This document shows, one piece after another, positions 1 to 64,000 of a stretch of DNA of 64,000 bases. The position numbers were made by a program, and so were the translations under genes. Location: the NCBI GenBank assembly GCA_049287025.1, contig JBAQFA010000009.1:24802-88801 (forward strand), read 5' to 3'. How positions within the stretch are numbered: position 1 is the first letter of the stretch; each line of letters opens with the position of its first letter. This DNA is from Candidatus Magasanikiibacteriota bacterium (lineage in GTDB: Bacteria > Patescibacteriota > Patescibacteriia > Magasanikbacterales > UBA922). Below the pieces are notes generated by a model that was not told where the DNA came from, ran no database searches, and saw nothing but the letters and a program-made list of their open reading frames with translations.

Positions 1-1
1 T

Positions 2-226
2 ATTCATGTCCATGATGAAGAAACTGATGCGGAAATAAAAGTTATGGAAGCCATGTACGCTACCAACAAAGAATATTTGGACAAATTAAAACGCCCCGAA
101 GTCCGCGACACTATTGCCATGAGTTTACAAAATAGAAAAGTAATGGAATGGCTCACAGCCAAAGTAAAGGGTGAGGAAGTAGAGGAACACAAATGCGATC
201 ATGATCATAAACATGAAGACAAATAA
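2..226 (+). CDS. 3' end of a gene entering from upstream; C-terminal fragment, possibly trigger factor
   Basis: The frame is open from the window edge, in the same frame as ORF 44..226, and ends at a stop at 224-226. It has an acidic, His-rich tail. Resemblance to trigger-factor C-termini is weak. Confidence 0.35.
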   Translation: MHVHDEETDAEIKVMEAMYATNKEYLDKLKRPEVRDTIAMSLQNRKVMEWLTAKVKGEEVEEHKCDHDHKHEDK

Positions 227-361
227 ACACTTTAACAGAACAACACCAAAACACTCCTACAAAAGGGGTGTTTTTTTACTTCCAAGCCTGCTATAATTAA
301 AATACTGTCATTTGTCATTCCTGCGAAAGCAGAAATCCACAATCACTTACACAAAAAAATT

Positions 362-592
362 ATGAAAAAAATAACTGTAAAAATTACTCCTCGTTCCAGC
401 AAAAATGAAATTGGCGAAACCATGTCTGATGGCACTATAAAAATAAAATTAAAAGCTCCCCCAGTTGATGGCGAAGCTAATAAAGAATTAATAAAATTTC
501 TAAGTGCTGAATGGAAAATCCCCAAATCAAAAATAAAAATTGTTAAAGGCCAAACTAGTAGAAATAAAATAATTGAAATTGATAAAAACTAA
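362..592 (+). CDS. DUF167 (YggU-like) small protein
   Basis: 76 aa. The pattern ITVKITPRSSKNEI...IKIKLKAPPVDGEANKELIKFLS...VKGQTSRNK is typical of the DUF167/YggU family. Confidence 0.7.
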   Translation: MKKITVKITPRSSKNEIGETMSDGTIKIKLKAPPVDGEANKELIKFLSAEWKIPKSKIKIVKGQTSRNKIIEIDKN

Positions 593-722
593 AGTAATGA
601 AGTAATATAGTAAAAAAAATTTTGAGATTCTCTTTATTACTTCATTACTCTATTACTCTTTAATCAAAAATCCCAACAACTAGTCGGGATTATTTTTTTG
701 TTATCTGCTATCTGCACCATGA

Positions 723-1865
723 TTATTGACGAATAGGCATCACAATATACAAATACTCGTCTTTACCTTTGGGAGAAAACAAACATGGGGCGTCGCCACT
801 ATTTACTTTAAATTCTATCTCATCAGTTTCCATATGTTGGAGACCATCCAAAACATAGCGATGATTAAGTAAAATTGAATTTTCTTCGCCTTTTAGTTCA
901 ACATCAATTTCTGATGAGTGTTCACCAGTCTGAGTACTAGTAGATGAAACTCCGATTGTCCCCTCACCCACATTTAGATCAAATGAAACTGCGTTTACCC
1001 CCATAGTTGTAAAAAGACTAGCGGTTTTAATTTTATTTGTCATTTGGGCCACGGGAAAAACGGCTGTGGTTTTGAATTCACCAGGAATAATCTGGGCATA
1101 GTCTGGATATTTGCCATCAATCAATCGGGAAGTCATTTCAAAATCATCAAAGCGCAAAGCAATTTGATTTTCTGTGAGCCACAATCTTATTTTTGTTTCT
1201 CCACTCTTGGCTTTGGAAATTGTTATGAGTCTAATCATCTCATAAACTGTCCGAGCTGGTACAATAATTTTCATTTCATCACTTCCTTGTTCAATATTTA
1301 ATTTTTTTTCAGCCAAACGATAAGAATCAGTGGCTGCCATTACCAAACCTTTGTACCTATCAGCAAATAATCCAAAATAAACTCCAGCCAATTCTGGTCT
1401 GATTTCATTTTTGGCTGTGGCCACCACTACTTGACCCAAAGAATTTTTAAAATCTTCGGCATCCAAAACATAGGCATGTTGTTCTTCAATTTCTGGCATC
1501 ACTGGATATTCGTCAGCTGGTACGCCTTTTATTTTTGTGCTAGAAGAACCACAAGTAATTTTTATTTCATTTTCTACTAGTTCCATTTCTACTTGTTCGT
1601 CTGGCAAAAGATGAACAAAGTCAGTGAGAGTTTTGGCTGGCACCGTAAAACTGCCTGTATTTTCTACTTTGGCGCGCAAATTAACTTGAATGGCCATTTC
1701 CAAATTGGTTGTCATTAATTTTACTCCAGTGTCGTTTACCTGGATTAAAATATTTAACAAGATTGGTAAGTTAACTTGCTTACCCGCGACTCCACTAACC
1801 AAGTCTAGAGCATGTGATAAATTTTCTTTAGTACAAGTAAATTTCATATATTTGGACTTATGCAC
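723..1865 (-). CDS. dnaN: DNA polymerase III beta sliding clamp
   Basis: About 375-380 aa with three-domain clamp-like length. The N-terminus MKFTCTKENLSHAL..., its position next to dnaA, and the C-terminal MPIR motif fit DnaN. The true start may be the ATG at 1847 rather than the GTG at 1865. Confidence 0.95.
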   Translation of the reverse strand: MHKSKYMKFTCTKENLSHALDLVSGVAGKQVNLPILLNILIQVNDTGVKLMTTNLEMAIQVNLRAKVENTGSFTVPAKTLTDFVHLLPDEQVEMELVENEIKITCGSSSTKIKGVPADEYPVMPEIEEQHAYVLDAEDFKNSLGQVVVATAKNEIRPELAGVYFGLFADRYKGLVMAATDSYRLAEKKLNIEQGSDEMKIIVPARTVYEMIRLITISKAKSGETKIRLWLTENQIALRFDDFEMTSRLIDGKYPDYAQIIPGEFKTTAVFPVAQMTNKIKTASLFTTMGVNAVSFDLNVGEGTIGVSSTSTQTGEHSSEIDVELKGEENSILLNHRYVLDGLQHMETDEIEFKVNSGDAPCLFSPKGKDEYLYIVMPIRQ

Positions 1866-1941
1866 CTCACGTGCATTTTTTAAAATCCCCTCTGTTGTTT
1901 GTTATATATTTATATATTAAATTGATAATAGTAATAGGTGT

Positions 1942-2127
1942 TGTGGATAGTGTGCAAAAGTCGTTTTTTATTTTAGTTTTAGATAAATTTTGGTGTTAAT
2001 AATTTCTTAATAATTTTTTGTCTTCTTGTTGATAATTTTGGTTTTTATTTTTGCCCTGTTTATAACTCATTAATTATGAACAGTTTAAATTTTTATAATT
2101 ATATTCTTATCCCAAGCTTTATCCACC
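1942..2127. promoter_or_regulatory. DnaA-box-like 9-mers in the dnaA-dnaN intergenic region
   Basis: tgtggatag at 1942-1950 (reverse complement ctatccaca) and ttatccacc at 2119-2127 each match 8 of 9 positions of TTATCCACA. The spacer is very AT-rich. Confidence 0.45.
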
Positions 2128-2144
2128 GTATTTGCAATTCTAGT

Positions 2145-3527
2145 TTAGATATTATCTACGTATAATCTTTGTTTGATCGCTTCAATTTCTTGTTTTAGTT
2201 TGGCGTCATTTTCAATCTCGGTTTTTATTTTGGTATGAGCGTGCATGGCTGTAGTGTGGTCGCGTCCGCCGAGTTCATTACCAATCGCCGGGTAAGACAT
2301 TTTTAATTCTTCACGTAGTAAGAACATAATAATTTGTCTGGGATTGGAAAGTCTTTTTTCTCGGCTCTTACCAGCAATATCATCAATCGCCACGTCATAA
2401 AATTCTGATACCACACTAGTTAACTCTTTTGGAGTAAGAGAGCGTTTCATACTTTGCGCTTCAAAACTTGATAAGACAGATTTTACGCTTTCTTTAGTTG
2501 GTTCAGTATTTTTTAATTCATGAAAAGCAATAATTTTATTTAGCGCGCCTTCTAGTTCCCGGATATTACTTTGGACAGTGGCCGCGATTAAATTTATCAG
2601 TTCATCGGACAAATTATATTTTTTCTCCTGAGCTTTTGATTTCAAAATGGCTGATCTCGTTTCCAAATCTGGCGCTGCGATATCTGCAATCATCCCCCAT
2701 TCAAATCTAGAGCGTAAACGATCTTCCAAAGCTGGGATGGCTTTTGGTGGGCGATCAGAAGTAAGCACGACTTGTTTGCCTTGTTGATGTAGTTCGTTGA
2801 AAGTGTGAAAAAATTCCTCCTGAGTTTGTTCTTTGCCACCAATGAATTGAATGTCGTCAATCAAGAGTAAATCAACATTGCGATAGCGATCTTTAAATTC
2901 TTTGGCTCGGCCTTCTTTTACTGAAGTGACAAATTCATTAGTAAATTTTTCTGAAGAAACATAGAGAATTTTTGTTTGCGGATTATTTTCTAGCATTTTG
3001 TGGCCAATCGCTTGCAGAAGATGAGTCTTGCCTAATCCGACCCCACCATAGATAAATAATGGGTTGTAGGCTTCTCCTGGTCGGTTAGCAGAGGCTTGGG
3101 CAGCAGCATGAGCGAGTTCATTGCCCTTACCAACAATAAAAGTGTCAAAAGTATATTTTATATTTAGACCAAATTTACTACCCAAAGATTGATTTTTTGG
3201 CGCCGAATAAATTGGCGTGGCTGCACTAGATACATTTGGTTCAGTGGACATGGTACATTCTTTTTCTTCAATCAATTTGGAATTTTCTACTTTATATTCT
3301 ACTTTTTTTACTGGCTTACCTGTCACTCGTTCCAAAATTTTTATAATTTCTGGATGATATTTTTTTTCCAGCCAGCTCTTGGTAAAAGTATTAGGCACAC
3401 AAATAATTACCTGACCAACTTCATATTGGCCAATACCAGTATTGCGGAACCAAGTAGTAAAATTAGCTTTGGAAACTTTTAATTCAAATTCAGCGAGAAC
3501 AGCTTGCCAGATTTCGTGATTTGTCAT
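2145..3527 (-). CDS. dnaA: Chromosomal replication initiator DnaA
   Basis: 460 aa with Walker A GGVGLGKTHL and Walker B LLLIDDIQF. The C-terminal DNA-binding helix-turn-helix region contains GGRDHTTAMHA. Confidence 0.97.
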   Translation of the reverse strand: MTNHEIWQAVLAEFELKVSKANFTTWFRNTGIGQYEVGQVIICVPNTFTKSWLEKKYHPEIIKILERVTGKPVKKVEYKVENSKLIEEKECTMSTEPNVSSAATPIYSAPKNQSLGSKFGLNIKYTFDTFIVGKGNELAHAAAQASANRPGEAYNPLFIYGGVGLGKTHLLQAIGHKMLENNPQTKILYVSSEKFTNEFVTSVKEGRAKEFKDRYRNVDLLLIDDIQFIGGKEQTQEEFFHTFNELHQQGKQVVLTSDRPPKAIPALEDRLRSRFEWGMIADIAAPDLETRSAILKSKAQEKKYNLSDELINLIAATVQSNIRELEGALNKIIAFHELKNTEPTKESVKSVLSSFEAQSMKRSLTPKELTSVVSEFYDVAIDDIAGKSREKRLSNPRQIIMFLLREELKMSYPAIGNELGGRDHTTAMHAHTKIKTEIENDAKLKQEIEAIKQRLYVDNI

Positions 3528-3828
3528 AATTAGAATGATGCTAATATACGAATTGTACTAATGATACTAATAATAATTTGTATAGCATCGGTATAATTCG
3601 TATGAATTAGTATATTAGAATCGCATTATTTTTTAAAGTGAACCTATTTTAGCACATAATTATTTATTAAAAAATGGCTTAAAAAAGGCAAAAAGTGTAC
3701 ATAATGGGGACAAGCTGTGGATTGTGGGGATAAGTCATATTTGGGTGGTATGAATTGGAAGTATCTTTCTCTTGACAAAATTCCTCAAATCAATTATAAT
3801 CCTCTCACTAATTATAAATAATAATTTT
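3528..3828. other. Putative oriC / dnaA promoter region
   Basis: This AT-rich, non-coding stretch lies upstream of dnaA. It holds the DnaA-box-like sites tgtggattg (3716-3724) and gtggggataa (3724-3733). The classical rpmH/dnaA divergent arrangement is present. Confidence 0.5.
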
Positions 3829-4005
3829 ATGCCAAAAAGAACTTACCAACCAAAGAAACGTAAGAGAGCCAAATGTCATGGTTTTTTGTCTCGCATGGAA
3901 ACTAGCAATGGTAGAAATGTATTAAAGAGACGTAGAGACAAAGGCAGAAAAAAATTGACTGTTAGCGATGAGAAAAAAGGCAAGAGAACTAGAAAGACTC
4001 GCTAA
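3829..4005 (+). CDS. rpmH: 50S ribosomal protein L34
   Basis: [23 protein letters not shown] is the canonical L34 N-terminus. I place the start at the internal ATG 3829 of ORF 3772..4005. The protein has an unusually long basic C-terminal tail. Confidence 0.9.
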
Positions 4006-4028
4006 AATTAGCCAAAAATATTAATAAA

Positions 4029-4052
4029 GGCCTCGTACGTTCGAGGCTTTTG
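4029..4052 (+). terminator. Intrinsic terminator after rpmH
   Basis: The stem gcctcg/cgaggc (4030-4035 and 4042-4047) is followed by a T-run. Confidence 0.7.
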
Positions 4053-4071
4053 TGTTATACTTTAACTATAC

Positions 4072-4140
4072 GGATATCCAGATAATCCAGATTTGCAGAT
4101 ACTGCGATCCGTCAATCTGGATTATCAGTATATCTGGATA
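4072..4140. repeat. Imperfect inverted repeat upstream of rnpA
   Basis: ggatatccagataatccagatt (4072-4093) faces aatctggattatcagtatatctggata (4114-4140). It may be an operator or an RNA hairpin. Confidence 0.5.
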
Positions 4141-4157
4141 GTAAAATCGCCCAAAAT

Positions 4158-4535
4158 ATGCTAAAACCAAATAACAGACTAACAAAAATGAAAGATTTTG
4201 AGATTCTCTTTAAAGAGGGTAAGTTTGTTAATGGCACTTTATCATCATTAAAGATTTGGAAAATTGAGCCAGAAAAGTATCCTAGACGTAAATACACCCA
4301 AGATGAATTAAGAATCGGTTTTGTGGTTAGTATTAAAATTAGTAAAAAAGCCGTAGACAGAAACAGAATCAAACGGCAAATGAGAGAAGTTGTCCGTCTT
4401 TTAATTAAGGATAATAAGATAAAATCCGGTTTTCATCTGGCTTTTATTACCAAACCAGAGGTCTTGGGTAAAGAATATAAGGAAATTGAAGACGATATTA
4501 TTAAATTATTACGCCGAGCTGATATAATGTTATGA
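4158..4535 (+). CDS. rnpA: Ribonuclease P protein component
   Basis: 125 aa and basic. It sits in the conserved rpmH-rnpA-yidD order. The N-terminal L.K..RL.K..DF pattern and the IKRQMRE motif are present. Confidence 0.85.
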
Positions 4536-4795
4536 AAAATTTAGTCTACAAAATAATTTATATTTTTAGATTACCATTTCTTTGGTTGATTCGTTTGTAT
4601 CAGAAAACATTTTCACCAGATCATGGACCTTTAAAACATTTTTATCCGCATGGTTATTGTAAGTATTATCCCACCTGTAGTCAGTATGGGTATGAAGTAA
4701 TAAAGAAACGTGGAATTATAGTTGGCGGTTTAAAAACAATATGGCGGATATTGCGATGTAATCCGTGGTCAAAGGGTGGAGTTGATTTACCTTAA
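4532..4795 (+). CDS. yidD: Membrane protein insertion efficiency factor YidD
   Basis: YQKTFSP...[19 protein letters not shown]...[12 protein letters not shown] is the YidD signature. The start overlaps the rnpA stop. Confidence 0.9.
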
Positions 4796-4820
4796 AAATG
4801 TACAGACTATTCTATACAAC

Positions 4821-4862
4821 TGTGGATAACTCTGGGGATAGAGTAACCAAAAAGTGGATAAC
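4821..4862. promoter_or_regulatory. DnaA boxes downstream of yidD
   Basis: There is a perfect box tgtggataa (4821-4829, reverse complement TTATCCACA). There is also gtggataac (4854-4862, the 8/9 box agtggataa at 4853-4861) and ggggatag in between. Confidence 0.5.
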
Positions 4863-4970
4863 ATTAGGTTTGAAAGCCTAATTTTTTATTTGTATAGGCT
4901 ACTCTATACATACTTATGCACAATTAAAATGGCTTATTTTAGCTAAATTTTGCTTATTTTAGCTAAACTA

Positions 4971-4999
4971 TTGACAAAAGTGGTATTTTATGCTATACT
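4971..4999 (+). promoter_or_regulatory. Sigma70-like promoter with extended -10
   Basis: TTGACA (4971-4976), a 17-nt spacer, then tgcTATACT (-10 at 4994-4999, TG at 4991-4992). No ORF lies downstream. Confidence 0.5.
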
Positions 5000-5005
5000 A
5001 TATTC

Positions 5006-5400
5006 AGTTCCTTCAAAATATAGATATGTTCGATTCGACTTTGTCGAATGGAGCATGTTTCCATCCACTGCTTTTTTACTAGGCTAACTCTTATGAATTT
5101 GTATAAAGTAATCTATACAAATTCCTTAAAACAAAAACAAAAGTTAAAAATGAGAGTAAAAGCTAGCCTAGACAGGTGACTCCCACCTTTCATGCATCAA
5201 GGGCTTCACAGCCACACTTGATGTCGGGAGCAAACACCGCCGAGTGGTGGAGGGAATTATACCGTCCCAGTATGACGGCTTGCCTAATCGGGCGTTCTAA
5301 GAGCTTAAAAATTTGAGATCTTGGATTGCCCGAGTGGCGCGTTTCTGGGATTTAAAGGTGGCACGCCACAAAATCACCGGGGCGATTGACCACCTTTTTT
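5006..5400 (+). ncRNA. Candidate structured non-coding RNA of unknown class
   Basis: This is a promoter-to-terminator unit with no ORF. The 3' half (about 5160-5400) is locally GC-rich, with hairpins accgtc/gacggt (5261-5278) and gtgg/ccac. The closing stem aaaggtgg...ccaccttt is followed by a T-run at 5394-5401. Confidence 0.35.
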
Positions 5401-5560
5401 TATTGCAAAAATACAGACTTACAAATAATCCGACTTAACGGGTGCCAAGCCATATGGATTGGGTTGAGTATTTAAATGTTGACTTTTAATTAACATATGA
5501 TATAATGACGTTCTTATAAATATGTGGTAAAATAAAAGCATATTTTGATTAAATACATAT

Positions 5561-5947
5561 ATGACCAAGACTAAATTTACAAAGACTTTTTTGGATGAAA
5601 TAAAGAAAAATTTATTAGAAGAGAAAATTCATCTGGAATCAGAATTAGAAAAATTTGCCAAGAAAAATTCTCATGCTGAGAATGATTATGATACCACTTT
5701 TCCAGAGTACGGTGATGAAGAGGATGAAAATGCTCGCGAAGTAGCTGATTATACGGCCAATAAACCACTAGAAATTTCTTTGGAAAATACTTTGCGTGAT
5801 GTGGTCAAATCTTTAAAAAGATTGGAAGATAATACTTATGGTTTTTGTAAGTATTGTGATAATCCAATTGAAGAAAAAAGATTATTGGCTCGTCCGACTT
5901 CTAGCGCGTGTGTAAGTTGTAAAAAAACACTAACACAAGAGGCTTAA
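5561..5947 (+). CDS. DksA/TraR-family C4 zinc-finger protein
   Basis: 128 aa with a coiled-coil N-terminus. The C-terminal zinc finger reads CKYCDNPI...ACVSCKK. A TTGACT / TGaTATAAT promoter lies at 5479-5506. Confidence 0.8.
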   Translation: MTKTKFTKTFLDEIKKNLLEEKIHLESELEKFAKKNSHAENDYDTTFPEYGDEEDENAREVADYTANKPLEISLENTLRDVVKSLKRLEDNTYGFCKYCDNPIEEKRLLARPTSSACVSCKKTLTQEA

Positions 5948-5997
5948 AGTAATCACGAATGCCATACGAATTAAACTAATTAATCACGAATTGTGAT

Positions 5998-6471
5998 TTG
6001 TATATGAAAAATAAAATCCACCTAACAATTTATATTGTAATCGGTGGATTTTTTTTATTGTTGGATCAGTTGTTAAAATATTTGGCGCGGACTAATTCTG
6101 ATTTTAGTTTTTATCTTTGGAAAAATTGGTTGGGCTGGGAATATTTCCCCAATCCTGGCATTGCTTTTTCTTTACCCGTACCAAATTGGTTAGTAGTTAT
6201 TTTTACGCCAATAATTTTATTAGGATTATTTATTTGGATAAGACGAACACATAACACATATCACATATCACATATCACAAGACAGTTATCACTATTTTTT
6301 ATTATTGCTGGGGCGGTTTCAAATTACATTGATCGCGTATTATTCGGTGTCACTATAGATTATATTCGTATTCTTACTGGGGTAATAAATTTGGCGGATG
6401 TGATGATTGTGGTGGGGGTAGGGTTGTTATTGTTGGATGAAAGATTGAAGAAAATTAATATTAAACTTTAA
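5998..6471 (+). CDS. lspA: Lipoprotein signal peptidase (signal peptidase II)
   Basis: It has four TM segments and the motifs NPGIAFS and IDYI...NLADVMI. The start is probably the ATG at 6004. Confidence 0.85.
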   Translation: MYMKNKIHLTIYIVIGGFFLLLDQLLKYLARTNSDFSFYLWKNWLGWEYFPNPGIAFSLPVPNWLVVIFTPIILLGLFIWIRRTHNTYHISHITRQLSLFFIIAGAVSNYIDRVLFGVTIDYIRILTGVINLADVMIVVGVGLLLLDERLKKINIKL

Positions 6472-6475
6472 TTAT

Positions 6476-7015
6476 ATGATAGAAAATAGTAAATTATTTT
6501 TTTTGATTTTAATTCTGTTTTTAGTTGGGGTTGGCTGCGTAAGTGTTCAGCAGAATACAATAGGTGAAGGTTCTGGTGGTAAAATGGATAACGAGATTGC
6601 AGAGACTAATGCACAGCTAGGAGGAAAAGAAGAGAGTGTTTCTTCTCTTCAAGATTATTCGTATGGTTGTAAAAAACGTTTAGGTGATAATAGTCATATG
6701 AATGAACAAACAGGAAAATGTGAGTGTGATGATGGACATGTCTTCAGTATCGAAGAACCTATTAAGTGTATATCAGCGAATGATTATTGCATATTTTTGA
6801 AAGGAAAGAATTCTATTTCTAATCTAAATGGAGAAAAATATGATTGTATGTGTAAGGATGGTTATAAGATAGATTTAAGTTTGTCACCGAAGTGTATTAT
6901 AGACTGTTCCCCAATAAATGGTGTGATTGCCACAGAAGATTTGTGTGCTTGTCCTAATAATTATGACTATGACTATGGTGTAAGCAAATGTATGCCGATT
7001 GATGATTTAAAATAG
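6476..7015 (+). CDS. Cys-rich secreted lipoprotein, function unknown
   Basis: It has a signal peptide with the lipobox LVGVGC and repeated CxC / C...C spacing. I recognise no family. Confidence 0.55.
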   Translation: MIENSKLFFLILILFLVGVGCVSVQQNTIGEGSGGKMDNEIAETNAQLGGKEESVSSLQDYSYGCKKRLGDNSHMNEQTGKCECDDGHVFSIEEPIKCISANDYCIFLKGKNSISNLNGEKYDCMCKDGYKIDLSLSPKCIIDCSPINGVIATEDLCACPNNYDYDYGVSKCMPIDDLK

Positions 7016-7040
7016 GTTAATTGAGAAATTAAAAAATAAA

Positions 7041-7065
7041 ATCACCTAGGTTCAGGTGATTTTTG
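7041..7065 (+). terminator. Intrinsic terminator
   Basis: The stem atcacct/aggtgat is followed by tttt. Confidence 0.7.
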
Positions 7066-7155
7066 TTATCTGATATCTGCACAATGTGGTATAATAAATG
7101 TAATTTTTAATGTGGGCGAACGCAACTTGAAAAGGGATTCTTCGCTTCGCTCAGA

Positions 7156-8688
7156 ATGACAGACGATATGTTTACCAAAATAAATTCCGCGGCCACTCTG
7201 GGTTTGGAATGTGAACCAATAATTGTTGAAACAGATATTTCCCCGACTTTTCAAGGTTTCCAGATTATTGGGTTACCTGATATGGCGATCCAGGAAGCTA
7301 AAGAAAGAATTAGAACAGTATGGCGAAACAGTGGTCTTACTTTTCCCAATGGCCATCGCATTTTAGTTAATTTGGCGCCAGCGGATGTTCGCAAAGAAGG
7401 CTCGGCGTTTGATTTACCCATTGCCGTGGGTATGTTTACAGCCAAAGAAGGATTAGAAATAAATTTATCTGATTGTCTTTTTATTGGGGAATTGGCTCTA
7501 GATGGGAGTCTGCGTCATACCAATGGAATACTTCCTTTAGCAATTCACGCCAAAGATCGGGGTTATAAAAAAATCTTTGTGCCAGCGGTGAATGCGCGTG
7601 AAGCATCTCTCATAAAAGAAATTGAAGTTTATCCGGTAGAAAATTTTCAACAAATGATTGCGCATTTATTAGGTAATGAATTGATAATTAAACAAGAACC
7701 ACAACCTTTGACTGATTTATTTGTAGTTAGAGAAATAGAAATGGATATGGCTTATATCAAAGGCCAGGAATTTGCCAAGCGCGCTTTGGAAGTGGCCGCG
7801 AGTGGAGCACACAATATTTTATTAAATGGTCCGCCAGGGTCAGGCAAAACTTTATTGGCTAGAAGTTTACCATCAATTTTACCGCCCATGACAGAAGAGG
7901 AAGCCATTGAAGTGACCAAGATTTATTCGGTAGCGGGATTGTTGCCCCATGATCAGCCATTAATTACTGAACGGCCGTTTCGTTCACCGCATCATAGTGC
8001 GAGCGCCATGTCTCTGGTTGGTGGAGGAAAATTTCCTCGGCCAGGAGAAATTTCTTTGGCTCACCGCGGAGTTTTATTTCTTGATGAGTTTACCGAGTTT
8101 CCTAGAATTGTTTTGGAAAATTTACGCCAGCCGTTAGAAGATGGTTTTGTGACCATTGCTCGCGTGCAAAGTACGATTTCTTATCCCGCGCAATTTACTT
8201 TGGTGGCCTCACAAAATCCTTGTCCATGTGGTTATGCCACAGATCCAGATAAGCGGTGTATATGTAGCCCAATGCAAGTAGCCAATTATCAAAAGAAAAT
8301 TAGTGGGCCAATGCTTGATCGAATTGATCTTCATGTAGAAGTACCGCGCGTGGAATTTGAAAAGTTATCCAAAGATAGTTTAGCCGAGTCTTCGGCAGAA
8401 ATTCGCCTGCGAGTAGAAGAAGCCCGTGATCGACAAACTGTAAGGTTTAAAAATTGTTCAGCCAAGACAAATAGTGAAATGAAAAATAAAGAAATAAAAG
8501 AATTTTGTAAATTGGATGAACAATCACTTGATTTATTGCGTCAAGCAGTTCAGCATATGCATTTGTCAGCGCGGAGTTATCATCGGATTTTAAAATTAGC
8601 GCGAACGATTGCTGACCTGTCTAAAAGTGATAATATTTTACAAACGCATGTGGCCGAGGCTCTGCAATATCGGGCAAAAGTTGATTGA
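7156..8688 (+). CDS. comM: YifB/ComM-family Mg-chelatase-like AAA+ protein
   Basis: 510 aa with an N-terminal Lon-protease-like domain. Walker A is GPPGSGKT and Walker B is VLFLDEF. The C-terminal Mg-chelatase subunit ChlI-like region is present. The real start may be the ATG at 7168. Confidence 0.9.
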   Translation: MTDDMFTKINSAATLGLECEPIIVETDISPTFQGFQIIGLPDMAIQEAKERIRTVWRNSGLTFPNGHRILVNLAPADVRKEGSAFDLPIAVGMFTAKEGLEINLSDCLFIGELALDGSLRHTNGILPLAIHAKDRGYKKIFVPAVNAREASLIKEIEVYPVENFQQMIAHLLGNELIIKQEPQPLTDLFVVREIEMDMAYIKGQEFAKRALEVAASGAHNILLNGPPGSGKTLLARSLPSILPPMTEEEAIEVTKIYSVAGLLPHDQPLITERPFRSPHHSASAMSLVGGGKFPRPGEISLAHRGVLFLDEFTEFPRIVLENLRQPLEDGFVTIARVQSTISYPAQFTLVASQNPCPCGYATDPDKRCICSPMQVANYQKKISGPMLDRIDLHVEVPRVEFEKLSKDSLAESSAEIRLRVEEARDRQTVRFKNCSAKTNSEMKNKEIKEFCKLDEQSLDLLRQAVQHMHLSARSYHRILKLARTIADLSKSDNILQTHVAEALQYRAKVD

Positions 8689-8757
8689 CACATATCATGA
8701 ATCACATAACACATAACAAAAACACCAACTTGTCAGTTGGTGTTTGTTTGTAAATTA

Positions 8758-10122
8758 TTATTTTACATACTTCAATGGGTTCATTCTACTGCCGTTAATT
8801 CTCACTTCAAAGTGGATATGTGGACCAGTGGATCGGCCAGTAGAGCCCATGAGAGCAATGGTTTGTCCTTGAACAACTTCTTCACCAACAGACACAAACA
8901 ATCTAGAAGCATGTGCATAAACAGTTTGTATTCCACCGCCATTGTTTAGAATAATATAACAACCATAACCACTATTGTATCCGCATTGTGATTTTATAAC
9001 TGTACCAGCTTTGGTAGCATATAATGGTGTACCGACTGGACCAGCAATATCTAGACCAGTATGGCGCCAACTGTAGTATTGAGTAATTCTTCTGACTGAA
9101 GTTGGCCATAAGTAACCAGAGCCAATAGCCGTAGCTGAAGCAGGTGGAGCAGAAATATTACTCAATTGATTATATTGGCGAGTAGGTTGGGTGTAGGTAT
9201 AAACTGGTTGAGGCATTTTTCCTCCAGGAATCATAATTTCCTCACCAATTACCAAGTCAGATCCATCATCTTTTAATTTATTAAATTCTATAATTTTATC
9301 TGCTTCTGCACTGTAAGTTTTGGCAATTTTTGACAGAGTATCACCTTTTTTAATTTTATGAATAAGACCAGAAGTGGGTAAAATTTTTAATTTATCTCCC
9401 GGACGAATGTAAGAGCGGAGAGTTAGACTGTTTGACCATAATAAAGTATTGACATCAATATTATATTTTTCTGCGATAGTGCCAATTGTATCACCAGTTT
9501 CTACATTGTGAATAATAATTTCTTCTCGGCCAGTGTCATTACTACTATTTGTAATATTAGCGCCGGTAATGATATTTGGTTTGGTAATAGCTGTTCCACC
9601 CAAAGCAATACTCGCGATGTTAGTGGGTTGATTGGTAGTCTGTCCAGAAAGAGTTCGGGGTTGAATTTGAATAGCACCTTGTTGCCAGGAATTTTCCACT
9701 GGCTTGATTGTGACATTGGCAGAATCTATTGTTATTTCGGTCAAATCAAAATCTTGTTCTCCTGGTCCAACAATTTTATAAAGAATGGTGTCTCTGCCAG
9801 GGATTTTGGTGGTGTCACGAGCATAGAGACGAGTATGAGGAATAGCGATCACAAAAATAATAATAAAGAGAATAATTTGTAAAGTACCGCGTTTGCCAAA
9901 GAGCTCTATGGCTTTGCTGTTCCAAGGCATTTTTAAAATGCCCGCGTGTTTTTCTAGTTGAAATTTGGCTTTGTAAAAACGAAAGCCAATGGTATTACGA
10001 AACCAATTTAATATATAAAACAGACCATTGCCATTAATTCTTAAAAGCCAAAATAGGGCTTTTTTCAAATATGTTAGGCCACGTAGTATATAGAGGAGAA
10101 TTTTATAGCCAAGTCTTTGCAT
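8758..10122 (-). CDS. LysM-domain M23 family metallopeptidase (cell-wall hydrolase)
   Basis: It has an N-terminal TM segment and two LysM-like repeats (HNVETGDTIGTIAEKYNI..., HKIKKGDTLSKIAKTY...). The C-terminal M23 motifs are HTGLDIAGP and GSTGRSTGPHIHFEVR. Confidence 0.85.
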   Translation of the reverse strand: MQRLGYKILLYILRGLTYLKKALFWLLRINGNGLFYILNWFRNTIGFRFYKAKFQLEKHAGILKMPWNSKAIELFGKRGTLQIILFIIIFVIAIPHTRLYARDTTKIPGRDTILYKIVGPGEQDFDLTEITIDSANVTIKPVENSWQQGAIQIQPRTLSGQTTNQPTNIASIALGGTAITKPNIITGANITNSSNDTGREEIIIHNVETGDTIGTIAEKYNIDVNTLLWSNSLTLRSYIRPGDKLKILPTSGLIHKIKKGDTLSKIAKTYSAEADKIIEFNKLKDDGSDLVIGEEIMIPGGKMPQPVYTYTQPTRQYNQLSNISAPPASATAIGSGYLWPTSVRRITQYYSWRHTGLDIAGPVGTPLYATKAGTVIKSQCGYNSGYGCYIILNNGGGIQTVYAHASRLFVSVGEEVVQGQTIALMGSTGRSTGPHIHFEVRINGSRMNPLKYVK

Positions 10123-10374
10123 AAAGTAGACAATATTATGCCTATAAAATGTGATTTTGTCAATTTTTTTATCGTTGTATAAGTGATTATTTTTGGCTAA
10201 TATAAGCTATTTTTTATTATTTTTAAGCTCGGGATAACTTTTTTAAAATATTGTTTTGGTTAGCTTTTTTTGGCTGTAGCAAAATTGACTTGTTTTGAAT
10301 TATTATATATAATAATGGCGCATAAAAAAGACGACAGAAAACGTCTTTATAATATTTATTCTTAATTATTTTCT

Positions 10375-12363
10375 ATGATTACGACATTGCTCGTACTTTT
10401 GCCAGCCTTGGCTGCCATACTTTATGGTGGAATTTTAATTGGCTGGATCAACAAACAGCCGGCCGGTTCAGAAAGAATGCAGGCCATTGCTAAGGCTATC
10501 CAAGAAGGCGCCAAAGCTTATCTCGGCAGACAATACAAGACTATTGCCATGGTGGCCGTAGTAGTATTTGTTTTGCTTTGGATTTTCTTAGGATTCAAAA
10601 CCGGTTTAGGTTTTGTGGTTGGGGCAACTTTTTCGGGAATTGCTGGTTATCTTGGTATGACTATTTCCGTCAAAGCCAATGTAAGGACAGCCGAAGCAGC
10701 CAAAAAAGGTTTTAAAGAAGCTTTGGACGTAGCCGTAAAAGGTGGTTCAATTACCGGCTTGTTAGTCGTGGGTTTGGGTTTGTTTGGAGTAGGAGCATTT
10801 TATTTAATTTTCAAAGATACTAATTCTTTAATTGGTTTAGCTTTTGGTGGTTCTCTAATTTCTATTTTTGCTCGTATTGGTGGCGGTATTTTTACCAAAG
10901 CCGCTGATGTTGGCGCTGACTTGGTCGGTAAAGTAGAAAAAGGTATTCCTGAAGATGATCCTCGCAATCCAGCGGTGATTGCTGATAATGTTGGCGACAA
11001 CGTCGGTGATTGTGCAGGTATGGCTGCTGACTTATTTGAAACTTATGCTGTGACAGCTGTAGCTGCTATGGTGCTTGGTGCCCTTACTTTTAAAGGTAAT
11101 GAAGAAGCAATTATTTTCCCATTAATCTTGGGTGGAATTTCTATTATTGGTTCAATCATCGGTACATTCTTTATTAGATTAGGCAAGACAAAAAATGTCA
11201 TGAATGCGCTTTATAAGGGTTTAGTTGTGTCGGGAGTTTTATCAATGATTGGTTTTTATTTTGCTAGTACAGTTTATAGTAAATATTTAAATTTAACAGT
11301 TAGTCAATTATTCTGGAGCGGTTTTATTGGTTTAGTTTTAACTGGTCTTATGGTTTGGATTACAGAGTATTATACCTCTACCAAATATGGTCCAGTAAAA
11401 AGTATTGCCAAAGCTTCTGAGACTGGTCATGGTACCAATGTGATTGCTGGTTTGGCTGTATCCATGAAAGCGACTGCTTTGCCAGTTCTATTCATTGCGG
11501 CTGCTATGCTTGGAGCTTATAGTTTGGCTGGTCTCTATGGTGTAGCTATTGCGGCTATGGCCATGTTGTCTATGACAGGAATTGTAGTGACAATTGATGC
11601 CTATGGTCCAATTACTGACAATGCTGGTGGTATTGCGGAAATGGCTGAGCTCGGTGATGAAGTGAGAGCAGTCACTGATCCATTAGATGCCGTTGGAAAT
11701 ACTACCAAAGCTGTGACAAAAGGTTATGCGATTGCCTCAGCTGCTCTGGCCGCTCTAGTTTTATTTGCCGATTACACTCACAAATTGGCTGAGAATGGTA
11801 TTTCTACAGTTTTTAGAATTGATGATCCAAAAGTTTTGGTTGGTTTGTTTATTGGTGGCTTACTGCCATATTTATTTGGTTCATTTTTAATGGAATCAGT
11901 TGGCAAGGTGGCGGGTAAAGTAGTAGAAGAAGTTCGTCGCCAGTTCAAAGAAATTGCGGGAATAATGGAAGGCAATGCCAAACCAGATTATGCCAAGTGT
12001 GTGGACATCGTAACCAAAGGAGCAATCGGTCAAATGGTTTTACCAGCTTTGATTCCAATAGTAGCACCGATTTTAGTTGGCCTAATTTTAGGACCAGCCG
12101 CTCTTGGTGGTTTATTGGTAGGTACAATCGTGACTGGTTTGTTTGTCGCAATTTCCATGACAGCGGGTGGTGGTGCTTGGGACAATGCCAAAAAATATAT
12201 TGAAAATGGTAATTACGGTGGCAAAGGATCTTTTGCTCACCAAGCGGCTGTTACAGGTGACACAGTTGGTGATCCATACAAAGATACTGCTGGTCCAGCC
12301 ATTAATCCGATGATTAAGGTGGCGAATATAGTTGCATTGTTGATTGTGGGGTTGTTGAAATAG
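10375..12363 (+). CDS. hppA: Membrane-bound H+/Na+-translocating pyrophosphatase
   Basis: 662 aa and polytopic. The motifs are [39 protein letters not shown] and [18 protein letters not shown]. Confidence 0.95.
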
Positions 12364-12413
12364 ACACGGATTATACGGAATTAAAGGATTATACGGAAAA
12401 TAAGAAAAATTAA

Positions 12414-12447
12414 AACACTCTGCTAAATTGGCAGGGTGTTTTTTTTG
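12414..12447 (+). terminator. Intrinsic terminator after hppA
   Basis: The stem acactctgc/gcagggtgt is followed by a T8 run. Confidence 0.7.
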
Positions 12448-12471
12448 TTTAACACTTTTTAAATCGTAAAC

Positions 12472-12500
12472 TTGACTTATCATATAAAATATAGTATAAA
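12472..12500 (+). promoter_or_regulatory. AT-rich promoter driving GC-rich cassette 1
   Basis: TTGACT (12472-12477), a 17-nt spacer, then TATAAA (12495-12500). ACTTGTTGTCTGTCG follows and resembles the CTTGTTCTGACG leader of the other cassettes. Confidence 0.45.
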
Positions 12501-12616
12501 TGTATGTCCGATAGACTTGTTGTCTGTCGTTTTGGTATATAAGGCAACTTTGCTTTGTTGTTGTGTGTGCTTGAGTGAACAACCATAATCCTTGGATGGG
12601 AGGTGAGACAGGGGAA

Positions 12617-13588
12617 ATGGCAAAGGATCTTTCGGAGAGAAAATTTCGAAGCACCGTGCGGTATGTGCGACGTCTATTGGGGGGTGGGACTGGTATTGTG
12701 ACTGCTCAACAGCTTCAGAAGGCTGGAAAACGAGCTCGCGGTCCTTTCTTTGACCCCAGAGACCATGGTCTGGTTCGTCCGTTCTTGGAGCGTGGAGCCG
12801 AAGAAGGACTCTGGGTGCTTGAGAACGGCGGTGGTCGGGCTGTCGTACCTGATGGTGTGTGGGAACAGTGGGATAGTCGTGGCGAGAGACGGCGTGAGGA
12901 ACGTCAGTCACAAGTTACGGCTCAAGCAGGAACCCGGCCAGCTTCAGTGCTGGCATCACTAGAGGAGGTCTCTATGACCGACGGTACGAAGAAGGGGGTG
13001 GGCGTATCCCCGAAAAATCCTATCTGGGTTTGGCTTCGGGCCAAGAAGGGTAGGTTGGGAGAGCTCATCGAGCTGTTCCAGGGGGTCCATGATGGTGCTC
13101 CGGTTCTCGCCAAGAAGGGTGGGGCTTTGAGTTTCCATTTTGCCCGCCCGCACCTAGTTCGGGGCCTGCAGAAGCTCGGGATGGAGCAGATCGACGATGG
13201 GTCAAAGATCCTGGCCACGGTCTTCTCCTACCTCGCCACGCCTGAGCAGGGGGTATTCGAGCGTGTGGGTTCTGGTGGGTACCCCCGCTACAAGCTCGGG
13301 CCGAAAGGGCAGAAGCTCTTGACCGAGGTCAGGAGCAGGGGCTCTGAGCCCATGCCACCGCCCGTTCCGTCCACGTCACCGACCGCTGCCCCCAGCCCGG
13401 GTGACCCGTTCGCCGAGGAGGAGGCCGCTCTCGTGGCCAAGCTCGAGGCGGTCCGTGCCAAACGCCGGCGCTTCATCGTGGTCGAGGACCTCGTGGTCAA
13501 GGCCATGAAGAAGGCCGGCATCGAGGGGACAGAGCAAGTTGAGTTCCTCAAGGCGCTCGTCAAAAAGCTCGGGGGTTCCTCCGAGTAG
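12617..13588 (+). CDS. GC-rich cassette ORF 1, unknown function (ORFan)
   Basis: This is a long ORF in a compositionally foreign block; the 60-nt line starting at 13321 contains 42 G+C. GGGAGGTGA lies upstream of the ATG at 12617, and the GTG at 12575 offered by the ORF track is unlikely. The protein has a Pro-rich linker and a C-terminal helical region. I recognise no family. Confidence 0.6.
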   Translation: MAKDLSERKFRSTVRYVRRLLGGGTGIVTAQQLQKAGKRARGPFFDPRDHGLVRPFLERGAEEGLWVLENGGGRAVVPDGVWEQWDSRGERRREERQSQVTAQAGTRPASVLASLEEVSMTDGTKKGVGVSPKNPIWVWLRAKKGRLGELIELFQGVHDGAPVLAKKGGALSFHFARPHLVRGLQKLGMEQIDDGSKILATVFSYLATPEQGVFERVGSGGYPRYKLGPKGQKLLTEVRSRGSEPMPPPVPSTSPTAAPSPGDPFAEEEAALVAKLEAVRAKRRRFIVVEDLVVKAMKKAGIEGTEQVEFLKALVKKLGGSSE

Positions 13589-13795
13589 TCAAATCTCTAG
13601 GCAGTCTTGACTGCCTACGACATCGTTCTTTCAACCTGTCCCGTTCGGGACACCAAAGTCAGGGAAGTGAGTATCACTCCACATCGGAGCGTACCTTCCC
13701 TGGCGCTCCATCAAAAGAACATCTCTAGTTAGGTGTTTTTTTGTTTAACATTGATTTTACAGATTTTAAAAAAGATTTTATTTTATAAAAATTAT

Positions 13796-14560
13796 TTATT
13801 TCAAACTGTTCCACAACATCTCCCAAACAAGACGTTGGTTATCAGCATTGGCTTGGTCTTCAATAATGACTAGGATCATACTCTCCCAAGAAACAGTCAT
13901 TACTCGATTGCCATAAATAACAGTGTGACTTTTGAATGATTTACCTTCGGGTAAAAATTTTACTTCACGTAATTCTTCTGTGGCACGTCTAGCTTCTAAA
14001 ATACCGGATTTGGATTTTTCCACAATTATTTTTGCTTTAACCCCTAATGAAATTCGTTCGTTGGTTAATTTTTTATACTCTTCTGGAAAAGTTGTTAATA
14101 GTTTTTCTGATGAACCATATACCAAATTTTCTTTTAGATTTACTTTGTGTCTAATCCTGTCTAGATAAGCATTCCATACATTTTTTCTACCCTCAAAATA
14201 TAATACTTTTGGTTTGTTGGCACCTTTGTTTTGTAAAGCCTCAAGTTCTGGTATTAGATCAGCAAAAAGTTGCTCTTTGTAACGAAGTGAATCCAAAAAT
14301 TTTTCTGGTTCCATGGCCACAAAATATCTTTTTCTGCCTTTGTTAACCACATTCATTAAGCCTTTAAGAATTAATTTTTCTATAATGTCGTATGTAGTTA
14401 CTCTATGTATGCCGGCTTTTTGAGCAATTGTCTGGACTGAAGCATGACCAAGCTCTAAGGTGGCTAAGTAAATTTCGGCCTCTTTGGCATCTAGACCAAA
14501 TTGTTGTAATTGATTAGGTAAAATCATAAAATGTTGTAGGAAAAGTTCTACATTTTTCAT
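13796..14560 (-). CDS. TrmB-family winged-helix transcriptional regulator (paralog 1)
   Basis: The N-terminal FGLDAKEAEIYLATLELGHASVQTIAQKAGIHRVTTYDIIEKLILKGL matches the TrmB wHTH pattern. The gene is low-GC. The start may be the internal Met at 14527. Confidence 0.8.
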   Translation of the reverse strand: MKNVELFLQHFMILPNQLQQFGLDAKEAEIYLATLELGHASVQTIAQKAGIHRVTTYDIIEKLILKGLMNVVNKGRKRYFVAMEPEKFLDSLRYKEQLFADLIPELEALQNKGANKPKVLYFEGRKNVWNAYLDRIRHKVNLKENLVYGSSEKLLTTFPEEYKKLTNERISLGVKAKIIVEKSKSGILEARRATEELREVKFLPEGKSFKSHTVIYGNRVMTVSWESMILVIIEDQANADNQRLVWEMLWNSLK

Positions 14561-14639
14561 TATATCTATTTACAATAAATAAGTCAATCTGCTAATCTAA
14601 TGTAGTATATTATCGACATAATTAATTTAAAATAATACT

Positions 14640-15674
14640 ATGAGAAAAAAATATCTAATTTGGGCAGTTGTGGCAGTGGCCATAATAATGGTTGGCTATT
14701 TAACAATTAGTAGAATACAACAAAATTCAAATCAGTCCGTCAGCTCTAACCAAGAAAAAATACTAGATGTAAAATTAGGTTTAAGTATTCAGCCATCAAA
14801 TGGTTTGTTGTGGGTAGCAGTAGATAAAAATTTTTTTCTAGAAGAAGGTTTGAATGTACAAGTGCAAGAATTTGCCGCTGGAAAATTGGCTTTGCAAGCT
14901 ATGCTTGGTGGATCAGTGGATTTAACTACCCCGGCTGAATTTCCTGTGGTTTTGGCTAGCGTGAATGGAGAAAAACTTTCTATTCTAACCCAAGTCAATG
15001 AAACCAGCGGAGGGTTTCCTATGATTTTTCGCAAAGACAATGAGGAAACATTTAATACTTCTACTTATTTTATTAAAAAAAGAAAAATTGGCACGTCAGT
15101 TGGTGGTGGGCCAGAATATTTTACTCAAGATTTTTTTAATAAGTATCAGATTAAACCCAGCCAATATGAAATTGTCGGAATGAAACCTGAAGATTTACCT
15201 ATTGCTTTGGTAAATGGTAGTATAGATGCTATGGCAATTTTTGAACCCTTTACTCATTTTGCGATTGAACGCGCGGGAGCAGAAAATTTATTTGTTATTT
15301 ATGACGAAGATTTATATTCCGAAACCATTGTTTTAACAGGTAAAACTGATTGGGTCAAGACTCATAATGAAGAAGTGAACAGATTCATTCGGGCTTTAAA
15401 AAAGTCTTATGATTTTATTAAAAGTAATCCTGATGAGGCCATGACTTCAGTAGCACTTCATACCAAATTGGATTTGGCAACTGTAATAAGCATCTGGCCA
15501 ACTTTTACTTATGAACTTGGTTTACAGAAAAAATTAATTGCCTCTATGGAGAATGAAGCTAAGTGGGCTAGTGAAACAGGCAAAACAAAAAATGAGATAA
15601 GTGGCATAGATTTTCAGCAAATTTTATTTCCTGAACCTTTACAAGCATTGCTGCCAGGTTTGGTGAATTTATGA
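14640..15674 (+). CDS. ABC transporter substrate-binding protein (NMT1/NitT/TauT-like)
   Basis: It has an N-terminal signal anchor and type-2 periplasmic-binding-protein length. A cognate permease and ATPase follow. Confidence 0.7.
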   Translation: MRKKYLIWAVVAVAIIMVGYLTISRIQQNSNQSVSSNQEKILDVKLGLSIQPSNGLLWVAVDKNFFLEEGLNVQVQEFAAGKLALQAMLGGSVDLTTPAEFPVVLASVNGEKLSILTQVNETSGGFPMIFRKDNEETFNTSTYFIKKRKIGTSVGGGPEYFTQDFFNKYQIKPSQYEIVGMKPEDLPIALVNGSIDAMAIFEPFTHFAIERAGAENLFVIYDEDLYSETIVLTGKTDWVKTHNEEVNRFIRALKKSYDFIKSNPDEAMTSVALHTKLDLATVISIWPTFTYELGLQKKLIASMENEAKWASETGKTKNEISGIDFQQILFPEPLQALLPGLVNL

Positions 15675-16462
15675 AATTAAAGAAAATATTTTTATACATT
15701 TTACCCACTTTCATTTTTTTACTGTTTTGGGAGTGGGTCTCACGCAAAGGGCCTGTCAATCAGGTCCTTTTTCCTCCACCATCAGAAGTTGTCATTTCTT
15801 GGTTGAATTTAGTAAAAGATAATATTCTTTTACCAGATATTGAAGTAAGTTTGAAGCGTTTATTTTTTGGTTTGGTTATTGGTAGTACAGTTGCCATTAT
15901 TACTGGTTTATTAACTGGCAGAATAAAAAAAATTCATAATATTATCACACCTTTTATTCAAGCCATACGACCTTTGCCAGCCGTGGCCGTTATTCCTTTA
16001 GTAATTGTTTGGCTGGGTATTGGAGACACGGCAAAAATATTCACGATTGCCTTTGGATCATTTTTTCCTATTTGGTTAAATACTCATGTGGGTGCTGAAC
16101 AAATACCAAGGATATTTTTGTGGTCAGCCAGATTGTTAAATCTCTCCCCACTTAAACTATTTACGAAAGTGATTTTTCCAGCGGCGTTGCCCTTTATTTT
16201 AACAGGTGTTCGTACTGGGGCAGCCACAGCTTATGCTATGGTGTTTGTTTCAGAGTTGGCCGGTGCTTCCAGTGGTATTGGCTATAGAGTTGCCGTAGCT
16301 CAATTGGTTTATCGTACTGATCAGATGATGGCTGCTTTAGTTACCTTGGGAATTTTAGGAGCTTTAACTGATTTATTAATTGTTTTTATAAGCAAAAAAT
16401 TAACCCCTTGGATTAAAAATCATGAACATGAGCCAAATTATCATCAAAAATTTATCAGTTAA
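15671..16462 (+). CDS. ABC transporter permease (NitT/TauT family-like)
   Basis: 263 aa with six TM segments. It has a BPD-type inner-membrane component pattern and is start/stop coupled to its neighbours. Confidence 0.8.
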   Translation: MKLKKIFLYILPTFIFLLFWEWVSRKGPVNQVLFPPPSEVVISWLNLVKDNILLPDIEVSLKRLFFGLVIGSTVAIITGLLTGRIKKIHNIITPFIQAIRPLPAVAVIPLVIVWLGIGDTAKIFTIAFGSFFPIWLNTHVGAEQIPRIFLWSARLLNLSPLKLFTKVIFPAALPFILTGVRTGAATAYAMVFVSELAGASSGIGYRVAVAQLVYRTDQMMAALVTLGILGALTDLLIVFISKKLTPWIKNHEHEPNYHQKFIS

Positions 16463-17123
16463 ACGCGGAGAAAATTTTATTTTAAAAAATCTTGATTTGG
16501 CAATTCAAAAGGGTGAATTTGTGGCAATAGTTGGCAAGTCTGGCAGTGGCAAAACTACTTTTCTTCACACTTTGGCTGATTTTTTGCCTTTTTCTGGAGA
16601 TATTATTATCCCCTCTAATTTGGGAATGGTTTTTCAAGAGTATAGTATTTTTCCTTGGTTAACTGTGGAAAAAAATATTTCGCTTGGTTTGGATAAATAT
16701 CATCCTGATAAAAGAAAAGAAATAGTTGAAGAACATCTGGTTTTAACAGAACTGGAACACAAGCGTGATTCCTACTCAGCTGAACTTTCTGGTGGACAAA
16801 TTCAACGAGTAGCCATTGCCCGTTCACTAGCGCCCGATCCCGAGGTGTTATTAATGGATGAGCCATATAGTGCCTTAGATGCTCACACTAGATATAAAAT
16901 GCAAGAATGGCTTTTGGAAGTGTGGCAAAAGAAACAAAAAACCATAGTTTTTGTCACTCACAATATTGAGGAGGCGATATTTTTGGCTGATCGTATATTG
17001 GTTTTGAACCAGGGTAATTTTGTTCATGAATTTATTGTTCCATTTGTTAGGCCCAGGGTAGATGATATGAGATTTACAATGGAATTCAATTTACTAAATC
17101 AAAGGATTAAGTCTTTTTTGTAA
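16422..17123 (+). CDS. ABC transporter ATP-binding protein
   Basis: Walker A is GKSGSGKTT, the signature is LSGGQIQRVAIARSL and Walker B is LLMDEP. Confidence 0.9.
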   Translation: MNMSQIIIKNLSVKRGENFILKNLDLAIQKGEFVAIVGKSGSGKTTFLHTLADFLPFSGDIIIPSNLGMVFQEYSIFPWLTVEKNISLGLDKYHPDKRKEIVEEHLVLTELEHKRDSYSAELSGGQIQRVAIARSLAPDPEVLLMDEPYSALDAHTRYKMQEWLLEVWQKKQKTIVFVTHNIEEAIFLADRILVLNQGNFVHEFIVPFVRPRVDDMRFTMEFNLLNQRIKSFL

Positions 17124-17225
17124 TAAATGTAAAATGACATAAATAAACATTCTTATAAATGGGGTGTTTTTTTGTTTTCAAAAATGTGCTAGAATATAGG
17201 AGATAATTTTTATTAATCATTATAT

Positions 17226-19670
17226 ATGGGAAGACGAGGACGAGGGAGACAATCAAATTTAGACCCGGTTTTATCCCGGGGCATTTTAGCCATTGTAGTC
17301 GCGATTGCCGCCATTATTTTTGGGCTTAGTTTTTTTGGCAAAGCGGGCGCAGTGGGAATCATGCTTGATGAATATGTGTTAAGTTTTTTGTTTGGATCAA
17401 TCCGCTATACTGTACCATTTGTTATGTTGGTGCTTGCTTGGTATTTGGTGCGCGACACAGAATATAATTATCATCCTACTCACGGCATTGGCGCGATTTT
17501 ATTTTTTTTGAGTCTGGCCAGTTTTATGCATATCAAGTTTGAACCAAGTGAAATGTGGACGATGTCCCTGGATGGTTTTGGTGGTGGTATATTTGGTATG
17601 TTTGCTTGGCCACTCAAAATGTATTTGGGTGCGATTGCTGGTAAAGTAATTTTGGTCGGTATGGTGGCTGTTGGTTTCTTTTTAATTTTTAATACTTCGT
17701 TTGCGCATTTTGTTTTGATCAACAAAAAGATTTTTGCCGGCTTGGGCTGGGTTGGTAAATCAATTTTAAAATTATTTGGTTTATTTGTAGAAAAAAATAA
17801 AAAACATTTACAGGTTAACGGTGATTATGATGAAGATGGTGAAGATGTGGATGATTTGGCAGATAATGAAGACGAAGGAAACTCTTCGGCTAACGCTCAG
17901 AGTGAAGAAGAAAATATTGATGAAGATGAAAATACTAAAAAAGTTTTTGCCAAAAAAATTATTGGTTCAACTGATGATAATTCTTCTGATGAAAATAATT
18001 CTTCGGAAGACGCAAAGAGTGAAGAGGATGGTGTAGCAGCTTGGCAGAGAAATGTGGTAATAAAAAATTTACCTAATTATGATCTGTTAAATAGTAAGCG
18101 AAGTAAGCCAACGAGTGGAGACATCAAAGCTAATGCCCAAACTATTCATGATACTTTTCAAGAATTTAATATTGGCGTGGAAATGGGCGAAGTACGCGTG
18201 GGTCCGACCGTCACTCAGTATTCTCTCAAACCAGACAAAGGTATCAAACTAACTCGCATTACAACTTTGTCCAATGATTTATCTTTGGCTCTGGCCGCTC
18301 ATCCGATTAGAATTGAAGCACCAATTCCAGGCAAATCTTTAGTCGGGATTGAAGTGCCCAATTTTAAAGCTGCCATGGTGACACTCAAAGAACTTTTGGA
18401 AAGTAAAGAATTTGTAACTCGCGAACACAACTTAATGATTGCCCTGGGTAAAGATGTTTCAGGTAAAGTTTGGTTTGCGGATTTGCCCCGTATGCCTCAC
18501 CTGTTAGTAGCTGGTGCGACTGGTTCTGGTAAAACAGTATGTATCAATACAATTATCATGAGTTTACTTTATCAAAATACAGCCGAGACATTGCGTTTGA
18601 TCATGGTTGATCCAAAACGGGTAGAGTTAACACCATACAATGGTATTCCTCATTTACTTACCCCAGTCATTACCAATGTCCAAAAAACTGTTAACGCTCT
18701 CAAATGGTGTATTGGAGAAATGGATCGTCGGTTTGAATTATTTTCCAAATCCCATAGCCGTGATATTGGTTCATACAACAGCAAACATCCCAATGAAAAA
18801 ATACCTCATATTGTGTTTGTAATAGATGAACTAGCTGACTTAATGGCCTCCGCTGCGTCCGAAGTGGAAGCCGGGATTATTAGAATTGCCCAGATGGCTC
18901 GGGCAGTTGGAATTCACCTCATTGTCGCAACTCAACGCCCGTCAGTGGACATTATCACTGGTCTTATGAAGGCTAACATTCCAGCTAGAATTGCTTTTTC
19001 GGTAGCGTCTATTATTGATTCACGGACAATTTTGGATTGCCCTGGTGCAGACAAATTACTTGGCCGAGGTGATATGTTATTTTTAACTGCCGAGTTATCC
19101 AAGCCAGTGCGTGTTCAAGGAGCATTTGTTTCAGAACAAGAAGTTCATAATGTTGCGGATTATCTAAAAGGCGATGGTAAGGTAGAATATGATGAATCGA
19201 TTGTAGAAAAACCAACAGCCGGAACCATGAATATGTTTGGTGGTAGTTCTGATGACCAAGATCCTTTGTTTGAAGAATCCAGACAAGCCATTATTCAAGC
19301 TGGTAAAGCGAGTGCTTCATTTTTACAACGTCGTTTAAAAATTGGTTATGCTCGAGCCGCCAGAATTCTAGATGAATTAGAAGCAGCGGGAATTATTGGT
19401 CCAGGTGATGGCGCCAAACCACGAGAGATTTTGACCACCGAAGTTGAGGTGGAAAATAGTGATATGGGTATGGGACAAAAATTTAATGTTTTTGGTGGTA
19501 GTGAAGAAATCGTTGAAGAAACTAATAGTGATGAAGAGGTAGTTGAAGAAGAAAACAATCCAGATGAAGAAATTTTAGAAGATGGTGTTGAAAGTGAAGA
19601 AGAGAATGAAAATGATGAAGACATTGATGAGAACGAGGAAAAAAAGGAAGATGAAGTGGGGCTGTATTAA
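17226..19670 (+). CDS. ftsK: DNA translocase FtsK/SpoIIIE
   Basis: It has N-terminal TM helices and an acidic low-complexity linker. The motor domain carries GATGSGKT and VIDELADLM. A C-terminal gamma wHTH (ASASFLQRRLKIGYARAARILDELE) and an acidic tail follow. Confidence 0.95.
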   Translation: MGRRGRGRQSNLDPVLSRGILAIVVAIAAIIFGLSFFGKAGAVGIMLDEYVLSFLFGSIRYTVPFVMLVLAWYLVRDTEYNYHPTHGIGAILFFLSLASFMHIKFEPSEMWTMSLDGFGGGIFGMFAWPLKMYLGAIAGKVILVGMVAVGFFLIFNTSFAHFVLINKKIFAGLGWVGKSILKLFGLFVEKNKKHLQVNGDYDEDGEDVDDLADNEDEGNSSANAQSEEENIDEDENTKKVFAKKIIGSTDDNSSDENNSSEDAKSEEDGVAAWQRNVVIKNLPNYDLLNSKRSKPTSGDIKANAQTIHDTFQEFNIGVEMGEVRVGPTVTQYSLKPDKGIKLTRITTLSNDLSLALAAHPIRIEAPIPGKSLVGIEVPNFKAAMVTLKELLESKEFVTREHNLMIALGKDVSGKVWFADLPRMPHLLVAGATGSGKTVCINTIIMSLLYQNTAETLRLIMVDPKRVELTPYNGIPHLLTPVITNVQKTVNALKWCIGEMDRRFELFSKSHSRDIGSYNSKHPNEKIPHIVFVIDELADLMASAASEVEAGIIRIAQMARAVGIHLIVATQRPSVDIITGLMKANIPARIAFSVASIIDSRTILDCPGADKLLGRGDMLFLTAELSKPVRVQGAFVSEQEVHNVADYLKGDGKVEYDESIVEKPTAGTMNMFGGSSDDQDPLFEESRQAIIQAGKASASFLQRRLKIGYARAARILDELEAAGIIGPGDGAKPREILTTEVEVENSDMGMGQKFNVFGGSEEIVEETNSDEEVVEEENNPDEEILEDGVESEEENENDEDIDENEEKKEDEVGLY

Positions 19671-19678
19671 ATAAAATT

Positions 19679-19783
19679 GTAATTAGTAATTAGTAAATAG
19701 TAATTGTGGTGTATTCGTATAGATTTTGGATTATATATAATAATTTGGAAATATAAAATTACTATTTACAATTTACTAATTAC
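19679..19783. repeat. Long AT-rich inverted 'word' repeat (hairpin) after ftsK
   Basis: gtaattagtaattagtaaatagtaatt (19679-19705) faces aattactatttacaatttactaattac (19757-19783). Confidence 0.6.
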
Positions 19784-19818
19784 AAAACAACTTCAATATA
19801 GAATTTTGTTTTGTAATT

Positions 19819-20493
19819 ATGACTTCAGTTTTTCACAAAAAGAAATTAACAACACCTCGTCGGGTGTGTTTGCGTTTAAAAGAAGCGAGAATAAAAGCTG
19901 ATATTAGTTTGGAAGAAATTTCTAGAAAAACAAAAATTGATAAAAAACATTTACAAGCTTTGGAAGAGTGTCGGTTTAGAGATTTACCAGAAGCAGTTAT
20001 TTACCAAAAGAATTTTGTAAAAAAATATATTGAAGCACTCGGATTAGATTCAACTCCTTTTTTGTCCCAATATGATAGTGAAGAAAAAGTTAATAAAAAG
20101 AAAAAACATCCTCACTGTGCTATTAAAGAAAATTTTTTATCGCAACTGCCAATGCTTGGAAAATATTTTGTTATGATTTTGGTGGTGGCGATTTTGGCAA
20201 TTTATTTAATTTTTCAAGTGCGAAATATTATTGAACCACCTTTGCTCGAAGTTTTTTCACCACAAGATGGCTATGTGACTAGTGACTCGGTACTACCTGT
20301 TCGAGGTAAGACTGATAAAGGAGTAGAAATTTACGTTAACGGTAAAATGATTGGAGTAAATGAACAGGGAAATTTTGAGGAAAAAATTGATTTGAATTTA
20401 GGTGTGAATACTTTTATTATTTCGGCAAAAAAGAAACATGGTAAAGTGACAGAAATAACTCGGTATGTGGTTTATAAAGATACAGGTAATTAA
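19819..20493 (+). CDS. RodZ-like HTH membrane protein
   Basis: It has an N-terminal XRE-type HTH (RLKEARIKADISLEEISRKTKIDKKHLQALE), a single TM segment and an extracytoplasmic beta-rich C-terminus. Confidence 0.55.
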   Translation: MTSVFHKKKLTTPRRVCLRLKEARIKADISLEEISRKTKIDKKHLQALEECRFRDLPEAVIYQKNFVKKYIEALGLDSTPFLSQYDSEEKVNKKKKHPHCAIKENFLSQLPMLGKYFVMILVVAILAIYLIFQVRNIIEPPLLEVFSPQDGYVTSDSVLPVRGKTDKGVEIYVNGKMIGVNEQGNFEEKIDLNLGVNTFIISAKKKHGKVTEITRYVVYKDTGN

Positions 20494-20666
20494 TTATTGT
20501 TTGTTGAAGTGAATTAAAATGTAGAGGAGTAAGGAATTAGGATAAGAAGCGGGAAAATTTTCTCGCCTCTAATTCCCAATTCCTAAATCCTGGTAGTTGT
20601 TGACACTTGTTTTACAAACCGGTATTATATAGGGTGAGGGAGGAAAAAACCTCACTTTTTTAATCA

Positions 20667-21737
20667 ATGAATAATAAAAATATGCCAAAAAAAGAAGAAG
20701 ATATTAAATTAGGGGCGGCTCAGACTGCGATTGACCAAATTAAAGAAAAATATGGTGATGGAGCGATTATGAGATTTAGTGAATCACGCGCTATGGATGT
20801 GCCAGCTGTCTCCACTGGTTCAATCTCTCTTGATATTGCTCTTGGTGTCGGTGGTATGCCTAGAGGTAGAATTATAGAAGTATTTGGTCCAGAAGCCAGT
20901 GGTAAGACTACACTAGCACAACACATTGTATCTGAAGTACAAAAATTGGGGGGAATTGCTGCTTTTGTGGATGCCGAACACGCTCTAGACCCAGATTATG
21001 CTAGAAAGATTGGGGTGGATGTGGATAATTTATTAATTTCCCAACCTGACACTGGTGAACAAGCTCTGGAAATCGTGGAAACATTGGTTCGTTCTAATGC
21101 TGTGGATATTGTGGTGATTGACTCTGTCGCCGCTCTTGTACCAAAAGCAGAAATAGAAGGAGAAATGGGAGACTCACACATGGGTTTACAAGCTCGTTTG
21201 ATGAGTCAAGCTTTGCGCAAGTTGACTGGGATTGTTAGTAAAACAAAAACAATTGTGATTTTTATTAATCAGATCAGACATAAGATTGGTGTGTTTTTTG
21301 GCAATCCAGAAACGACAACTGGTGGTAATGCTCTAAAATTTTATTGTTCTGTACGGGTAGAAGTGCGTCGAGCTGCTCAGATTAAACAAGGTGATAAAAT
21401 TATTGGCAATCGGGTAAAAGTAAAAGTCGTAAAAAATAAAGTAGCCGCTCCATTCCGCACCACTGAATTTGATATCATGTATAATGAAGGCATCTCTCTA
21501 TCTGGAGATTTATTAGATACTGGTGTATTGCACAGAGTGATTAGTAAATCTGGTAATAGTTATGCTTATGGTGAAGAAAAACTTGGTGTTGGTAGAGAAA
21601 AAGCTAAACAATATTTACGAGAAAAGCCAGAATTGATGACAGAGGTTAAAGCCAAGATTTGGGAAGTGGTAAAAGCTGGTGAAGCTCCAGATGAGGAACA
21701 AGGTAATATTACTGATGATGTGAGTGTGGAAGAATAA
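20667..21737 (+). CDS. recA: Recombinase RecA
   Basis: [33 protein letters not shown] and FINQIR are canonical RecA motifs. Confidence 0.97.
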
Positions 21738-21780
21738 ATTCATGAAGCATGAAGTATATAACATGTAACATAAAATAATT

Positions 21781-21806
21781 AAAAAGCGGGCTTAAACCCG
21801 CTTTTT
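21781..21806. terminator. Bidirectional intrinsic terminator (recA / ychF)
   Basis: aaaaagcgggcttaaacccgcttttt is a perfect GC stem flanked by an A-run and a T-run. Confidence 0.8.
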
Positions 21807-21836
21807 GTTATGTGATATGTGTCTCGTGTTATGTGT

Positions 21837-22913
21837 TTAAGTCGCCACATGGAAATATACCGTATCACCATCCTTAACAATATAATCTTTTCCTTCCAAT
21901 CTTAATTTTCCAGAAGTTTTGATTCCACTCCAACCACCATGTTCAACAAAATCTTTCCAATCACACACATCAGCTTTGATATAACCTTTTATAAAATCAG
22001 TATGAATCACCCCAGCCGCTTCTGGACCTTTGGCGCCAGACTTCACTGTCCAAGCTCTAGTTTCTGGTTCGCCACTGGTTAAAAATGTGACAAGGTTTAG
22101 TAATTTATAACTTTCAGTAATCAATTTATCCAAACCACTTTTTTCCATACCTAGCTCTTTCATATATTCTTTTAATTCTTCGCCATTCAGATCAGCTAGT
22201 TCTGCTTCCAATTTAGCACAGACAATAATTTGTGGAATACCTTCTTCTATCTGCGGAATTTGGGCATTCAAATTTGAAGTTTCATCTACATTTATTACAT
22301 AGAGCATGGGTTTCATAGTGAGCAAGTGCATGTCTTTCATTATGAGCATCTCATCTTCAGTGTATTCAAGCGCGCGCGCTGGTTTGCCAGCTTCTAGTTG
22401 TTTAAAAACTTTTTCTAAAACATCAATTTCTTTTTGCGCATCTTTCAAAGCTGTCCCCTTGGCGTTCTTTTTCGTTTTATCTAGGCGCTTACTCACAGTT
22501 TGCCAGTCGGCTAGGACTAATTCAAGATTTATTACCCCAGCATCTTCAGTTGGATCTACTTTGCCCGCCACGTGAATAATATTGTTATCAGTAAAATTTC
22601 TTACTACCTGAACAATAGCATCAGTTTCCCGAATGTGAGACAAAAATTGATTACCTAGGCCTTCACCTTCACTAGCGCCTTTGACTAGACCAGCAATATC
22701 ATAAAATTCTATGGCTGTTGGGATAATTTTTTTTGATTTAGAAACTTGAGCCAGTTTTTCCAACCGTTCATCTGGTACCTCAACAATCCCGATATTTGGT
22801 TCAATCGTACAAAAAGGATAATTTTGAGCATCAGCTTGTTTGCTACGAGTGAGAGCGTTGAATAGAGTAGATTTTCCTACATTGGGTAGGCCGACGATTC
22901 CAAGTGATAACAT
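21837..22913 (-). CDS. ychF: Ribosome-binding ATPase YchF
   Basis: The G1 motif is GIVGLPNVGKSTLFNALT. The protein is 358 aa with a C-terminal TGS-like domain. Confidence 0.95.
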   Translation of the reverse strand: MLSLGIVGLPNVGKSTLFNALTRSKQADAQNYPFCTIEPNIGIVEVPDERLEKLAQVSKSKKIIPTAIEFYDIAGLVKGASEGEGLGNQFLSHIRETDAIVQVVRNFTDNNIIHVAGKVDPTEDAGVINLELVLADWQTVSKRLDKTKKNAKGTALKDAQKEIDVLEKVFKQLEAGKPARALEYTEDEMLIMKDMHLLTMKPMLYVINVDETSNLNAQIPQIEEGIPQIIVCAKLEAELADLNGEELKEYMKELGMEKSGLDKLITESYKLLNLVTFLTSGEPETRAWTVKSGAKGPEAAGVIHTDFIKGYIKADVCDWKDFVEHGGWSGIKTSGKLRLEGKDYIVKDGDTVYFHVAT

Positions 22914-22940
22914 AAATTTTATAATTATTTAAAAAATTTT

Positions 22941-23834
22941 TTATTTAGTTTTTGTAAGATAGTATTGCAATGGTGCTAGAATTACATTGGTAGCGACAAT
23001 ATATGCCACGACACCAAGCAAAGCCGTTGAATCAAAACTATTTAGGGCAAGTACCGTTGCCAAACCAGTATTTTTATAAAAATTAGTGATTGACCAGGTA
23101 ATTTTTTCTTCTTTGCTTCGGCCAAATAAATTTCCCAAAATGATTTGGATAATTGCAATCAATAAAATAATTAGTAATGCTATTAAAAAAGAATGATTTT
23201 GCCAGGAAATTAAATAAGCTACTGGCGCTATTCCACCCCAATTAAGCATCGCTACAAAAATGGTATTGGATGATGTAATATATTTTTCCAAAAATTTATT
23301 CCATTTAAAATATTTAATAATTTCTGCCAAAATAATCGGAATAATCACTAACTTAAACACCAACCAAAACATTGATAAAATATTTATATCAATTACTTTG
23401 TGCACAAAAAGCCAGACAGTTGCTGGTATCAAAATTGGTGCTAGTAAATGTGCCAATGTAGTCGTGATTAATGCTTTGGTTGGTTGACCTTTGAAGATTA
23501 TAGAAAAAGCGACTACCGAAATTCCACAAGGTAGAGCAGCCGTTAATATCAGACCGAGATAAATATCTGAATTAAGATGAAGAAATTTTTGACAGAGAAA
23601 AATTAAAAAAGTTGAAAATAAATAAATATTTATTAAAACTAAGACATAACGCCACCAATCATGTTTAAAATTTTTTAGTTCCTTCAAATCAATTTTAAGT
23701 GAACTTAAGGTCATCATGACCATAAGAATTATTGTCAGCCAATTTTTAAATATTAGACCCGGAGCCTGCCAAACATAGCCCAAAATTATTGAGAATAAAA
23801 TTATCAGCCAAAAATATTTTTGTGTAAAATTCAT
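22941..23834 (-). CDS. Polytopic membrane transporter, bile acid:Na+ symporter (BASS/SBF)-like
   Basis: 297 aa with about 9-10 TM segments. LPCGISV and GLATVLAL-type segments resemble the SBF family. The assignment is tentative. Confidence 0.55.
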   Translation of the reverse strand: MNFTQKYFWLIILFSIILGYVWQAPGLIFKNWLTIILMVMMTLSSLKIDLKELKNFKHDWWRYVLVLINIYLFSTFLIFLCQKFLHLNSDIYLGLILTAALPCGISVVAFSIIFKGQPTKALITTTLAHLLAPILIPATVWLFVHKVIDINILSMFWLVFKLVIIPIILAEIIKYFKWNKFLEKYITSSNTIFVAMLNWGGIAPVAYLISWQNHSFLIALLIILLIAIIQIILGNLFGRSKEEKITWSITNFYKNTGLATVLALNSFDSTALLGVVAYIVATNVILAPLQYYLTKTK

Positions 23835-23932
23835 AAGATAATAATATGGGCATATTTTAGGTCTTTTTTAATTAAAAGTCAAACAAAAATCCCCCTCTTT
23901 TTTAAAAAAAGAGGGGGATTTAGGTAATATAA

Positions 23933-26299
23933 TTATTTTTCTAAGACGGGGTGTTGGCCAAACTGACCACGTAGAGCCGAGACTATTTGGCCAGTATAAT
24001 CTGGATTTTTCTGAGATTGCTTTCTAAATTTGAGTGATTCTTCAATTACTTTGGTCTTTATTTTCATGGCCTTGGCAGTTTTAATGGTCCACTCGCCTTC
24101 TCCAGAATGAGATACTTTACCACTAATTTTTTCTAAATTAGTACCGTAAGTATGAAAGGCTTCATGGAGCCAACCAACCAGACGGGATTCAATTACACTA
24201 CCCTCATTATATATGTCAGCAATGCGGTGTAGATCTAGTTTATAATCAGACTTTTTTAGAACATTAAATCCCTCGCCAATGGCTTGCATCATGCCATACT
24301 CAATTCCATTGTGAATCATTTTTACAAAGTGGCCAGCACCAGCGCCAGAAAAAAACTGATAACCATTCACTTGAGACATGTCTTTAAAAATTGGTTCACA
24401 ATGTTCAAATAATTTTTTCTCCCCGCCGATCATAATGCAGGCGCCATTTCTCGCTCCACCTGGACCACCCGATACCCCAGCATCGAGAAATTTAATACCC
24501 AGCTTTTTTAATTTATTGGCTCGAACAGTCGTATCTTTAAAATATGAATTACCGCCGTCAATAATGATGTCGCCTTTATCTAATTTTTTTACTATTCCTT
24601 CTTTACCAAACAAAGTCTCATCAATTGGTTTGCCATTGGGAAGCATGAGCCAGATAATGCGTGGGCTAGGTAATTTTTTTATCATGTCTTCTAATGAATA
24701 TACCGCGTTCAAATTTTCTTTGGCCATTTGTCTGGTCACTTCAGCGGTGCGATTATAACCAACTACATACCAACCCTTGTCAATTAATCTTCTGGCAAGA
24801 TTGCCACCCATTTTTCCTAAACCAATAATACCAATGCGTTTATTTAGTTTATGTTTTTCTTCTTCTAGAAAATTTTTCGCAGTTTTCGTAATTTCAAAAG
24901 TATCTGGTTTGTAAGTATGGAGTGGAGTTAAATTATTTTTCCAAGCATTAATAATTGGATCAACCACACGCCACATTTGAGCAATTTCGGCATTTCTCAT
25001 AAACCAAGTTTGATTACCAGCAATAGTGTCATGGAGTAATTTGGCGTATTCTTCTACATAGGGCAATTTGGTTTTATTTTTATGCAACATAAAAACAAAT
25101 TCTCGTTTTTCCAATTGCATATCAAAACCAGGTTTTCTTTGCCAAAATTGAATTTTTATTTCTTGCGTGGGGTGAAGTTTAAAAATTATTTTATTTTGCA
25201 CTGGACCAGCCGGTGGGCAAATGCAGGGTTCTGGGTGGCGGAAAGTGACGACAATTTCTTTTTTCACTTGTCCCATCCGTTTGCCACTTTCAATTGTAAT
25301 GGGTACGCCAGTCCAACGCGGTGAATCAAGTTCGGTCTGCCAACGGAAATATGTTTCCACATTAGAATTTTTATTTACCCCAGTAATATTTTTATAACCA
25401 TCATATTGGGCGCGGAAAGTTTTGGTTTTTATATCTTGCAAGCTAGGTTTAATTAATTGTTTCAAAACTTCTGCCCGAGCATTGCGCACTTCTTTGTCAG
25501 TATAGTTAATTGGATGCTCCATAGTTAAGAGCGCGAGAATAGACAGCAAATGGTTTTGTCCGACATCACGCAAAGCCCCGACACTTTCATAAAACGATCC
25601 TCTGGTTTCTACTCCAATTTCCTCCCACAGTTTCATACTAATTCTTTCAATATGCTTGTTGTTCCAAGCGTTTTCAAATAAGCCATTAGAAAAACGGAAA
25701 TTTAATATTCCCTGAACCATTTCTTTACCAAAATAGTGATCAATTCTATAAATTTGTTCACGTTTAAAAACTGATAAAGTTTTTTCTAATTCTTTGGCAG
25801 AGGCACCATCATCACCAAACGGTTTTTCTACAATCACTCTAGCCCAACCAGTACTGTCATCACAGGGCAGATTTAATTTGGTTTCTTTCAATCCCTTGGC
25901 AATCGGTTTGATCATGGCTGGTGGAACAGCTAAGTAATACAATTTGTTAGCACAAATCCCCCATTGATCCTGAATATTTTGAATGTGGCTTTTTAATTCA
26001 GTATAATCTTGCAATTGGGAAAAATCGCCTTGTTCATAATGAAAGAGTTTTAAAAATTTTTCAATTGGTTGTCGGGTTTTAACAAATTCTTTTTCTTTTA
26101 AAATATTAAAAACATGGGTTCTAAATTCTTCATCACTCATTGCTCGGCGGGCAAATCCTAAGACATCAAAATGAACTGGAAGTTTTTTTTGTTTGTATAA
26201 AAAATATAATGAAGGGACAATTTTTTTTGTCATAAGGTCGCCAGTGGCACCAAAAACAGTAAAAATTGTTGGAACATTATCAAAGTATGGTTGTTTCAT
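23933..26299 (-). CDS. zwf: Fusion protein: glucose-6-phosphate dehydrogenase (N-terminal) + 6-phosphogluconate dehydrogenase-like (C-terminal)
   Basis: The N-terminal ~480 aa carry the GATGDL NADP-binding site and RIDHYFGKE, close to the G6PD signature RIDHYLGKE. The C-terminal ~300 aa start with the Rossmann fold IGIIGLGKMGGNLARRL and carry the 6PGDH-like GGNSYF and HFVKMIHNGIEYG. It is one uninterrupted 788-aa ORF. Confidence 0.85.
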   Translation of the reverse strand: MKQPYFDNVPTIFTVFGATGDLMTKKIVPSLYFLYKQKKLPVHFDVLGFARRAMSDEEFRTHVFNILKEKEFVKTRQPIEKFLKLFHYEQGDFSQLQDYTELKSHIQNIQDQWGICANKLYYLAVPPAMIKPIAKGLKETKLNLPCDDSTGWARVIVEKPFGDDGASAKELEKTLSVFKREQIYRIDHYFGKEMVQGILNFRFSNGLFENAWNNKHIERISMKLWEEIGVETRGSFYESVGALRDVGQNHLLSILALLTMEHPINYTDKEVRNARAEVLKQLIKPSLQDIKTKTFRAQYDGYKNITGVNKNSNVETYFRWQTELDSPRWTGVPITIESGKRMGQVKKEIVVTFRHPEPCICPPAGPVQNKIIFKLHPTQEIKIQFWQRKPGFDMQLEKREFVFMLHKNKTKLPYVEEYAKLLHDTIAGNQTWFMRNAEIAQMWRVVDPIINAWKNNLTPLHTYKPDTFEITKTAKNFLEEEKHKLNKRIGIIGLGKMGGNLARRLIDKGWYVVGYNRTAEVTRQMAKENLNAVYSLEDMIKKLPSPRIIWLMLPNGKPIDETLFGKEGIVKKLDKGDIIIDGGNSYFKDTTVRANKLKKLGIKFLDAGVSGGPGGARNGACIMIGGEKKLFEHCEPIFKDMSQVNGYQFFSGAGAGHFVKMIHNGIEYGMMQAIGEGFNVLKKSDYKLDLHRIADIYNEGSVIESRLVGWLHEAFHTYGTNLEKISGKVSHSGEGEWTIKTAKAMKIKTKVIEESLKFRKQSQKNPDYTGQIVSALRGQFGQHPVLEK

Positions 26300-26542
26300 A
26301 AATTAGTAATTAGGTTTTAGTAAAACATTCTAATATGGTATGTAATATTATACTTTTATTTTTATCTACAATCAATATGTGGATATGGCATTAGTTGTCC
26401 TTACTTTTTGTAACCAATCCCGATTTTATCGGGACAAACAGTTTCGCCCCCGGACCCCCTTGGTGAGTTTGCTTGGTTTTAATTAATAATAAACCTTACA
26501 AGGTTTATTATGTGTTTCGTGGTTTGTGGTTTGTGGTTTGTG

Positions 26543-27505
26543 TTATTCTACAATTGCTTTCATTTCTTTATTAAATACAGCACTAGCTCGTTTCATGTAA
26601 TCTTCTATATTATCAGCAAAGTATGGTGGATATTGACTTTGAATTTTTCCAATTACATAATAGACTACTGCCATGAGAGTGGCATAGTTGGCATTATTTG
26701 GTAATGGGAAATACAGACGATTTTTTTCTAAGCCGTAATGTTTGTTTTCAATACCAAAACTAATAAATAATTCCGTGTCAGACATAACAACATTTTTGGC
26801 GTGCATACTTTGATCTATAGTAAAAACCCTGCCAGACACTTTTGGTTGAAGGAGTTCATCAAACTTGGTTAAAAACATGTCGCGTATAGCATCAAACCTA
26901 CTCTCAACTAAAATATAGTAAGAATCAAACTTGGAAAAATTGTTAGGGATTAAAGGGTTAATTTTTGTTTTTAAAAAATTATAAATATCTTCAGCGCTTT
27001 CTCCAGTATGTCCTATGATCATCCCCATATAAGTGCTCGTGTTGTAAGTATAAGGTTCTTTGTTTTTCGGAAAGACAAATACTTTGTCGTCATCCAAATA
27101 TTCTTTGGCTGGAGCTTTTGGATTGTTTGTTAGGAGTCTGGTTTCAATATTTTTTTCTTTAAAAAATCTGGCCATCTCAATGGCATGTTTGTCACCAGAA
27201 GCCGAAATCAAAATTATTCCATCAATTCCTTTTATATTCTCAAATTTTTGTTTATAGTCACTCTCATTGGCAAGTATGGCATCACTATTTTCAAATAATA
27301 TTTTGCCAGTAAAAAAAGCATTCACACTACCCACTACCATTGGTCTTTTGTAATTACCCAGATTAAGCTTTGGTACACCTTGAGAGATGAATAATTCTAG
27401 TGCTCCCATGACTGCTACATCTAAATTCGGAATATTTTTTAAAGTAAAATTTTGCATGGTTTGTAAATTTGTCATATTTCTATATTTATTATTTAACCCT
27501 ACCAT
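26543..27505 (-). CDS. SIS-domain-like protein (putative sugar-phosphate isomerase/binding)
   Basis: MVVGSVNAFFTG...IDGIILISASGDKHAIEMARFFKEKNI resembles a SIS fold. The assignment is tentative. Confidence 0.45.
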   Translation of the reverse strand: MVGLNNKYRNMTNLQTMQNFTLKNIPNLDVAVMGALELFISQGVPKLNLGNYKRPMVVGSVNAFFTGKILFENSDAILANESDYKQKFENIKGIDGIILISASGDKHAIEMARFFKEKNIETRLLTNNPKAPAKEYLDDDKVFVFPKNKEPYTYNTSTYMGMIIGHTGESAEDIYNFLKTKINPLIPNNFSKFDSYYILVESRFDAIRDMFLTKFDELLQPKVSGRVFTIDQSMHAKNVVMSDTELFISFGIENKHYGLEKNRLYFPLPNNANYATLMAVVYYVIGKIQSQYPPYFADNIEDYMKRASAVFNKEMKAIVE

Positions 27506-27584
27506 TATATATCTTATAACTATATATGAAAAGTGTGGATACTTGATTTATTTTTTTATATATGGTATTATGTTTGTGATTTAT

Positions 27585-27658
27585 GGGCCGTTAGCTCAGC
27601 TGGCTAGAGCGCTTCCATGGCATGGAAGAGGTCGCAGGTTCAATTCCTGTACGGTCCA
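27585..27658 (+). tRNA. tRNA-Ala (GGC)
   Basis: A cloverleaf can be drawn. The acceptor is gggccgt/acggtcc with G3:U70. The anticodon arm is cttcc-atGGCat-ggaag and the T-arm is gcaggttcaattcctgt. Confidence 0.9.
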
Positions 27659-27853
27659 CAATATGAGGGGGTATCTTTACTTTATTAGGAGCTGTAATTG
27701 TAAAAGACCTTTACTATCCACTAAATCACTTTTTATAGTGATTTTTTATTTAGGTTTATATATATTATTGTACGACGCATATATATAGCTTTAATTAGTG
27801 TAATAAAACTAAAATTACTACTTAACTACCTATTTTATCCCCTATTTGTTCTT

Positions 27854-28082
27854 TGTGGAACAATTTCAGTGAACAGTGGCCAGTATGCAGTATTCATAAA
27901 ATACTAAATTATAAAAAATACGTTAGTTTTATTGTAGACTGAAAATTTGGTGTTGTTGTTCTTGCGATCTGATTTGTTGGGAAGCATATTTATAATTAAT
28001 ATGTTCTATGTGGAACAATTATTTATGGTTTATACACAGATAGTGGCACTTATACACAAAAATATCCACTTTTGTGGATATT
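27854..28082. promoter_or_regulatory. Cluster of DnaA-box-like 9-mers in an ORF-free gap
   Basis: tgtggaaca occurs twice (27854-27862, 28009-28017) and ttatacaca occurs twice (28030-28038, 28050-28058). The palindrome atatccac-tttt-gtggatat lies at 28062-28081. Each matches 7-8 of 9 positions of TTATCCACA. Confidence 0.35.
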
Positions 28083-28107
28083 TGTATAGGATATTGTAGA
28101 CAATAAT

Positions 28108-28172
28108 ACAAAATACAATATACACGGAGCAAAATACAAAATCTATGTTGTTGTTTGTATATTGTATTTTGT
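28108..28172. repeat. Perfect 17-bp inverted repeat (palindromic element, second copy at 53548-53626)
   Basis: acaaaatacaatataca (28108-28124) faces tgtatattgtattttgt (28156-28172). Confidence 0.7.
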
Positions 28173-28177
28173 TTTTG

Positions 28178-28248
28178 TGGACCTAGGCAGAATCGAACTG
28201 CCGTCTCAGCAATGCGAATGCTATATATTACCACTATACTATAGGCCC
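28178..28248 (-). tRNA. tRNA-Ala (CGC)
   Basis: The reverse complement reads gggcctatagtatagtggtaa...tagca-ttCGCat-tgctg...ggcagttcgattctgcc-taggtcc-a, with G3:U70. Confidence 0.85.
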
Positions 28249-28254
28249 GCTTAG

Positions 28255-28326
28255 TGCCCCCAGCATGAATTGAACACACATCTTGTCCTTAGGACGGACC
28301 TGTTCTATCCGTTGAACTATGGGGGC
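28255..28326 (-). tRNA. tRNA-Arg (CCT)
   Basis: The reverse complement reads gccccca-ta-gttcaacggatagaac-...gtcc-gtCCTaa-ggac...gtgttcaattcat(g)c-tgggggc-a. There is one mismatch at the top of the anticodon stem. Confidence 0.8.
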
Positions 28327-28373
28327 ATAATTTGTTAGACAATCTTATCACTTCTTTTTCTTTTTGGCAAGCC

Positions 28374-29123
28374 TTATTTTATCTCTGGGCAATGATCCCA
28401 CATAAATTTAAACCAGGTTTTATAGCTAGTGGCCAGTGGACGACTAATATTTACAAAAATGGTAATATCGTCACTAATCTTTGTTATTCCGGCGCCAGTA
28501 AAAGACACAACATGATCACCAAAAATGTCTACCATTGAAGGCGTAGAATATTCTTTAGGTAGGTATTTGTAAGGTTTACCTACGGCTTTTGGTACATGAG
28601 GAGCTTGTTTTAGTACTTCAAAATCAAATAAATGTTTATATTTAATACCTCGACGATCCGCATCAACTAAAAATTTATCCAAAAAGGTATTGAGTCTTGG
28701 GTCGAACCAGGCTCCCTTGGCGCCAATACAATAAACATCTTCTTTAGTAGATAATACATCACGAAGAAAATTTTTAAATCCTTCCAGACCTTTATATATG
28801 TAGGCAGCCTCTAAAACAGGATGTTTTTGGTATTCGTGCATCAAGTGTGGCATTTCTTTTTCTAGCCTAGTACGTTTTTCATCAACCAGTTCCATTAGCT
28901 TGGCTGGTTCCACTGGTTTAAATAAAGTGTCGCCATGCCCAATAACTTGAAACACTAAACCTTTTTCAATTAAGCGATTCATTGAGTCATAAATATTCCG
29001 GCGATGAATTTTACTTTTTTTTGAAATATTAGAAACCGTAGTTTGTTTTTCTTGTAAAAGTGTTTCGTAAATTTTGGCTTCGTTTATTGACAATCCTAGT
29101 TCTGTTAAAATTTGGCTATACAT
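28374..29123 (-). CDS. TrmB-family wHTH transcriptional regulator (paralog 2)
   Basis: The N-terminus is LGLSINEAKIYETLLQEKQTTVSNISKKSKIHRRNIYDSMNRLIEKGLV. The gene is low-GC and divergent from GC-rich cassette 2. Confidence 0.8.
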   Translation of the reverse strand: MYSQILTELGLSINEAKIYETLLQEKQTTVSNISKKSKIHRRNIYDSMNRLIEKGLVFQVIGHGDTLFKPVEPAKLMELVDEKRTRLEKEMPHLMHEYQKHPVLEAAYIYKGLEGFKNFLRDVLSTKEDVYCIGAKGAWFDPRLNTFLDKFLVDADRRGIKYKHLFDFEVLKQAPHVPKAVGKPYKYLPKEYSTPSMVDIFGDHVVSFTGAGITKISDDITIFVNISRPLATSYKTWFKFMWDHCPEIK

Positions 29124-29170
29124 AGCAAAAATATATTAAAGTGGTGTGAAGCCACACCACGTGGTGGTAT

Positions 29171-29198
29171 TTGCCACTCTTTATATATTATATATAAT
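29171..29198 (+). promoter_or_regulatory. Promoter of GC-rich cassette 2
   Basis: TTGCCA (29171-29176), a 16-nt spacer, then TATAAT (29193-29198). GCCTTGTT follows and is the shared start of the leader. Confidence 0.45.
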
Positions 29199-29296
29199 GC
29201 CTTGTTACTTTGCAAGCCGCTGCTGTGCATAAAAGCTAGATGGTGAGCGGGTAATAAGGGGTTCTTTGATAAAACAATTTGAGAAGCGAGGGACAA

Positions 29297-29479
29297 ATGG
29301 AAACTGGAGAAAGGCAAGATGAAGTTACTTGTTTGAAGAAAGAGTTGGAACATGACAAAGATGAGATATATTATTTGCGTTTGGCTATCCTTAATTTGAA
29401 TAGGAAAAAGGAGTATGTCAGAATGCAAAGGATGTTCCGTGGTGGAGAAGCTGTTCTCGACATGTGGGCGCGCTATTAA
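29297..29479 (+). CDS. Small coiled-coil protein, unknown function (cassette 2, first ORF)
   Basis: 60 aa. GAGG lies 5 nt upstream of the ATG at 29297. The sequence is charged with heptad-like spacing. I recognise no family. Confidence 0.4.
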   Translation: METGERQDEVTCLKKELEHDKDEIYYLRLAILNLNRKKEYVRMQRMFRGGEAVLDMWARY

Positions 29480-29515
29480 CACGGGAGAGGGCTGAAAAAG
29501 CCTAAGGAGGACCTC

Positions 29516-30103
29516 ATGCGTACAATGTTAGTCGCGTTGCTGTCGCTGGTGCTGTTTTCAAGTATTGCTCAGGCCGAAACCTACAACACCAGGTTGCTCC
29601 TGCACGGTCACAAGACCGTCGGTGAGGGATTCGGAGTCGCGGGTTGGGTGATTGCGCCCAACATCACAAGCGTACCGAACAAGTGGGTAACCCTCGTCGG
29701 CCCGTGCTACGATGGACAGGGGTGGGGTGTAGAATTGTTGGCAGGAGCGGTTGTTTCTGGTGGCGAGAGCAAGTTTCTTGTAGATGTCAGAATAACGTTC
29801 ACTCCAAAATTCTTCGGCATCCCCTTGAACACCTGGCACAACTTCCAGTGGATTCGAACCGGAGGCTCTGGCACGGGTTACTGGTATGGACAGGTTGACT
29901 GGGTGTTGCCACTCGGACTTGGACTTCTCGGTACAGAAACCGAGAACACGTTCAACGTGAGTGGCAATGACTGGTCAGTCGCGCCTCACGTCGTGATCTC
30001 TTTCGGTGATCACTTCGCGCTAGTGTTCGCTCCACAAGCTCATTTCAATGCACGTGGCTACACTGGCACGCAAGCGTGGGTTCGTACGGTCGTGAGTCAC
30101 TAG
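29516..30103 (+). CDS. GC-rich secreted protein, unknown function (cassette 2)
   Basis: AAGGAGG lies 5 nt upstream of the ATG. The Sec signal peptide is MRTMLVALLSLVLFSSIAQA/ET. The mature part is Gly/Trp/Val-rich with an alternating, beta-like pattern. The 60-nt line starting at 29581 contains 36 G+C. Confidence 0.7.
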   Translation: MRTMLVALLSLVLFSSIAQAETYNTRLLLHGHKTVGEGFGVAGWVIAPNITSVPNKWVTLVGPCYDGQGWGVELLAGAVVSGGESKFLVDVRITFTPKFFGIPLNTWHNFQWIRTGGSGTGYWYGQVDWVLPLGLGLLGTETENTFNVSGNDWSVAPHVVISFGDHFALVFAPQAHFNARGYTGTQAWVRTVVSH

Positions 30104-30177
30104 TCGTTCTTTTATAGGGGGGAGGACTTACTTGAGACTAGTCATCTCACGTGGACCGGCACGTAAAAATCCGGGAT

Positions 30178-30197
30178 TCTAGTTAGTACTAAGTAGA
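30178..30197. repeat. 20-bp near-perfect palindrome TCTAGTTAGTACTAAGTAGA (cassette 3' boundary)
   Basis: The half-sites tctagttag and ctaagtaga match at 8 of 9 positions. An identical copy lies at 31851-31870 and a half-site lies at 13725-13733. A hairpin-and-T-run terminator follows at 30202-30232. Confidence 0.7.
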
Positions 30198-30254
30198 TAT
30201 CAAAAAACCACGCCTCATCGGCGGGTTTTTTGTTTACTTTGGGTAATTTATGAT

Positions 30255-31049
30255 TTATTTTTTCTTTTTGGCAAGTTGAGAGAGTGGTACGGCCGTATTC
30301 CAAGCTAGTTCATATAGCGCTTTTAGAATTTTTACCAAAGATGTACTTTCTATCATTACACCAATTTTGTGTGGTTTATGAGTGACGAAGACAATTTTTG
30401 ATTCAAAAATATTAATTTCACCAAAAAAGTCCTCAATTCCTGGTAGTTGATTAGGTTTAAGCCATTTAATATGAGTATAAGTCATTGATCCTTTATAATT
30501 CGTCATCCAAGTTCTAGCTGTAGGTGTATCCAAAGCAATAATACGTTCATGAATTTTACGTTTACTGCGTTCACGATTATAGCCTTCACCCCAAGTTTTG
30601 AATTCCGGCCAACTCCAGCCTTCAAAATCGGCAATAGAAAGAATTTCGGTTTTTGAATCTAAGCTCTCCCAATAAATATTTTTTAAACCCTGGGTACCTT
30701 CTTGATATTTGATAACTGGCTTTTCGGCAAACTTATAAATCGAAAATAATTTTGGTAAAACTTTTTCTACATTTAATAATTTATCTTCCCATTGCTTTTT
30801 TTTGTTTTTAATATGTTGAACCAGACGCCCTGGATTTTCCGAAGTATAAATCATTTTCGATCCTTTGCCAGTCGCGCGATCTACCAAACCATACCAACCT
30901 AACTTTTCCAAAGCATAATAACCAAGCGTTCGGTTGATACCAGCTTTTTTGGTTATCTCGGCTACAGTAGCAGGACCAAGTTCGAGCAAGGCTAAATATA
31001 CTTTGCCTTCGGTTTCATCTAAACCTAATTGACTGATTAAATCTTTCAT
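30255..31049 (-). CDS. TrmB-family wHTH transcriptional regulator (paralog 3)
   Basis: LGLDETEGKVYLALLELGPATVAEITKKAGINRTLGYYALEKLGWYGLV. It is clearly homologous along its full length to the ORFs 31929..32732 and 48975..49763. Confidence 0.85.
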   Translation of the reverse strand: MKDLISQLGLDETEGKVYLALLELGPATVAEITKKAGINRTLGYYALEKLGWYGLVDRATGKGSKMIYTSENPGRLVQHIKNKKKQWEDKLLNVEKVLPKLFSIYKFAEKPVIKYQEGTQGLKNIYWESLDSKTEILSIADFEGWSWPEFKTWGEGYNRERSKRKIHERIIALDTPTARTWMTNYKGSMTYTHIKWLKPNQLPGIEDFFGEINIFESKIVFVTHKPHKIGVMIESTSLVKILKALYELAWNTAVPLSQLAKKKK

Positions 31050-31164
31050 GTTTTTATTCTACTATATATTTGGAAATGTGTCAAATCTATTTAACAGAAA
31101 ATTATTTATATAGCAAAATACTTTATAATTAGCCAAATATTAATAATTAACTAATAAAACAATA

Positions 31165-31193
31165 TTGACAGTTATTGTAAAATGTGGAATAAT
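31165..31193 (+). promoter_or_regulatory. Promoter of GC-rich cassette 3 with an operator-like palindrome just downstream
   Basis: TTGACA (31165-31170), a 17-nt spacer, then TGgAATAAT (-10 at 31188-31193). GTTCTAGAAT-gaaa-ATTCTGGAAC follows at 31198-31221 with a 9/10 inverted repeat. Confidence 0.55.
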
Positions 31194-31301
31194 AAGTAGT
31201 TCTAGAATGAAAATTCTGGAACCAAATTGATTGGGAGTGTCTGAACACTCTGTATATATGGTCTGGCGTTCTTTACACACGTGCTAGTTGGAGGGAACAT
31301 C

Positions 31302-31727
31302 ATGAAAAGGTGCATCAAGGCTCCGGGAATTAACGCTTTCAGTGGCGAGGGTGAAGTGGGGAAGTTAGAAGATGTCCCCGGAAAACAAGGTTGCCTTCCA
31401 TTTGATCCTAGTCCGGCCGTAGGGGGTTGGATGAAGGACGACAATTGTAAAGTGGAGGCACCACCAGAGGGGTGCACGCTCGAAGTGCCCGAAACGATCC
31501 TATGCCCCAATGGAAAAAACATCCCAGCTGGAAAGTACAAGGTGGGAAAACTGCCTGATGACAAGATTCTGCATCGCTATCATGATCACGTTCTGCCCCT
31601 CACCGATGAGAAGGGGGTCACCCGGCATTATTGCATTGAAAGTTCCGGTAGGCATGTCGACTGGTCGGGATGCGTCTGCATCTTGATTCGTGTGGAGACG
31701 CGCGAAGAGCGACTGCTGATTCAGTAG
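31302..31727 (+). CDS. GC-rich Cys-rich protein, unknown function (cassette 3)
   Basis: GGAGGG lies 6 nt upstream of the ATG at 31302, and the GTG at 31281 from the ORF track is rejected. 141 aa with 8 Cys. I recognise no family. Confidence 0.65.
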   Translation: MKRCIKAPGINAFSGEGEVGKLEDVPGKQGCLPFDPSPAVGGWMKDDNCKVEAPPEGCTLEVPETILCPNGKNIPAGKYKVGKLPDDKILHRYHDHVLPLTDEKGVTRHYCIESSGRHVDWSGCVCILIRVETREERLLIQ

Positions 31728-31792
31728 CCATAAATTAAGGGGGGCAAGACGTAGTCTGGATTCGTCAACCAGTCCACCTGCCGGAGAGGTAG

Positions 31793-31818
31793 GCGTAGGC
31801 CGGCGCGTGAGCTCGGCA
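31793..31818 (+). repeat. Conserved cassette 3' motif GCGTAGGCCGGCGCGTGAGCTCGGCA (REP-like)
   Basis: Near-identical 26-mers occur at 31793-31818, 33336-33361, 34176-34201, 34799-34824 and on the minus strand at 47677-47702. Each lies within 100 nt downstream of a GC-rich ORF stop. Confidence 0.85.
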
Positions 31819-31850
31819 CCGTGCGCCCGACACATTCAAAACGGGCAAAT

Positions 31851-31870
31851 TCTAGTTAGTACTAAGTAGA
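31851..31870. repeat. Second copy of palindrome TCTAGTTAGTACTAAGTAGA + terminator
   Basis: It is identical to 30178-30197. The hairpin aaaaaaccacgc...gcgcggtttttt follows. Confidence 0.7.
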
Positions 31871-31928
31871 TAACAAAAAACCACGCCCTATCAGCGCGGT
31901 TTTTTGTTTGTTTTGAATAATTTATAAA

Positions 31929-32732
31929 TTATTTTTTCTTTTTACTAGTTTTAGCAAGCGGTGTAGCTGTAATCCACGCCAGTTCAAAAATCGCTTTTAA
32001 AATATTAGATAAAGCCGTGCTTTCTATAATTATGCCAATAGGGATTGGTTTCTTGAATAAAGCCATCATTACTTTATTATCATAAATATTAATTTCACCA
32101 CCTAAATCTTTGATAGTTGGTACTTGTTCGGGTTTTATCCAGCGATAATTAATATATTTTTTTGATCCTTGATAATGTTTCATCCAATCTCTTCCTTCGG
32201 GTGTATCTAAAACCAAAACGCGTTCAGAAATTTTTCTTTTACTACGTTCGCGGGTATATTCTTTGCCCCATTTAAAAAGATTAAACTCTGGTGTATACCA
32301 AGCTTGCAAATCCAAGACTGATAAAATTTCTGATTTGGCTTCTAAAGTTTCCCAATAAATATTTTTGGCACCCTCAACACCTTCTTGAAATCTAACGCTG
32401 GGTTTTTCGGCCACGGTATAGAGTAAATAAAAATCTGGCAATTGTGATTCTAATTCTTTTTCTTTTCTTTCCCAAGTATTAATTTTTGATTTTACAAAAT
32501 GTTTTAAATTTTTGGGATCTTTGGCTACAAATTGAATGCGTTTCTTTTGTCCAGAAGAACGATTGACTAGGCCAAACCAACCAAGTTTTTCTAGGGCATG
32601 ATAACAAAGGGTGTGACCAATGCCAGCTTTGCGGGCAATGGCGCTGGCGCCAGAAGGTCCAAGTTGTAAAAGGGCAATATAGACTTTGGCTTCTGTTTCT
32701 TCAAAGCCAATGCTTTTAAGAATTTCTAACAT
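31929..32732 (-). CDS. TrmB-family wHTH transcriptional regulator (paralog 4)
   Basis: IGFEETEAKVYIALLQLGPSGASAIARKAGIGHTLCYHALEKLGWFGLV. The C-terminus LKAIFELAWITATPL...KKKK parallels that of paralog 3. Confidence 0.85.
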   Translation of the reverse strand: MLEILKSIGFEETEAKVYIALLQLGPSGASAIARKAGIGHTLCYHALEKLGWFGLVNRSSGQKKRIQFVAKDPKNLKHFVKSKINTWERKEKELESQLPDFYLLYTVAEKPSVRFQEGVEGAKNIYWETLEAKSEILSVLDLQAWYTPEFNLFKWGKEYTRERSKRKISERVLVLDTPEGRDWMKHYQGSKKYINYRWIKPEQVPTIKDLGGEINIYDNKVMMALFKKPIPIGIIIESTALSNILKAIFELAWITATPLAKTSKKKK

Positions 32733-32875
32733 AGAATTTTATTTTAGAATTTATTAGATATATTTATTATAACACAAAAATAAATTTATTTCAATATCAA
32801 ATTGAAAATAATTACTAGATTGTAAATTTTTATTTAAAATAAGCCAAAAATGGTTTATTTATTTTAAATTGAGTA

Positions 32876-32904
32876 TTGACATACTCCATAATCTAATGCA
32901 TAAT
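32876..32904 (+). promoter_or_regulatory. Promoter of GC-rich cassette 4
   Basis: TTGACA (32876-32881), a 17-nt spacer, then CATAAT (32899-32904). The architecture matches the minus-strand promoter at 48721-48749. Confidence 0.55.
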
Positions 32905-32906
32905 TA

Positions 32907-32946
32907 CTTGTTCTGACGATCGAGGATTGGCCTTGAGAGTTGGACG
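32907..32946 (+). promoter_or_regulatory. Conserved cassette 5' leader (CTTGTTCTGACGATCGAGGAT..CCTTGAGAGTTGGACG)
   Basis: It matches 48718-48679 (minus strand) at 37 of 40 positions and is closely similar to 48294-48258 (minus strand). It contains the hairpin TCGAGG-N5-CCT(C/T)GA. The C-to-T change keeps a G:U pair, and the loops differ. Confidence 0.7.
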
Positions 32947-32963
32947 CTAACTGGGAGGGCATC

Positions 32964-33311
32964 ATGGCCGAAGAGCACGAGGTACGGTGTGATAACTGCG
33001 CCCACCACCACGTAGGAAGCGGGGGTTGTTTCGGCAAAGTAGAGAGCAGGTTCCCCATGTACGATTTTCATAGAGGAGTAAAATACTGCATGTGGGGGGG
33101 GACCCCCAGCCGAATTGTGACCTTTTCTAGATTGAAGGGGTGCCCGCTGGGTGTGGAGTTTGTGCCACTCCGCTGGTGTGGTACCTGTGGCAACTTGGTC
33201 CAAACGGACCAAGGGTGTGCTCACCGGTTGGAGGGTTGCGAGGACCCCAGCTACAGGTGCTGGAAGATTCACCCCGACCTCAAGGAGGGTATGAGACAAC
33301 AGTACCTCTAG
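32964..33311 (+). CDS. GC-rich Cys/His-rich protein, unknown function (cassette 4, ORF a)
   Basis: GGGAGGG lies 4 nt upstream of the ATG at 32964. 115 aa with CDNCAHHH, CGTCG and other Cys pairs that suggest metal binding. I recognise no family. Confidence 0.65.
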   Translation: MAEEHEVRCDNCAHHHVGSGGCFGKVESRFPMYDFHRGVKYCMWGGTPSRIVTFSRLKGCPLGVEFVPLRWCGTCGNLVQTDQGCAHRLEGCEDPSYRCWKIHPDLKEGMRQQYL

Positions 33312-33335
33312 ACTACCCACCTATGGGTTAAACAG

Positions 33336-33447
33336 GCGTAGGCCGACGCGTGAGCTCGGCATTCCATTTTTGTCCAAAATATTATTTTTTGCATAAAGAT
33401 GGAGGCGCTCTTTAAAAACAAACAATCCGCACTGGTGGTGTTGGTTG
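33336..33447 (+). repeat. Inter-cassette junction repeat, copy A (~112 nt)
   Basis: The 3' motif is followed by the AT hairpin ccatttttgtcc...gcataaagatgg (33364-33402). CGCTCTTTAAAAACAAACAA and CACTGGTGGTGTTGGTTG follow that. It aligns along its full length with 34176-34285. Confidence 0.8.
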
Positions 33448-33480
33448 AAGAGATATAGTTCTGACTTAACGGAGGCTAGA

Positions 33481-34149
33481 ATGGGATACGACCCAAACCA
33501 AATGGCCCAAAGGTATTTGAGGGTCGACTGGGCCGACGTGAAGGGCTATGCCGCTTACGCGGTAGAGTCCACGTTCGGGGACCAAGTACCACCACCCATA
33601 AAAAGGAGACTCGAGGTATTGGACGGTATAAGGGACAAGGAAGGTCCCGAAGCCGCCTGTCTCGAGGCAGCAAGGATCGAATGTGAATGCCAAGTCGTTC
33701 AGGAGAAAAGAACTGAACGACGGCAGTGGAGAACGGGAGACGACCCATACAAATATGGGTCTTCGTTCTCTTCGAAGTTTGTCATCATAGATTATAATGG
33801 TGAAAAAAGATTCTACATCGCTCATAATTGGCATATGCAGGCCGTTTTCGTTTTCGCCAAAATTCTGGTGGATAGAAATAAAAAAGTCGATTTTCACGTT
33901 CTGGGTGGGGGGTGGTTCCGTGCTAATCATCCCCTAACTGTTGGCGGTTTTAGCGGTGATTTTAGCTCGTTCAAAATCTCTGACTTGAGTGAGGCGTTGG
34001 GTGGGCTTGAATTCACCGACAAAGATCCCGGTGATTGGCGCACGAATTCCATGCGTGCCACCCATATTGATTGGGCTTTTATCGAAAAAGCCCGTGACTC
34101 CTCTGAGAAATACAGGGAGGTATGGAAACGGATCTTTGAGGAGGAATAA
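33481..34149 (+). CDS. Unknown-function protein (cassette 4, ORF b)
   Basis: AGTTCTGAC (33457-33465) precedes GGAGG, which lies 5 nt upstream of the ATG at 33481. The TTG at 33445 from the ORF track is rejected. 222 aa. I recognise no family. Confidence 0.6.
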   Translation: MGYDPNQMAQRYLRVDWADVKGYAAYAVESTFGDQVPPPIKRRLEVLDGIRDKEGPEAACLEAARIECECQVVQEKRTERRQWRTGDDPYKYGSSFSSKFVIIDYNGEKRFYIAHNWHMQAVFVFAKILVDRNKKVDFHVLGGGWFRANHPLTVGGFSGDFSSFKISDLSEALGGLEFTDKDPGDWRTNSMRATHIDWAFIEKARDSSEKYREVWKRIFEEE

Positions 34150-34175
34150 TAGACGTAATCTGATTTCGTCAATCA

Positions 34176-34285
34176 GCGTAGGCCGGCGCGTTAGCTCGGC
34201 ATTCCATCTTTGTATAAAAATAATTTTATATAAAGATGGTTGTCGCTCTTTAAAAACAAACAACTAACACTGGTGGTGTTGGTTG
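34176..34285 (+). repeat. Inter-cassette junction repeat, copy B (~110 nt)
   Basis: See copy A. The hairpin ccatctttgtat...atataaagatgg lies at 34204-34239. Confidence 0.8.
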
Positions 34286-34339
34286 GTGATATATAAAAAG
34301 GACTGGTGGCGGACACAACCCTTGGAGAAGGAGTTGAAA

Positions 34340-34759
34340 ATGAGTACTGTCAAGATACTCATCATCGACGACGGTGATGAGAAAGTCGATCGACTGAAAG
34401 GTTATGATCGACTTGGCCACCTCCATGGTGTGGAGGTGGTACGCCGATGGAATTTTAATTCGGCTCTTAAGGAAGGGCCGTACGCGTTTAATGATTTGGA
34501 GCAAACAAAGTTTGACGTGATTATTTTGGACTTTACACTGCCAATGGACAGATTCGGTCATGAGATCTTGGATAAAATTAGACACAGTCCCAGGTTTATT
34601 ATTAACGAAAGAACGGTAGTAATTGGCATTTCCACAGAGTGGAAACGTCTATTACAATATGATTTCGGTTTGAATCTTGCGATCTACAAGGAGGAAACGA
34701 TGGCTGACGAACTGGAAACAGCCATCAAGTCCTTCGTCGCCACTGGCAAAGTCAAATAA
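34340..34759 (+). CDS. Stand-alone CheY-like receiver (REC) domain protein (cassette 4, ORF c)
   Basis: AAGGAG lies 6 nt upstream of the ATG at 34340. KILIIDDG, the putative phospho-acceptor in DVIILDFTLP, and VVIGIST fit a receiver fold. There is no output domain, and no kinase lies in the window. Confidence 0.65.
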   Translation: MSTVKILIIDDGDEKVDRLKGYDRLGHLHGVEVVRRWNFNSALKEGPYAFNDLEQTKFDVIILDFTLPMDRFGHEILDKIRHSPRFIINERTVVIGISTEWKRLLQYDFGLNLAIYKEETMADELETAIKSFVATGKVK

Positions 34760-34798
34760 TTTGGGGAGGGAAAGACGAAGCTTGGGATTTGTCACCCA

Positions 34799-34824
34799 AC
34801 GTAGGCCGGCGCGTGAGCTCGGCA
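34799..34824 (+). repeat. Cassette 3' motif copy (ACGTAGGCCGGCGCGTGAGCTCGGCA), end of the array
   Basis: It matches the 26-mer consensus at 25 of 26 positions. It is preceded by AGACGAAGCTTGGGATTTGTCACCCA, which resembles the sequence preceding the copies at 31793 and 34176. Confidence 0.8.
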
Positions 34825-34959
34825 ATCTCCTTTTTCGCGAAAGAAAGAGCAAAAAAGATCCAGTAAAACTGGGCTTTTTTGTTTGTGGATAAAATAGTTG
34901 ACAATGTGTCTAATATCGTGTATAGTATATAATATATTATAAACTATATACTATAAACT

Positions 34960-35460
34960 ATGAAAACAGACACTACTGACAAAATTTTAGAGTATATTAA
35001 AGAAAAAGGACAGGTTAAACCAAAAGATATAATTAATTATATTGGTTTTGGTGCGCCTGCTGTTTTTAGACAATTAAAAAAACTCATAAGTGAAGGTAAG
35101 ATAGAAAAAAGTGGCACTCCACCAATGGTTTATTATCATTTTCCGATTGACATAAAAGATATAGAGGTTAACGAAAAGAAAATTTTTGATATAAAAATAA
35201 ATTTAAAAGAATTTGGTATTCATCTTTCAGATAGAGAATCAGCCAAAAGATCGTTATTGTTTATTAAGATGAGGTATAAGAAAATTATTGATAATGTCAA
35301 TAAAATTGAAATTAATTTTGAGGATATAAAAGTACTAGGACCTGGCTGGGCTGACGAATTTATTTCTAATTTATCAAAAGAGTATCCAGGAAAGATAGTT
35401 TTGTTGCCTAGTAATAATGCTAGCATAAAAGCTTCGTTACAATTTATTAATATAAAATAA
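34960..35460 (+). CDS. wHTH + STAS-like (DUF4325-like) protein
   Basis: The N-terminal winged helix is ILEYIKEKGQVKPKDIINYIGFGAPAVFRQLKKLISEGKIEK. The C-terminal ~80 aa resemble DUF4325. The assignment is tentative. Confidence 0.5.
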   Translation: MKTDTTDKILEYIKEKGQVKPKDIINYIGFGAPAVFRQLKKLISEGKIEKSGTPPMVYYHFPIDIKDIEVNEKKIFDIKINLKEFGIHLSDRESAKRSLLFIKMRYKKIIDNVNKIEINFEDIKVLGPGWADEFISNLSKEYPGKIVLLPSNNASIKASLQFINIK

Positions 35461-35484
35461 TTTAACATAATTAATTGTTATTTT

Positions 35485-35799
35485 ATGAGCATTGTTTTTC
35501 TTGATGATGATGTGGAAAATTTTATTTATAGTCTAGAAAATAAAACAAAAGCTAAGGTTTTGCGAACGTTGGATTTGCTAGAAGAGTTTGGTTATAATCT
35601 GGGCATGCCACATACAAAAAAGATTAAAAATAATCTTTTTGAATTGAGAGTATTGGGTAGAAATCAGGTGCGATTATTTTATACATTTTTAAAACCAAAT
35701 ATAATTGTTTTGTGTGGCTTTAGAAAGAAGACTCAGAAAATTCCTAGTCATGAATTGGAGAAAGCCCTGCATAAATTAAAGTTGCTTGACAAGATATAA
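35485..35799 (+). CDS. HigB/Gp49-like (RelE/ParE superfamily) toxin
   Basis: 104 aa. The pattern ...LEEFGYNLGMPHTKKIKNNLFELRV...VRLFYTF...IIVLCGFRKKTQKIP is typical of phage Gp49/HigB-type toxins. The antitoxin gene follows immediately. Confidence 0.7.
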   Translation: MSIVFLDDDVENFIYSLENKTKAKVLRTLDLLEEFGYNLGMPHTKKIKNNLFELRVLGRNQVRLFYTFLKPNIIVLCGFRKKTQKIPSHELEKALHKLKLLDKI

Positions 35800-35822
35800 C
35801 ATATATGTTATATTATAAATGT

Positions 35823-36095
35823 ATGAAAAATTACAATAAAATTAAATCAGAAATATTAAAAGACCCTAAGTTCAAAAAAGTCTATGACGATCTTGAGCCA
35901 GAATTTGAATTGGCTCGGCAAATTATTAAAAAGCGTTTGGAATTAGGTTGGTCTCAGTCAGAATTGGCTAGAAAAATGGGTACCAAGCAGTCGGCTATTG
36001 CCAGGTTGGAGTCTGGCGGATATAATCCAAGTATGGCTTTTTTGCAAAAAACAGTTAAGGCATTAAAGGCCGATTTACAGATAATTATTAGTTAA
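35823..36095 (+). CDS. XRE-family HTH antitoxin (HigA-like)
   Basis: The HTH is LGWSQSELARKMGTKQSAIARLESG. I chose the start ATG at 35823 (MKNYNK...). Confidence 0.7.
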   Translation: MKNYNKIKSEILKDPKFKKVYDDLEPEFELARQIIKKRLELGWSQSELARKMGTKQSAIARLESGGYNPSMAFLQKTVKALKADLQIIIS

Positions 36096-36098
36096 ATT

Positions 36099-37187
36099 AT
36101 GCAAAATACATTACTTATAATCCTGGCTTTTTTATTACTCGGAGCCATTGCTCTAATATTTTTGTTATACAGAAAAATGGAAAAAGTTGGTCAGCCAAAA
36201 GAAGGTGAACAAAATATGTTCTTACTTTTGCAACAACAAATGCAAGAGCTGAACAAAACCATGGATCAGAAAATGTCTGACACTCACAAGGTCTTGGGAG
36301 AAAATCAGTTGAATATAAATAAAACAATGCAGACCCAATTTGCCCAAAGTAGCAAAATCATTACTGATATCACAGAAAAATTAACTAGTCTAGATAAAAC
36401 TAATCAACAAGTGATTGGATTTTCGGCACAACTATCAAATTTGGAAAAAGTTTTGAAATCACAAAAGCAAAGAGGAAATTTAGGTGAGGCAGGATTAAAA
36501 ATGGTTTTGGAAAATATGATGCCACCAGGCAGTTTTCAACTGCAATATGAATTTCCCGATGGTGATACAGTTGATGCCCTGATAATAACCAAGGAAGGGA
36601 ATATTCCAATAGATGCTAAGTTTTCTTTGGAAAATTATCAACGACTGATAGATTTGGTGGATGAATCTCAACGTGAAAAATTGGAAACAGAATTTAAAAA
36701 TGATTTGAAAAAAAGAATTGATGAAACTTCTAAATATATTAAACCAAAAGATGGCACTTTGGAATTTGCATTTATGTTTATCCCGAGTGAAGCCATATAT
36801 TATGACTTACTTGTTAATGAAGTGGGGGCGGTAAAAGTAAATACGCGAAATTTAATTGATTATGCTTTTAATGAACGCAAGGTCATTATTGTTTCACCCA
36901 CAACTTTTGCTGCTTATCTCCAAACAGTCTTACAAGGTCTGCGGGCTTTCAAAATAGAAGAAGGAGCCAAGGAAATTAAAAAGAATGTAGAAGTCTTAGG
37001 CAAGCATTTACTGGCTTATGAAGATTTTATGAAGAAATTGGGTGTAAGCATGACCACGACAGTTAATCATTATAATACGGCTTATAAAGAATTGGGGAAG
37101 ATTGACAAAGACGTGGTGAGGATTACTGAGGGTGAGAAAAAGATGGAGCCAGTATTACTTGATAAACCAAAGATTGAAAATGATTAA
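36099..37187 (+). CDS. rmuC: DNA recombination protein RmuC
   Basis: It has an N-terminal TM segment, a long coiled coil, and a C-terminal RmuC nuclease-like region (FAFMFIPSEAIYYD...VIIVSPTTFAAYL). Confidence 0.8.
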   Translation: MQNTLLIILAFLLLGAIALIFLLYRKMEKVGQPKEGEQNMFLLLQQQMQELNKTMDQKMSDTHKVLGENQLNINKTMQTQFAQSSKIITDITEKLTSLDKTNQQVIGFSAQLSNLEKVLKSQKQRGNLGEAGLKMVLENMMPPGSFQLQYEFPDGDTVDALIITKEGNIPIDAKFSLENYQRLIDLVDESQREKLETEFKNDLKKRIDETSKYIKPKDGTLEFAFMFIPSEAIYYDLLVNEVGAVKVNTRNLIDYAFNERKVIIVSPTTFAAYLQTVLQGLRAFKIEEGAKEIKKNVEVLGKHLLAYEDFMKKLGVSMTTTVNHYNTAYKELGKIDKDVVRITEGEKKMEPVLLDKPKIEND

Positions 37188-37204
37188 TATTTAATTAATT
37201 TTTT

Positions 37205-37753
37205 ATGTCAGAAGAAAACAATCTTGAAGAAAAAAAAGAAGAAATTATAGTTCCACCAGTCGTGGTAGCTACAGAACAAAAAGTAGAGGAGAAAATTAAA
37301 AGTGGTGGTTTTTTAAATAGCGGTTGGTGGCCGTTTTTTAGTTGGTTATTATTTTTTGGAATTTTTTGGGGAGTATTTATTTATTTAAAACCAGTGGCCA
37401 GTGATATTGTAAATAGTAAGGCCTTGGAAATTTTTACAAAATATAGCCAATATGTCGGTGTCGTGTTTGGTTTATTATCCATGGTGATTATTTATATTTT
37501 ATTTGGTTTAAAAAAATTGATTTTAAAAGCCAGATTAAATTTTATTAATGCGATAATTTTGGCTTTGGCTTATTTACCTTGGTATTTATTTGCGCGATAT
37601 TTAATTTTATACGAAAAACGCTATACTGATATTGGTCGCGGAGTAATTACGTATGTGGCTGGACCATTAAAAATGGCAGTACTGGTTGTGTTCGTGTTGG
37701 CCGGGGTGTGGTTGATTATTAGTTTGTTATTAAATTTAAAAAAAAGTAAATAA
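37205..37753 (+). CDS. Integral membrane protein, unknown function
   Basis: 182 aa with four predicted TM helices. Confidence 0.5.
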   Translation: MSEENNLEEKKEEIIVPPVVVATEQKVEEKIKSGGFLNSGWWPFFSWLLFFGIFWGVFIYLKPVASDIVNSKALEIFTKYSQYVGVVFGLLSMVIIYILFGLKKLILKARLNFINAIILALAYLPWYLFARYLILYEKRYTDIGRGVITYVAGPLKMAVLVVFVLAGVWLIISLLLNLKKSK

Positions 37754-37754
37754 T

Positions 37755-39149
37755 ATGAAAAAAATATTTTTATATACCTTCATAATTATTGCGCCATTAT
37801 TTTTAACGGGGTGTGTAGGAGATTTACAATCACTGTTGTGTGATTTTTTACCAGATTCTGATCATTGTTTTCAATCGGCCGCGATTCAAGAAGGGCAAGT
37901 AGAAGAATGTGAAAAAGTATCAGGTGAAAATTTTAAAGACACTGGTTCTAATCCACCACGCGACAAATGTTATTTATTAATTGCTGAAAATACGGGCAAT
38001 CTTGATGCTTGTAAACAAATAAAAGGCGGACCAATGTCGTATACTCAAGAGGAATGTATCTTGGGTGCGAGTATAAAGAATGAAGATCCAGCTGGGTGTA
38101 AAATGTTGACTGGTTCTGCGGCGGCACAGTGTAGAAAAGAGCTTGGGGTTAAAATTGATGCTGTCAAAGTAATTGAAGTAGACAAACAAATTGAAGAAAT
38201 AAAAAATTATTTGAAAGATGGTTCGGATCCAGATTTGGAAAAACAACTTAAAGGTTTGGAACAAAGACGCGAAGATATGTTGGGGGTGTTAACCAAGGCC
38301 AATAAGGATGAGTATGAAAAATTATCAGACCCGATTAGTCAAGAAATAATTGGGGACTTTGCCGTGGGTGATATTGACTCAGCGACTAAAAATAAATTAT
38401 TAGAATTTAACAAAAAATTAAAAGATAGTGGGGTGAAAATGAGCACTGAACAATATGAATCTATTCGCGATTATTTGGCTTATGTAAATAATCCAGATAA
38501 TGATATTGAAAATATGGATGGTAGTGGTATGACGAAAGATCGTTGGAATGAAAAAGTGGGGAATGCGGTAGACAAATTAAAATTTTGGAAAACTAATCCC
38601 AGTGAAGCCGAGAAGGGTTGGGATGAACAATTGCGTTTTTATGAAAGAATGCTAGAAAGACAGGCTGCTATAAATCAAGGTATGACAGAGTTGCAGGAAG
38701 ATTTTAATCGTAATATGGGTATGGTGTATGACGCGGCTGGAAATAAAATAGTGGATGTGGCCAAGGATGCTTTTATTGAAAAGTTTTTTGGAGAAATTAC
38801 GGGCAAGACTGTAGGTTGGACAACAATGGTTGTGGGAGAAGCGATTGATACGGTGAAGGCCGAAGCCAAATCAATGGAATTTCGTGGTTTAGCCAGAGCC
38901 TATGATTTGGGCATGGCTGAAGAAGTTGGTAAATTTGGTGGTGATGTAGAAAAAGCTCATGCGGAAGTGGTAAAGAAAATGATGGCTAATCCATATGAAT
39001 ACGAAGATGGCAATCCTTATGCCAAATATGGTAATATTTTGGAAAACAAAGATTGTGATGGATCAAATCCTCATTGTGTGAATAAAGAAGTGTTTTGGAA
39101 AGCTATGAAGAAATCATATAAATATCAACATCAGAGTAGTGGTAGTTAA
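37755..39149 (+). CDS. Lipoprotein, unknown function
   Basis: The signal peptide carries the lipobox LFLTGC. 464 aa with a Cys-rich N-terminal part and a helical C-terminal part. Confidence 0.55.
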   Translation: MKKIFLYTFIIIAPLFLTGCVGDLQSLLCDFLPDSDHCFQSAAIQEGQVEECEKVSGENFKDTGSNPPRDKCYLLIAENTGNLDACKQIKGGPMSYTQEECILGASIKNEDPAGCKMLTGSAAAQCRKELGVKIDAVKVIEVDKQIEEIKNYLKDGSDPDLEKQLKGLEQRREDMLGVLTKANKDEYEKLSDPISQEIIGDFAVGDIDSATKNKLLEFNKKLKDSGVKMSTEQYESIRDYLAYVNNPDNDIENMDGSGMTKDRWNEKVGNAVDKLKFWKTNPSEAEKGWDEQLRFYERMLERQAAINQGMTELQEDFNRNMGMVYDAAGNKIVDVAKDAFIEKFFGEITGKTVGWTTMVVGEAIDTVKAEAKSMEFRGLARAYDLGMAEEVGKFGGDVEKAHAEVVKKMMANPYEYEDGNPYAKYGNILENKDCDGSNPHCVNKEVFWKAMKKSYKYQHQSSGS

Positions 39150-39279
39150 TTACCCAAACTTGACAATTAGCCTAGAATAATATATAATCCGAGCAATCTT
39201 AAATTATGGTTCTCAGCTGTAATTTAGGAAGGCTCTCAAATAATTAAAATTTATAATTTAAAATTGAAAATTTACAAGT

Positions 39280-39540
39280 ATGCCTAATAAACAATCAGCC
39301 AAAAAGGCTTTACGTCAAACAAAAAAGAGAACAGAATTGAATCTTAAAGTAAAAGATACTTATAAGAAAGCAGTCAAAACTATTAACAAAGCAGTGGAAG
39401 CTGGAGAAAAAGAATTGAAAGAACAATTGAGATTAGCGCAAAAAGCTCTTGATAAAGCAGCTAAACGTGGAGTGATTAAGAAAAATACCGCTGGTCGGAA
39501 ATTGAGTCGTTTGGCAAAGAAGGTAAAGAATGTAAAATAA
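39280..39540 (+). CDS. rpsT: 30S ribosomal protein S20
   Basis: MPNKQSAKKALRQTKKRTELN is the canonical S20 N-terminus. Confidence 0.9.
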   Translation: MPNKQSAKKALRQTKKRTELNLKVKDTYKKAVKTINKAVEAGEKELKEQLRLAQKALDKAAKRGVIKKNTAGRKLSRLAKKVKNVK

Positions 39541-39546
39541 AACATT

Positions 39547-39591
39547 AAAAAACAGTAGAGCCGTAGCAATGCTACGGCTCTACTGTTTTTT
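39547..39591. terminator. Bidirectional terminator (rpsT / holA)
   Basis: The 16-bp stem acagtagagccgtagc/gctacggctctactgt is flanked by an A-run and a T-run. Confidence 0.85.
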
Positions 39592-39602
39592 AAATGGTTT
39601 GA

Positions 39603-40574
39603 TTAAATAGATAATCTTCCAACAAACAAATCTAATAATAAGTCTGCCTGACCCTGACCAGTTTTTATTTTTTTATCAAAATCTAATAGAGACTGGTAAA
39701 TATTTTTTAGGGTTTGAAGATTATATTTTTTTACAAATGGCAGAGATTTTTTTACTACAAACGGATGCAATTCTAATTTACTGGCCATAATATTGCTACC
39801 AATATTATCCTCGCGGTCAAACAAATCACGCATTTCCAAAAGAATTCTAAACTGACGTAAGACCATAGAAAAAACATAATGGGGATCTTTGCCAATTTTG
39901 TATTGCTCGCGAATCATTTTGTAAACTTGCTTGGATTGGCCAGCGACAATTGCATCTACTAGATTAAATATATTGTCATCAGCACTGGCTTCTAAAAATA
40001 AGTTGACATCTTCAGTTTGAATTTCTTCATTACCTTTGTAAGCTAGCAGTTGTTCAATTAGAGAATTTATTAGCCAAATGTCGCCTTTGGTATTTTGGAC
40101 TAAGAGTTGCAAAGCATGAGAACTGATTTTTCCATTTTTTTCTTTAATTTCAGTGTCAATCCAGGCAGATAATTTGGCGCCAATAAGAGCAGGAAATTCT
40201 TGAGCATATTTTTCTTTTTCTAAACGTTCATAAAATTCCTTGGCCACTTTAGTTTTTGGTTTGCCTTCACCTTCCCAAAAAATATAAACATTATCTTCGG
40301 GTAAGTTTTTTTCTTCCACTCGTTTGAGAATTTGTTCTTGTAGATCACCTTTTTTGGTAGCCGATAACAAATTTTCTAATACTACCATACGTTTTTCGGC
40401 CAAGAATGGCATGGACAAAATTTGTTCCATAATCAAACCCGGTTCTTCTTTTTCACAATCCAAAATTGTCACATTCAAACCTTGGGGGTCGCGATCAATT
40501 TTAAATTTTTCAATCATTTTTTTTAATTGTTTGCGACTGCGAAAAGTGTCAGCGCCGTACAAGAAGATTATCAT
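39603..40574 (-). CDS. holA: DNA polymerase III delta subunit
   Basis: 323 aa. The N-terminus IIFLYGADTF and the length and helical C-terminal domain are typical of HolA. Confidence 0.75.
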   Translation of the reverse strand: MIIFLYGADTFRSRKQLKKMIEKFKIDRDPQGLNVTILDCEKEEPGLIMEQILSMPFLAEKRMVVLENLLSATKKGDLQEQILKRVEEKNLPEDNVYIFWEGEGKPKTKVAKEFYERLEKEKYAQEFPALIGAKLSAWIDTEIKEKNGKISSHALQLLVQNTKGDIWLINSLIEQLLAYKGNEEIQTEDVNLFLEASADDNIFNLVDAIVAGQSKQVYKMIREQYKIGKDPHYVFSMVLRQFRILLEMRDLFDREDNIGSNIMASKLELHPFVVKKSLPFVKKYNLQTLKNIYQSLLDFDKKIKTGQGQADLLLDLFVGRLSI

Positions 40575-40753
40575 ATTTTTTTTGTAATCCCGATCCCGAC
40601 TAAGTCGGGAGAGGGATCCCTTTTTAATGCATTTTAACTTGTAATATAAAGAATTTTATTTAGTTAGATGTTTTTTGTTTTGAAAAGGGATTCTTCACTT
40701 CCTCTTCCACTTCATTTCACTCAGTGTCAGAGTCCGTTCAGAATGACAGACGG

Positions 40754-43429
40754 TTATTTAAGTTCTCCCCACCTAGTACCAATATCCACATGGACTTCGA
40801 CTGGGACATTTAATTTTACCACATTTTCCATAGCTTCTTTTACAATTTTACCTACATCTTCAGCCAAACTTTTTTCTACTTCCAAAACAATTTCATCATG
40901 AACTTGTAATATCATTTTTACCTTGTCTTTGGGAAACTGTGTACTTTGAGCGGTTAACTGTGAATCAATTTCTATCATGGCCATTTTCATCAAATCAGCG
41001 GCTGTACCCTGGATAGGCATATTAATAGCCATGCGTTCGCCAGCATTTCGCAATTGAAAATTATCTGATTGTAATTCTGGTACGTATCTTTTTCTGCCAA
41101 ACAAAGTCTCTACATAACCATCTTTATGAGCAAGTTTTAGAGTATCATCAAGATATTTTTTTACACCACTAAAATTTTCAAAATATTTTTTTATAAAATC
41201 TTTGGCTTCCCAATTGGTAATACCAGTCCGAGAAGCGAGACCAAACGCACCCATACCATAGAGAACACCAAAATTTACTTCCTTTGCTGCTCTCCTCATT
41301 TCTTTGGTCACTTTTTCCAGTTTAACTCCGTTGATAACAGCGGCGGTGGCAGTATGAATATCTTTGTTTTGTTTGAAAATTTCAATCATTTTTTCATCTC
41401 TGGCGAGTGAAGCCACAATACGAAGTTCAATTTGAGAATAATCAGCCACGACCAAGACATTGCCAGGCTCAGCAATAAAAGCATTGCGAATTTCTTTGCC
41501 AAGTTCGGTTCTAATCGGAATGTTTTGCAAATTTGGATCAGAACTAGATAGTCTGCCAGTAGTAGTGACAGCTTGATTAAAAGTAGTGTGGATGCGATTA
41601 GTTTTTGGATTGATTAATTTTGGTAAAACATCTACATAAGTACTCTGTAATTTGGCTAACTCGCGATGTTCACGAATCATATCAATAATGGGATGGATAC
41701 CAGATAATTTATCTAGTTCTGACTCGGCTGTGGAATAACCAGTCTTACCTTTTTTTATACCCTCAGCCGGTAGGCCCATTTTTTCAAACAAAATATCTCT
41801 GAGTTGAGTTGATGAGGCGACATTGAATTCTTCGCCAGCTTCCTTATAGATTTTTTTGGTGACTTTATCAATCGCTTTGGCCACGTCTTTGGAAAGTTGA
41901 TTTAAAACCGGGACATCAACGGCTATACCATTTAATTCCATGTCTGCTAATATGGGAATTAGTTTCATTTCTACGTTGTTAAATAAACCAATGTCACTTT
42001 CTTCTTCTAAAGCTTTTTTTTGTTTAGAATAAATTTGTAAAATAATATCTAGCTCTCTAGCTACTAGATTTGGATCCACTCCAAACAAACTGCTTTGGTC
42101 TGAACCAGTCGGTAAATCAATCCCAAGTTCACGTAGAGCAATGGAACGTAAATCATGATTGCGGTTGCTGGAGTTGATTAGATAGGAGGCGATCATGACA
42201 TCGAACAACACAGAAAACACATCAACAGAACAACACCTCAACACTTTAACCAATTGCTTCAAATCATGTCCAACTATAATTTTATTTTTATCTTGAAAAA
42301 TTTTAAAAATATCTCTGCTTGGTTTTTCTATATAATAATTATTTTTGGCAGTAGAAAAAACTATACCAACCAATTCTCCATCCAGAATATTTTTTCCATT
42401 CAAGACCTCTTTACAAGCAATAATATTTTCGTTTTCTAATTCTTTAATTATATTCTCAATATTATTCTTGTCAGCAACTACAAGCTTCTTGGCTTTTGTT
42501 TTTTTTATGTTGGTCTGTTGTTCTGTTGACGTGTCTTTTTGTGTATATCCAGGAATCCTTTTTAACATGGAAAAGAACTCAAACTTTTTGAATAAGTCAG
42601 CTACAGTATTGATATCAAATTCATGAGTAATACAGTTTTCTAATTTAAAATCTAGATCAGGGACGTCGCGGATAATTGTAGCTAATTCATGGCTCATAAA
42701 GGCGTTTGTTTCGTCTTCTTCTAATTTTTTTACCACACCAGGTTTTAGAGTGGAATCTTCTTTATAATTTTTGTAAATTTCATTTATTCCACCAAATTTG
42801 GTAATAAGTTCAACCGCGGTTTTTTCACCAATGCCATTAACCCCAGGGATATTATCTGAAGTGTCTCCGCGCAAAGCTTTATAATCTACAATTCTTTCCG
42901 GTCCAAAGCCATATTTTTTCTTTACTTCTTCACTGTCATACATAACAATGTCGCTCATACCTTTTCTCAAAGCATATACCTTTGTATTTTTACCAACAAT
43001 TTGTAACAAGTCCATGTCGCCAGTGACCACAATGTTTTCTATATCTGGATTTTTGTTTTCCAGGATTTTTGTAACCGTGCCTATTACATCATCAGCTTCA
43101 TAGCCTGGTTTAACATAAATAGGGATATTAAAAGCCTCAACGATTTTATAACAAAGCGGAATTTGGTCGTAAAGTTCTTGATCAGCTCTGACACGAGTTG
43201 CTTTATAATCTTTGTAAACCTTGTCACGAAAAGTGCCACCAGCCACATCAAAACTAACCGCGATATAATCTGGTTTCAAATCAGCCATGACTTTTAGAAG
43301 CATGGAAGTAAAACCATAAACAGCGTTGATCATAGTACCATCTTTGGCAGTCAATGGTGGTAGGGCGTGATAAGCACGGTGGACTATGGCGTTGCCGTCT
43401 ATTATTACAAATTTTTTTTCTCCGGACAT
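40754..43429 (-). CDS. polA: DNA polymerase I
   Basis: 891 aa with an N-terminal 5'-3' exonuclease (GDTSDNIPGV). The C-terminal pol domain motifs are DYSQIELR, RRAAKEVNFGVLYGM and QVHDE. Confidence 0.95.
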   Translation of the reverse strand: MSGEKKFVIIDGNAIVHRAYHALPPLTAKDGTMINAVYGFTSMLLKVMADLKPDYIAVSFDVAGGTFRDKVYKDYKATRVRADQELYDQIPLCYKIVEAFNIPIYVKPGYEADDVIGTVTKILENKNPDIENIVVTGDMDLLQIVGKNTKVYALRKGMSDIVMYDSEEVKKKYGFGPERIVDYKALRGDTSDNIPGVNGIGEKTAVELITKFGGINEIYKNYKEDSTLKPGVVKKLEEDETNAFMSHELATIIRDVPDLDFKLENCITHEFDINTVADLFKKFEFFSMLKRIPGYTQKDTSTEQQTNIKKTKAKKLVVADKNNIENIIKELENENIIACKEVLNGKNILDGELVGIVFSTAKNNYYIEKPSRDIFKIFQDKNKIIVGHDLKQLVKVLRCCSVDVFSVLFDVMIASYLINSSNRNHDLRSIALRELGIDLPTGSDQSSLFGVDPNLVARELDIILQIYSKQKKALEEESDIGLFNNVEMKLIPILADMELNGIAVDVPVLNQLSKDVAKAIDKVTKKIYKEAGEEFNVASSTQLRDILFEKMGLPAEGIKKGKTGYSTAESELDKLSGIHPIIDMIREHRELAKLQSTYVDVLPKLINPKTNRIHTTFNQAVTTTGRLSSSDPNLQNIPIRTELGKEIRNAFIAEPGNVLVVADYSQIELRIVASLARDEKMIEIFKQNKDIHTATAAVINGVKLEKVTKEMRRAAKEVNFGVLYGMGAFGLASRTGITNWEAKDFIKKYFENFSGVKKYLDDTLKLAHKDGYVETLFGRKRYVPELQSDNFQLRNAGERMAINMPIQGTAADLMKMAMIEIDSQLTAQSTQFPKDKVKMILQVHDEIVLEVEKSLAEDVGKIVKEAMENVVKLNVPVEVHVDIGTRWGELK

Positions 43430-43616
43430 AAGAAGTAAGACTTAGGACATAGGATTATTATGGGAGTATTGTAGCATTAAAAGAGTAAGGAATAAAGAGT
43501 AAGGAATAAGGAATAAAAATTAAAGGCTTACTGGGCTCACAAAGCTGACAAGGCTTACTAAAATTAAACTAAAATGTGATATAAATTTAACAAAAATCCG
43601 CCGAAGAGGCGGATTG

Positions 43617-43688
43617 AGGTACCGGTGGGAATCGCACCCACGCATAGAGGTTTTGCAGACCTCTGCCTTACTGCTTGGCTACGGTACC
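43617..43688 (-). tRNA. tRNA-Cys (GCA)
   Basis: The reverse complement reads ggtaccg-ta-gccaagcagtaaggca-gaggt-ctGCAaa-acctc-...gtgggtgcgattcccac-cggtacc-t. The U73 discriminator fits a Cys tRNA. Confidence 0.85.
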
Positions 43689-43796
43689 GTATGTAAATTT
43701 TCAAAATGATTATAACAGGGTTTGTATTTTTTTTCAAGGGGTTAAAAACCCGCCTGTTGGCGGGTTGTTTAATGTTATTTGTTATCTGAATTCTGA

Positions 43797-44390
43797 TTAG
43801 AAGATTTCCATTTCAATTCTTTTCACGCCAAATTGTTTGGCTTCACTATATTCTGGTAACCAGACATCAACACGACCATGGCCATAGCGGGCGTTCATTC
43901 TATCGCGAACAATAAAAATTTTGTCGCCATAGATTTCAGGAAATTTGACCTGAGTACCCATAGGTAGGAAGTTGGCAGCAATTGTATTGCCAAAACCCTG
44001 TTCTTCGTATTGTTTACACAAATTATGACCATTGGCAGTAATACAAGGAGTTGAGTCAGTTTGTCCAACCAAACTATTATAAGCAGTGGCGACGACTTCT
44101 ACTGTTTTTACTGGTTTTTTGTCTTCAGCTATTGGAAAATTGACTGGTTCAGTAGAAGTATCAGACCTGAATATATCTATAAAAGGAGTAAGAATAGATT
44201 GAGCTTCTACAGTTTGAATAGGTAAAGCAGAGACAAAGACTGATATAGCTACCGCCACGGAGATTGACATCTTCAAAGTCTTATGATAAATTGTACTTTT
44301 GAAAATATTCATACTTGGATTAAAAAATCCTGAGGTTAACTCAGGAATTGAATTACGCGATATATTACCATGTTTTTGGTTATTTGTCAA
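43797..44390 (-). CDS. 3D-domain (MltA/RlpA-like) cell-wall protein
   Basis: It has an N-terminal signal anchor. The C-terminal sequence VATAYNSLVGQTDSTPCITANG...GTQVKFPEIYGDKIFIVRDRMNARYGHGRVDVWL fits the 3D-domain pattern. Confidence 0.65.
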   Translation of the reverse strand: MTNNQKHGNISRNSIPELTSGFFNPSMNIFKSTIYHKTLKMSISVAVAISVFVSALPIQTVEAQSILTPFIDIFRSDTSTEPVNFPIAEDKKPVKTVEVVATAYNSLVGQTDSTPCITANGHNLCKQYEEQGFGNTIAANFLPMGTQVKFPEIYGDKIFIVRDRMNARYGHGRVDVWLPEYSEAKQFGVKRIEMEIF

Positions 44391-44488
44391 CCCTATGAAT
44401 GGTGGGGTAAAATGTGGTATAATGTATTTAGACTTGTTTTTTTGCTAAAATAAGGTAAATTTATCATAAAAAGTTATACACACTAATT

Positions 44489-47476
44489 ATGTCTGAAATC
44501 AAACCAAAACGTCGAGTTTATGGTTATACCAATAATCATGATGAAAAAATTAACAAAATAGTTCATGGTTATAACAAACCTGTACAGACTAAAATTAATC
44601 ATCCTAATAATAAAAAATGGCTAAAAATAGCAGTTTTACCTTTTCTTGTTATTGGATGGATATTCAAATTTTTGTGGTTTTTGTGGACAAAAAGACCAAG
44701 ATTGTCTCAATCAATAAAGAAAAAACTGCGCGCTAAATTGGGCTGGGTGATTTTAACATGTATAGTAATAGGATTTTTATTAGCGACTATTTTGGTAGCT
44801 TGGGCAAGTAAAGATTTACCTGACCCAGACAAATTGACCGACAGAAAAGTGGCCCAGAGTACCAAAATTTATGATCGAACGGGGGAACATATCCTCTATG
44901 AGGTGTTTGCTGATCAAAAAAGAACCATGGTGACATTGGATAAGATTCCTAAAAATTTAGTTAATGGTGTAATTGCTACTGAAGACAGTCAATTTTATGA
45001 GCACCATGGCGTTAGAATTACTAGTTTTATTCGCGCAGTTGTATACGGTGTGTTTACTAGCAAACAAATTGGTGGGACTTCTACTCTTACTCAACAATTG
45101 GTAAAGAACGCGATTTTAACCACAGAAAGAAGTTATATAAGAAAGTTAAAAGAAATAATTTTGTCTTTGCGTTTGGAACAAAAATATAGTAAAGACCAAA
45201 TTTTACAGATTTATTTTAATGAAATTCCTTATGGTTCTACCAACTATGGTGTACAGTCAGCGGCGCATAGTTATTTTGGTAAAGATGTTTCAGAATTAAA
45301 TCTCCAAGAATGTGCTACTTTGGCTGGTTTGCCACAAGCCCCCTCTCGTTTTCTTGGTGATCCAGAAGCTTTAAAACAACGTCGAGATTTTGTTTTGGGT
45401 AGAATGTTTGCCGAAGGCTATATTACCGAAGAAGAAAAAAACAAGGCTCAAGCTGAACCAATAACTTTGGAAAAAAGATTTGGAGAAATTAAAGCGCCAC
45501 ATTTTGTTTTGTATGTACGTCAACAATTGGTAGATATGTATGGTGAACAGACCGTAGATACTGGTGGATTAAAAGTTTATACCACTTTGGATTGGGGAAA
45601 ACAAGAATCAGCCGAAAAAGCGGTGAAAGAACAATCAGAAAAATTATTTGAAGCGGCTAAAGCTAATAATGCGTCTTTGGTAGCACTAGATCCAAAGACT
45701 GGTCAAGTATTGGCCATGGTGGGCTCGCGTGATTTTTATGATGACAGTATTAGTGGACAGTTCAATGTTGCCACTTTGGGCAAGCGTCAGCCTGGGTCTT
45801 CATTCAAACCAATTATTTATACGGCCGCTTTTGAAAAAGGTTATACTCCAGATACTTTGTTGTGGGATGTAAAAACTAATTTTGCGGTGTCAGGTAATTC
45901 TTATGAACCACAAAATTATGATTTGAAAGAACGTGGACCAGTGAGAATGCGCGAAGCTTTGCAAGGTTCTTTGAACATCCCCGCTGTTCAAACCTTATAT
46001 TTAGTTGGCGCAAAAAAAGGCGTAGAGTTTGCCGAACGATTGGGTTACACCACCCTTAGTGAAGGTGAATTTGGTTTGTCTCTAGTCTTGGGTGGTGGTG
46101 AAGTAAAATTGATTGAACATACCAATGCTTTTGCTGTGTTTGCTAATAATGGTGTAAAACAGAATTATAATAGTATTATGAAAGTGGAGGACAATGACGG
46201 AGGAATTTTGTATGAATGGAAACAAAAAAAAGGTGAGCGGATTTTGGATGAAAAAATTTCAGCGACAATTTCTAATGTACTTAGTGATGATGAAGCTAGA
46301 GCATCTGTTTTTGGTGCGGGCGGAGTTCTTACTTTACCCGATAGAAAAGTAGCCGTAAAAACTGGTACGACAAATAACTATGTGGATGCTTGGACAGTTG
46401 GGTATACGCCAAATTTGGTTGCCGGAGTTTGGGTGGGTAGAACAGACAATAAACCAATGAATAAAGGTGATGGTGGTAGTAGATTGGCGGCGCCGATTTG
46501 GAAACAATTTATGGTGGATGCTTTGAAAGATATGCCTATAGAAAATTTTCCTGACATGCCAGCCAATGATGCCCAAAAACCAATTTTGCGTGGTTCAATT
46601 GGCGGGGGTATTACTTTGCCGATTGATAAAATTACGGGCAAGATTGCCACTAGTTCAACACCACAACAATATATTGTAGAGAGAAAATATTTACCAGCTC
46701 ATTCTATACTATATTATGTAAATAAAGATGACCCACGCGGAGATCCACCACAAAACCCTAGTGATGATCCACAATATGCCATTTGGGAACAGGCAATTCA
46801 AGATTGGGTAGCGAGAAAAAAAGCTGAGAATCCAGATTGGAGTATTAGTTTTGAAGAACCACCGACTGAATATGATGATCTTCATTCTTTGGAACAAGCG
46901 CCGACTTTGGAAATTATTTATCCACAAGTTAGTAGCACACTTTATTCTCGACAATTGGATACAGATATACGAGCGACAGCGGAGCGCGGAGTAAGTAAAG
47001 TGAGTTATAAAATTGATGATAAAAATATTGCCACGATAAAAGATTATCCATTTAATCTTAGTTATAATTTGCGCGAGTTTGCCCCGGGTTGGCATACTTT
47101 GACTGTGACAGTGGAAGATGATATTGGTAATCGACGACAAGAACAGGTGCCATTCAATCTAGATGCCGAAGAAGAACCACCAGCAATTTATTTTTCTGAA
47201 AAAGATATAACACTCCAGGCCAGTGATTTTCCTCGGACATTTTTTATGAACCATTTTCGGATTAATGAAATTAGCGCCGTGGCAATTTACAAAAGACAAA
47301 ATGACAATAATACTCTGATTGCTAGTGTAAATGATTTTTCTAATTTGTTTAATAATCAAGTAATGTTTAGATGGGACGAAACGCCAGCGCCAGGGGAGTA
47401 TGAATTAATTGCGGAAATAAAATTGAAAGATGGAAGTGTGAGGGAGAGTGGAAGACTCCACGTTGTTATTGAATAA
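44489..47476 (+). CDS. Class A penicillin-binding protein (transglycosylase/transpeptidase) with long C-terminal extension
   Basis: The GT51 motifs are ATEDSQFYEHHG and GGSTLTQQLVKN. The transpeptidase motifs are SSFKP, SLN and KTGTT. A ~300-aa extra C-terminal beta-rich region follows. Confidence 0.9.
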   Translation: MSEIKPKRRVYGYTNNHDEKINKIVHGYNKPVQTKINHPNNKKWLKIAVLPFLVIGWIFKFLWFLWTKRPRLSQSIKKKLRAKLGWVILTCIVIGFLLATILVAWASKDLPDPDKLTDRKVAQSTKIYDRTGEHILYEVFADQKRTMVTLDKIPKNLVNGVIATEDSQFYEHHGVRITSFIRAVVYGVFTSKQIGGTSTLTQQLVKNAILTTERSYIRKLKEIILSLRLEQKYSKDQILQIYFNEIPYGSTNYGVQSAAHSYFGKDVSELNLQECATLAGLPQAPSRFLGDPEALKQRRDFVLGRMFAEGYITEEEKNKAQAEPITLEKRFGEIKAPHFVLYVRQQLVDMYGEQTVDTGGLKVYTTLDWGKQESAEKAVKEQSEKLFEAAKANNASLVALDPKTGQVLAMVGSRDFYDDSISGQFNVATLGKRQPGSSFKPIIYTAAFEKGYTPDTLLWDVKTNFAVSGNSYEPQNYDLKERGPVRMREALQGSLNIPAVQTLYLVGAKKGVEFAERLGYTTLSEGEFGLSLVLGGGEVKLIEHTNAFAVFANNGVKQNYNSIMKVEDNDGGILYEWKQKKGERILDEKISATISNVLSDDEARASVFGAGGVLTLPDRKVAVKTGTTNNYVDAWTVGYTPNLVAGVWVGRTDNKPMNKGDGGSRLAAPIWKQFMVDALKDMPIENFPDMPANDAQKPILRGSIGGGITLPIDKITGKIATSSTPQQYIVERKYLPAHSILYYVNKDDPRGDPPQNPSDDPQYAIWEQAIQDWVARKKAENPDWSISFEEPPTEYDDLHSLEQAPTLEIIYPQVSSTLYSRQLDTDIRATAERGVSKVSYKIDDKNIATIKDYPFNLSYNLREFAPGWHTLTVTVEDDIGNRRQEQVPFNLDAEEEPPAIYFSEKDITLQASDFPRTFFMNHFRINEISAVAIYKRQNDNNTLIASVNDFSNLFNNQVMFRWDETPAPGEYELIAEIKLKDGSVRESGRLHVVIE

Positions 47477-47676
47477 TTTTTGGTTTGATGACTGTTTACG
47501 TACTAATTACGAAACTTACGAATCTACGAAACTACCATTGTTAAATTGCCACATTGTTAAATTGTTAATGATACACACAGAAGAAAGTCTGTTAATGTAA
47601 ATTTTACGGAAATTAAACAAAAAATCCCTTCCTAAATGGTTGGGATTTTTTTGTCTCGTTTGTCGACAAGTCGAGA

Positions 47677-47702
47677 TGCCGAGCTCACGCGCCGGCCTAC
47701 GC
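47677..47702 (-). repeat. Cassette 3' motif copy (minus strand)
   Basis: The reverse complement GCGTAGGCCGGCGCGTGAGCTCGGCA is an exact match to the copy at 31793. On the minus strand it is followed by the terminator hairpin atccc...gggat and a T-run (about 47615-47652). Confidence 0.85.
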
Positions 47703-47784
47703 CTATTTAATCCATAGATGGAGTGCCACTTTTGAATGTGTGTGGCGCACAGTGAAGAGGTGTGGAACAAGCCGGCCATGTTTA

Positions 47785-48228
47785 TCAGATTTTGAATTCC
47801 TGATAAATCCTGGCCAGCACCTTTGCAGCCGTATGAACTCGTTCCAGGATGTTCGTGAGTGCGTCGGAGAATTCGTGCCACTCCCAGACAGTCTCTTCCC
47901 CGTCACTTTTCAGGTTGTAGCTACCCATCATGGCGGCAAACACTTGGTAGGCGTTAACGCTTCGGCCTGTTTTTTCCCCACGCAGTATACTGCCGTGTAT
48001 GTGTTGCGCGTAGTTTTCAAGCCACTCAACCAAATCTTCGTTCCCCTCTATTTTCTGTAGAAGCTGGTCTGCGATTTGATCAACGCTTTCCTTACAACAC
48101 TCTTCATCTGCGTCAAGTCGTAAGTACAGGCAAACGATGGCGATCAGATTGGGTGGAAGGTCATAGCATCCCTCAGGATAAGTCCTGAGCATAGGCTCGC
48201 CTTCTCCCCAGCTAGAAAGGTAGAGCAT
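47785..48228 (-). CDS. Unknown-function acidic helical protein (cassette 5, ORF b)
   Basis: AGGAGG lies 6 nt upstream of the ATG at 48228. 147 aa. I recognise no family. Confidence 0.6.
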   Translation of the reverse strand: MLYLSSWGEGEPMLRTYPEGCYDLPPNLIAIVCLYLRLDADEECCKESVDQIADQLLQKIEGNEDLVEWLENYAQHIHGSILRGEKTGRSVNAYQVFAAMMGSYNLKSDGEETVWEWHEFSDALTNILERVHTAAKVLARIYQEFKI

Positions 48229-48257
48229 CACTCACCTCCTTGTTTACAAAGAACGTT

Positions 48258-48294
48258 GTCCAACTTTCGAGGTACATCCTCGATTGTCAGAACT
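48258..48294 (-). promoter_or_regulatory. Conserved cassette 5' leader copy (AGTTCTGACAATCGAGGATGTACCTCGAAAGTTGGACA)
   Basis: This is the third copy of the leader, at an internal (intercistronic) position. The hairpin is TCGAGG-atgta-CCTCGA. Confidence 0.7.
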
Positions 48295-48385
48295 TCCTCC
48301 ATCTTTATACAAAAAATATTTTGGACAAAGATGGAAGGCCCGGCGCTTTGTTGACGCGCGGCCGGGCGAAGCGTGGCGGAGTGTG
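48295..48385 (-). repeat. Inter-cassette junction, short version
   Basis: On the minus strand, the GC hairpin gcccggc...gccgggc occupies the place of the 3' motif. The AT hairpin ccatctttgtccaaaatattttttgtataaagatgg (48334-48299) follows and is nearly identical to 33364-33402. It then runs straight into AGTTCTGAC. Confidence 0.7.
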
Positions 48386-48652
48386 TTACTCCTTGGGTGT
48401 GGAGAGGTGGAGAAAGTGGCGGATTTTTTGCCAGAAGATTTTGTTGGCTTCTATTCCGGCTTCCTTTTTCGCTCGAGCCTCCCTGATGCCCTTGTTCCTT
48501 TCGAGGCCACACTGGGGGCAGTAGGACATGTGAGGTAAGAGTTCATTTCCACACAGGCATTGTGGAAGAGCAACTCTCTTTACACCACAATATTGACAGA
48601 ACTCTGAGTATCCCACGTGACTACACATCGGGCACAGCCTACTCTCAAGCAT
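48386..48652 (-). CDS. Double zinc-ribbon protein (cassette 5, ORF a)
   Basis: GGAGG lies 5 nt upstream of the ATG at 48652, and the TTG at 48685 from the ORF track would fall inside the conserved leader. CPMCSH...CQYCG and CLCG...CPQCG form two Cys4 ribbons. The C-terminal tail is basic. Confidence 0.65.
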   Translation of the reverse strand: MLESRLCPMCSHVGYSEFCQYCGVKRVALPQCLCGNELLPHMSYCPQCGLERNKGIREARAKKEAGIEANKIFWQKIRHFLHLSTPKE

Positions 48653-48678
48653 TTCTTCCTCCAGAGTGTAAGGAATTT

Positions 48679-48718
48679 CGTCCAACTTTCGAGGCCCATC
48701 CTCGATCGTCAGAACAAG
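48679..48718 (-). promoter_or_regulatory. Conserved cassette 5' leader copy
   Basis: The reverse complement is CTTGTTCTGACGATCGAGGATGGGCCTCGAAAGTTGGACG. Confidence 0.7.
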
Positions 48719-48720
48719 GA

Positions 48721-48749
48721 ATTGTAGATTATTTATGAGTAATTGTCAA
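48721..48749 (-). promoter_or_regulatory. Promoter of GC-rich cassette 5
   Basis: The reverse complement reads TTGACA (48749-48744), a 17-nt spacer, then TACAAT (48726-48721). TAAGTAGTTC at 48753-48762 also occurs at 31193-31202. Confidence 0.55.
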
Positions 48750-48974
48750 GATTAAGTAGTTCAAAAATGTATATAAAATAGGCTAAAATAAGCTAAATAA
48801 TTATTAACACATATAATTTTGTCGGGATGATTTGACATATATTGTTATATATGTTATATTAGTTATGGTTTAAAACATTATTTTGTTTGCTAAAGTGGTT
48901 AATTGTAGGAAAGATTCACCCTTCGGGTATCTTCGACCTCTCCGCCAGTCGGCGGATCGGAATGAACTAAAAAA

Positions 48975-49763
48975 ATGGAAAAAAATAATTTAGAAAAATT
49001 AATAGATTTGGGTCTACAAGAAAATGAAGCCAAAATATATTTGGCTTTGTTGGAATTGGGAAAAGGCAATGTGACCGAAATTAGTCGGCGCGCAGGATTG
49101 AACCGGACGACGGGTTATGATATTTTGGAACGTCTTGGTTTACATGGTATGGTGAACCGCGCCAGAGTGGGTAGTAAAAAAATTATTTATGTGGCCGAAC
49201 CGCCATCACATTTGCGTCAGTACTTGGAAGACAAAAAACGCGCCATGGAAAGACGGATGGAAGAATTAAATGATTTGTTGCCAGATTTGCAATCACTTTA
49301 TAAAACTGATATTAAACCAGTTATAAAATTTGCCGAAGGGAAAAGTGAAATGCAAAAATTGTATTTGAATGTTTTGGATGCGAAGAGTGAAGTTTATTCA
49401 ATTCTTAATTTAAAAGGTTATGCCGAAGTTTTTGATGAACTGGGTGCTTATCAATCCAAAGAACGACATAAAAAAGGCATAAAAGAAAAAGTTTTGGCTA
49501 TAAAAAATGATACCGCTCTGTGGTGGTATAATAAAACTTATAAAAATAAAACTGCCAAGGATAAAAAGTTAACCGAATATCGCTGGCTAGAAGATGCGGA
49601 AAAGTATTCTACCGCCGGAGAAGTAAATATTTTTGATGATAAAGTAATTGGTGTATTATCCAAACCAAGTGAAAATGTGGCATTTGAAATTCAATCACAG
49701 ACATTTGCGGATTTTTTGAAATTAGTTTTTGAAATGGCGTGGAAGAATAGTGAACAAAAATAA
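48975..49763 (+). CDS. TrmB-family wHTH transcriptional regulator (paralog 5)
   Basis: LGLQENEAKIYLALLELGKGNVTEISRRAGLNRTTGYDILERLGLHGMV. It is homologous to paralogs 3 and 4 and divergent from cassette 5. Confidence 0.85.
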   Translation: MEKNNLEKLIDLGLQENEAKIYLALLELGKGNVTEISRRAGLNRTTGYDILERLGLHGMVNRARVGSKKIIYVAEPPSHLRQYLEDKKRAMERRMEELNDLLPDLQSLYKTDIKPVIKFAEGKSEMQKLYLNVLDAKSEVYSILNLKGYAEVFDELGAYQSKERHKKGIKEKVLAIKNDTALWWYNKTYKNKTAKDKKLTEYRWLEDAEKYSTAGEVNIFDDKVIGVLSKPSENVAFEIQSQTFADFLKLVFEMAWKNSEQK

Positions 49764-49908
49764 AATAATAATTGTACATAAATTTTACGAAAATTAAACA
49801 AAAATTTTACAAATCATTTTAACAAATTTATAAAATATTAATACAATTCTAAATATAAAAAAGATTAATTTGTTTTGTTAAATTTATTTTATTTTTAATT
49901 TAGGGGGT

Positions 49909-52900
49909 ATGAAATATAAAATGCCTGTCCGCAATGTATTTCGCATTTTAGCGAATAAAGGCGGGTCTGTCATAATATCCATATTTTTTGTTATGGGTAT
50001 TTTTTTAATTATCAATTTAGCACGATCGGAAAATACTGATATTGTGATAAATGAAATTTGCCCCACCGGTTGTGCCGTGTCTGGTCACCAGTGGATTGAA
50101 ATATATAATAAAGGGGATGTTGCGGTTGATTTGAGTGGTTGGAAATTTTGGGAAGGAGAAACAAACCATGGATTAGATATTTCATCATCTAGTTTGGAAC
50201 AAGATTTTTTAATTGAACCAGGAGAATATGCCATTATTGCCCAAAATGATTTGTATTTTTTTGAGGATCATCCAGATGTTACATCCACTATATTTGATAG
50301 TTCGTGGGGAACATTGAATAAGGGTGGGGAATTGATTGGAATGAAAGATAATAATGGTGATTTGTTAGAAGAATTTATATATAAAGCAATTAATAATTTT
50401 TCTTTAGAAAGAAAAGATGCTAATGAATTAATTACAGATGAAAATAATTGGCTAGAACATCCAGATAGTAATTCTGTGGGCCAAGTAAATTATTGGAGTG
50501 GGTACACGGATGACACAGGACACGGAGATACGGAAGATGAGGAGGACACGGAAGATGATGGAGATACAGAGGGCGATGATGAAACAACGACATCTACTCC
50601 ACCCATTGCCACTTCAACTGATGCGGTTTTAGTTATAAATGAATTTGTCAGTGATCCAGATGAAGGACAAAATGAGTGGATTGAATTATATAATATTGGC
50701 ACTTCTACTATTGATTTGGATGGTTGGACATTGTCTGATGGAGTTGGAGTGATATCTTCACCAACTGGTACGATTGATGCTAATGGATTTTTTGTGATTG
50801 AATTATCTTCAACCAAACTAAATAATTCTGGAGATATTATAATTTTAAAAAATTTAAATGAAGAAACAGTTGATCAGGTGTGTTTTGGTAATTGGATTGA
50901 AGGTTGTTTACCCGAAGCGACCAGTGCTCCAGACAAAGGCAATTCTATTGCTAGAATTGTTGACGGCGGGGATACAAATAATGATAAAAATGATTGGCAA
51001 GAAACAACTACGCTGACAAAGGGTTTAATTAATATAATTACTGCACCAGTGGTCAATCCACCGCCATCGGGTGGTGGTGGCGGAGGAGGTGGAACAGAAA
51101 TTGTTTATTATAATGCCGGGGAAATTATTATTAATGAAATTAATTCTGATCCAGGCGATGGTGAAGATGAATTTGTTGAATTGTATAATAAAACTAGTGA
51201 TAGTATTAGTTTGGACAATTGGTGGCTAGAAGATGGGAGCGAAACCAAAACAAAATTAAGTGGCAGTATTAATGCTCGTGGTTTTTTTGTAATAGAAAAA
51301 CCGAGTGGCAATCTAAACAATGCTGGAGATTTGTTAGCCTTATTTTCTCCAGATGGTAAAGAAATTGACAAAGTATCTTATGGTACATGGGATGATGGTA
51401 ATATAAATGATAACGCCCCAGCCCCAGAAGATCCATTAAGTCTAGTGCGTAAAGTGGATGGTCAGGATTCGGATAATGATTACTATGATTTTGTTTTAAC
51501 TTCATCTATTACCAAAGGCAAGAGTAATAAAATTTCTGCCGTGTTGGAAGATGGAGAAATTTTGGAACAAATAATTGGTTCTAGTAAAATTATTCTTAAT
51601 GAAATTTTTCCCAATCCAAAAGCGAGTGACAATGATGAAGAATTTATTGAATTAAAAAATATTGGAGAAGAAACAGTGAATCTAAAAGATTGGCAATTGA
51701 GTGATTCAACCGCTAGAAAATATAAAATTACCCAAGGCAGTATTCCGGCTGGTGGTTATATAGTTTTTAAACGCATTATGACGGGTATTGCTCTTAATAA
51801 TACTGGCGGGGAAGAAATAAAATTATTTTTACCTAGTGGTAGTTTGGTTGATAGTGTAAAATATTCTGGTAGTGCAGATGATAATATTTCTTATGCGCAA
51901 CTGGAAGATGGTGGTTGGAAATGGACTACAAAATTAACTCCAGGCAAGGATAATATTATTGAAGGTAAAGCAGCTTTGCCAATAATTTCGATTGATGTAG
52001 ATACAGAAGTGGCTGTAGGTGAGTCAGTGGTTTTTGATGCGTCAGACACGACTGATCCAGATGGTGAGAAGATGACTTTTGTTTGGAATTTTGGTGATGG
52101 CGAAGACGATACTGGTGATGTGGTGGAACATAGTTTTAATACCGAGGGAGTCTATACTGTAATTTTAAATGTGACAAATAAAAATGGAGCAATAGCAGAA
52201 AAGAAAATAATTATTACGGTAAAAAATAAATTAAGTTTTGTGGGTGGTTATTATCAAGCTGATGATGTAAGTAAGATTGAAATTTCAGAAATTTTACCCA
52301 ATCCTATAGGCAGTGATACTACGGAATTTGTTGAATTGTATAATCCGACTGATAAGGATATTGATTTGGGTGGAATAAAAATTGATGATGAAGAAGGTGG
52401 TTCACGTGCTTATACTATTCCAGATAAGACAATTATTCCTGCCGGTGTTTATCTAGTATTCGGTCGACAAGATACAAAACTAGCCTTGAATAATACGAGT
52501 GATTCAGTTCGTTTATTATATCCAGATGGGACAATTTTTAAAGAAGTAAGATTTGATGATGTGTCTGAAGGGGCAAGTTATATCCAAGATGAGAATGATA
52601 GTTGGCAATGGACAAGCGCAATTACTCCTGGTGAAGAAAATATTGATACTTTGGTAGTGGAAAAGGCAACTACTAGAACACTGAGTAAATCAAAAGGAAT
52701 AAAACCAATAATTAATACCACTTTGGAAAAATTGCGCGATGAAGATATTGGTGACAAAGTAAGAGTGACTGGGGTCGTGGCTGTAGAACCAGGAGTTTTG
52801 GCTTCACAGTATTTTTACATTGTCGGTTCACCAGGCGTACAGGTGTATATGTACAAAAAAGATTTCCCTGATTTAAAAGTGGGAGATAGGATTGAAATTA

Positions 52901-53469
52901 GTGGAGAAATTTCCGAGAGTTATGGTAATACCAGAATAAAATTAGCCAGCAAAGATGATATTAAAAAGATTGATCACCCGGGTGATCCAGAGCCATTGAT
53001 AGTGGAAGTGGCCGATGTGCAAGAACAGATGGAAGGCTGGCTCGTGCAAGTGAGTGGAGAAGTTACAGAAATAAAAGGTTCATATATGTATGTGGACGAT
53101 GGGACTGAGGAGGTACAAGTTTATTTTAAACGTGGAGCCAATATTAATAAAAAGATTTATCAAGTGGGGGATATAGTAAATGTAAAAGGTTTGGTGGCAC
53201 AAACAAAAGCGGGGTATCAGATTTTACCACGGTCGCAAAGTGATATAGAAAAAACAGGCGTAGCCGAAGATGCTGTGATCCAGATTGCGGCGAGTGAAGA
53301 AGAAGGAAAAAAAGAAGTAGCGGAAAAATATTTAACAGCTACGGCTGGTGGATTGACTTCACTTTTGTTTGGTTTGTTTGCCAAAGCACGAGGAAAAATG
53401 GCTTTGGGTTTTGTAAAAAAAGTTGGCGTGGTGGCAGTGGATGTCATAAAGAGGAGGACGAAAGGGTAA
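49909..53469 (+). CDS. Giant surface protein: multiple lamin-tail-domain (LTD)-like repeats + PKD-like domain + OB-fold-like region + C-terminal TM anchor
   Basis: There are five repeats of the pattern (V/I)INE(I/F)...EF(I/V)ELYN...(I/V)(D/S)L.GW.L.D. The PKD-like segment is FDASDTTDPDGEKMTFVWNFGDG. A poly-Gly linker is present, and N- and C-terminal hydrophobic segments flank the protein. Confidence 0.75.
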   Translation: MKYKMPVRNVFRILANKGGSVIISIFFVMGIFLIINLARSENTDIVINEICPTGCAVSGHQWIEIYNKGDVAVDLSGWKFWEGETNHGLDISSSSLEQDFLIEPGEYAIIAQNDLYFFEDHPDVTSTIFDSSWGTLNKGGELIGMKDNNGDLLEEFIYKAINNFSLERKDANELITDENNWLEHPDSNSVGQVNYWSGYTDDTGHGDTEDEEDTEDDGDTEGDDETTTSTPPIATSTDAVLVINEFVSDPDEGQNEWIELYNIGTSTIDLDGWTLSDGVGVISSPTGTIDANGFFVIELSSTKLNNSGDIIILKNLNEETVDQVCFGNWIEGCLPEATSAPDKGNSIARIVDGGDTNNDKNDWQETTTLTKGLINIITAPVVNPPPSGGGGGGGGTEIVYYNAGEIIINEINSDPGDGEDEFVELYNKTSDSISLDNWWLEDGSETKTKLSGSINARGFFVIEKPSGNLNNAGDLLALFSPDGKEIDKVSYGTWDDGNINDNAPAPEDPLSLVRKVDGQDSDNDYYDFVLTSSITKGKSNKISAVLEDGEILEQIIGSSKIILNEIFPNPKASDNDEEFIELKNIGEETVNLKDWQLSDSTARKYKITQGSIPAGGYIVFKRIMTGIALNNTGGEEIKLFLPSGSLVDSVKYSGSADDNISYAQLEDGGWKWTTKLTPGKDNIIEGKAALPIISIDVDTEVAVGESVVFDASDTTDPDGEKMTFVWNFGDGEDDTGDVVEHSFNTEGVYTVILNVTNKNGAIAEKKIIITVKNKLSFVGGYYQADDVSKIEISEILPNPIGSDTTEFVELYNPTDKDIDLGGIKIDDEEGGSRAYTIPDKTIIPAGVYLVFGRQDTKLALNNTSDSVRLLYPDGTIFKEVRFDDVSEGASYIQDENDSWQWTSAITPGEENIDTLVVEKATTRTLSKSKGIKPIINTTLEKLRDEDIGDKVRVTGVVAVEPGVLASQYFYIVGSPGVQVYMYKKDFPDLKVGDRIEISGEISESYGNTRIKLASKDDIKKIDHPGDPEPLIVEVADVQEQMEGWLVQVSGEVTEIKGSYMYVDDGTEEVQVYFKRGANINKKIYQVGDIVNVKGLVAQTKAGYQILPRSQSDIEKTGVAEDAVIQIAASEEEGKKEVAEKYLTATAGGLTSLLFGLFAKARGKMALGFVKKVGVVAVDVIKRRTKG

Positions 53470-53547
53470 AAAACTCACCCCCTAACCCCCTCTCTTAAAA
53501 ATAGAGGGGGGAAAAAGACAAAATCAAAAAAATTTGCTATAATGTAA

Positions 53548-53626
53548 ACAATATACAAAATACAAATAATAATATTAAAAAATATTTTGTATTTTGTTAC
53601 GTGTATATTGTATTTTGTTTTTATGG
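53548..53626. repeat. Palindromic AT-rich element, second copy
   Basis: tgtatattgtattttgtttttatgg (53602-53626) matches 28156-28180 at 24 of 25 positions. The nested inverted arms acaatataca / tgtatattgt and acaaaatacaaa / tttgtattttgt are present. Confidence 0.65.
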
Positions 53627-55317
53627 ACAACATTTTTCTCCAAATTTCAGTCTTAATGGGAATCACAGTTAGTATTGCACTCATAATGCGTCTGCTTCGT
53701 CAGCCATTAATTGTCGCCTATATTATAGCTGGTCTAGTAGCTGGACCATTATTTTTAAATTTGCTTGGCCACAGTGAAGAATTTTTTAATACCTTTGCCA
53801 AGTTTGGGATTGTTCTCTTGTTGTTTTTGGTAGGTTTGAGTTTGAATTTTACTTATATAAAAAGAATGGGAAAGAAAGTTGTAATTGGTGGTGGTGTTCA
53901 ATTTATTTTGACTTCAATCATTGGAGTAGGGGTGGTAATGTTGTTAGGTTTTAGTTTTCAATCATCATTATTTTTATCAATCGCAGTCGCTTTTTCTAGC
54001 ACGATTATTGTAACCAAATTGTTGGCTGACAAAAAAGATTTGGAAACAGTTTATGGTCGCTATACTATTGGCGTGTTGTTGGTCCAAGACATTATTGCGG
54101 TTTTGTTAATGGTATTTTTTAATACTCCTGATGTCCAAGGCGATATTTGGTATAAGACTTTATTTATTATTTTGAGTAAGGGCTTTATTTTGTTGAGCGT
54201 GGTTTATATCATGGCAAAATTTTTATTACCAAAATTAATGGATCGAGTGGCGCGTAATGGTGAGTTATTATTTATTTTTACGATTGCTTGGTGTTTTGGG
54301 GTGGCGAGTATAGTTTATCTGGGTGGATTTAGTATAGAGATTGGAGCGATTATTGCGGGTATTTCTCTTGGCACTTCACCATATCAACCAGAGATTAGCA
54401 GTCGACTTCGTCCTTTGCGAGATTTTTTCTTAGTATTATTTTTTATTGTGCTTGGTAGCGAATTACAATTTAGTGATATTGGTCGGGCAATTTTTCCAGC
54501 GATTATTTTATCAATGTTTATTTTAATTATTGATCCGATTATTTTATTTTTTGCCATGAGGCGGATTAATTATACTAGACGCAATTCTTTTTTGGCCAGT
54601 ATTACGGCGGCTCAGGTAAGTGAGTTTGGATTTATTATAATTTTTACGGCTAGTGGACTAGGTTATTTACAAGGGGTAGAATTGGCAGTATTAACTTTGA
54701 CCGCTCTAATCACGATTATTGTTTCTTCATATCTTATTACTTACAATGAAAAAATTTATCAATGGCTTTTACCATTTTTTATTCTTTTTGGAAAAGATAA
54801 AGCCACTATGCAAGAAGAAGTAAAAGAAACTTACCAAGTATTTGTTTTTGGTTATCATCGGATTGGTTGGAAAGTATGTGAAGCTTTGGCACGTAAAAAA
54901 ATAAAATATGCGGTGATTGATTATAACCCAGACGCGATCACTCGACTCAAACAGCGTAATATTCCAGCTTTTTTTGGTGATGTGGCTGATGTAGAATTTT
55001 TATCAGAATTGCCATTAGAAAAAGCCGATATGATTATTTCTACTATTCCTACAGCCGATGATCAAATGACTATGATAAAACATATAAGAAAGATGACTAA
55101 TAAAACGGTTATTATTGCTAATCTATATTATAATGATCATTTGGATGATTTGTATGAAGCTGGGGCTAATTATGTGATGATGCCCCACCTACTTGGTGGA
55201 CAATGGATAGCCGAAGTTTTGCATAATCATGCTTGGAGCAAATCAACTTTTGAAAAATTAAAAAAAGAACAACGAGAGGAAATGAAGTTGAGATTTACAG
55301 TAGGGGTGCATGAATAG
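53623..55317 (+). CDS. CPA2-family cation:proton antiporter (Kef-type) with C-terminal RCK/TrkA-N domain
   Basis: It has about 12 TM helices followed by the Rossmann fold VFVFGYHRIGWKVCEAL. I chose the start at the ATG at 53623 (MDNIFLQ...). Confidence 0.8.
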   Translation: MDNIFLQISVLMGITVSIALIMRLLRQPLIVAYIIAGLVAGPLFLNLLGHSEEFFNTFAKFGIVLLLFLVGLSLNFTYIKRMGKKVVIGGGVQFILTSIIGVGVVMLLGFSFQSSLFLSIAVAFSSTIIVTKLLADKKDLETVYGRYTIGVLLVQDIIAVLLMVFFNTPDVQGDIWYKTLFIILSKGFILLSVVYIMAKFLLPKLMDRVARNGELLFIFTIAWCFGVASIVYLGGFSIEIGAIIAGISLGTSPYQPEISSRLRPLRDFFLVLFFIVLGSELQFSDIGRAIFPAIILSMFILIIDPIILFFAMRRINYTRRNSFLASITAAQVSEFGFIIIFTASGLGYLQGVELAVLTLTALITIIVSSYLITYNEKIYQWLLPFFILFGKDKATMQEEVKETYQVFVFGYHRIGWKVCEALARKKIKYAVIDYNPDAITRLKQRNIPAFFGDVADVEFLSELPLEKADMIISTIPTADDQMTMIKHIRKMTNKTVIIANLYYNDHLDDLYEAGANYVMMPHLLGGQWIAEVLHNHAWSKSTFEKLKKEQREEMKLRFTVGVHE

Positions 55318-55578
55318 AAAAGTTGTAAAGTTAAAAGTTATAAAGTTTCTAAAGTAAAAAAATTACCTCTAAACATAGAGGTAATTTTTTATTGACATTG
55401 TCGACCTGTAGATACTATACTTGAACTATATAATAATGTACTAAATAACTTGGAGTTGGTGACTAAATGGAATACTTCAGTTAAAGATTTTTGCAAACAA
55501 GAGATCAGGACTAACACACTTGCTTTTAGATAAAAAGTGGCTTAAAATAGGGTTATATAATGTTTAATCACTTAAAAT

Positions 55579-55761
55579 ATGAACTCACAAGACACTTATA
55601 GCCAAAAAGACAACCACACAGATGTTGCCGAAACACTACCAAATACTAACAACACACCAAGTGATAACCAACCAACAAACAGCCCAAACCAGCAAGTGGT
55701 GGCAAATGACGGAACTACTGTAACTTTAGGCCAAAATGGCCATTCTCATAAGACCAAATAA
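55579..55761 (+). CDS. Small low-complexity (N/T/Q/P-rich) ORF, doubtful
   Basis: 60 aa. I recognise no family and see no RBS. Confidence 0.25.
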   Translation: MNSQDTYSQKDNHTDVAETLPNTNNTPSDNQPTNSPNQQVVANDGTTVTLGQNGHSHKTK

Positions 55762-55813
55762 CTATAGGGCGATTTTCATTGAACTGTAGTTAATATAATA
55801 ATACTATAGTTCT

Positions 55814-56224
55814 ATGATTGATAATCAAACAAAAGAGAAATTCATCGAATTAAGAGCACAAGGAAAAAGTTATAACACAATCTCTAAAGAGATTGGTGTA
55901 AGCAAACCCACACTTATTCAGTGGAGTAGAGAGTTTGTGGACGAAATTTCCAATCTTAAAGCAATAGAATTTGAAGATTTACAAGAAAAGTATTATATAC
56001 ACAAAAGAAAAAGAATAGAAATTTTTGGCACACAACTGGAAGCCATAAAGCAGGAACTTTCTTCAAGAGATCTAAAAACAATTTCAACTGAAAGGCTTTT
56101 GGATTTATTGGCTAAATTTACGACGGTATTGAAAGCAGAAGAAACAACTATAAACTTTACTACAAAAGTCAGTCCCGTTGATGATTATTTAGATCTATCA
56201 GTTGTAAAAAATTGGATTGGATAA
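55814..56224 (+). CDS. HTH-domain protein (resolvase/terminase-small-subunit-like HTH)
   Basis: FIELRAQGKSYNTISKEIGVSKPTLIQWSREF is a typical three-helix HTH. A coiled coil follows. Confidence 0.55.
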   Translation: MIDNQTKEKFIELRAQGKSYNTISKEIGVSKPTLIQWSREFVDEISNLKAIEFEDLQEKYYIHKRKRIEIFGTQLEAIKQELSSRDLKTISTERLLDLLAKFTTVLKAEETTINFTTKVSPVDDYLDLSVVKNWIG

Positions 56225-56341
56225 AATATTACCAAAACTTTACTATTTTTTGACCGAGATATTCAAAGAAAGTATATATTGCTTTTATCTCGTTTTTATG
56301 ATAATATAGCGGTACTAAACATTCAGTAGACTTATAATTTT

Positions 56342-57085
56342 ATGAGTAATAAATATAACAAAAATTTCATTGGAAAGGTTGCTTTTCGTTTAGATTTCTC
56401 CGAAAATGTTGCAATTGGTTCATTGAAAGATCTTCATGAAGAAATAAATGATGTTTTTTCAATAAAAGAAGAAAAAGAGAGTGTGACAGGGTTTGTTCAA
56501 TTAGATTTTAAGAGCGGTGAAATGAGAAATGAAACTGAAAAAATGGCTTCTTGGTTATTTAGCAATACAGAAAAAAATAAAAGAATGGAAATAAATTCGA
56601 GATTTTTGTATTTAGAATATGATAAATACAATGAAAAAACTGAACTATTTGACGATATAAAAAATGTAGTTCAAAAATTCATATCAAAATATAATATAAA
56701 AACTTTTAATCGTATTGGTTTAAGATTTATAAACGAAATAAAGTTACAAGAAAGTGAGCAACTGGATTGGACTAAATATATTGACAAAAACCTAATTGCT
56801 AATCTTATTTTTGTTAAAGATCAAAATAAAAAATTAGCTCGTGCAATGAGTGCCTTAGTTTTCAAAGAAGAAAAAGGTGATATAAATTTTAATTTTGGTA
56901 TTTGGAATAGTGAGTATCCAAACGAGGTTAACAGAAAGGAATTTGTATTAGACTATGATTGTTTTTCAAATTTAGGAATTTCTGATGATGAAGTTTTAGA
57001 ACGCACAGAGCAGTTTCATTCATATATTGAAAAACTATTTGAAGCAAGTATAACGGAAGAATTTAGAGGATTGTTAAATAAATAA
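56342..57085 (+). CDS. Hypothetical protein (possibly TIGR04255-like)
   Basis: 247 aa. The N-terminal ...KVAFRLDF and overall size recall the TIGR04255 family. This is not verifiable here. Confidence 0.45.
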   Translation: MSNKYNKNFIGKVAFRLDFSENVAIGSLKDLHEEINDVFSIKEEKESVTGFVQLDFKSGEMRNETEKMASWLFSNTEKNKRMEINSRFLYLEYDKYNEKTELFDDIKNVVQKFISKYNIKTFNRIGLRFINEIKLQESEQLDWTKYIDKNLIANLIFVKDQNKKLARAMSALVFKEEKGDINFNFGIWNSEYPNEVNRKEFVLDYDCFSNLGISDDEVLERTEQFHSYIEKLFEASITEEFRGLLNK

Positions 57086-57088
57086 AAT

Positions 57089-57289
57089 ATGAATAATAAT
57101 TACTCGCAACAGTCTGCCCAGACAGCAGGTTCAAATGACTCTGGTTATTTTGCAAAACAAAATAATTCTACAGTAACGAGTGATTATATAACTAAAACCA
57201 AGGAAACAGCTGAATTTGTAGTTGTTAATGGTTCAGGTTATTCACAAAGACAGGCAAGAATTGTGAAAAGTAAATATGTTAGAAAGTAA
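57089..57289 (+). CDS. Small hypothetical protein
   Basis: 66 aa, tightly packed between neighbours and overlapping the next ORF by 14 nt. Confidence 0.35.
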   Translation: MNNNYSQQSAQTAGSNDSGYFAKQNNSTVTSDYITKTKETAEFVVVNGSGYSQRQARIVKSKYVRK

Positions 57290-57854
57290 TATTAAATCTT
57301 TTTATAAAAAACACAGCAAGGAGCGATTTTGCCAAGGTGATATTTTGAGAGATGTAAAAGTTTCAATTGACATTCCAATCGAATGGCAACAATCAGAGGG
57401 TAATACCACAGATTATGATTTACCGTATTGTGTTATTATGACACAAGATTGTGACTTGGATAGAGATTTCGAAAGTAAAAAAGGTGAAAAACTCACAAAC
57501 AACGACAAACATTTACCGACAATTTTAGTTTGTCCAGCATATCGTGATCTTCCTTTTTATGAGGGTAAACATCTTGTAGGCTGGAAAATGCAGGAATACA
57601 AAGGCAAGGCATTAGAAAAAATACAAAAAAACGATGAAATAAACAGGTGCCACTTTCTAAAAGGTGACAGTACCTTACAAATACCAAATCTTGTAATTGA
57701 CTTCAAACATTTCTACACATTGCCAACAAGTATACTTTATGAACAATACAACGATATTTATTTAGCAACTATAAATGAATTATTCAGAGAGAGGCTATCA
57801 CAACGTTTCGCTAATTATTTATCGAGATTTGGTTTGCCAGAATTAAAATCATAG
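57276..57854 (+). CDS. Hypothetical protein with a CVIMTQDCDLDRD motif
   Basis: 192 aa. I recognise no family with confidence. Confidence 0.45.
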   Translation: MLESNIKSFYKKHSKERFCQGDILRDVKVSIDIPIEWQQSEGNTTDYDLPYCVIMTQDCDLDRDFESKKGEKLTNNDKHLPTILVCPAYRDLPFYEGKHLVGWKMQEYKGKALEKIQKNDEINRCHFLKGDSTLQIPNLVIDFKHFYTLPTSILYEQYNDIYLATINELFRERLSQRFANYLSRFGLPELKS

Positions 57855-57910
57855 ATAAAGATTTTATAAAATACGATAATATATAACCAGCTGATAAAGC
57901 TGGTTTATTA

Positions 57911-57939
57911 TTGCTAAATAAACATCAGTATGGTAAAAT
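57911..57939 (+). promoter_or_regulatory. Promoter with extended -10 driving the structured RNA
   Basis: TTGCTA (57911-57916), a 17-nt spacer, then TGgTAAAAT (-10 at 57934-57939). Confidence 0.5.
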
Positions 57940-57945
57940 CATAAT

Positions 57946-58097
57946 GCTAACCCACAACTTAATATACACAAGAATGAATGAGGTTCTCCTCATCTTTTGT
58001 CCGTTTGCGACCAGAGATGGGGTAGCAACCTTCCACAAACGGGCATTCTTGTGTTCGCAAAGTGGGTTAGCAGGTATGCTATCCCTTTTTTGTTTTT
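57946..58097 (+). ncRNA. Riboswitch-like structured RNA / sRNA (unknown class) with overlapping terminator
   Basis: P1 pairs gctaacccac (57946-57955) with gtgggttagc (58062-71). P2 pairs cacaagaatg (57967-76) with cattcttgtg (58044-53). P3 is the hairpin atgagg-ttct-cctcat (57978-93). P4 pairs ccgtttg (58001-07) with caaacgg (58036-42). The terminator gggttagc-aggtat-gctatccc plus a T-run (58064-58096) shares the 3' strand of P1. Confidence 0.55.
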
Positions 58098-58228
58098 AAT
58101 TTAATAAAAGATTACACAGTCTTTTACAATTTTACACAAAAATTGGACAAAATTGGACAAAAATCATTCAAGTTCATACACAAATTACGGGTTTCACATT
58201 AACCCGACTAATTATTAACATAGATTAT

Positions 58229-58744
58229 ATGAAAAAATGTCAGTTTTGTGCTGAAGAAGTGCAAGATGAAGCCATAGTATGTAAACACTGTGGCAAAGAA
58301 TTAAATAAGCAGGCTGTAAAAAAGAAGGAGTATAATTGGACATTTCGCAAAATTAGTTGTGCGGTTATATTAGTCCCAGTAGTCTTGATTTTTGTAATTA
58401 CCATGGCGGGCGGATGCAATAATTCTAAATCAACCCCAACAGATAGTGCATTATCAAACGTGGGCGTTGGACAGGAAGGTTTCTTACGTACGAGTGATAC
58501 TGGTGCGGATGTTTTGTTAGCTACTTCAGAAAAATCATTTGATGATTTAATTAATGCATCGGTTGCAAAAGATACAATTGGTATGGCACAAATTGTCCTT
58601 AATGGTAATGCTTTTTACATCCCTTATAACACAAAAGTATTAGTGATCGAGTCTTCTTTTGCTAAAAGAAAAGTACGTATTTTGGAAGGTGAGAAAGTAG
58701 GCGAAACTGGTTGGATACCCTATGAGTTTGTTGTTGCAAAATAA
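58229..58744 (+). CDS. Zinc-ribbon membrane protein
   Basis: It has an N-terminal CQFCAEEV...CKHCG ribbon, one TM segment and an extracytoplasmic beta-rich (SH3-like?) C-terminus. Confidence 0.55.
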   Translation: MKKCQFCAEEVQDEAIVCKHCGKELNKQAVKKKEYNWTFRKISCAVILVPVVLIFVITMAGGCNNSKSTPTDSALSNVGVGQEGFLRTSDTGADVLLATSEKSFDDLINASVAKDTIGMAQIVLNGNAFYIPYNTKVLVIESSFAKRKVRILEGEKVGETGWIPYEFVVAK

Positions 58745-58804
58745 TGGAAAACAAACAAAAAACCTGCTATATTAATAGTAGGTTTTTTTATTAAAATAAA
58801 TATT

Positions 58805-60442
58805 ATGACAACCACACAAGATTTGTACAAAATGATCGGAACTGCACAACAGCAGGAAGAAGATAAGGATGACGTTTCAAAATATCGATACGTTATTTAT
58901 GCTCGAAAATCTACAGATGATAAAGAAAAACAAATCAGATCATTAGGTGATCAAATTAAAGAATGTAAGGATTATGCTGAAAGAAATGGACTTAGATGTT
59001 TACCGAAACCAATAACGGAGTCAGAGTCTGCCAAGGAACCAGACATAAGGCCAGAGTTTAAGAAATTAATTGATGACATTAAAAAAGCTAAATATGATGG
59101 TATTTTGGCTTGGCATCCAGACCGTTTGGCCAGAAATATGAAGGATGCTGGAGAGATAATAGATCTGTTGGATAAAAAGATAGTGAAAGACCTAAAATTC
59201 GTAACATTTACGTTTGAGAACAATACAATGGGTAAAATGTTGTTAGGGATGGCTTTCGTGCTGTCTAAGCAGTATTCTGACGCTTTAAGTGATAATGTAA
59301 AACGAGGAACAAGTAGAAGTATTGAAGAAGGTAGATGGTTGAACAAAGCTAAACATGGTTATTATAAAGATCGTAATCAAATACTGCATCCAGATGGTAG
59401 ATTTTTTAATCTGATTGAGAATATTTTTAGGATGAGAATAGATAATAAAAGTTTGGATGATATAGCTGATTATTTGAATGAAAATAGATATTGTTGTGCC
59501 CCACCTTCTAAGAATGAAGCTGACCGTAGCCCATTTCAAATGACCAAACAGATCGTCTCTAAAATTGTGAGAGACCCATTTTACACTGGCATTCTTAAGT
59601 ATGGAGAAAACAAGGTTGATTTAACTGAAATTTATGACTTTACTCCTGCTGTAAGTGTGGATGATTTTCTGAAAATAAACAACTTTTCTGATATTGAAAA
59701 AGCTCTAAAATTAACTGGAAAAATTTATAAAGACAACGCAATCAAGGCAGATTTGATGAGAGGAATGATAATTTGTGGTGAATGTGATGGAAGTATGACA
59801 TCTGGAATTACTCCTAAAAAAACAAAAAATGGTAAAACTAATTATTTTTATTACAGATGTGATAACCCTGTTTGTAAAAATAAAGGTAAGTCTATAAGGG
59901 CAAAAGTAATTATTGACTTTGCCTGTCAATATTTGGAAAAAAACAAATTTACCTCTCATTCTATATATGGGCATTATATCCAAGAAATGAAAAAAGTTGT
60001 AATGGAAAAAGAGAGGTCTCTCATACAAAAAATTCGTTCATTGACGGAGACCAGAGTACACAAAAAAAATCAATTTGAAAAGACAAAAAAATCTCTTATA
60101 CAAGAGACTGACGAAGACATCAAGGGTTTTTTTAAGGAAGATTTGAAACAATTAGAAAAGGACATCAATAATTTAGAAACCGAAATAGATGAATTGAAAG
60201 ATGAGAAAGAAAGAAATAATAGCGTCACGCTGACTTACTCAGAATACCTTGAACTGTTCAATAATTTAGCTGAGCGTATTAAAAAAATAGGCGTTATGGA
60301 AGACCTAAATTTTATAATGAAAAAAATCTTCTTGAACTTTACTATAAAAGAGGGAAAAGTGGCTCTATATACACTAAACTCCCCATTCGGGGAGTTCGTG
60401 AAAGACCGTATTGTCTTGACATGTCGGGGTGAAAGGACTTGA
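58805..60442 (+). CDS. Large serine recombinase (resolvase/invertase N-domain + recombinase domain + zinc ribbon + coiled coil)
   Basis: The catalytic-Ser region is YVIYARKSTDDKEKQIRSLGDQ. WHPDRLARN is present. The Cys4 cluster is CGECDG...YYRCDNPVC. The C-terminal coiled coil is long. Confidence 0.85.
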   Translation: MTTTQDLYKMIGTAQQQEEDKDDVSKYRYVIYARKSTDDKEKQIRSLGDQIKECKDYAERNGLRCLPKPITESESAKEPDIRPEFKKLIDDIKKAKYDGILAWHPDRLARNMKDAGEIIDLLDKKIVKDLKFVTFTFENNTMGKMLLGMAFVLSKQYSDALSDNVKRGTSRSIEEGRWLNKAKHGYYKDRNQILHPDGRFFNLIENIFRMRIDNKSLDDIADYLNENRYCCAPPSKNEADRSPFQMTKQIVSKIVRDPFYTGILKYGENKVDLTEIYDFTPAVSVDDFLKINNFSDIEKALKLTGKIYKDNAIKADLMRGMIICGECDGSMTSGITPKKTKNGKTNYFYYRCDNPVCKNKGKSIRAKVIIDFACQYLEKNKFTSHSIYGHYIQEMKKVVMEKERSLIQKIRSLTETRVHKKNQFEKTKKSLIQETDEDIKGFFKEDLKQLEKDINNLETEIDELKDEKERNNSVTLTYSEYLELFNNLAERIKKIGVMEDLNFIMKKIFLNFTIKEGKVALYTLNSPFGEFVKDRIVLTCRGERT

Positions 60443-60497
60443 ACCTTCGGCCTCCTGGTCCCAAACCAGGCGCTCTAGCCAACTGAGCTACACCCCG
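60424..60497 (-). tRNA. tRNA-Pro (TGG)
   Basis: The reverse complement reads cggggtg-ta-gctcagttggctagagc-g-cctgg-ttTGGga-ccagg-...gaaggttcaagtccttt-caccccg-a. Confidence 0.9.
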
Positions 60498-60541
60498 TTA
60501 AAGTTATAAAGTTGAAAGTTTTAAAGTTCAAAAAAATAACT

Positions 60542-60616
60542 TGGTGCCGAGGGCCAGGATCGAACTGGCGACACGTGGATTTTCAGTCCACTGCTCTACC
60601 ACTGAGCTACCTCGGC
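60542..60616 (-). tRNA. tRNA-Phe (GAA), CCA encoded
   Basis: The reverse complement reads gccgagg-ta-gctcagtggtagagc-a-gtgga-ctGAAaa-tccac-gtgtc-gccagttcgatcctggc-cctcggc-acca. Confidence 0.9.
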
Positions 60617-60624
60617 TTGTTTTG

Positions 60625-60698
60625 TGGACCTGAGGAGATTCGAACTCCTGACCCCCTGCTTGCAAAGCAGGTGCTCTAGCCAGCTGAGCTACAGGCCC
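60625..60698 (-). tRNA. tRNA-Ala (TGC)
   Basis: The reverse complement reads gggcctg-ta-gctcagctggctagagc-a-cctgc-ttTGCaa-gcagg-...caggagttcgaatctcct-caggtcc-a, with G3:U70. Confidence 0.9.
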
Positions 60699-60825
60699 TT
60701 TTTTAAAAACCCAAAACAAAAGTGGGGATATTATAGCAACTAGTGATATTTTTGTCAATCTTATTCTCATTTATCAGTTTTTATGGTAAAATATAAACAA
60801 TTATTAATAAATTATAAAAATAATT

Positions 60826-61239
60826 ATGGAATATTTATATTTTACTTTACAGATTTTATTAGCCATAGTTTTGGGTGGAGTATTAGGTTGGCAAAGAGAA
60901 AAAATTGGTAAGCCTGCTGGTCCACGTACTTATGCTTTGGTGGCTGCTGGGTCAGCTTTGTTTACTCTTTTATCTCTTTCGGCTTTTGGCACAGTCAATA
61001 CAGTACAGGTGGCCGCACAAATTGTGACAGGTGTGGGTTTTCTTGGGGCGGGAATAATCATTCATCGCGATGGTGGAATTGTAGAGGGTCTCACTACAGC
61101 AGCTGGTTTTTGGGCAGCCGCTGCTATTGGTATGGCAGTGGGGGCTGGTTGGTTGATTCAAGCGGGGATAGCTACTTTATTATTACTAATTATTTTATCT
61201 ATTGATGATCATAAATTTTTAAGAAAGAAAAAGAGATAG
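60826..61239 (+). CDS. MgtC/SapB-family membrane protein
   Basis: 137 aa with 4-5 TM segments. LGWQREKIGKPAGPRTYALV...GVGFLGAGIII is typical of the MgtC N-domain. Confidence 0.8.
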   Translation: MEYLYFTLQILLAIVLGGVLGWQREKIGKPAGPRTYALVAAGSALFTLLSLSAFGTVNTVQVAAQIVTGVGFLGAGIIIHRDGGIVEGLTTAAGFWAAAAIGMAVGAGWLIQAGIATLLLLIILSIDDHKFLRKKKR

Positions 61240-61303
61240 ATTTTAGCTTATTGACAAAAAGTGAACTTATTGTTAAAATAAATTCACTTTTTTATTTAAA
61301 CAA

Positions 61304-61477
61304 GCGGGTATCACCCTCCTTCGTCCATCCTTCGCTAATGCTTCGGAGGACTACGGATGGGCAAGTATAACGGTTATTACCTGCCCGACATGCCTGATGG
61401 CAATCAAGGTAGGTGGGTCCGAGTTTTCTCCCGCCCCGAGGGCGGGATCCCTCTGTGGAGGGACAAACTCATGAAAG
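61304..61477 (+). pseudogene. Mosaic tRNA-Gly-like sequence: tRNA-Gly 5' two-thirds interrupted by three GC-rich insertions, no T-arm
   Basis: The segments gcgggtatca / tataacggttatta / tccgagttttc / aaactcatgaaag are collinear with tRNA-Gly 61578-61625. They are separated by structured inserts of about 51, 38 and 35 nt. Confidence 0.5.
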
Positions 61478-61501
61478 AAAATTAATTTTACAATTTAACA
61501 C

Positions 61502-61577
61502 GCGGGTATCATATATGTTCCATATATAATACTCCTCGTTCGGAAGAGCGAAAATAAATTTTCTCTCTTCACTCACT
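61502..61577 (+). repeat. Second partial copy of the tRNA-Gly 5' end (gcgggtatcatata) plus unique spacer
   Basis: The 14 nt at 61502-61515 are identical to 61578-61591, after which the sequences diverge. Confidence 0.6.
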
Positions 61578-61649
61578 GCGGGTATCATATAACGGTTATT
61601 ATCCGAGTTTTCCAAACTCGTGAAAGGAGTTCGACTCTCCTTACCCGCT
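61578..61649 (+). tRNA. tRNA-Gly (TCC)
   Basis: gcgggta-tc-atat-aacggtta-ttat-c-cgagt-ttTCCaa-actcg-tgaa-aggag-ttcgact-ctcct-tacccgc-t. A terminator hairpin follows at 61657-61690. Confidence 0.85.
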
Positions 61650-61730
61650 CATTGTCAAACTTCGCTTAAACAGCGGAGTTTTTATATTTTTATCTATATG
61701 ATATAATTGAATCAAATTAGTTTTATAAAT

Positions 61731-62006
61731 ATGAAAAAAATAATTTTACCAGTTTTTATCGTTATAATAATGCTTTCAGCAGTGGTAATATTAAACATTC
61801 ACGTAATTAAATATAATCGACACTTAGTTCCGGAACCACTATATAAATATTTTACAGATAGTAAACTTCGTGTAGAATATAAAAAATATAAAATTTGTGA
61901 TTCATATACCAGTAAAGAAATTTGCACCTCTCAGCCGAGTTGTACATGGGCCAATTTTTGGTTTGATGGAATGGAAAAAGCAGAAGAATATTGTTCGACC
62001 AAATAG
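61731..62006 (+). CDS. Small secreted/membrane-anchored Cys-containing protein
   Basis: It has an N-terminal hydrophobic anchor (MKKIILPVFIVIIMLSAVVIL) and 4 Cys in the C-terminal half. I chose the start ATG at 61731. Confidence 0.45.
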   Translation: MKKIILPVFIVIIMLSAVVILNIHVIKYNRHLVPEPLYKYFTDSKLRVEYKKYKICDSYTSKEICTSQPSCTWANFWFDGMEKAEEYCSTK

Positions 62007-62117
62007 ATTAAGTAACCATCATATAGGTTCTAACATCTTCTACCAAGGAACTTAAAAACAAAACAGGGTATTACTCCTGTTTTGTTGATTTTATAAATAA
62101 CTAAACCAATTATTTTT

Positions 62118-62651
62118 TTAAGCTGAGACAAAGAACACATCTTCATTTTTTTCAATTGTTTTTTCACAAACCAATGTTAGTGAATCAATTACTTTATCTA
62201 GGTCATTTAAGAATGTTTTATCCAGATTATTTAATAATTCTTTTAGTTTTTTTATTTCTTCTACTGTCCAATAACCAACCGTTGTTTCATATTGATCACC
62301 CATTTGGTGAAAGCGTTCGCCATCAGTCACGCGTCGGCCTTCTGTAATGTAACTTAGTAAATCAGTTAATTCTTGATCCACGTTTGGGTTAGAAATCAAT
62401 TTTTCTATTAGATCCCAATAAGCTTGGTTAGTCCAATTATCATCAATATTTTCATGATCTATAAATTCCAATAAATACGCTGGATAATAATCAATTCCGT
62501 CAATATTGCCCTCATCAATAATTTGGTCAATAAATTGACTACCTTCTGGATCATCGCCAATTAGTTTGTCCTTTACATCTTCTCTTTTTGAACCAATTAA
62601 AGATTTTAAATCATCTAATTTGAGAGAATAGAAACTAACGCTTGAGCTCAT
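62118..62651 (-). CDS. Acidic hypothetical protein
   Basis: 177 aa and Asp/Glu-rich. It may be DUF1877-like; I cannot recognise it with confidence. Confidence 0.45.
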   Translation of the reverse strand: MSSSVSFYSLKLDDLKSLIGSKREDVKDKLIGDDPEGSQFIDQIIDEGNIDGIDYYPAYLLEFIDHENIDDNWTNQAYWDLIEKLISNPNVDQELTDLLSYITEGRRVTDGERFHQMGDQYETTVGYWTVEEIKKLKELLNNLDKTFLNDLDKVIDSLTLVCEKTIEKNEDVFFVSA

Positions 62652-62972
62652 ATGAATTAGTATTAAGAATAATATAGAATTATTATAACTTTTTAATGTA
62701 ATGTCGTCAATTTAGCGTAATTTTTTACTGTATAAAAATATCCCCTTTTAGATTGACAGGATATTTTTGTGGTCATATACTATTAATATATACTAAATTG
62801 GTATGAATTTAATCAATAATCTTTGTTTTGAAAAATGCTTATCATTTTTTAGGCCAAAGGTCGATGATAATTAACTAGACCGCTATATATCTAAAAATAA
62901 TAGAATAATTGTAATTTTTAATAAAACATGAGTAATAGAATATGGCGGTCTAAAATTAATAAATATAAACAT

Positions 62973-64000
62973 ATGAAAACAGAATTATTCAGGAAAGCCA
63001 AATTTTCCAGCTCATTGCTAAAAGTAGTTATGTCTCTTGTTTTAGTGGCATCTCCCTTTTCGTTAGTGGGTTCAGCTCTAGCCGCTCCAGTAGATAGCTC
63101 GGTGCCAGCCACATCAATAACAACGCCAACTAATAATAGTACGGTTTCTGGTGTAGTTGCTGTTTCAGCTTCAGCTACAGATGTTTATTCATCTTGTGTT
63201 GTTACGGTTTCTGGGCAATCGTACGATGTGTCATCATTAAAATCTGACCATTCTGGTGGTGATATTTTTGTTTGTGGAACAGATATGACAGCTGTTTACC
63301 AGGCAGTTCATGGTACAAGTGTAAGTCGTATAGCATCATTTTTGATTCCGTCAACCTATAATGGTGTTACACAAGTTGAGTTATATGTTGATAATAGTTT
63401 AGTATCAACTGATGTTTCTACCCCATACTCATTTTCTTTGGACACAACATCACTATCCAATGGCGTTCACGTACTTACCGCCAAGGCTTATGACCAGGCT
63501 GGTAATGTTGGTACTTCAACCAATGTTTCTGTCACAGTTAATAATGCAGTAGTCACACCAGTTTTAACAAGTGTTAGTTTGAATCCAGCAACATCATCGG
63601 TTGTAGTGGGAGGCACTCAACAATATACAGCTGTAGCTAAGGATCAAAATGGCGTAGCTTTATCACCTCAACCTACAATTACCTATACTTCTAGCGATAC
63701 AGCCAAAGCTACTGTTAATGCGAGTGGCTTAGCAACAGGCGTAGCAACTGGTACTGTGACTGTGATGGCTACTAGTGGTTCAGTTTCAAGTACAGCGAGT
63801 TTGACAGTGACATCTGCGCCACCAAATCGAGTTTTGACTACTGTTGTGGTGACACCAACAACTACAGGTTTATCAGTTGGAGATAGTCAACAATTGACAG
63901 TCACTGCACTTGATCAGTTTGGTGAACCAATTACGGTTGCTTTGTTATGGAGTTCAAGTAATCCTTCCGTAGCTACAGTTGATTCTAATGGTAGGGTGAC
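62973..64000 (+). CDS. Secreted protein with bacterial Ig-like (Big_2-type) repeats, 3'-truncated by window end
   Basis: This ORF is absent from the ORF track because it has no stop within the window. Manual translation from the ATG at 62973 gives the signal peptide MKTELFRKAKFSSSLLKVVMSLVLVASPFSLVGSALA/AP. Repeats such as VTSVSLNPATSSVVVGGTQQYTAVAKDQNG...YTSSDTAKATVNASGLATGVATGTVTV follow. Confidence 0.7.
   Translation, partial: MKTELFRKAKFSSSLLKVVMSLVLVASPFSLVGSALAAPVDSSVPATSITTPTNNSTVSGVVAVSASATDVYSSCVVTVSGQSYDVSSLKSDHSGGDIFVCGTDMTAVYQAVHGTSVSRIASFLIPSTYNGVTQVELYVDNSLVSTDVSTPYSFSLDTTSLSNGVHVLTAKAYDQAGNVGTSTNVSVTVNNAVVTPVLTSVSLNPATSSVVVGGTQQYTAVAKDQNGVALSPQPTITYTSSDTAKATVNASGLATGVATGTVTVMATSGSVSSTASLTVTSAPPNRVLTTVVVTPTTTGLSVGDSQQLTVTALDQFGEPITVALLWSSSNPSVATVDSNGRV

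Follow-up and report, generated by a model that had tools for sequence, protein, structure and literature searches.

A duplicated, modular hairpin repeat between the genes of a Candidatus Magasanikbacteria operon: a candidate intercistronic RNA element

Results

Organization of the C-D-E operon

The window, that is, the whole 64-kb stretch (64,000 nucleotides) of a Candidatus Magasanikbacteria chromosome that was analysed, contains on its forward strand a unit of three cargo genes, designated C, D and E. It is preceded by a sigma-70 promoter (TTGACA-17-CATAAT, 32876-32904), which had 11 of 12 matches in the promoter scan, as did all unit promoters, and which is divergent from a TrmB-family gene on the reverse strand (31929-32732; the assignment follows the Pfam annotation on P0002, and paralogs match Pfam TrmB directly). 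A 5' leader hairpin (GUUCUGAC...GUUGGAC, 32910-32945) lies at the predicted transcript start. Gene C (32964-33311) encodes a 115-aa Cys-rich protein and has a GC3 of 0.68, gene D (33481-34149) encodes a 222-aa orphan and is enclosed by the two copies of the junction studied here, and gene E (34340-34759) encodes a 139-aa receiver-domain-like protein. The end of the operon (34774-34881) consists of a pseudoknot candidate termed PK-a (34774-34799), a core hairpin (34800-34824), a pre-terminator hairpin (34827-34849) and an intrinsic terminator (34851-34881). Scanning of 33312-33480 and 34150-34340 revealed no promoter with at least 10 of 12 matches and no terminator-like site, and the A·U-rich hairpin of the junctions has neither a GC-rich stem nor a U tract. 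The possibility that the block is a duplicated terminator-promoter spacer, which the sequence-only reading had set against its own proposal, was thus rejected, since the junctions contain neither an intrinsic terminator nor a sigma-70 promoter. C, D and E are predicted to be co-transcribed, starting at the promoter (32876-32904) and ending at the terminator (34851-34881).

The cargo proteins gave no informative Pfam, PADLOC or PHROG matches from which a function could be deduced. Homologs of C, with a conserved Cys framework, are present in the relatives L001 (48% identity) and L018, and only four matches to C were found among 1.8 billion representatives. The sole match to D among 5.8 billion proteins was D itself; it has no Pfam, PADLOC or PHROG match, and its AlphaFold2 model is poor (mean pLDDT 46.6). 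The second cargo gene of L018 has 33% identity to gene E, which also has a weak match to Pfam Response_reg; at an E value of 3e-4 this match is below the gathering score.

Extent and modular architecture of the junction

The junction repeat proposed by the sequence-only reading is real: it is present as two copies, each of about 120 nt, at 33336-33457 and 34176-34295, with 84-89% identity. The repeat search of the window returned them as two segments, D4 (33336-33379 versus 34176-34219, 89% identity) and D14 (33406-33457 versus 34244-34295, 87% identity), and in the global alignment the homology is unbroken from GCGTAGG to GATATA, with two small indels. The two copies therefore align end to end, as had been noted, although the homology extends about 10 nt beyond the ends first given to it. 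The block also lies, as first described, between consecutive open reading frames.

The block is a mosaic of a core, an A·U-rich hairpin of 15-18 bp and an A-rich tract that is followed by a G·U-rich hairpin, and the coordinates in both copies agree with the order given initially (core, hairpin, CGCTCTTTAAAAACAAACAA, CACTGGTGGTGTTGGTTG). In junction 1, the core (33337-33361) is a GC hairpin tagged with GTAG, the stem of which contains a bulged C and the loop of which is GUGA, and it is followed by an A·U-rich hairpin (33362-33404) of 10 bp plus 5 bp, with two possible further outer pairs, which scored 64.9 bits with the covariance model described below. The third module (33406-33447), delimited by repeat D14 and by folding, comprises the A-rich tract (CGCUCUUUAAAAACAAACAA) and an overlapping G·U-rich hairpin (33423-33447). 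It is followed at 33458-33475 by the first 8 nt of the leader (GTTCTGAC) and by the GGAGG ribosome-binding site of gene D. In junction 2, the core (34177-34201) precedes an A·U hairpin with 16 continuous base pairs (34204-34239, 65.1 bits), and the A-rich tract and the G·U-rich hairpin (34261-34285) occupy 34244-34285, again as defined by D14 and folding. In the alignment CGCTCTTTAAAAACAAACAA occupies 33406-33425 and 34244-34263, and CACTGGTGGTGTTGGTTG ends at 33447 and 34285. A small open reading frame within the junction (ATGGAGGCG...) was considered and rejected, as it comprises 19 aa in junction 1 and 5 aa in junction 2 and the frame is not kept.

A shorter junction separates genes F and G on the reverse strand (48296-48367; repeats I6 and I22). 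It consists of a GC hairpin (48367-48338) and an A·U hairpin (48338-48296, 65.3 bits); two nucleotides (AA) then separate the latter from the complete 36-nt leader (GTTCTGAC...GTTGGAC, 48293-48258). The earlier description of this version as the hairpin joined to the leader without the 50-nt segment is correct, but its GC hairpin is a divergent variant and not the canonical 3' motif. Common modules thus occur in the same order at three junctions, in agreement with the suggested modularity. By contrast, a GTGGTGG word at 29152-29172, which had been regarded as related to the junction, is present but belongs to a palindrome (CCACCACGTGGTGG, 29152-29169) that looks like an operator rather than a module of the junction. 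It overlaps the -35 hexamer of a promoter (29171-29198) and is also conserved ahead of the orthologs in L020 and L023.

Conserved elements at the ends of the cargo units

The core is not restricted to the junctions. A 24-nt core pattern matched five times in the window, compared with zero matches in 100 shuffles, and all five copies lie 3' of cargo genes in two cargo islands. The core follows the last open reading frame of units B, C-D-E and F-G, and it likewise ends three units in L001, one in L002/L004 and one in L006/L010. The end of cargo unit B (31748-31906, forward strand) contains PK-a, a PK-b-like element, the core (31794-31818), a hairpin with an ACAC loop and a terminator, and that of the F-G operon (47618-47746, reverse strand) contains the ACAC-loop hairpin, PK-b, the core (47701-47677), a pre-terminator hairpin and a terminator. 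In L001, a tail of core, hairpin and terminator like that of C-D-E closes all three of the modules seen. From this distribution the core appears to mark 3' ends and to close every GC-rich cargo transcription unit in the clade.

Among ten copies from four genomes, 22 of the 25 core positions are invariant, and the sole variable pair is G·U in six copies, A-U in two and G-C in two. The consensus is CGTAG-GCCGR-C-GC-GUKA-GC-YCGGC, with the fold (((((.((....))))))) and folding energies of -10.4 to -11.3 kcal/mol. The near invariance of the core amid diverged flanking genes points to sequence-specific recognition by a partner, which could act on DNA, and the core probably serves as a protective 3' structure and/or as a protein-binding site. 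A scan of species-representative genomes with the core pattern yielded one relative (L001) with three copies on a single contig, and a metagenome scan yielded three true loci from one organism. Four further metagenome matches (L003, L005, L007 and L008) were discarded as GC-rich chance matches in coding DNA. In viral contigs there were no matches to the core, the leader or the 20-nt A-rich segment, and no further families consisting of GTAG and a stem were found in the window.

Small structured elements precede the core. PK-b, a small hairpin or pseudoknot at 33316-33336, lies directly upstream of the core of junction 1 and outside the repeated block, and its stem covaries over five copies (CTAT/ATAG, TTGT/ACAA, CTGT/ACAG). 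PK-a, a 25-nt candidate for an H-type pseudoknot (GACG..CUGAU..CGUC..AUCAG), occupies 34152-34176, starting 3 nt past the stop codon of D, and both of its stems covary over six copies; the pairs were tabulated by script, and the MAFFT alignment had one copy out of register. Covarying stems were thus found in PK-a, PK-b, the ACAC hairpin and, with one pair, the core. With Rfam 15 only tRNAs reached the gathering score, and searches of the islands and of junction 1 by E value returned only chance-level matches.

At the other end of the units, the leader recurs on the reverse strand at 48715-48680 and 48293-48258 and in L001, L004, L006 and L010. Its folding energy is -14.2 kcal/mol in the sense and -2.9 kcal/mol in the antisense orientation. 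It begins 5-6 nt past the -10 hexamer of both unit promoters in the window (32876-32904 and 48749-48721), similarly placed promoters precede it in L001 and L010, and it would thus mark the 5' ends of units. It also reappears 2 nt past the A·U hairpin within the F-G operon (repeat D17). A hammerhead motif (CUGANGA) was considered for the leader and rejected by eye, since the third copy reads CUGACAA and GAAA does not fall into register.

Folding of the junction in the sense orientation

RNAalifold predicted 32 pairs for the two full copies, none of which is broken in either copy. The changes in the stems comprise five one-sided substitutions, which are accommodated by G·U or A-U pairs, and one two-sided substitution from C-G to U-A; all of them preserve pairing, mostly via G·U, whereas loops and linkers have varied freely. 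It should be noted that this covariation is drawn from two full copies and one short copy of a single genome, with very few substitutions. The third copy of the A·U hairpin, in another operon and on the opposite strand, has retained the hairpin with the same conserved G·U pair.

The sense orientation folded better than the antisense orientation in every case. The folding energies (sense/antisense, in kcal/mol) were -14.5/-7.9, -17.0/-14.0 and -19.8/-15.0 for the A·U hairpins, -8.8/-2.8 (junction 1) and -13.5/-7.7 for the G·U hairpins, and -45.2/-33.6, -47.6/-38.6 and -58.9/-52.8 for the whole junctions, the folds of which had z-scores of -2.9, -5.6 and -6.4 relative to shuffles. A covariance model of the A·U hairpin scored about 65 bits in the sense orientation at the three sites, 16-25 bits in the antisense orientation and at most 25 bits anywhere else in the 193 kb comprising the window and its relatives. 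This score difference, together with the absence of the core pattern from shuffled sequences, excludes that the repeat arose by chance. Because the changes in the stems preserve pairing and the sense strand always folds better, we read the block as a structure formed in the sense transcript. G·T wobble pairs also stabilize hairpins of same-strand single-stranded DNA.

Gene content and junctions in related genomes

The block marks a place of differing gene content: the orphan D, flanked by both copies, separates C and E, the homologs of which are adjacent in L018 with a plain spacer of 35 nt and no junction. In L001, the C homolog is directly followed by the core, a hairpin and the terminator, and D is absent from the relatives examined. 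The number of cargo units at the tRNA-rmuC locus is three in the window, at least three, in another order, in L001, and one each in L010 and L017, and L006 differs from the window in the cargo found within the same leader and core. Spacers between cargo genes in relatives are 15-35 nt long.

Neither the A·U hairpin nor the 50-nt segment was found in any relative; both are confined to the three junctions of one genome in the 193 kb, which were searched with the covariance model in the case of the hairpin. Further copies of the linker and variants between populations, which had been anticipated, were not found in the 193 kb and in three assemblies of this population (L009, L025 and L027), respectively; these assemblies, which possibly derive from the same sample, are 100% identical to the window over the stretches covered. 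The two copies of the junction have diverged by 12-16%, which leaves no sign of a recent event.

Discussion

The closest known counterparts of the core are the REP sequences, which combine a conserved GTAG with an imperfect palindrome of 20-50 nt that contains a bulge (PMC8266576, PMC3733652), and of which E. coli has about 600 copies (PMC8266576). In the core, an unpaired GTAG precedes an imperfect palindrome that is short and GC-rich, contains a bulged base and has a 4-nt loop with GC/GC on its two sides, a layout that corresponds to GTAG-3 (PMC3733652). Like REPs, the core is extragenic and downstream of open reading frames, between unidirectional or convergent genes, it has G·T pairs in its stem, which suggest a role at the RNA level, and, as in BIMEs, it forms a mosaic with other short motifs. 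In contrast to REPs, of which about 100 or more dispersed copies would be expected, the core is rare and confined to cargo units, with five copies in the 64 kb and three on one contig of the single matching species genome. In addition, all copies are oriented along the direction of transcription instead of alternating, the stem is limited to 5+2 bp, the Pfam-scanned open reading frames of the window include no RAYT gene, and the host belongs to the CPR.

Other families of hairpin-forming repeats are more distant. The pneumococcal BOX, the neisserial Correia and the enterobacterial ERIC/IRU elements are short modular repeats in intergenic or intercistronic positions that affect the stability of mRNA or serve as RNase III substrates; they occur in tens to hundreds of copies with terminal inverted repeats and, in the case of Correia, with target-site duplications. 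The junction resembles them in being a short modular hairpin-forming repeat in an intercistronic position, but it has three copies, shows no dispersal and is not a MITE of the Correia or ERIC type, as the flanks of the A·U palindrome differ between copies and no target is duplicated. Intercistronic hairpins such as those of Rhodobacter puf and of E. coli pap and malEFG shield the upstream segment from 3' exonucleases and can be cut by endonucleases, so that the cistrons meet separate fates, and REPs stabilize upstream mRNA in operons such as malEFG. The junction has in common with these systems the stable hairpins between cistrons; however, those are single-locus structures, whereas here a cassette of several hairpins is reused at three junctions and its first module is common to the 3' end of every unit.

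On balance, we consider it probable, though by no means assured, that the block is an intercistronic RNA element for mRNA stability or processing that is based on a REP-like hairpin and was duplicated when D was inserted. It would be a non-coding spacer within the C-D-E operon that works as RNA in the sense transcript, as a series of hairpin modules that are independent of each other. The first of them, just past the stop codon, would be a small hairpin or pseudoknot, and the core would come next. The A·U hairpin, which is found between cistrons only, may be an entry site for a double-strand-specific endonuclease, for example RNase III, or at least a structural insulator. The A-rich tract and the G·U hairpin, or the full leader in the reverse-strand copy, would form the 5' untranslated region of the next cistron. 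Cleavage in the A·U hairpin would give each cistron the ends that single-gene units possess, with the leader protecting the 5' end and the core protecting the 3' end. Several points speak against this reading: a duplex of 15-18 A·U-rich base pairs is short for a canonical RNase III substrate, the covariation in the linker comes from very few substitutions, the near invariance of the core points to a partner that could act on DNA, and G·T pairs stabilize hairpins of single-stranded DNA too. The two copies could be explained if the orphan D entered between the old partners C and E and carried one copy of the spacer with it, most likely by RecA-type homologous recombination between spacer copies; a recA gene is present in the window (20667-21737). 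The anatomy of the block, its structure on the sense strand, the absence of promoter, terminator and attC signals and the differing gene content of relatives are direct observations, whereas the stabilizing role, the cleavage and the route of recombination are inferred.

Alternatively, the linker beyond the core might be functionless, a leftover from the fusion of once-separate transcription units that was copied with D and has been tolerated. Its modules are confined to this genome, relatives manage with short spacers between cargo genes, and the pieces of leader in the linkers (the 8-nt GTTCTGAC and the full leader in the F-G junction) look like former 5' ends, all of which would be expected of such a remnant. 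Such a remnant is, however, difficult to reconcile with stem substitutions that all keep pairing next to loops that changed freely, or with the conservation of the A·U hairpin and its G·U pair in a different operon on the other strand, and this explanation is therefore unlikely.

It is quite unlikely that the junction is a DNA-level recombination site, at which the core hairpin, with or without the A·U palindrome, would be a single-stranded substrate for a recombinase encoded elsewhere (candidates being a tyrosine recombinase and the RAYT-type or IS200/IS605-type Y1 HUH enzymes) that excises or inserts units of open reading frame plus site in an attC-like manner. Several features would agree with this: the position of D between direct repeats and its absence from relatives, the variation among genomes in how many cargo units the tRNA-rmuC locus contains and in what order, the different cargo within the same leader and core in L006, the GTAG and bulged stem that define the REPs cleaved by TnpA-REP (PMC8266576, PMC3733652), and the conservation of the core sequence, as in a protein recognition site. 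The junction also shares several properties with integron attC sites, namely the location between same-strand genes that lack consensus promoters of their own, the formation of hairpins, an unpaired base in the stem (the bulged C) and the gene content between copies that differs from relatives. Beyond position, the attC likeness proposed by the sequence-only reading did not hold. No ordered pair RYYYAAC...GTTRRRY within 40-150 nt, that is, no R''/R' core sites, was found in any junction or island on either strand, and isolated attC-type 7-mers occurred at chance frequency and in the wrong order. In attC sites the bottom strand folds and the structure is conserved while the sequence varies, whereas here the top strand folds better for every module and the core sequence is invariant at nearly all positions. 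The arrangement of IntI, attI and Pc is lacking; instead, each unit is headed by a TrmB-family regulator that has its own promoter. Among the 50 open reading frames of the window scanned with Pfam there was no match to Phage_integrase (tyrosine recombinase) or Y1_Tnp, and the only recombinase is a large serine recombinase (58805-60442) that sits within its own AT-rich element beside tRNA genes. Integron cassettes excise as circles, and populations would accordingly be expected to differ in the cassettes they contain. Further arguments against such a site are the very low copy number, the identity of the three assemblies, possibly of one sample, over the parts covered and the divergence of the junction copies, and homologous recombination between the repeats would account for the same patterns.

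An extended version of this idea, which is very unlikely, is that leader and core delimit portable transcription-unit cassettes of lineage-specific, persistently GC-rich genes for small proteins, which would be captured, swapped and chained behind TrmB-controlled promoters in Magasanikbacteria by a recombinase encoded elsewhere that reads the core as single-stranded DNA; the A·U linker would be the adaptor between two cassettes united in one operon, or a scar of their union. If this were true, a CPR phylum would possess a system of gene cassettes that operates in the absence of an integron integrase. The literature search found no relevant work that links Magasanikbacteria to TrmB, or Patescibacteria to integrons and attC.

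That the junction is regulatory DNA, with an internal promoter or a TrmB-family operator that would allow transcription of D and E apart from C, is highly improbable: both copies have a weak 9/12 match (TCGGCA-17/18-TATTAT/AATAAT) over the core end and the hairpin loop, the A·U element is palindromic like an operator, and CACTGGTGGTGTT resembles one half of the probable operator CCACCACGTGGTGG, but the match is at the scan threshold, at which about 15 shuffle matches per 6.7 kb occur, in contrast to the 11/12 of the unit promoters, it is missing from the reverse-strand junction, the spacing of TTGGTT to any -10-like hexamer is wrong, and the conserved G·T position makes the palindrome asymmetric as DNA and paired as RNA.

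The repeat is thus real, but its interest is local and not general. If it is an intercistronic RNA element, it adds an example from the CPR to a known class, the REP-like mosaics of co-transcribed hairpin repeats; this would help annotation and is no surprise. Of more interest than the repeat itself is its setting: a family of TrmB-regulated units encodes lineage-specific small proteins, the coding regions remain GC-rich (GC3 0.5-0.8) in genomes with a GC3 near 0.27, the mRNAs start and end with conserved hairpins, and the gene content varies among close relatives. If the conserved ends were recombination sites or unusual signals for mRNA handling, they would bear on how accessory genes vary in reduced episymbiotic bacteria.

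Modular junctions between cistrons

The repeat that the sequence-only reading described between consecutive open reading frames is real: a repeat search matched 33336-33379 to 34176-34219 (89%) and 33406-33457 to 34244-34295 (87%), and global alignment showed the two copies to be homologous without a break over about 120 nt, apart from two small indels. These copies, junctions 1 and 2, lie in a unit that runs from a promoter (32876-32904) to a terminator (34851-34881) in the order leader hairpin (32910-32945), gene C (115 aa, Cys-rich), junction 1, gene D (222 aa), junction 2, gene E (139 aa, receiver-like) and 3' tail. The minus-strand F-G unit starts at a promoter (48749-48721), followed by a leader, gene F (zinc ribbon), a short junction, gene G and a 3' tail. 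As had been claimed, the short junction keeps the A.U hairpin (48338-48296); the complete 36-nt leader GTTCTGAC...GTTGGAC begins two bases past the hairpin. The junction's GC hairpin, however, is a divergent variant and not the canonical motif. Scans detected neither a terminator-like site nor a promoter above threshold in the junctions, a threshold-level match being missing from the minus-strand junction, and thus C, D and E would most simply form one transcript.

Every junction is a series of coding-strand hairpins. The stop codon is followed by PK-a or PK-b, small interchangeable pseudoknot/hairpin elements outside the repeated block. Both stems of PK-a (GACG-N4-CUGG-AUU-CGUC-AA-CCAG) covary across six copies, stem 1 as GACG/CGUC, GACU/AGUC and GACG/UGUC, and stem 2 as CUGG/CCAG, CUGAU/AUCAG, UUGGG/CCCAA and CAGGA/UCCUG; stem covariation was also seen across five copies of PK-b. 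The core, a GTAG-tagged GC hairpin (CGUAG-GCCGR-C-GC-GUKA-GC-YCGGC-A), is invariant at 22 of 25 positions in ten copies from four genomes; only one pair varies among them, appearing as G.U, A-U or G-C but never as A/C. The window has five occurrences of the 24-nt core pattern, and 100 shuffles gave none. The remaining modules are the A.U hairpin (10+5 or 16 bp, with a conserved G.U pair), which differs among copies by one U.G/C-G change and one compensatory change of C-G to U-A, the A-rich tract CGCUCUUUAAAAACAAACAA, and a G.U-rich hairpin, in which three of the four inter-copy differences retain pairing via wobble. For the two full copies, RNAalifold predicted 32 pairs, all of which are kept: five carry a change on a single side and one carries changes on both.

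The 3' ends of cargo units carry further hairpins. Directly upstream of each unit's terminator lies a hairpin with a differing perfect 10-nt palindrome of the form TTNNN-NNNAA (34827-34849, 47654-47676, 31846-31866 and 30183-30203, and in the relative loci L002, 4842-4864, and L006, about 8245-8270); TTTCGCGAAA, TTGTCGACAA, TTGTGCACAA, TTGAGCTCAA and TTAGTACTAA were seen. The stem of a second portable hairpin of the 3' UTR covaries (GCCCG/CGGGC, GCCAC/GUGGC, GCCGG/CCGGC) and its loop, ACACAUUCAAAA, is conserved; this hairpin is located before or after the core (31825-31846, 47725-47746 on the minus strand and 30150-30180; L002 4715-4770, L006 8280-8320 and, in a more distant relative, L020 8625-8655). 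In L002 and L006 the loop holds an extra inserted hairpin.

Cargo units and their regulators

The window, a stretch of chromosome with a low GC content (36%), carries housekeeping genes, among them dnaA, dnaN, recA, polA, a PBP gene, H+-PPase and ftsK. At three places a TrmB-family regulator gene is paired with a GC-rich cargo unit, and the repeat sits in one of these. The regulator genes (13796-14560, 28374-29123, 30255-31049, 31929-32732 and 48975-49763) match Pfam TrmB with E-values of 2e-13 to 3e-16. The cargo unit is divergent from its regulator in four of five cases, with near-consensus sigma-70 promoters (11/12 matches in a promoter scan); the exception is the regulator at 13796-14560, which lies downstream of, and convergent with, a cargo unit at about 12470-13740. 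Pfam, PADLOC and PHROG gave no informative family matches for the small cargo genes, which have a GC3 of 0.43-0.68 (12617-13588, 29516-30103, 31302-31727, 32964-34759 and 47785-48652) versus 0.25-0.30 in neighbouring genes. Orthologs of the 195-aa cargo gene in distant Magasanikbacteria (L020 8001-8591, L023 8001-8585) have a GC3 of 0.66-0.81 beside AT-rich regulators; this retention argues that the GC-richness is old and maintained, not due to recent transfer.

A GTGGTGG word thought to be related to the junction is indeed present at 29152-29172, but it belongs to the perfect palindrome CCACCACGTGGTGG (29152-29177), which has only partial likeness to the junction's CACTGGTGGTGTT. The palindrome overlaps the -35 hexamer of the first cargo unit's promoter (29171-29198), is conserved upstream of the orthologous genes in L020 (about 7905-7935) and L023 (about 7880-7910), and is probably the operator of the adjacent TrmB paralog.

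Several other features of the window should be noted. Between the cargo island and rmuC lies a toxin-antitoxin pair (35485-36095), in which the toxin is Gp49/HigB-like and the antitoxin is of the HTH_3 type; the pair is missing at the corresponding position of the relatives L010 and L017. An AT-rich stretch (55814-60698, 29% GC) adjoins tRNA-Pro, tRNA-Phe and tRNA-Ala genes and is probably an integrated element. At its end is the gene for a large serine recombinase (58805-60442), which has the domains Resolvase, Recombinase and Zn_ribbon_recom; no link of the stretch to cargo units was seen. The repeat search also revealed a CACATAT/CACATAA-rich intergenic family downstream of several housekeeping genes (695-721, 6246-6280, 7060-7086, 8688-8722 and 21802-21837) and an AT-rich hairpin-forming repeat (28105-28182 and 53566-53628), one copy of which abuts the 3' end of tRNA-Ala while the other precedes a Na+/H+ exchanger gene. 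The start of the window, with dnaN, dnaA and rnpA (723-4535) and an inverted repeat of 40 nt (4061-4146), is probably near the replication origin.

Distribution in relatives

The core pattern was found in one of 185,579 species genomes, Candidatus Magasanikbacteria UBA11710 (L001; three copies on one contig), and in one metagenomic organism (L002/L004/L006/L010). Four other metagenome matches were chance occurrences in GC-rich coding DNA, and viral contigs did not contain the pattern. In L001, like units adjoin the same tRNA genes in a different order, and a C homolog (48% identity) is directly followed by PK-b, the core, the pre-terminator hairpin and the terminator; the locus has no A.U hairpin, no D and no E. 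L006/L010 share the regulator (91% identity) and the leader, but the gene driven by them is another Cys-rich one, which ends in PK-b and the core and forms the only unit between the tRNA genes and rmuC. In the relative L018 (regulator 73% identical), a shorter C-family member adjoins a full-length E homolog (33% identity) across a plain 35-nt spacer; C and E are thus old partners, between which D and a junction copy sit here. Gene D matched only itself among 5.8 billion proteins, and across the window and the fetched relatives neither the A.U hairpin nor the 50-nt segment turned up outside the three window junctions. Three assemblies of this population equal the window over the stretches that each covers, with no variant visible.

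Function and origin of the junctions

Predicted folds are more stable in sense than in antisense, by 1.5 to 12 kcal/mol, for every module, for the leader and for each of the three whole junctions, and the A.U hairpin covariance model gives 65 bits on the sense strand against no more than 25 bits on the antisense strand; the wobble pairs make the structure strand-specific. Such a bias suggests structure in the sense transcript; formally, single-stranded DNA of the top strand would fit as well. No Rfam family matches the junction. On balance we slightly favour the view that the repeat is an RNA-level intercistronic element. In all units of the clade the core marks the 3' end and the leader the 5' end; within operons, and only there, a long A.U duplex divides the two, and would most simply be read as an endonuclease site or an insulator, so that each cistron would come to have the protected ends that single-gene units have. 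The analysis demonstrates the anatomy and the strand bias of the junctions, while cleavage and stabilisation are proposed because REPs and other hairpins between cistrons offer an analogy.

It is unlikely that the junction is a functionless by-product of fusing units, which would be consistent with its restriction to one genome but fits the perfect preservation of pairing less well. Somewhat less probable still is a DNA-level recombination site, which would account for the invariance of the core and for the direct repeats flanking D. However, a Pfam scan of 50 ORFs found no tyrosine or Y1 recombinase in the window, the sole recombinase being of the large serine type in its own AT-rich element (55.8-60.4 kb); attC core sites are absent, the strand that folds better is the wrong one, and the copy number is very low. 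The sequence-only interpretation is partly supported, in that the junction is built of modules, falls between ORFs and coincides with a change in gene content, but the proposed likeness to integron attC sites stops at position: the junction departs outright from attC sites on four of five criteria, and we do not class it as an attC-like site. On the fifth, cassette excision with variation within populations, the observation is that the three assemblies of this population agree with the window where they cover it. An internal promoter or operator is very improbable, given how little the promoter scans speak for it.

For the RNA-level element, homologous recombination between copies of the spacer would best account for the duplication of the junction; the window encodes recA. 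In L001, two unit ends are identical for about 100 nt beyond the core, and a third, truncated at the locus end, matches over the visible 25 nt or so, indicating concerted evolution between units. The shared post-core sequence (1900-2020 and 3440-3555, minus strand; 100% identity over about 100 nt) points to gene conversion between these UBA11710 cargo units.

The core fits the structural definition of GTAG-tagged REPs, with an unpaired GTAG, a short, bulged GC palindrome, a short loop flanked by GC/GC, G.T pairs and a position downstream of ORFs (PMC3733652; PMC8266576), and the whole junction resembles a BIME-like mosaic. Unlike REPs, it has neither a high, dispersed copy number nor alternating orientation, and no RAYT gene was seen in the window. 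We therefore place the junction among the co-transcribed palindromic intergenic repeats, a broad class to which it adds a new member that is low in copy number and linked to cargo. The repeat itself is of modest interest, and the surrounding system is more worth pursuing: its cargo units are under TrmB control, specific to the lineage and persistently GC-rich, and they combine conserved RNA ends with a content that varies.

Follow-up and report, generated by a model that had tools for sequence, protein, structure and literature searches.

How two loci 14 kb apart on opposite strands of one chromosome come to share a set of short elements, while their coding regions are unrelated and their cargo proteins show no mutual similarity, is the question raised by the T5 locus. 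The window analysed, the whole stretch of 64 000 nucleotides, derives from a CPR bacterium (Magasanikbacteria) with a tiny genome; it is chromosomal, encoding dnaA/dnaN, recA and polA. It contains five cargo units, each adjoining a TrmB paralog (four divergently and one convergently). With slightly more confidence than doubt, we assign the T5 region to a family of modules in which a TrmB regulator and a cargo operon with portable, swappable ORFs are arranged divergently. A sequence-only reading had proposed a dispersed, modular family with different payloads; the recurrence of the cis elements, the unrelated cargo and the ORFs swapped in a sister genome, UBA11710, bear this out.

Anatomy of the T5 unit

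The minus strand from 48749 to 47615 is predicted from the sequence to form one transcription unit. It consists of a consensus promoter, a 35 nt 5' stem-loop leader, the ORF C6, a GC hairpin, a 36 nt AU hairpin, a second leader copy, the ORF C7, a 3' hairpin cluster with an exact 26-mer and a terminator. Divergent from this unit lies the TrmB paralog T5, and the PBP1A and LTD genes flank the locus. The promoter, both leader copies, the junction hairpin, the double zinc-ribbon and 147-residue ORFs, the 26-mer and the closing terminator had all been described by the sequence-only reading, and all were recovered. The features are as follows.

48975-49763, plus strand: T5, TrmB-family (TrmBL2-like) regulator of 262 residues, AT-rich resident gene (Pfam, AF2, Foldseek)
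48832-48860, plus strand: promoter-like site for T5, TTGACA-17-TATATT with TG (promoter scan)
48775-48796, minus strand: direct repeat TTAGCTTATT/TTAGCCTATT, a candidate operator for TrmB placed between the divergent promoters (read from the sequence)
48721-48749, minus strand: cargo promoter TTGACA-N17-TACAAT (sequence and promoter scan)
48680-48714, minus strand: leader L1, two-stem hairpin of 35 nt, beginning some 0-2 nt from where transcription is predicted to start (motif scan, folding)
48386-48652, minus strand: cargo ORF C6, 88 residues, four CxxC pairs (double zinc ribbon), GC3 0.56 (ORF list, Pfam, codon composition)
48338-48367, minus strand: GC hairpin G (GCCCGGC-N16-GCCGGGC), 3' hairpin of the C6 cassette in place of the 26-mer hairpin (folding)
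48299-48334, minus strand: AU hairpin A (CCATCTTTGTCCAAAATATTTTTTGTATAAAGATGG), intercistronic junction element (alignment, consensus structure)
48258-48292, minus strand: leader L2, the leader hairpin repeated within the operon (motif scan; 3/35 mismatches)
48244-48254, minus strand: K box GTTCTTTGTAA directly upstream of the C7 SD, with variants GTTCTTTACAA and GCTCTTTAAAAA (sequence comparison)
47785-48228, minus strand: cargo ORF C7, 147 residues, ORFan, GC3 0.55 (ORF list, protein searches)
47724-47750, minus strand: H1 hairpin GTGCGCCACACACATTCAAAAGTGGCA (sequence comparison)
47703-47723, minus strand: Y hairpin (CTCCATCTATGGATTAAATAG) before the 26-mer, homologous to 33317-33335 (46 nt at 91%)
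47677-47702, minus strand: M, the 26-mer GCGTAGGCCGGCGCGTGAGCTCGGCA, forming a 7 bp hairpin (exact motif match, folding)
47615-47676, minus strand: E hairpin (TCTCG...CGAGA), then terminator stem-loop and T-run at 47653-47615 (folding)

C6 is preceded by an SD (GGAGG, 6 nt upstream of the ATG) and gave weak matches to Zn_Ribbon_1/DZR in Pfam. C7 has a coding-like composition (GC1 > GC2); it matched only itself among 5.8e9 proteins and nothing in Pfam, PHROG or PADLOC, and its AF2 single-sequence model is of low confidence. The terminator was missed by a simple terminator scan because of its long loop.

Comparison with the T3 unit

The T3 unit ('cassette 4' of the earlier reading) was delimited by alignment, motif scans, ORFs and a terminator scan.

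32876-34885, plus strand: whole T3 unit
32876-32904, plus strand: promoter
32911-32945, plus strand: leader L
32964-33311, plus strand: ORF C3
33317-33361, plus strand: Y and M
33364-33402, plus strand: first A
33406-33457, plus strand: first X
33481-34149, plus strand: ORF C4
34152-34175, plus strand: first S
34176-34201, plus strand: M after C4
34204-34239, plus strand: second A
34244-34295, plus strand: second X
34340-34759, plus strand: ORF C5
34774-34798, plus strand: second S
34799-34824, plus strand: M after C5
34825-34885, plus strand: F hairpin and terminator
31929-32732, minus strand: T3, TrmB paralog divergent from the unit (Pfam, pairwise identity)

The two units have the -35 hexamer in common, and contiguous similarity runs from the -10 region through the leader; further upstream than the -10, the intergenic sequences are otherwise dissimilar. 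Between 48718-48679 (minus strand) and 32907-32946 the leader is identical at 37 of 40 positions, as had been claimed, with three mismatches in the 35 nt core (53 nt at 87% in the alignment). It occurs three times, against none expected by chance, and the 26-mer five times in the window, against none expected in shuffles. The AU hairpin at 48334-48299 matches both 33364-33402 and 34204-34239. The similarity is thus not confined to promoter hexamers, extending over the leader, the 26-mer (26/26), the AU hairpin and H1/Y; nor, with unrelated coding regions, are the loci whole-segment duplicates. H1 has a second copy at 31821-31847, with the stem CCCG/CGGG in place of CCAC/GTGG, a difference of two compensatory pairs. 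SD sequences in the T2 unit, in L008 and in three cassettes of the related loci L001 and L007 (the latter from UBA11710) are likewise preceded by a K box.

The T3 unit corresponds to the T3-like unit of L001 with two [A-X-ORF-S-M] repeats added between M and F, and from this comparison looks like an expansion of it. No 11-of-12 promoter match lies between the ORFs of the units. In the T3 unit, weak matches (9 of 12) fall across the two AU hairpins, at 33356-33385 and 34196-34224; the T5 junction has none, and the AU hairpin has no T-run.

TrmB-family regulators

T5 matches PF01978 with E = 3e-16 (59.4 bits versus a gathering cutoff of 25.6); T0, T1 and T3 are also above the cutoff. Pfam recognizes only the winged helix-turn-helix of T5, and the sugar-binding C-terminal subdomain of TrmB sensu stricto is absent. 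The AF2 model (pLDDT 88.4) comprises this domain, a long coiled helix and a PLD-like C-terminal domain. Its top eight Foldseek matches are TrmBL2 (5bpd, 5box, 5bpi and 5bqt; E = 1e-13 to 1e-15 over ~270 columns), with 5bpd the best, and the C-terminal domain also matches the PLD-like domains of FAM83 and SauUSI. TrmBL2 likewise lacks the sugar-binding subdomain and is of similar size. T5 resembles 5bpd in its PF01978 winged helix, long helix, PLD-like C-terminus and length of ~260 residues, but is bacterial (CPR), shares 17-19% identity with it and has a variable cargo operon as its divergent partner.

Orthologs of T5 occur across Patescibacteria at 50-97% identity. Within the window, T5 is 37% identical to each of the paralogs at 30255-31049 and 31929-32732 (T3), in agreement with the homology suggested earlier. 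T2 and T3 are closer, at 49%, yet the leader is common to the T3 and T5 units and absent from that of T2, so that cis-element similarity is decoupled from the TrmB phylogeny.

L007, L008 and L052 keep the direct repeat at 48775-48796 ahead of their cargo promoters, and the T2 and T3 units have a reduced version of it, TAGCC[AT]A. This conserved TTAGCYTATT repeat between divergent promoters suggests that TrmB may repress through TTAGCY repeats. BrxR/CapW-type wHTH (WYL) regulators head variable defence islands, and the modules described here resemble these in coupling a conserved regulator divergently to strain-variable cargo; the regulator, however, is TrmB rather than WYL, and a PADLOC search of the cargo against known defence families gave no match.

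The short elements as probable RNA structures

All 11 non-redundant copies of M, and all copies of L, A and S, lie before or after ORFs and in the sense orientation. Stem substitutions in L, S and M preserve pairing: the 12 bp consensus structure of L contains two, both with pairing kept, and S has two double-compensatory changes. Pair 14-24 of M is G.U in six sequences, G-C in three and A-U in two, and is broken in none of the 11. The A hairpin has 17 conserved pairs, among them an invariant G.U and one compensatory C-G/U-A pair, with a flanking extension and a 1×1 internal loop (about two helical turns). Its core pairs are all intact, the two outermost being broken in one sequence, and the conserved G.U would be C.A on the opposite strand. 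Fold z-scores of junctions and 3' UTRs range from -3.8 to -5.8, those of the junctions from -3.9 to -5.8, and units without L carry other stable hairpins in the same 5' position. Each element is represented by 5-11 independent sequences from about four genomes, at which sampling the covariation is modest, with few double-compensatory pairs.

Because the elements are always in sense and nearly all stem substitutions keep pairing, we read them as probable RNA structures that would act as 5' and 3' mRNA stabilizers and as an intercistronic processing site. They behave as such structures and as homology anchors rather than as termini of a classical mobile element, and no target-site duplications came to light. 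RNase III (rnc) is encoded in the sister genome (L052, 3643-4410). RNase III intercistronic sites are found in the early region of phage T7, and the ompA and ermC leaders are 5' stem-loop stabilizers of mRNA. The units share with these a polycistron, long intercistronic hairpins with an internal mismatch, a 5' stem-loop near +1 and a 3' hairpin behind each ORF; the analogy is purely structural, without sequence similarity.

Cargo exchange between strains

The strongest support comes from the orthologous site in UBA11710. This site shares its PBP1A and LTD flanks with the window, its T5 is 97% identical, and the promoter, leader, AU hairpins, 26-mer and terminator are kept around three unrelated ORFs. 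Homology with the window extends from 49094 as far as the end of L (48679) and resumes from M (47702) past the terminator into the flank; between these breakpoints, both inside elements, only A, L2 and H1 match. Cargo has therefore been exchanged, among strains that are nearly identical, within a conserved cis frame. Hairpin G survives there as a partly conserved remnant, H1 is placed after the first ORF, and the E hairpin and terminator are conserved, as they are in L002. More distant T5 orthologs have no divergent cargo.

Elsewhere, the two genomes differ in having the T2 and T3 modules in swapped order, and only one of them has the T1 and Ta modules; L003/L004 carry a single module at that site, and the locus is hyperplastic. 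C3 orthologs are 48% and C2 orthologs 33% identical, versus 79 and 96% for their TrmBs; in conservation, the cis elements far exceed the ORFs beside them. Among 185 579 species representatives, one contig matched the motif pattern (which requires GCTCGGCA and misses GCCCGGCA variants), and a broader pattern matched only three metagenome contigs. Toxin-antitoxin pairs, an IS and a recombinase island also occur in the neighbourhoods.

Proposed mechanism

The AT-rich, syntenic TrmBL2-like regulator with its back-to-back promoters would serve as a fixed expression platform. The cargo unit is built up from a limited set of short structured parts. L lies at the extreme 5' end, and behind every ORF comes a single GC hairpin or a pair of them: M preceded by S or Y, or else G or H1. 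The 17 bp AU-rich hairpin A separates successive ORFs, and downstream of it stand a fresh 5' element (L, K or X) and a strong SD; hairpin E or F and an intrinsic terminator close the unit. L may block 5'-end-dependent decay, M, G and H1 may block 3' exonucleases, and A may be an RNase III-type site at which the polycistron is cut into individually protected messages, cleavage and stabilization by the hairpins being suggested by analogy. With such elements around it, every ORF would therefore be portable with all of its expression needs. As the 25-50 nt elements are the only homology between unrelated cassettes, they are likely recombination sites, and cassettes may be inserted, deleted or replaced there by homologous recombination, within the genome and between strains. 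RecA is encoded in the window.

Homologous recombination over 25-50 nt anchors is inefficient in model bacteria. A and L are also imperfect palindromes of the recombinase-bound type, L ending in GTTGGAC, an integron-core-like heptamer. The model leaves without explanation the GC-richness of the cargo and its persistence in orthologous T1 modules. A bolder proposal, which we consider unlikely, is that the lineage has a dedicated chromosomal cassette-diversification platform, in which TrmBL2-like regulators guard the promoters, fast-evolving ORFans are captured, shuffled and replaced via the 5', 3' and junction elements, and the cargo is actively kept GC-rich. If so, a process tied to the transcription unit (a recombination hot spot undergoing GC-biased gene conversion, copying through RNA and a targeted mutator are candidates) would hold cargo GC3 at about 0.6 versus 0.25 for the genome over long evolutionary times, and the system of gene innovation and exchange would be new, functionally parallel to integrons and phage PeSLs and mechanistically distinct. 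The arrangement of the units is akin to a chromosomal gene-cassette system and, so far as could be established, is new to descriptions of CPR Magasanikbacteria.

Alternative explanations

An integron-like, site-specific cassette system, in which A and/or L are attC/attI-like sites folding as single-stranded DNA and the recombinase is encoded elsewhere, is improbable. As in integrons and CALIN (attC) arrays, the ORFs are arrayed behind one promoter with an imperfect palindrome after each, and the cargo is strain-variable and ORFan or otherwise of unknown kind. L is laid out as stem, 2×2 internal loop, stem and loop, its terminal GTTGGAC fits GTTRRRY, and a large serine recombinase (58805-60442) lies 10 kb from the T5 unit. 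This is the sole recombinase in the window (Pfam, non-overlapping ORFs of at least 90 residues); however, it belongs to a separate AT-rich island that abuts tRNA genes and is absent from L006-L008. The same scan gave no tyrosine recombinase, hence no IntI, and no tyrosine integrase, reverse transcriptase or transposase was found near the T5 unit. attC sites measure 57-141 nt, whereas the elements here are shorter (26-36 nt), heterogeneous and without R''-L''/L'-R' and GTTRRRY ends. L, only 35 nt long and lacking extrahelical bases, sits at +1 of the transcript, and its substitutions fit RNA pairing. GTTRRRY is at chance level (three observed versus 2.5 expected in the T3 unit), the R''/R' order is unmet in the junctions, the GTTRRRY at the end of L has no RYYYAAC partner in the correct order, and the mixed 3' hairpins (M, G, H1, S and Y) are unlike a single att site.

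Equally improbable is that the units are ordinary horizontally acquired islets or prophage remnants, their GC-rich genes lying beside regulators by chance and their motifs coming from one donor. The foreign codon usage (GC3 0.41-0.74, mostly 0.5-0.7, versus 0.24-0.33 in the host), the ORFan status of the cargo genes searched (C4 and C7), and the nearby toxin-antitoxin pairs, IS and recombinase island would fit. In every unit, however, the GC-rich block starts at the transcription start and stops at the terminator. No phage or plasmid match that might mark a donor pool was obtained for DNA, motifs or proteins. The T1 module has been co-inherited in three genomes, with TrmBs 69-78% and cargo 53-57% identical; the persistence of cargo GC3 at 0.55-0.62 in all three argues against recent, un-ameliorated transfer. 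Five units, all beside TrmB paralogs, are not a chance pattern.

It is very improbable that the leader is a DNA operator (TCGAGG-N5-CCTCGA) bound by the adjacent TrmB, the shared wiring being shared regulation only. Archaeal TrmB-like regulators bind TATCAC-N5-GTGATA, which the 6-N5-6 geometry resembles; the position, ~+10 to +27, suits a repressor, and such a role could coexist with one in RNA. Yet the same leader accompanies T3 and T5, whose recognition-helix sequences differ at 37% overall identity; it is absent from the T2, Ta and T1 units, and one copy lies inside the operon without a preceding promoter. The substitutions (C to T giving G.U, G to A giving A-U) keep RNA pairing while lowering DNA symmetry, and the 3' and junction elements and the cargo replacement are left unaccounted for.

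Still less probable are selfish palindromes of the REP/BIME type, spread by a Y1 (IS200/RAYT-type) transposase without service to the operons. REP/BIMEs of enterobacteria number hundreds of copies genome-wide in both orientations, are RAYT-linked and have a role in mRNA stability. The elements here are likewise short hairpin motifs in mosaic combinations at gene 3' ends and inside operons, and a Y1_Tnp gene lies inside a T1-type module of the relative L058. They differ in being very few per genome (see the contig counts above), confined to cargo units (5/5 26-mers in the window) and all in sense; the L058 transposase belongs to an ordinary IS, which is AT-rich and has terminal hairpins of a different kind, and the window has no Y1 transposase.

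A simple inverted segmental duplication of the T3 unit would give the common -10 region, leader, junction and 3' motif, but is refuted, as the earlier reading had held for a single local duplication, by the unrelated coding regions, the 37% identity of the TrmBs, the dissimilar DNA upstream of the -10 and the old, syntenic T5 locus.

Relation to phage PeSL cassettes

For modules with portable ORFs, the reading that we favour, the nearest parallel is the promoter-early stem-loop (PeSL) cassettes of T4-like phages, in which conserved stem-loop motifs flank small ORFans and the endpoints of indels and replacements between close relatives lie in the motifs (Arbiol et al., 2010, PMC2839356; Comeau et al., 2014, PMC4122927). 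Likewise, short stem-loop motifs flank ORFans in the hyperplastic region of the T5 and T3 units, breakpoints fall in elements (the end of L at 48679, the start of M at 47702 and the doubled [A-X-ORF-S-M] of the T3 unit), each ORF would be a self-sufficient expression module, and the elements would supply recombination homology. PeSLs, however, reside in phage and are composites of a sigma-70 promoter and a terminator, whereas the units described here lie in a cellular (CPR) chromosome, repeat 5' leader, 3' and AU-hairpin elements within one operon, and are each tied to a divergent TrmB-family regulator, with strongly GC-shifted cargo.

The T5 unit

The window is an AT-rich chromosome segment (~33% GC) in which dnaA/dnaN, recA, polA and ftsK are present. 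The sequence-only reading had described, on the minus strand at 48749-47615, a unit that shares its promoter, leader, junction and 3' motif with a distant one and lies divergent from a TrmB-family gene. Every item of this description was confirmed, as listed below.

Features of the T5 unit (minus strand, except for the divergent T5 gene)
48749-48721, promoter TTGACA-N17-TACAAT
Ending at 48679, leader (L), identical to 32907-32946 at 37 of 40 positions; 35-nt core with 3 mismatches, 0 expected in shuffles
48652-48386, cargo ORF C6, 88 aa, double zinc ribbon with four CxxC pairs; Zn-ribbon matches weak
48334-48299, 36-nt AU hairpin (A) of the junction, near-identical to 33364-33402 and 34204-34239
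48292-48258, second leader copy (L2)
48228-47785, cargo ORF C7, 147 aa
47702-47677, exact 26-mer (M); five copies in the window against 0 expected
Closing the unit, terminator-like stem-loop with T-run
48975-49763, divergent, TrmB paralog T5 (family by PF01978), 37% identical to the paralogs at 30255 and 31929

C7 is a putative gene, judged solely from its SD/ATG, length and codon-position pattern. No target-site duplications were seen at the edges of the unit. Simple segmental duplication is refuted by the unrelated coding regions and by the 37% identity of the TrmB genes. An internal promoter in the junction AU hairpin was rejected, no promoter match being found and the spacing being wrong (13 nt); the AU hairpins of the T3 unit are overlapped just by weak 9-of-12 promoter matches and may hold a weak internal promoter.

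GC-rich units and TrmB paralogs

The GC content of ORFs in the window is bimodal, with host genes at 0.26-0.41 and a second set at 0.43-0.60; GC3 is 0.24-0.30 in host genes against 0.43-0.68 in the GC-rich ORFs. The latter are grouped in five units, each starting at a near-consensus promoter and each adjoined by an AT-rich TrmB paralog (T0, T1, T2, T3 and T5), which is divergent in four cases and convergent in that of T0.

GC-rich units in the window
12.5-13.7 kb
29.2-30.2 kb
31.2-31.9 kb
32.9-34.9 kb
48.7-47.6 kb, minus strand

The GC-rich blocks extend from the predicted transcription start to the terminator, UTRs included. The T0 unit (12470-14560) has a strong promoter and a structured 130-nt leader ahead of a 323-aa ORF (12617-13588, 60% GC, GC3 0.66) with no match in Pfam, PHROG, PADLOC or the phage collections; T0 itself lies at 13796-14560, convergent with this ORF. 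At the same site after the H+-PPase gene, a relative (L002) carries a different TrmB gene and a divergent, GC-richer HAD-like ORF ending in the 26-mer.

T5 is a conserved, syntenic Patescibacteria gene; its structure model gave TrmBL2 as the best match and predicts a PLD-like C-terminal domain. A universal pairing of T5 with divergent cargo was ruled out by three relatives' loci (L046, L048 and L049) in which divergent cargo is absent, and in L052 the gene opposite the T5 paralog is AT-rich and encodes an ATP-grasp protein. The TrmB platform is old; the cassette system is peculiar to this lineage.

Element vocabulary and order

The units are assembled from a small set of short elements.

Elements and their order in three units (P, promoter; T, terminator; C2-C7, cargo ORFs)
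L: leader, a 35-nt hairpin
K/X box: GTTCTTTACAA or GCTCTTTAAAAA, ahead of the SD
S or Y hairpin: followed by the 26-mer hairpin M
G, H1: alternative 3' hairpins
A: AU hairpin between ORFs
E or F hairpin: ahead of the terminator
T5 unit: P-L-C6-G-A-L-K-C7-H1-Y-M-E-T
T3 unit: P-L-C3-Y-M-A-X-C4-S-M-A-X-C5-S-M-F-T
T2 unit: P-(other 5' hairpin)-K-C2-S-M-H1-T

Both the order and the choice of elements vary between units, so that the arrangement is a mosaic. One X element (33455-33470) ends in half a leader, GTTCTGAC followed by TTAAC with the remainder of the hairpin absent, which suggests past recombination inside L. An SD-like GGAGG without a downstream start codon is conserved 4-6 nt upstream of the S hairpin in 3' UTRs (34148, 34765 and 31735, with equivalents in L001, L002 and L007). 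Intergenic repeats of the TGTGATATGTG / TTTTTGTTATCTG type were found at 6246-6280, 8688-8722 and 21802-21837, as well as at 695-721 and 7060-7086, and similar strings occur in intergenic DNA of L050 and L058.

Cargo replacement in the sister genome

In pattern scans the 26-mer turned up in just one contig of the GTDB species representatives and in three contigs from JGI metagenomes. The GTDB contig belongs to UBA11710, a Magasanikbacteria MAG (loci L001 and L007). Its T5 locus (L007) is orthologous to that of the window, with T5 97% identical and flanked by the PBP1A and LTD protein genes. Homology runs from T5 through the promoter to the final base of L (48679) and restarts at M (47702), continuing through E, the terminator and the flank; between these two points matches are limited to A (twice), L2 and H1. 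In place of the 88 aa and 147 aa ORFs of the window, L007 carries three unrelated ORFs of ~198, ~80 and 225 aa. At the T5 locus the cis frame is thus conserved and the cargo within it has been replaced.

In the tRNA-proximal array, L001 has a T3-like unit that reads P-L-C3'-Y-M-F-T, so that the T3 unit of the window is the same unit with two inserted [A-X-ORF-S-M] repeats. In L003/L004 a single T3-like module has the same leader and a different Cys-rich ORF, with RmuC directly after it. The T2 and T3 modules stand in opposite order in the window and in L001, T1 is present only in the window and another TrmB module, Ta, only in L001. Orthologous cargo diverges much more than the regulators (48% identity for the C3 pair against 79% for the T3 pair; 33% for C2 against 96% for T2), while the elements flanking it stay nearly identical.

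Between the T3 unit and RmuC (34960-36095) the window contains a wHTH/DUF4325 (STAS-like) gene and a Gp49 (HigB-like)/HTH_3 toxin-antitoxin pair, both absent from the equivalent place in L004; a similar Gp49/HTH pair adjoins the T5 cargo in L008.

The repeated elements are exactly where public assemblies break (L005, L055, L056 and L057), and cargo units are therefore likely to be under-represented or mis-joined in MAGs. In independent assemblies of this population one finds such breaks within the AU hairpin, immediately behind C6 and around T5.

Origin and composition of the cargo

C7 and C4 have no homolog among 5.8e9 proteins. Pfam results for the payloads were limited to weak matches, to a Zn ribbon in C6 and to a receiver domain in C5; an AF2 model of C7 calculated without an alignment (pLDDT 46) was unusable. 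A defence system was rejected, PADLOC having returned just weak receiver-domain matches for C5. A phage or plasmid origin of the units also found no support: the 26-mer and leader are absent from IMG/VR, blastn and tblastn gave no match in phage and plasmid collections and PHROG gave no meaningful match. The 34 matches to the AU-hairpin pattern were all due to chance, none being a hairpin.

Plain horizontally acquired islets would account for the foreign codon usage, yet they leave the transcript-exact boundaries unaccounted for, and not one phage or plasmid match was obtained. Nor do they explain the T1 module, in which GC-rich cargo stands beside an AT-rich TrmB gene in three genomes, and we consider them improbable. 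This module, consisting of the TrmB gene, a small ORF and the gene of a secreted beta-rich protein (C1b), is conserved in these genomes but in a different neighbourhood each time (29516-30103 in the window, 5001-5603 in L050 and 4001-4597 in L058). Its TrmB proteins are 69-78% identical and its cargo 53-57%, with a cargo GC3 of 0.55-0.62 beside 0.25-0.29 for the TrmB gene. The composition gap thus persists between co-inherited neighbours. The gap might stem from GC-biased gene conversion at a recombination hot spot, from cargo being replaced repeatedly out of an unseen pool or from selection acting on the mRNA. In strand skew, the signature of a transcription-coupled mutator, nothing sets the cargo units apart from host genes.

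A perfect palindrome, CACCACGTGGTG, is conserved between T1 and the cargo promoter in all three modules (29155-29166 in the window, about 4650-4665 in L050 and about 3690-3701 in L058) and is a likely T1 operator. In L058 a Y1 transposase of the IS200/IS605 type, which has terminal hairpins of its own (ATGTAACTCAAAAC...), occupies 2900-3630, inserted between the T1-like TrmB gene and its operator/promoter, and a bAvd/23S-IVP-type gene lies nearby at 5352-5714. A distant C1b homolog of ordinary GC (0.39) was found in a 5.2-Mb, 34% GC genome (L051, 2747-4660), where it is divergent from another kind of wHTH regulator; the surroundings resemble a defence island, containing NACHT, AAA_15/21, GIY-YIG and DUF1016 nuclease genes.

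Evidence for RNA structure of the elements and proposed mechanism

All copies (11 non-redundant M, six L, five A and seven S) lie in the sense orientation relative to the ORFs. Pairing was evaluated per element with RNAalifold on sequences from about four genomes.

Pairing in the elements
L: 12 pairs; two stem substitutions, both keeping pairing (G-C to G.U; U.G to U-A)
S: four pairs; the fourth is G-C in four, U-A in two and G.U in one
M: seven pairs; one variable, G.U in six, G-C in three and A-U in two
A: 17 pairs; invariant G.U, one C-G to U-A double change and wobble changes; two outermost pairs broken in one sequence

No broken pairs occur in L, S or M. The 15 core pairs of A are intact throughout the five sequences; the two outermost positions are U.U in one of them, 34194-34249. 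H1, read directly from the sequences, exists in two versions with stems CCCG/CGGG and CCAC/GTGG. The conserved G.U pairs would be C.A on the opposite strand, which indicates the sense transcript. Junction and 3' UTR folds are far better than those of shuffled sequences (z-scores -3.8 to -5.8). The predicted +1 and the start of L are a few nucleotides apart at most, and units lacking L have other stable hairpins at that position. Coming from a small data set, these observations are supportive rather than conclusive of the elements being RNA structures. At the gathering score Rfam matched tRNAs alone, with nothing credible at E<=1 inside the units.

In the mechanism that we propose, the 5'-terminal stem-loop would guard the transcript from 5'-end-dependent decay and the GC hairpin behind each ORF would shield the 3' end. 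Between cistrons, the long AU hairpin, which has a single internal mismatch, may be an RNase III-type substrate, by analogy with the early region of phage T7, where RNase III cuts such hairpins; rnc was found in the sister genome. The second leader directly after the AU hairpin of the T5 unit fits this model, as a cleaved C7 message would again start with a protective hairpin. With protective 5', 3' and junction elements of its own, each ORF would form a portable expression cassette. A probable role of the TrmB paralog is repression of the divergent promoter, and the direct repeat TTAGCYTATT is conserved between the two promoters.

The elements are the sole homology among unrelated cassettes and every observed breakpoint lies inside them, which makes homologous recombination at the elements the likely route of exchange. 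It would include unequal exchange between repeated copies of M, A and the terminator; RecA is encoded in the window. An integron-like site-specific cassette system shares the array logic, and L terminates in GTTGGAC. However, this heptamer is no more frequent than chance predicts, the elements are not long enough and differ too much among themselves, L is located at +1 and no tyrosine recombinase is present among the window ORFs examined, so that such a system is rather unlikely. Selfish repeats of the REP/BIME type are very unlikely, as low copy number, restriction to cargo units and a single orientation do not fit them. It is also unlikely that L serves mainly as a TrmB operator, because it is common to two regulators just 37% identical, one copy is internal to an operon and its substitutions favour RNA pairing. 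A DGR, retron or other reverse transcriptase was rejected, with no template/variable repeat pair in the window and no RT among its ORFs.

Relation to known systems

It is poorly understood how new genes are acquired and tried out in the tiny genomes of CPR/Patescibacteria. The locus offers a concrete route, in which fixed regulator/promoter platforms stand before interchangeable, self-contained ORFan cassettes and near-identical strains differ exactly at the cassette sites. Among the phenomena described so far, the nearest is found in T4-like phages, where PeSLs mediate a modular shuffling of ORFans (PMC2839356, PMC4122927). The locus works like a PeSL system and partly like an integron array, but is a member of neither: it is chromosomal in a CPR bacterium, is organised around TrmBL2-like regulators and has compositionally distinct cargo, and its 5', 3' and junction elements are of RNA type, where PeSL systems have promoter-terminator composites and integrons attC sites. 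Full-text literature searches returned no paper tying TrmB regulators or gene cassettes to CPR/Magasanikbacteria.

The elements are a candidate RNA stability/processing set for organisms with almost no known RNA biology. They also provide a handle for cataloguing strain-specific accessory genes in metagenomes and account for the assembly breaks there. The persistence of GC3 values of 0.25 and 0.6 in co-inherited neighbours could expose a local force acting in a minimal genome, be it biased gene conversion or something else.

Elsewhere in the window, an AT-rich island (55500-60700, 26-36% GC) encodes an HTH_23 protein, small ORFs, a Zn-ribbon protein and a large serine recombinase (58805-60442), and abuts three tRNA genes (60424-60698). 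It is missing after the Na/H exchanger gene in L006-L008 and is therefore probably an integrated element.

Follow-up and report, generated by a model that had tools for sequence, protein, structure and literature searches.

A small tRNA-Pro-associated integrative island in a Candidatus Magasanikbacteria genome carries a three-gene module with a predicted MazF-fold protein

Elements such as phiC31, Bxb1, A118 and SCCmec ccr encode recombinases of a shared three-domain architecture with a coiled-coil region, and they combine an integrase gene at one end with a short common core at both junctions and accessory cargo. In a survey of integrase target sites, t(m)RNA genes were used by 4.9 % of serine-integrase elements versus 44.5 % of tyrosine integrases, and such usage was termed previously unreported (PMC7192596). 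Mobile elements also carry toxin–antitoxin systems such as MazEF, Kid-Kis and CcdAB, in which a small gene lies immediately upstream of the toxin gene and overlaps its start. In tripartite systems (toxin–antitoxin–chaperone, paaR-paaA-parE and omega-epsilon-zeta), three genes are co-transcribed and a third protein controls the toxin/antitoxin pair, while in type III systems (ToxIN, CptIN and AbiQ) a toxin of related fold is encoded beside a structured RNA. A MazF-like domain has furthermore been shown to act as an anti-phage effector in the GajC protein of type II Gabija (PMC13069673).

The window considered here, i.e. the whole 64,000-nt stretch of DNA that was analysed, belongs to the genome of an uncultured, groundwater-type bacterium, Candidatus Magasanikbacteria (CPR). 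It contains an integrative island of approximately 5.0 kb (55392–60426) at the 3′ end of tRNA-Pro(TGG), the features of which are listed in Table 1. The island shares the layout of the serine-integrase elements named above; however, it targets the very 3′ end of a tRNA gene, its att site lies within the 3′ coding end of its own large serine recombinase (LSR) gene, it is very small and it resides in a CPR genome. With a probability of roughly 0.6, we suggest that the island was inserted by its own LSR and carries a tripartite module of the toxin–antitoxin or abortive-infection type.

Table 1. Features of the island and its target site (positions in the window)
Feature	Position	Strand	Basis or remark
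Left junction (attL) repeat TTGACATTGTCG	55392..55403	+	Same 11–12 nt at right junction; antiporter host terminator stops just 5′
Best sigma-70-like promoter match in the island, TTGACA-18-TATACT	55392..55421	+	11/12 consensus positions; consensus match only
p60, 60-aa low-complexity ORF	55579..55761	+	ORF list; gene call in NCBI record
HTH136, 136-aa helix-turn-helix protein	55814..56224	+	Weak profile matches, all below cut-offs
Trio gene 1, TIGR04255 family, 247 aa, predicted two-repeat TBP-like fold	56342..57085	+	
Trio gene 2, 66-aa small protein	57089..57289	+	ORF in equivalent place in nearly all 82 loci
Trio gene 3 (p192), 192 aa, predicted MazF/CcdB fold, best-conserved member	57276..57854	+	
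Terminator-like hairpin after trio	57885..57905	+	
Promoter TTGCTA-17-TG-n-TAAAAT	57911–57939	+	
Structured sRNA, ~150 nt, ending in T-run	57944–58094	+	Fold z = -6.25
Zinc-ribbon/TM protein, 171 aa, N-terminal zinc ribbon and one hydrophobic helix	58229..58744	+	Sub-cut-off profile matches
LSR, 545 aa	58805..60442	+	Pfam Resolvase, Recombinase, Zn_ribbon_recom; PHROG integrase 1e-66
Right junction (attR) repeat TTGACATGTCG	60416..60426	+	Sequence; final 3 nt = tRNA-Pro 3′ end
tRNA-Pro(TGG), intact, host target	60423–60497	-	ARAGORN; Rfam 60424–60497, 71.1 bits
tRNA-Phe	60542–60616		After tRNA-Pro; ARAGORN
tRNA-Ala	60624–60698		After tRNA-Phe; ARAGORN

The boundaries of the island were drawn by comparison with related loci. 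One relative (L024) has the empty site, in which the antiporter stop is followed by a terminator, tRNA-Pro on the minus strand, tRNA-Phe, tRNA-Ala and MgtC, with 58 bp from the antiporter stop to the tRNA versus approximately 5 kb in the window. In the closest relative (L003), collinearity with the window, at approximately 92 % identity, extends up to 55403, beyond which the L003 DNA is unrelated. Since this breakpoint falls at TTGACATTGTCG, and the repeat recurs as TTGACATGTCG at the right junction, the island extends over approximately 5.0 kb. Both junctions carry TTGACAT(T)GTCG, which consists of a shared 7-nt TTGACAT and a 4-nt GTCG block and covers just the last 3 nt of tRNA-Pro, with no long tRNA segment. 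The reconstructed attP contains CCGTATTGTCTTGACATTGTCGACCTGTAG, with no significant dyad symmetry, while the reconstructed attB contains GGTAATTTTTTATTGACATGTCGGGGTGAAAGG. The locus thus displays what characterizes a tRNA-associated island: the site is unoccupied in a relative, the insert is flanked by a direct repeat and has an integrase gene at one end, and the tRNA is intact. The island genes are present in none of the 63 related antiporter loci. In L003, the exact insertion point of the island is taken up by a different insert, a sign that the site undergoes turnover. Truncated copies of the tRNA-Pro 3′ end in another locus (L004) are scars of old events at tRNA-Pro.

An earlier note on this DNA had proposed an element integrated at tRNA-Pro, and the L024 arrangement, in which the empty site was found, bears this out together with the L003 breakpoint and the intact recombinase. 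The ORFs that it named, including the 545-aa recombinase and the trio of 247, 66 and 192 aa, are present in the ORF list, and ARAGORN recovered its Pro, Phe and Ala tRNA cluster. Its candidate core, ACTTGAAC, does not coincide with the junction repeat but lies 15 nt (attL) or 10 nt (attR) further in, and the left copy is at 55419–55426 rather than 55409–55416. This 8-mer is expected 2.3 times by chance in 64 kb and occurs three times; it provides the recombinase gene with its stop codon whether the island is integrated or in its reconstructed circular form.

The LSR sequence combines an N-terminal Resolvase catalytic domain (PF00239, 9.5e-25, residues 30–178) with a C-terminal Recombinase domain (PF07508, 1.8e-10) and a zinc ribbon (Zn_ribbon_recom, PF13408, 6.3e-07), a composition that marks it as a probable serine integrase. 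In an alignment with three relatives, the YARKST motif is conserved, as are the R/D/G positions, and C324, C327 and C352 of the zinc ribbon are invariant, while the coiled coil is represented by weak coiled-coil-type matches only (residues 395–500). As had been claimed earlier, the gene runs into the 3′ end of the opposite-strand tRNA-Pro (ARAGORN, Rfam): the stop codon (60440–60442) sits 19–20 nt inside the tRNA, and the last 6–7 codons and the stop lie beyond the junction repeat. Because the attachment site is inside the 3′ end of the LSR gene, the protein tail differs between the integrated form (...LTCRGERT*, host-encoded codons) and the reconstructed circular form (...LTLSTCRYYT*, island-encoded codons). 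The LSR genes of three other related loci overlap tRNA 3′ ends as well, by 54 nt in tRNA-Gly (L013), 10 nt in tRNA-Pro (L029) and 63 nt in tRNA-Gln (L086), and the overlap is therefore more than chance. L086 also carries the trio. It is thus likely that the LSR of the island inserted it immediately 3′ of tRNA-Pro(TGG), the crossover presumably taking place at some point inside the shared TTGACAT(T)GTCG. The island and its relatives provide four computational cases of serine integrases at tRNA 3′ ends, a usage regarded as rare and unproven for this class of enzymes, and their LSRs could be a source of compact new integrases, directed at conserved tRNAs, for the engineering of CPR bacteria or other hosts.

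The cargo is dominated by the three-gene set. Its genes 1 and 2 are separated by 3 nt, whereas the stop of gene 2 and the start of gene 3 overlap by 14 nt, so that the overlapping stops and starts previously ascribed to the trio hold for the 66-aa/192-aa pair and not for the 247-aa/66-aa pair. A set of 82 non-redundant loci, drawn from bacteria, archaea and a few viral contigs, was compared. Wherever the sequence reaches at least 470 nt upstream of the p192 homologue, a TIGR04255 homologue is encoded there in the same orientation. A small ORF, usually overlapping, was detected between them by script in 79 of the 82 loci and by eye in one more (L124), and the small protein is fused to gene 3 in L157. 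The trio spans about 2,000 sequence clusters from bacteria, archaea and some viral contigs, and clear purifying selection acts on it across hundreds of loci. It has unrelated neighbours in CPR bacteria, Gammaproteobacteria, Methanosarcinaceae and a Methylocystis plasmid, and these are varied, including integrases, transposases, type III RM, MADS genes, AriA-like genes and an 'abortive infection family protein'. Trio and sRNA are 71 % identical in DNA to those of L066, in which the island integrase is a tyrosine recombinase. Judged from these comparisons, the trio is a self-contained, fixed module that moves among islands with different integrases. Nevertheless, defence genes form only a minority of its neighbours, which counts against a defence role, and the Methanosarcinaceae trio is placed between housekeeping genes, which counts against a toxin or defence role.

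The 247-aa protein belongs to TIGR04255 (NCBIfam; 98.6 bits against a cut-off of 30, model positions 1–251 of 252), with a predicted TBP-like two-repeat fold and enzyme-like invariant residues. Two of the three trio members have no Pfam family. The predicted structure of p192 matches MazF, CcdB, Kid and CptN over 94–110 aligned residues and, as modelled, has the SH3-like barrel and C-terminal helix of the MazF/PemK/CcdB superfamily. At the sequence level, no PemK/CcdB match was obtained in Pfam for any of 52 members of the p192 family, a profile search of PDB sequences with this family returned no match, and hhalign against MazF/PemK gave a probability of 0.2. The invariant residues of p192 (several Asp, and His) are unlike the Arg/Thr active site of MazF, and the catalytic β1–β2 loop of MazF has a variable counterpart here, modelled at low confidence. 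The protein is 50 % identical to its archaeal copy, versus 28 % for its TIGR04255 partner.

Like MazEF, Kid-Kis and CcdAB, the module is borne by mobile elements and places a small overlapping gene directly before that of the candidate toxin. Compared with these systems, p192 is approximately 80 residues longer, its C-terminal helix is conserved, and an obligatory third gene is present. The small partner is largely unconserved apart from a C-terminal Y-x-K-T...basic motif, and with its basic rather than acidic C-terminus and no DNA-binding fold, it is unlike MazE-type antitoxins. The third component also differs from those of the tripartite systems, being neither a SecB-like chaperone nor a classical repressor. 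Type II Gabija, likened here by description, pairs its MazF-like GajC with GajB, a UvrD-type helicase, and has no TIGR04255 protein or small ORF. No mention of the trio was found in the searched literature, and PADLOC-DB v2.0.0 gave no match at E ≤ 0.1 for any of the three proteins. The suggestion in the earlier note of a defence or abortive-infection operon is plausible in view of the sporadic, mobile nature of the module, its predicted toxin fold and its occasional RM, MADS and Abi neighbours, but PADLOC recognizes no system in it; on the other hand, no ordinary metabolic family fits.

The structured RNA of the cargo, also pointed out earlier, is real, since none of 200 shuffled sequences folds as well. 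In L066 and L073 it likewise follows directly on the trio, and only these two and the window, the three closest trio versions, carry it; RNAalifold predicts 42 pairs, four of which show compensatory changes. It matches no Rfam family, and its covariance model recovered no additional copies from the other trio loci (approximately 90) or from the 63 Magasanikbacteria loci. In this sub-lineage, the sRNA accompanies the trio and has a promoter of its own.

According to the reading that we favour, p192 would arrest growth as an effector, most likely through nuclease activity on RNA, and would be held inactive by the translationally coupled small protein as a candidate antitoxin-like neutraliser, while the fast-evolving TIGR04255 protein may be a sensing or regulatory partner. 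Together, the three proteins would stabilise the island, and they may also provide phage protection. Nucleic-acid binding is common among TBP-like folds, and a MazF-like barrel with such a partner could instead form a non-toxic nucleic-acid-handling module, e.g. an RNA-processing or regulatory complex, here possibly acting on the sRNA. This would suit the absence of sequence similarity between p192 and MazF, the different invariant residues, the linkage of the sRNA to the trio in three loci and the housekeeping surroundings in Methanosarcinaceae. We regard it as unlikely, because the remaining trio loci lack the sRNA, no complementarity between the sRNA and the trio mRNA is conserved, and a sporadic presence across two domains of life, among unrelated neighbours with frequent integrases, transposases, RM and Abi genes, is typical of selfish or defence modules rather than of core RNA metabolism. 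The conserved RNA with its own promoter beside the p192 gene could also recall a type III (ToxIN/CptIN-like) pair, in which the RNA neutralises an endoribonuclease. However, the RNA is downstream of the putative toxin gene, in a single copy with no tandem repeat array, and is confined to three of approximately 95 trio loci, while the universal companions of p192 are the TIGR04255 protein and the small ORF, which makes such a pair very improbable.

It may also be asked whether the island is still mobile or is the immobile remnant of a larger prophage or satellite, with the LSR/tRNA overlap left over and the cargo made up of decaying passengers. Its small size, with no replication, capsid or transfer genes, would agree with a remnant, as would the weak small-terminase-like matches of HTH136, the scars in L004 and the fact that neither a circular form nor a same-strain empty site was seen. 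Yet the ORFs are closely spaced and all intact, the recombinase retains its three domains and conserved residues, the junction repeat is intact, the trio is under purifying selection and the L003 insert testifies to turnover, so that decay seems quite improbable.

Should the trio prove to be a toxin or defence system, its combination of a TBP-like partner and a MazF-fold effector would be a new architecture, and the orphan family TIGR04255 would gain a function. Its plasmid copy in the cultured Methylocystis iwaonis SD4 makes the trio directly testable. More tentatively, and with considerable doubt about the proposal as a whole, the TIGR04255, small and MazF-fold proteins may represent a previously unrecognised tripartite immune or addiction system of bacteria and archaea, in which the sensor would be TBP-like and the MazF barrel a new enzymatic variant; as a separate matter, the LSRs that carry the trio in CPR genomes may form a tRNA-targeting lineage with the att site inside their own gene, in which the tail swap on integration could be a built-in directionality switch.

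As for the remaining island genes, p60 has no family matches. HTH136 is a candidate regulator or directionality factor, with matches to HTH_23 (1.5e-4), HTH_Tnp_1 (1.2e-3) and PHROG small-terminase/DNA-binding families (6e-5 to 1e-3) that are all below the cut-offs. The 171-aa protein resembles Zn_ribbon_3 (7e-5) and Zn_Ribbon_1 (3e-4), both below the cut-offs, and matches function-unknown PHROG families. The best sigma-70-like promoter match straddles the left junction and is directed into the island.

An island of about 5.0 kb, delimited by an 11–12-nt imperfect direct repeat, is inserted between a Kef-type antiporter gene and the tRNA-Pro gene. In the closest relative, locus L003, whose antiporter protein is 88 % identical to that of the window, the DNA is approximately 92 % identical through the antiporter terminator as far as TTGACATTGTCG and unrelated beyond it, so that L003 carries a different insert at the identical point. 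The right-hand copy of this sequence, which is one T shorter (TTGACATGTCG), overlaps the 3′ end of tRNA-Pro by 3 nt. The length of the island follows from the L003 breakpoint and the occurrence of TTGACATTGTCG or TTGACATGTCG at both ends, and the crossover must be confined to this repeat. Island genes were found beside the antiporter in none of the 63 related loci compared (relatives of the antiporter gene from Magasanikbacteria and other Patescibacteria). The empty tRNA-Pro site that an earlier note had suggested seeking in related genomes is present in L024, which has the gene order of the window (antiporter, then tRNA-Pro, tRNA-Phe and tRNA-Ala on the minus strand and MgtC on the plus strand), with only the terminator and 58 bp between the antiporter stop and the tRNA. 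The reconstructed attB and attP are GGTAATTTTTTATTGACATGTCGGGGTGAAAGG and CCGTATTGTCTTGACATTGTCGACCTGTAGATAC, respectively, neither of which shows dyad symmetry in excess of background. The DNA of the window also occurs on JBAQOB010000046.1, an NCBI contig of Candidatus Magasanikiibacteriota (GCA_049304355.1), as well as in Logan run SRR28062879. The island-bearing short-read contig from that run (L002) breaks off at approximately 60528, within the AAAGTT-rich Phe–Pro spacer, perhaps owing to a repeat or to heterogeneity of the population at this site.

Features of the island and its surroundings (coordinates of the window)
Feature	Coordinates	Details
Island	55392–60426	
Left repeat, TTGACATTGTCG	55392–55403	
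Right repeat, TTGACATGTCG	60416–60426	
Large serine recombinase, 545 aa	58805–60442	Resolvase 9.5e-25, Recombinase 1.8e-10, Zn_ribbon_recom 6.3e-07
Recombinase stop codon	60440–60442	19–20 nt inside tRNA-Pro(TGG)
tRNA-Pro(TGG)	60423/60424–60497	minus strand; followed by tRNA-Phe and tRNA-Ala
Ala-Phe-Pro tRNA cluster	60423–60698	
Left copy of ACTTGAAC	55419–55426	placed at 55409–55416 in the earlier note
AAAGTT-rich 43-nt blocks	55326–55368, 60499–60541	
sRNA	57944–58094	folding z-score −6.25, far better than for shuffled sequence
TTGGACAAA copies	58143–58161; also 77, 18266, 33369, 44060, 48321	
1186-aa protein gene	49909–53469	

The recombinase is intact and matches a PHROG integrase at 1e-66; the ORFs of the island, the overlap of the recombinase with tRNA-Pro and the succession of tRNA-Phe and tRNA-Ala proved to be as originally described. 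In the integrated state its C-terminus reads ...VLTCRGERT, with the final six codons and the stop derived from the tRNA antisense strand; when the two island ends are joined, it reads ...VLTLSTCRYYT. The stop codon of both versions is the TGA inside ACTTGAAC, and supplying it is the only role that can be assigned to this 8-mer. The former proposal that ACTTGAAC is the recombination core had to be abandoned, as it lies off the junctions and the recurrence of an 8-mer is expected by chance. Its location in the island arm, 5 nt further out than its counterpart in the tRNA arm, and the occurrence of GAAC at an equal offset in L003 prompted consideration of a role as a recognition motif for the zinc-ribbon domain, after the A118 integrase model, a role without statistical support.

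The AAAGTT-rich blocks were also rejected as island ends, because the left copy is host sequence also present in L003 and the right copy corresponds to the native Phe–Pro spacer. These two blocks are 72 % alike, have no further counterpart in the window, and bracket the island together with tRNA-Pro. In another related locus (L004, 11778–11880), the intact tRNA-Pro gene is preceded by two truncated copies of its 3′ end (GTCGGAGTGA...), which have the appearance of scars left at the site by past insertion or excision events. Most relatives have the tRNA cluster in the order Ala, Phe, Pro on the same strand as the antiporter gene, and the window, L024, L009 and L004 carry it in inverted orientation (L005–L012, L022, L028 and L064 were compared). 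The 1186-aa protein encoded upstream of the antiporter has a C-terminal membrane anchor in addition to its repeated modules; its synteny extends across Magasanikbacteria, and it lies outside the island.

Use of t(m)RNA sites has been reported for 4.9 % of serine-integrase elements, in contrast to 44.5 % for tyrosine integrases, and the same survey described such use by serine integrases as not previously reported and in need of proof (PMC7192596). Three further recombinases of this type overlap the 3′ end of a tRNA gene: a 544-aa protein encoded opposite tRNA-Gly(tcc) with a 54-nt overlap (L013, 3025–4680), one opposite tRNA-Pro with a 10-nt overlap (L029, 6750–8284) and a 512-aa protein with a 63-nt overlap with the 3′ end of tRNA-Gln(ctg) (L086). 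The four recombinases share 24–32 % identity, and their C-terminal tails are unrelated. Those of L013 and L029 belong to Magasanikbacteria and accompany a different cargo. L086 (126–1675 and 5070–6570) is a second island that pairs a tRNA-overlapping recombinase with the three-gene cargo discussed below. Close relatives of the recombinase were not found among viral contigs. The island is classed with the serine-integrase islands, as a new member whose target is uncommon.

The cargo comprises genes for a 247-aa TIGR04255 protein, a 66-aa small protein and a 192-aa protein with a predicted MazF/CcdB fold. An overlapping stop and start had been noted for this trio; the overlap holds for the 66-aa and 192-aa genes and for no other pair. 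Homologues of the 192-aa protein number more than 550 (2019 clusters at 50 % identity and E <= 1e-3, including 1010 at E <= 1e-10), with CPR bacteria, Sulfuriflexus, Thermotogota, Methanosarcinaceae and ANME-2 named among the sources, and none was detected in the GenBank phage collection. Across 82 non-redundant loci encoding such a homologue, the linkage is strict: a TIGR04255 homologue lies upstream on the same strand in every locus whose upstream sequence extends to 470 nt or more, at a distance of approximately 100–270 nt in most loci and abutting in two. The gap holds a small ORF in 79 of the 82 loci as detected by script, and in one more (L124) as recognized by eye; the stop of this ORF overlaps the following start, and its conservation is limited to a C-terminal Y-x-K-T...basic motif. 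On one viral contig (L157, 5845–6576) an in-frame fusion joins the small ORF to the N-terminus of the 192-aa homologue, and the TIGR04255 gene overlaps the start of the fusion.

The genes neighbouring the trio are unrelated from locus to locus, and this variable context is rich in mobile and defence functions. The families encountered most often in a set of 140 neighbouring proteins are Phage_integrase (5), N6_N4 methylase (3), ResIII (3) and DDE transposase (3), and the PADLOC models matched include type II/III methylases, MADS genes, AriA-like ATPases and a type I restriction enzyme. In a cultured organism, the trio is carried by the Methylocystis iwaonis SD4 plasmid NZ_CP143318.1 (L160, 27528–31075), with a small serine recombinase, an 'abortive infection family protein' and WGR-domain fragments immediately before it; the 192-aa homologue occupies 30497–31075. 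In L066, the trio and the sRNA are 71 % identical at the DNA level to those of the window and reside in an island with a type III RM system and a tyrosine integrase, hence the cargo moves between islands with different integrases.

The AlphaFold model of the 192-aa protein is confident (pLDDT 88). The protein showed no similarity in Pfam, PADLOC or PDB sequences, also with searches extended to the whole family or to profiles, and hhalign against MazF, EndoA and Kid sequences gave no support; its relationship to the MazF family is therefore at the fold level only. Sequence-level searches with this and the 247-aa protein, including NCBIfam, PHROGs and hhalign, gave no link, PHROGs yielding one weak match of unknown function. 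The invariant residues of the 192-aa family (Q20-G21-D22, Q57-x-C59-D60, H99, R124, D142-F-K144 and three arginines in the C-terminal helix) suggest an enzyme, though not a MazF active site. The D...DFK pattern prompted consideration of a PD-(D/E)xK nuclease, for which the fold search gave no support. The 247-aa protein is a full-length TIGR04255 member, a family of which no mention was found in the literature searched. Its model (pLDDT 92.9) contains two beta-alpha-beta4-alpha repeats, the topology of the TBP domain, and its structural neighbours, giant-virus TBPs among them (E ~5e-4), are weak and mixed. It evolves faster than its partner, being 28 % identical to the Methanosarcinaceae copy as compared with 50 % for the 192-aa protein.

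We infer that the trio is a tripartite module of toxin–antitoxin or abortive-infection type that stabilizes the island. The MazF-fold protein would be the growth-arresting effector, the coupled small ORF would restrain it, and the TIGR04255 protein would sense or regulate; the trio may also exclude phages. The main rival explanation is a non-toxic module handling nucleic acids. Type II Gabija, a recently validated defence system, employs a MazF-like effector (PMC13069673), but its architecture is not homologous to that of the trio. Because membership in the MazEF family found no support at the sequence level, the trio is kept apart from that family and placed among toxin/defence modules, as a new variant.

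A type III toxin–antitoxin system was considered in view of the sRNA; the restriction of the sRNA to one lineage and its downstream, single-copy layout argue against it. The sRNA is served by an extended −10 promoter of its own, ends in a terminal T-run, and is kept directly 3′ of the trio in L066 and L073, with an identity above that of the coding sequence. RNAalifold, applied to these three sequences only, gave 42 pairs, four with compensatory changes, and a pseudoknot could form between two invariant blocks, CCGUUUG and CAAACGG. No Rfam family was matched, no conserved antisense target was found within the island, and the core motif had no match in viral contigs. A covariance model detected no further copy in 158 other loci (92 other trio loci and 63 Magasanikbacteria loci among them) or in the rest of the window, and the sRNA is thus a lineage-specific companion of the trio rather than a universal component.

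The motif TTGGACAAA occurs seven times in the window, as compared with 1.5 copies expected (seven being reached in 0 of 100 shuffles), including a tandem pair upstream of the zinc-ribbon gene. It is also found twice in the different insert of L003 (12128 and 12867), and may be a regulator or promoter motif.
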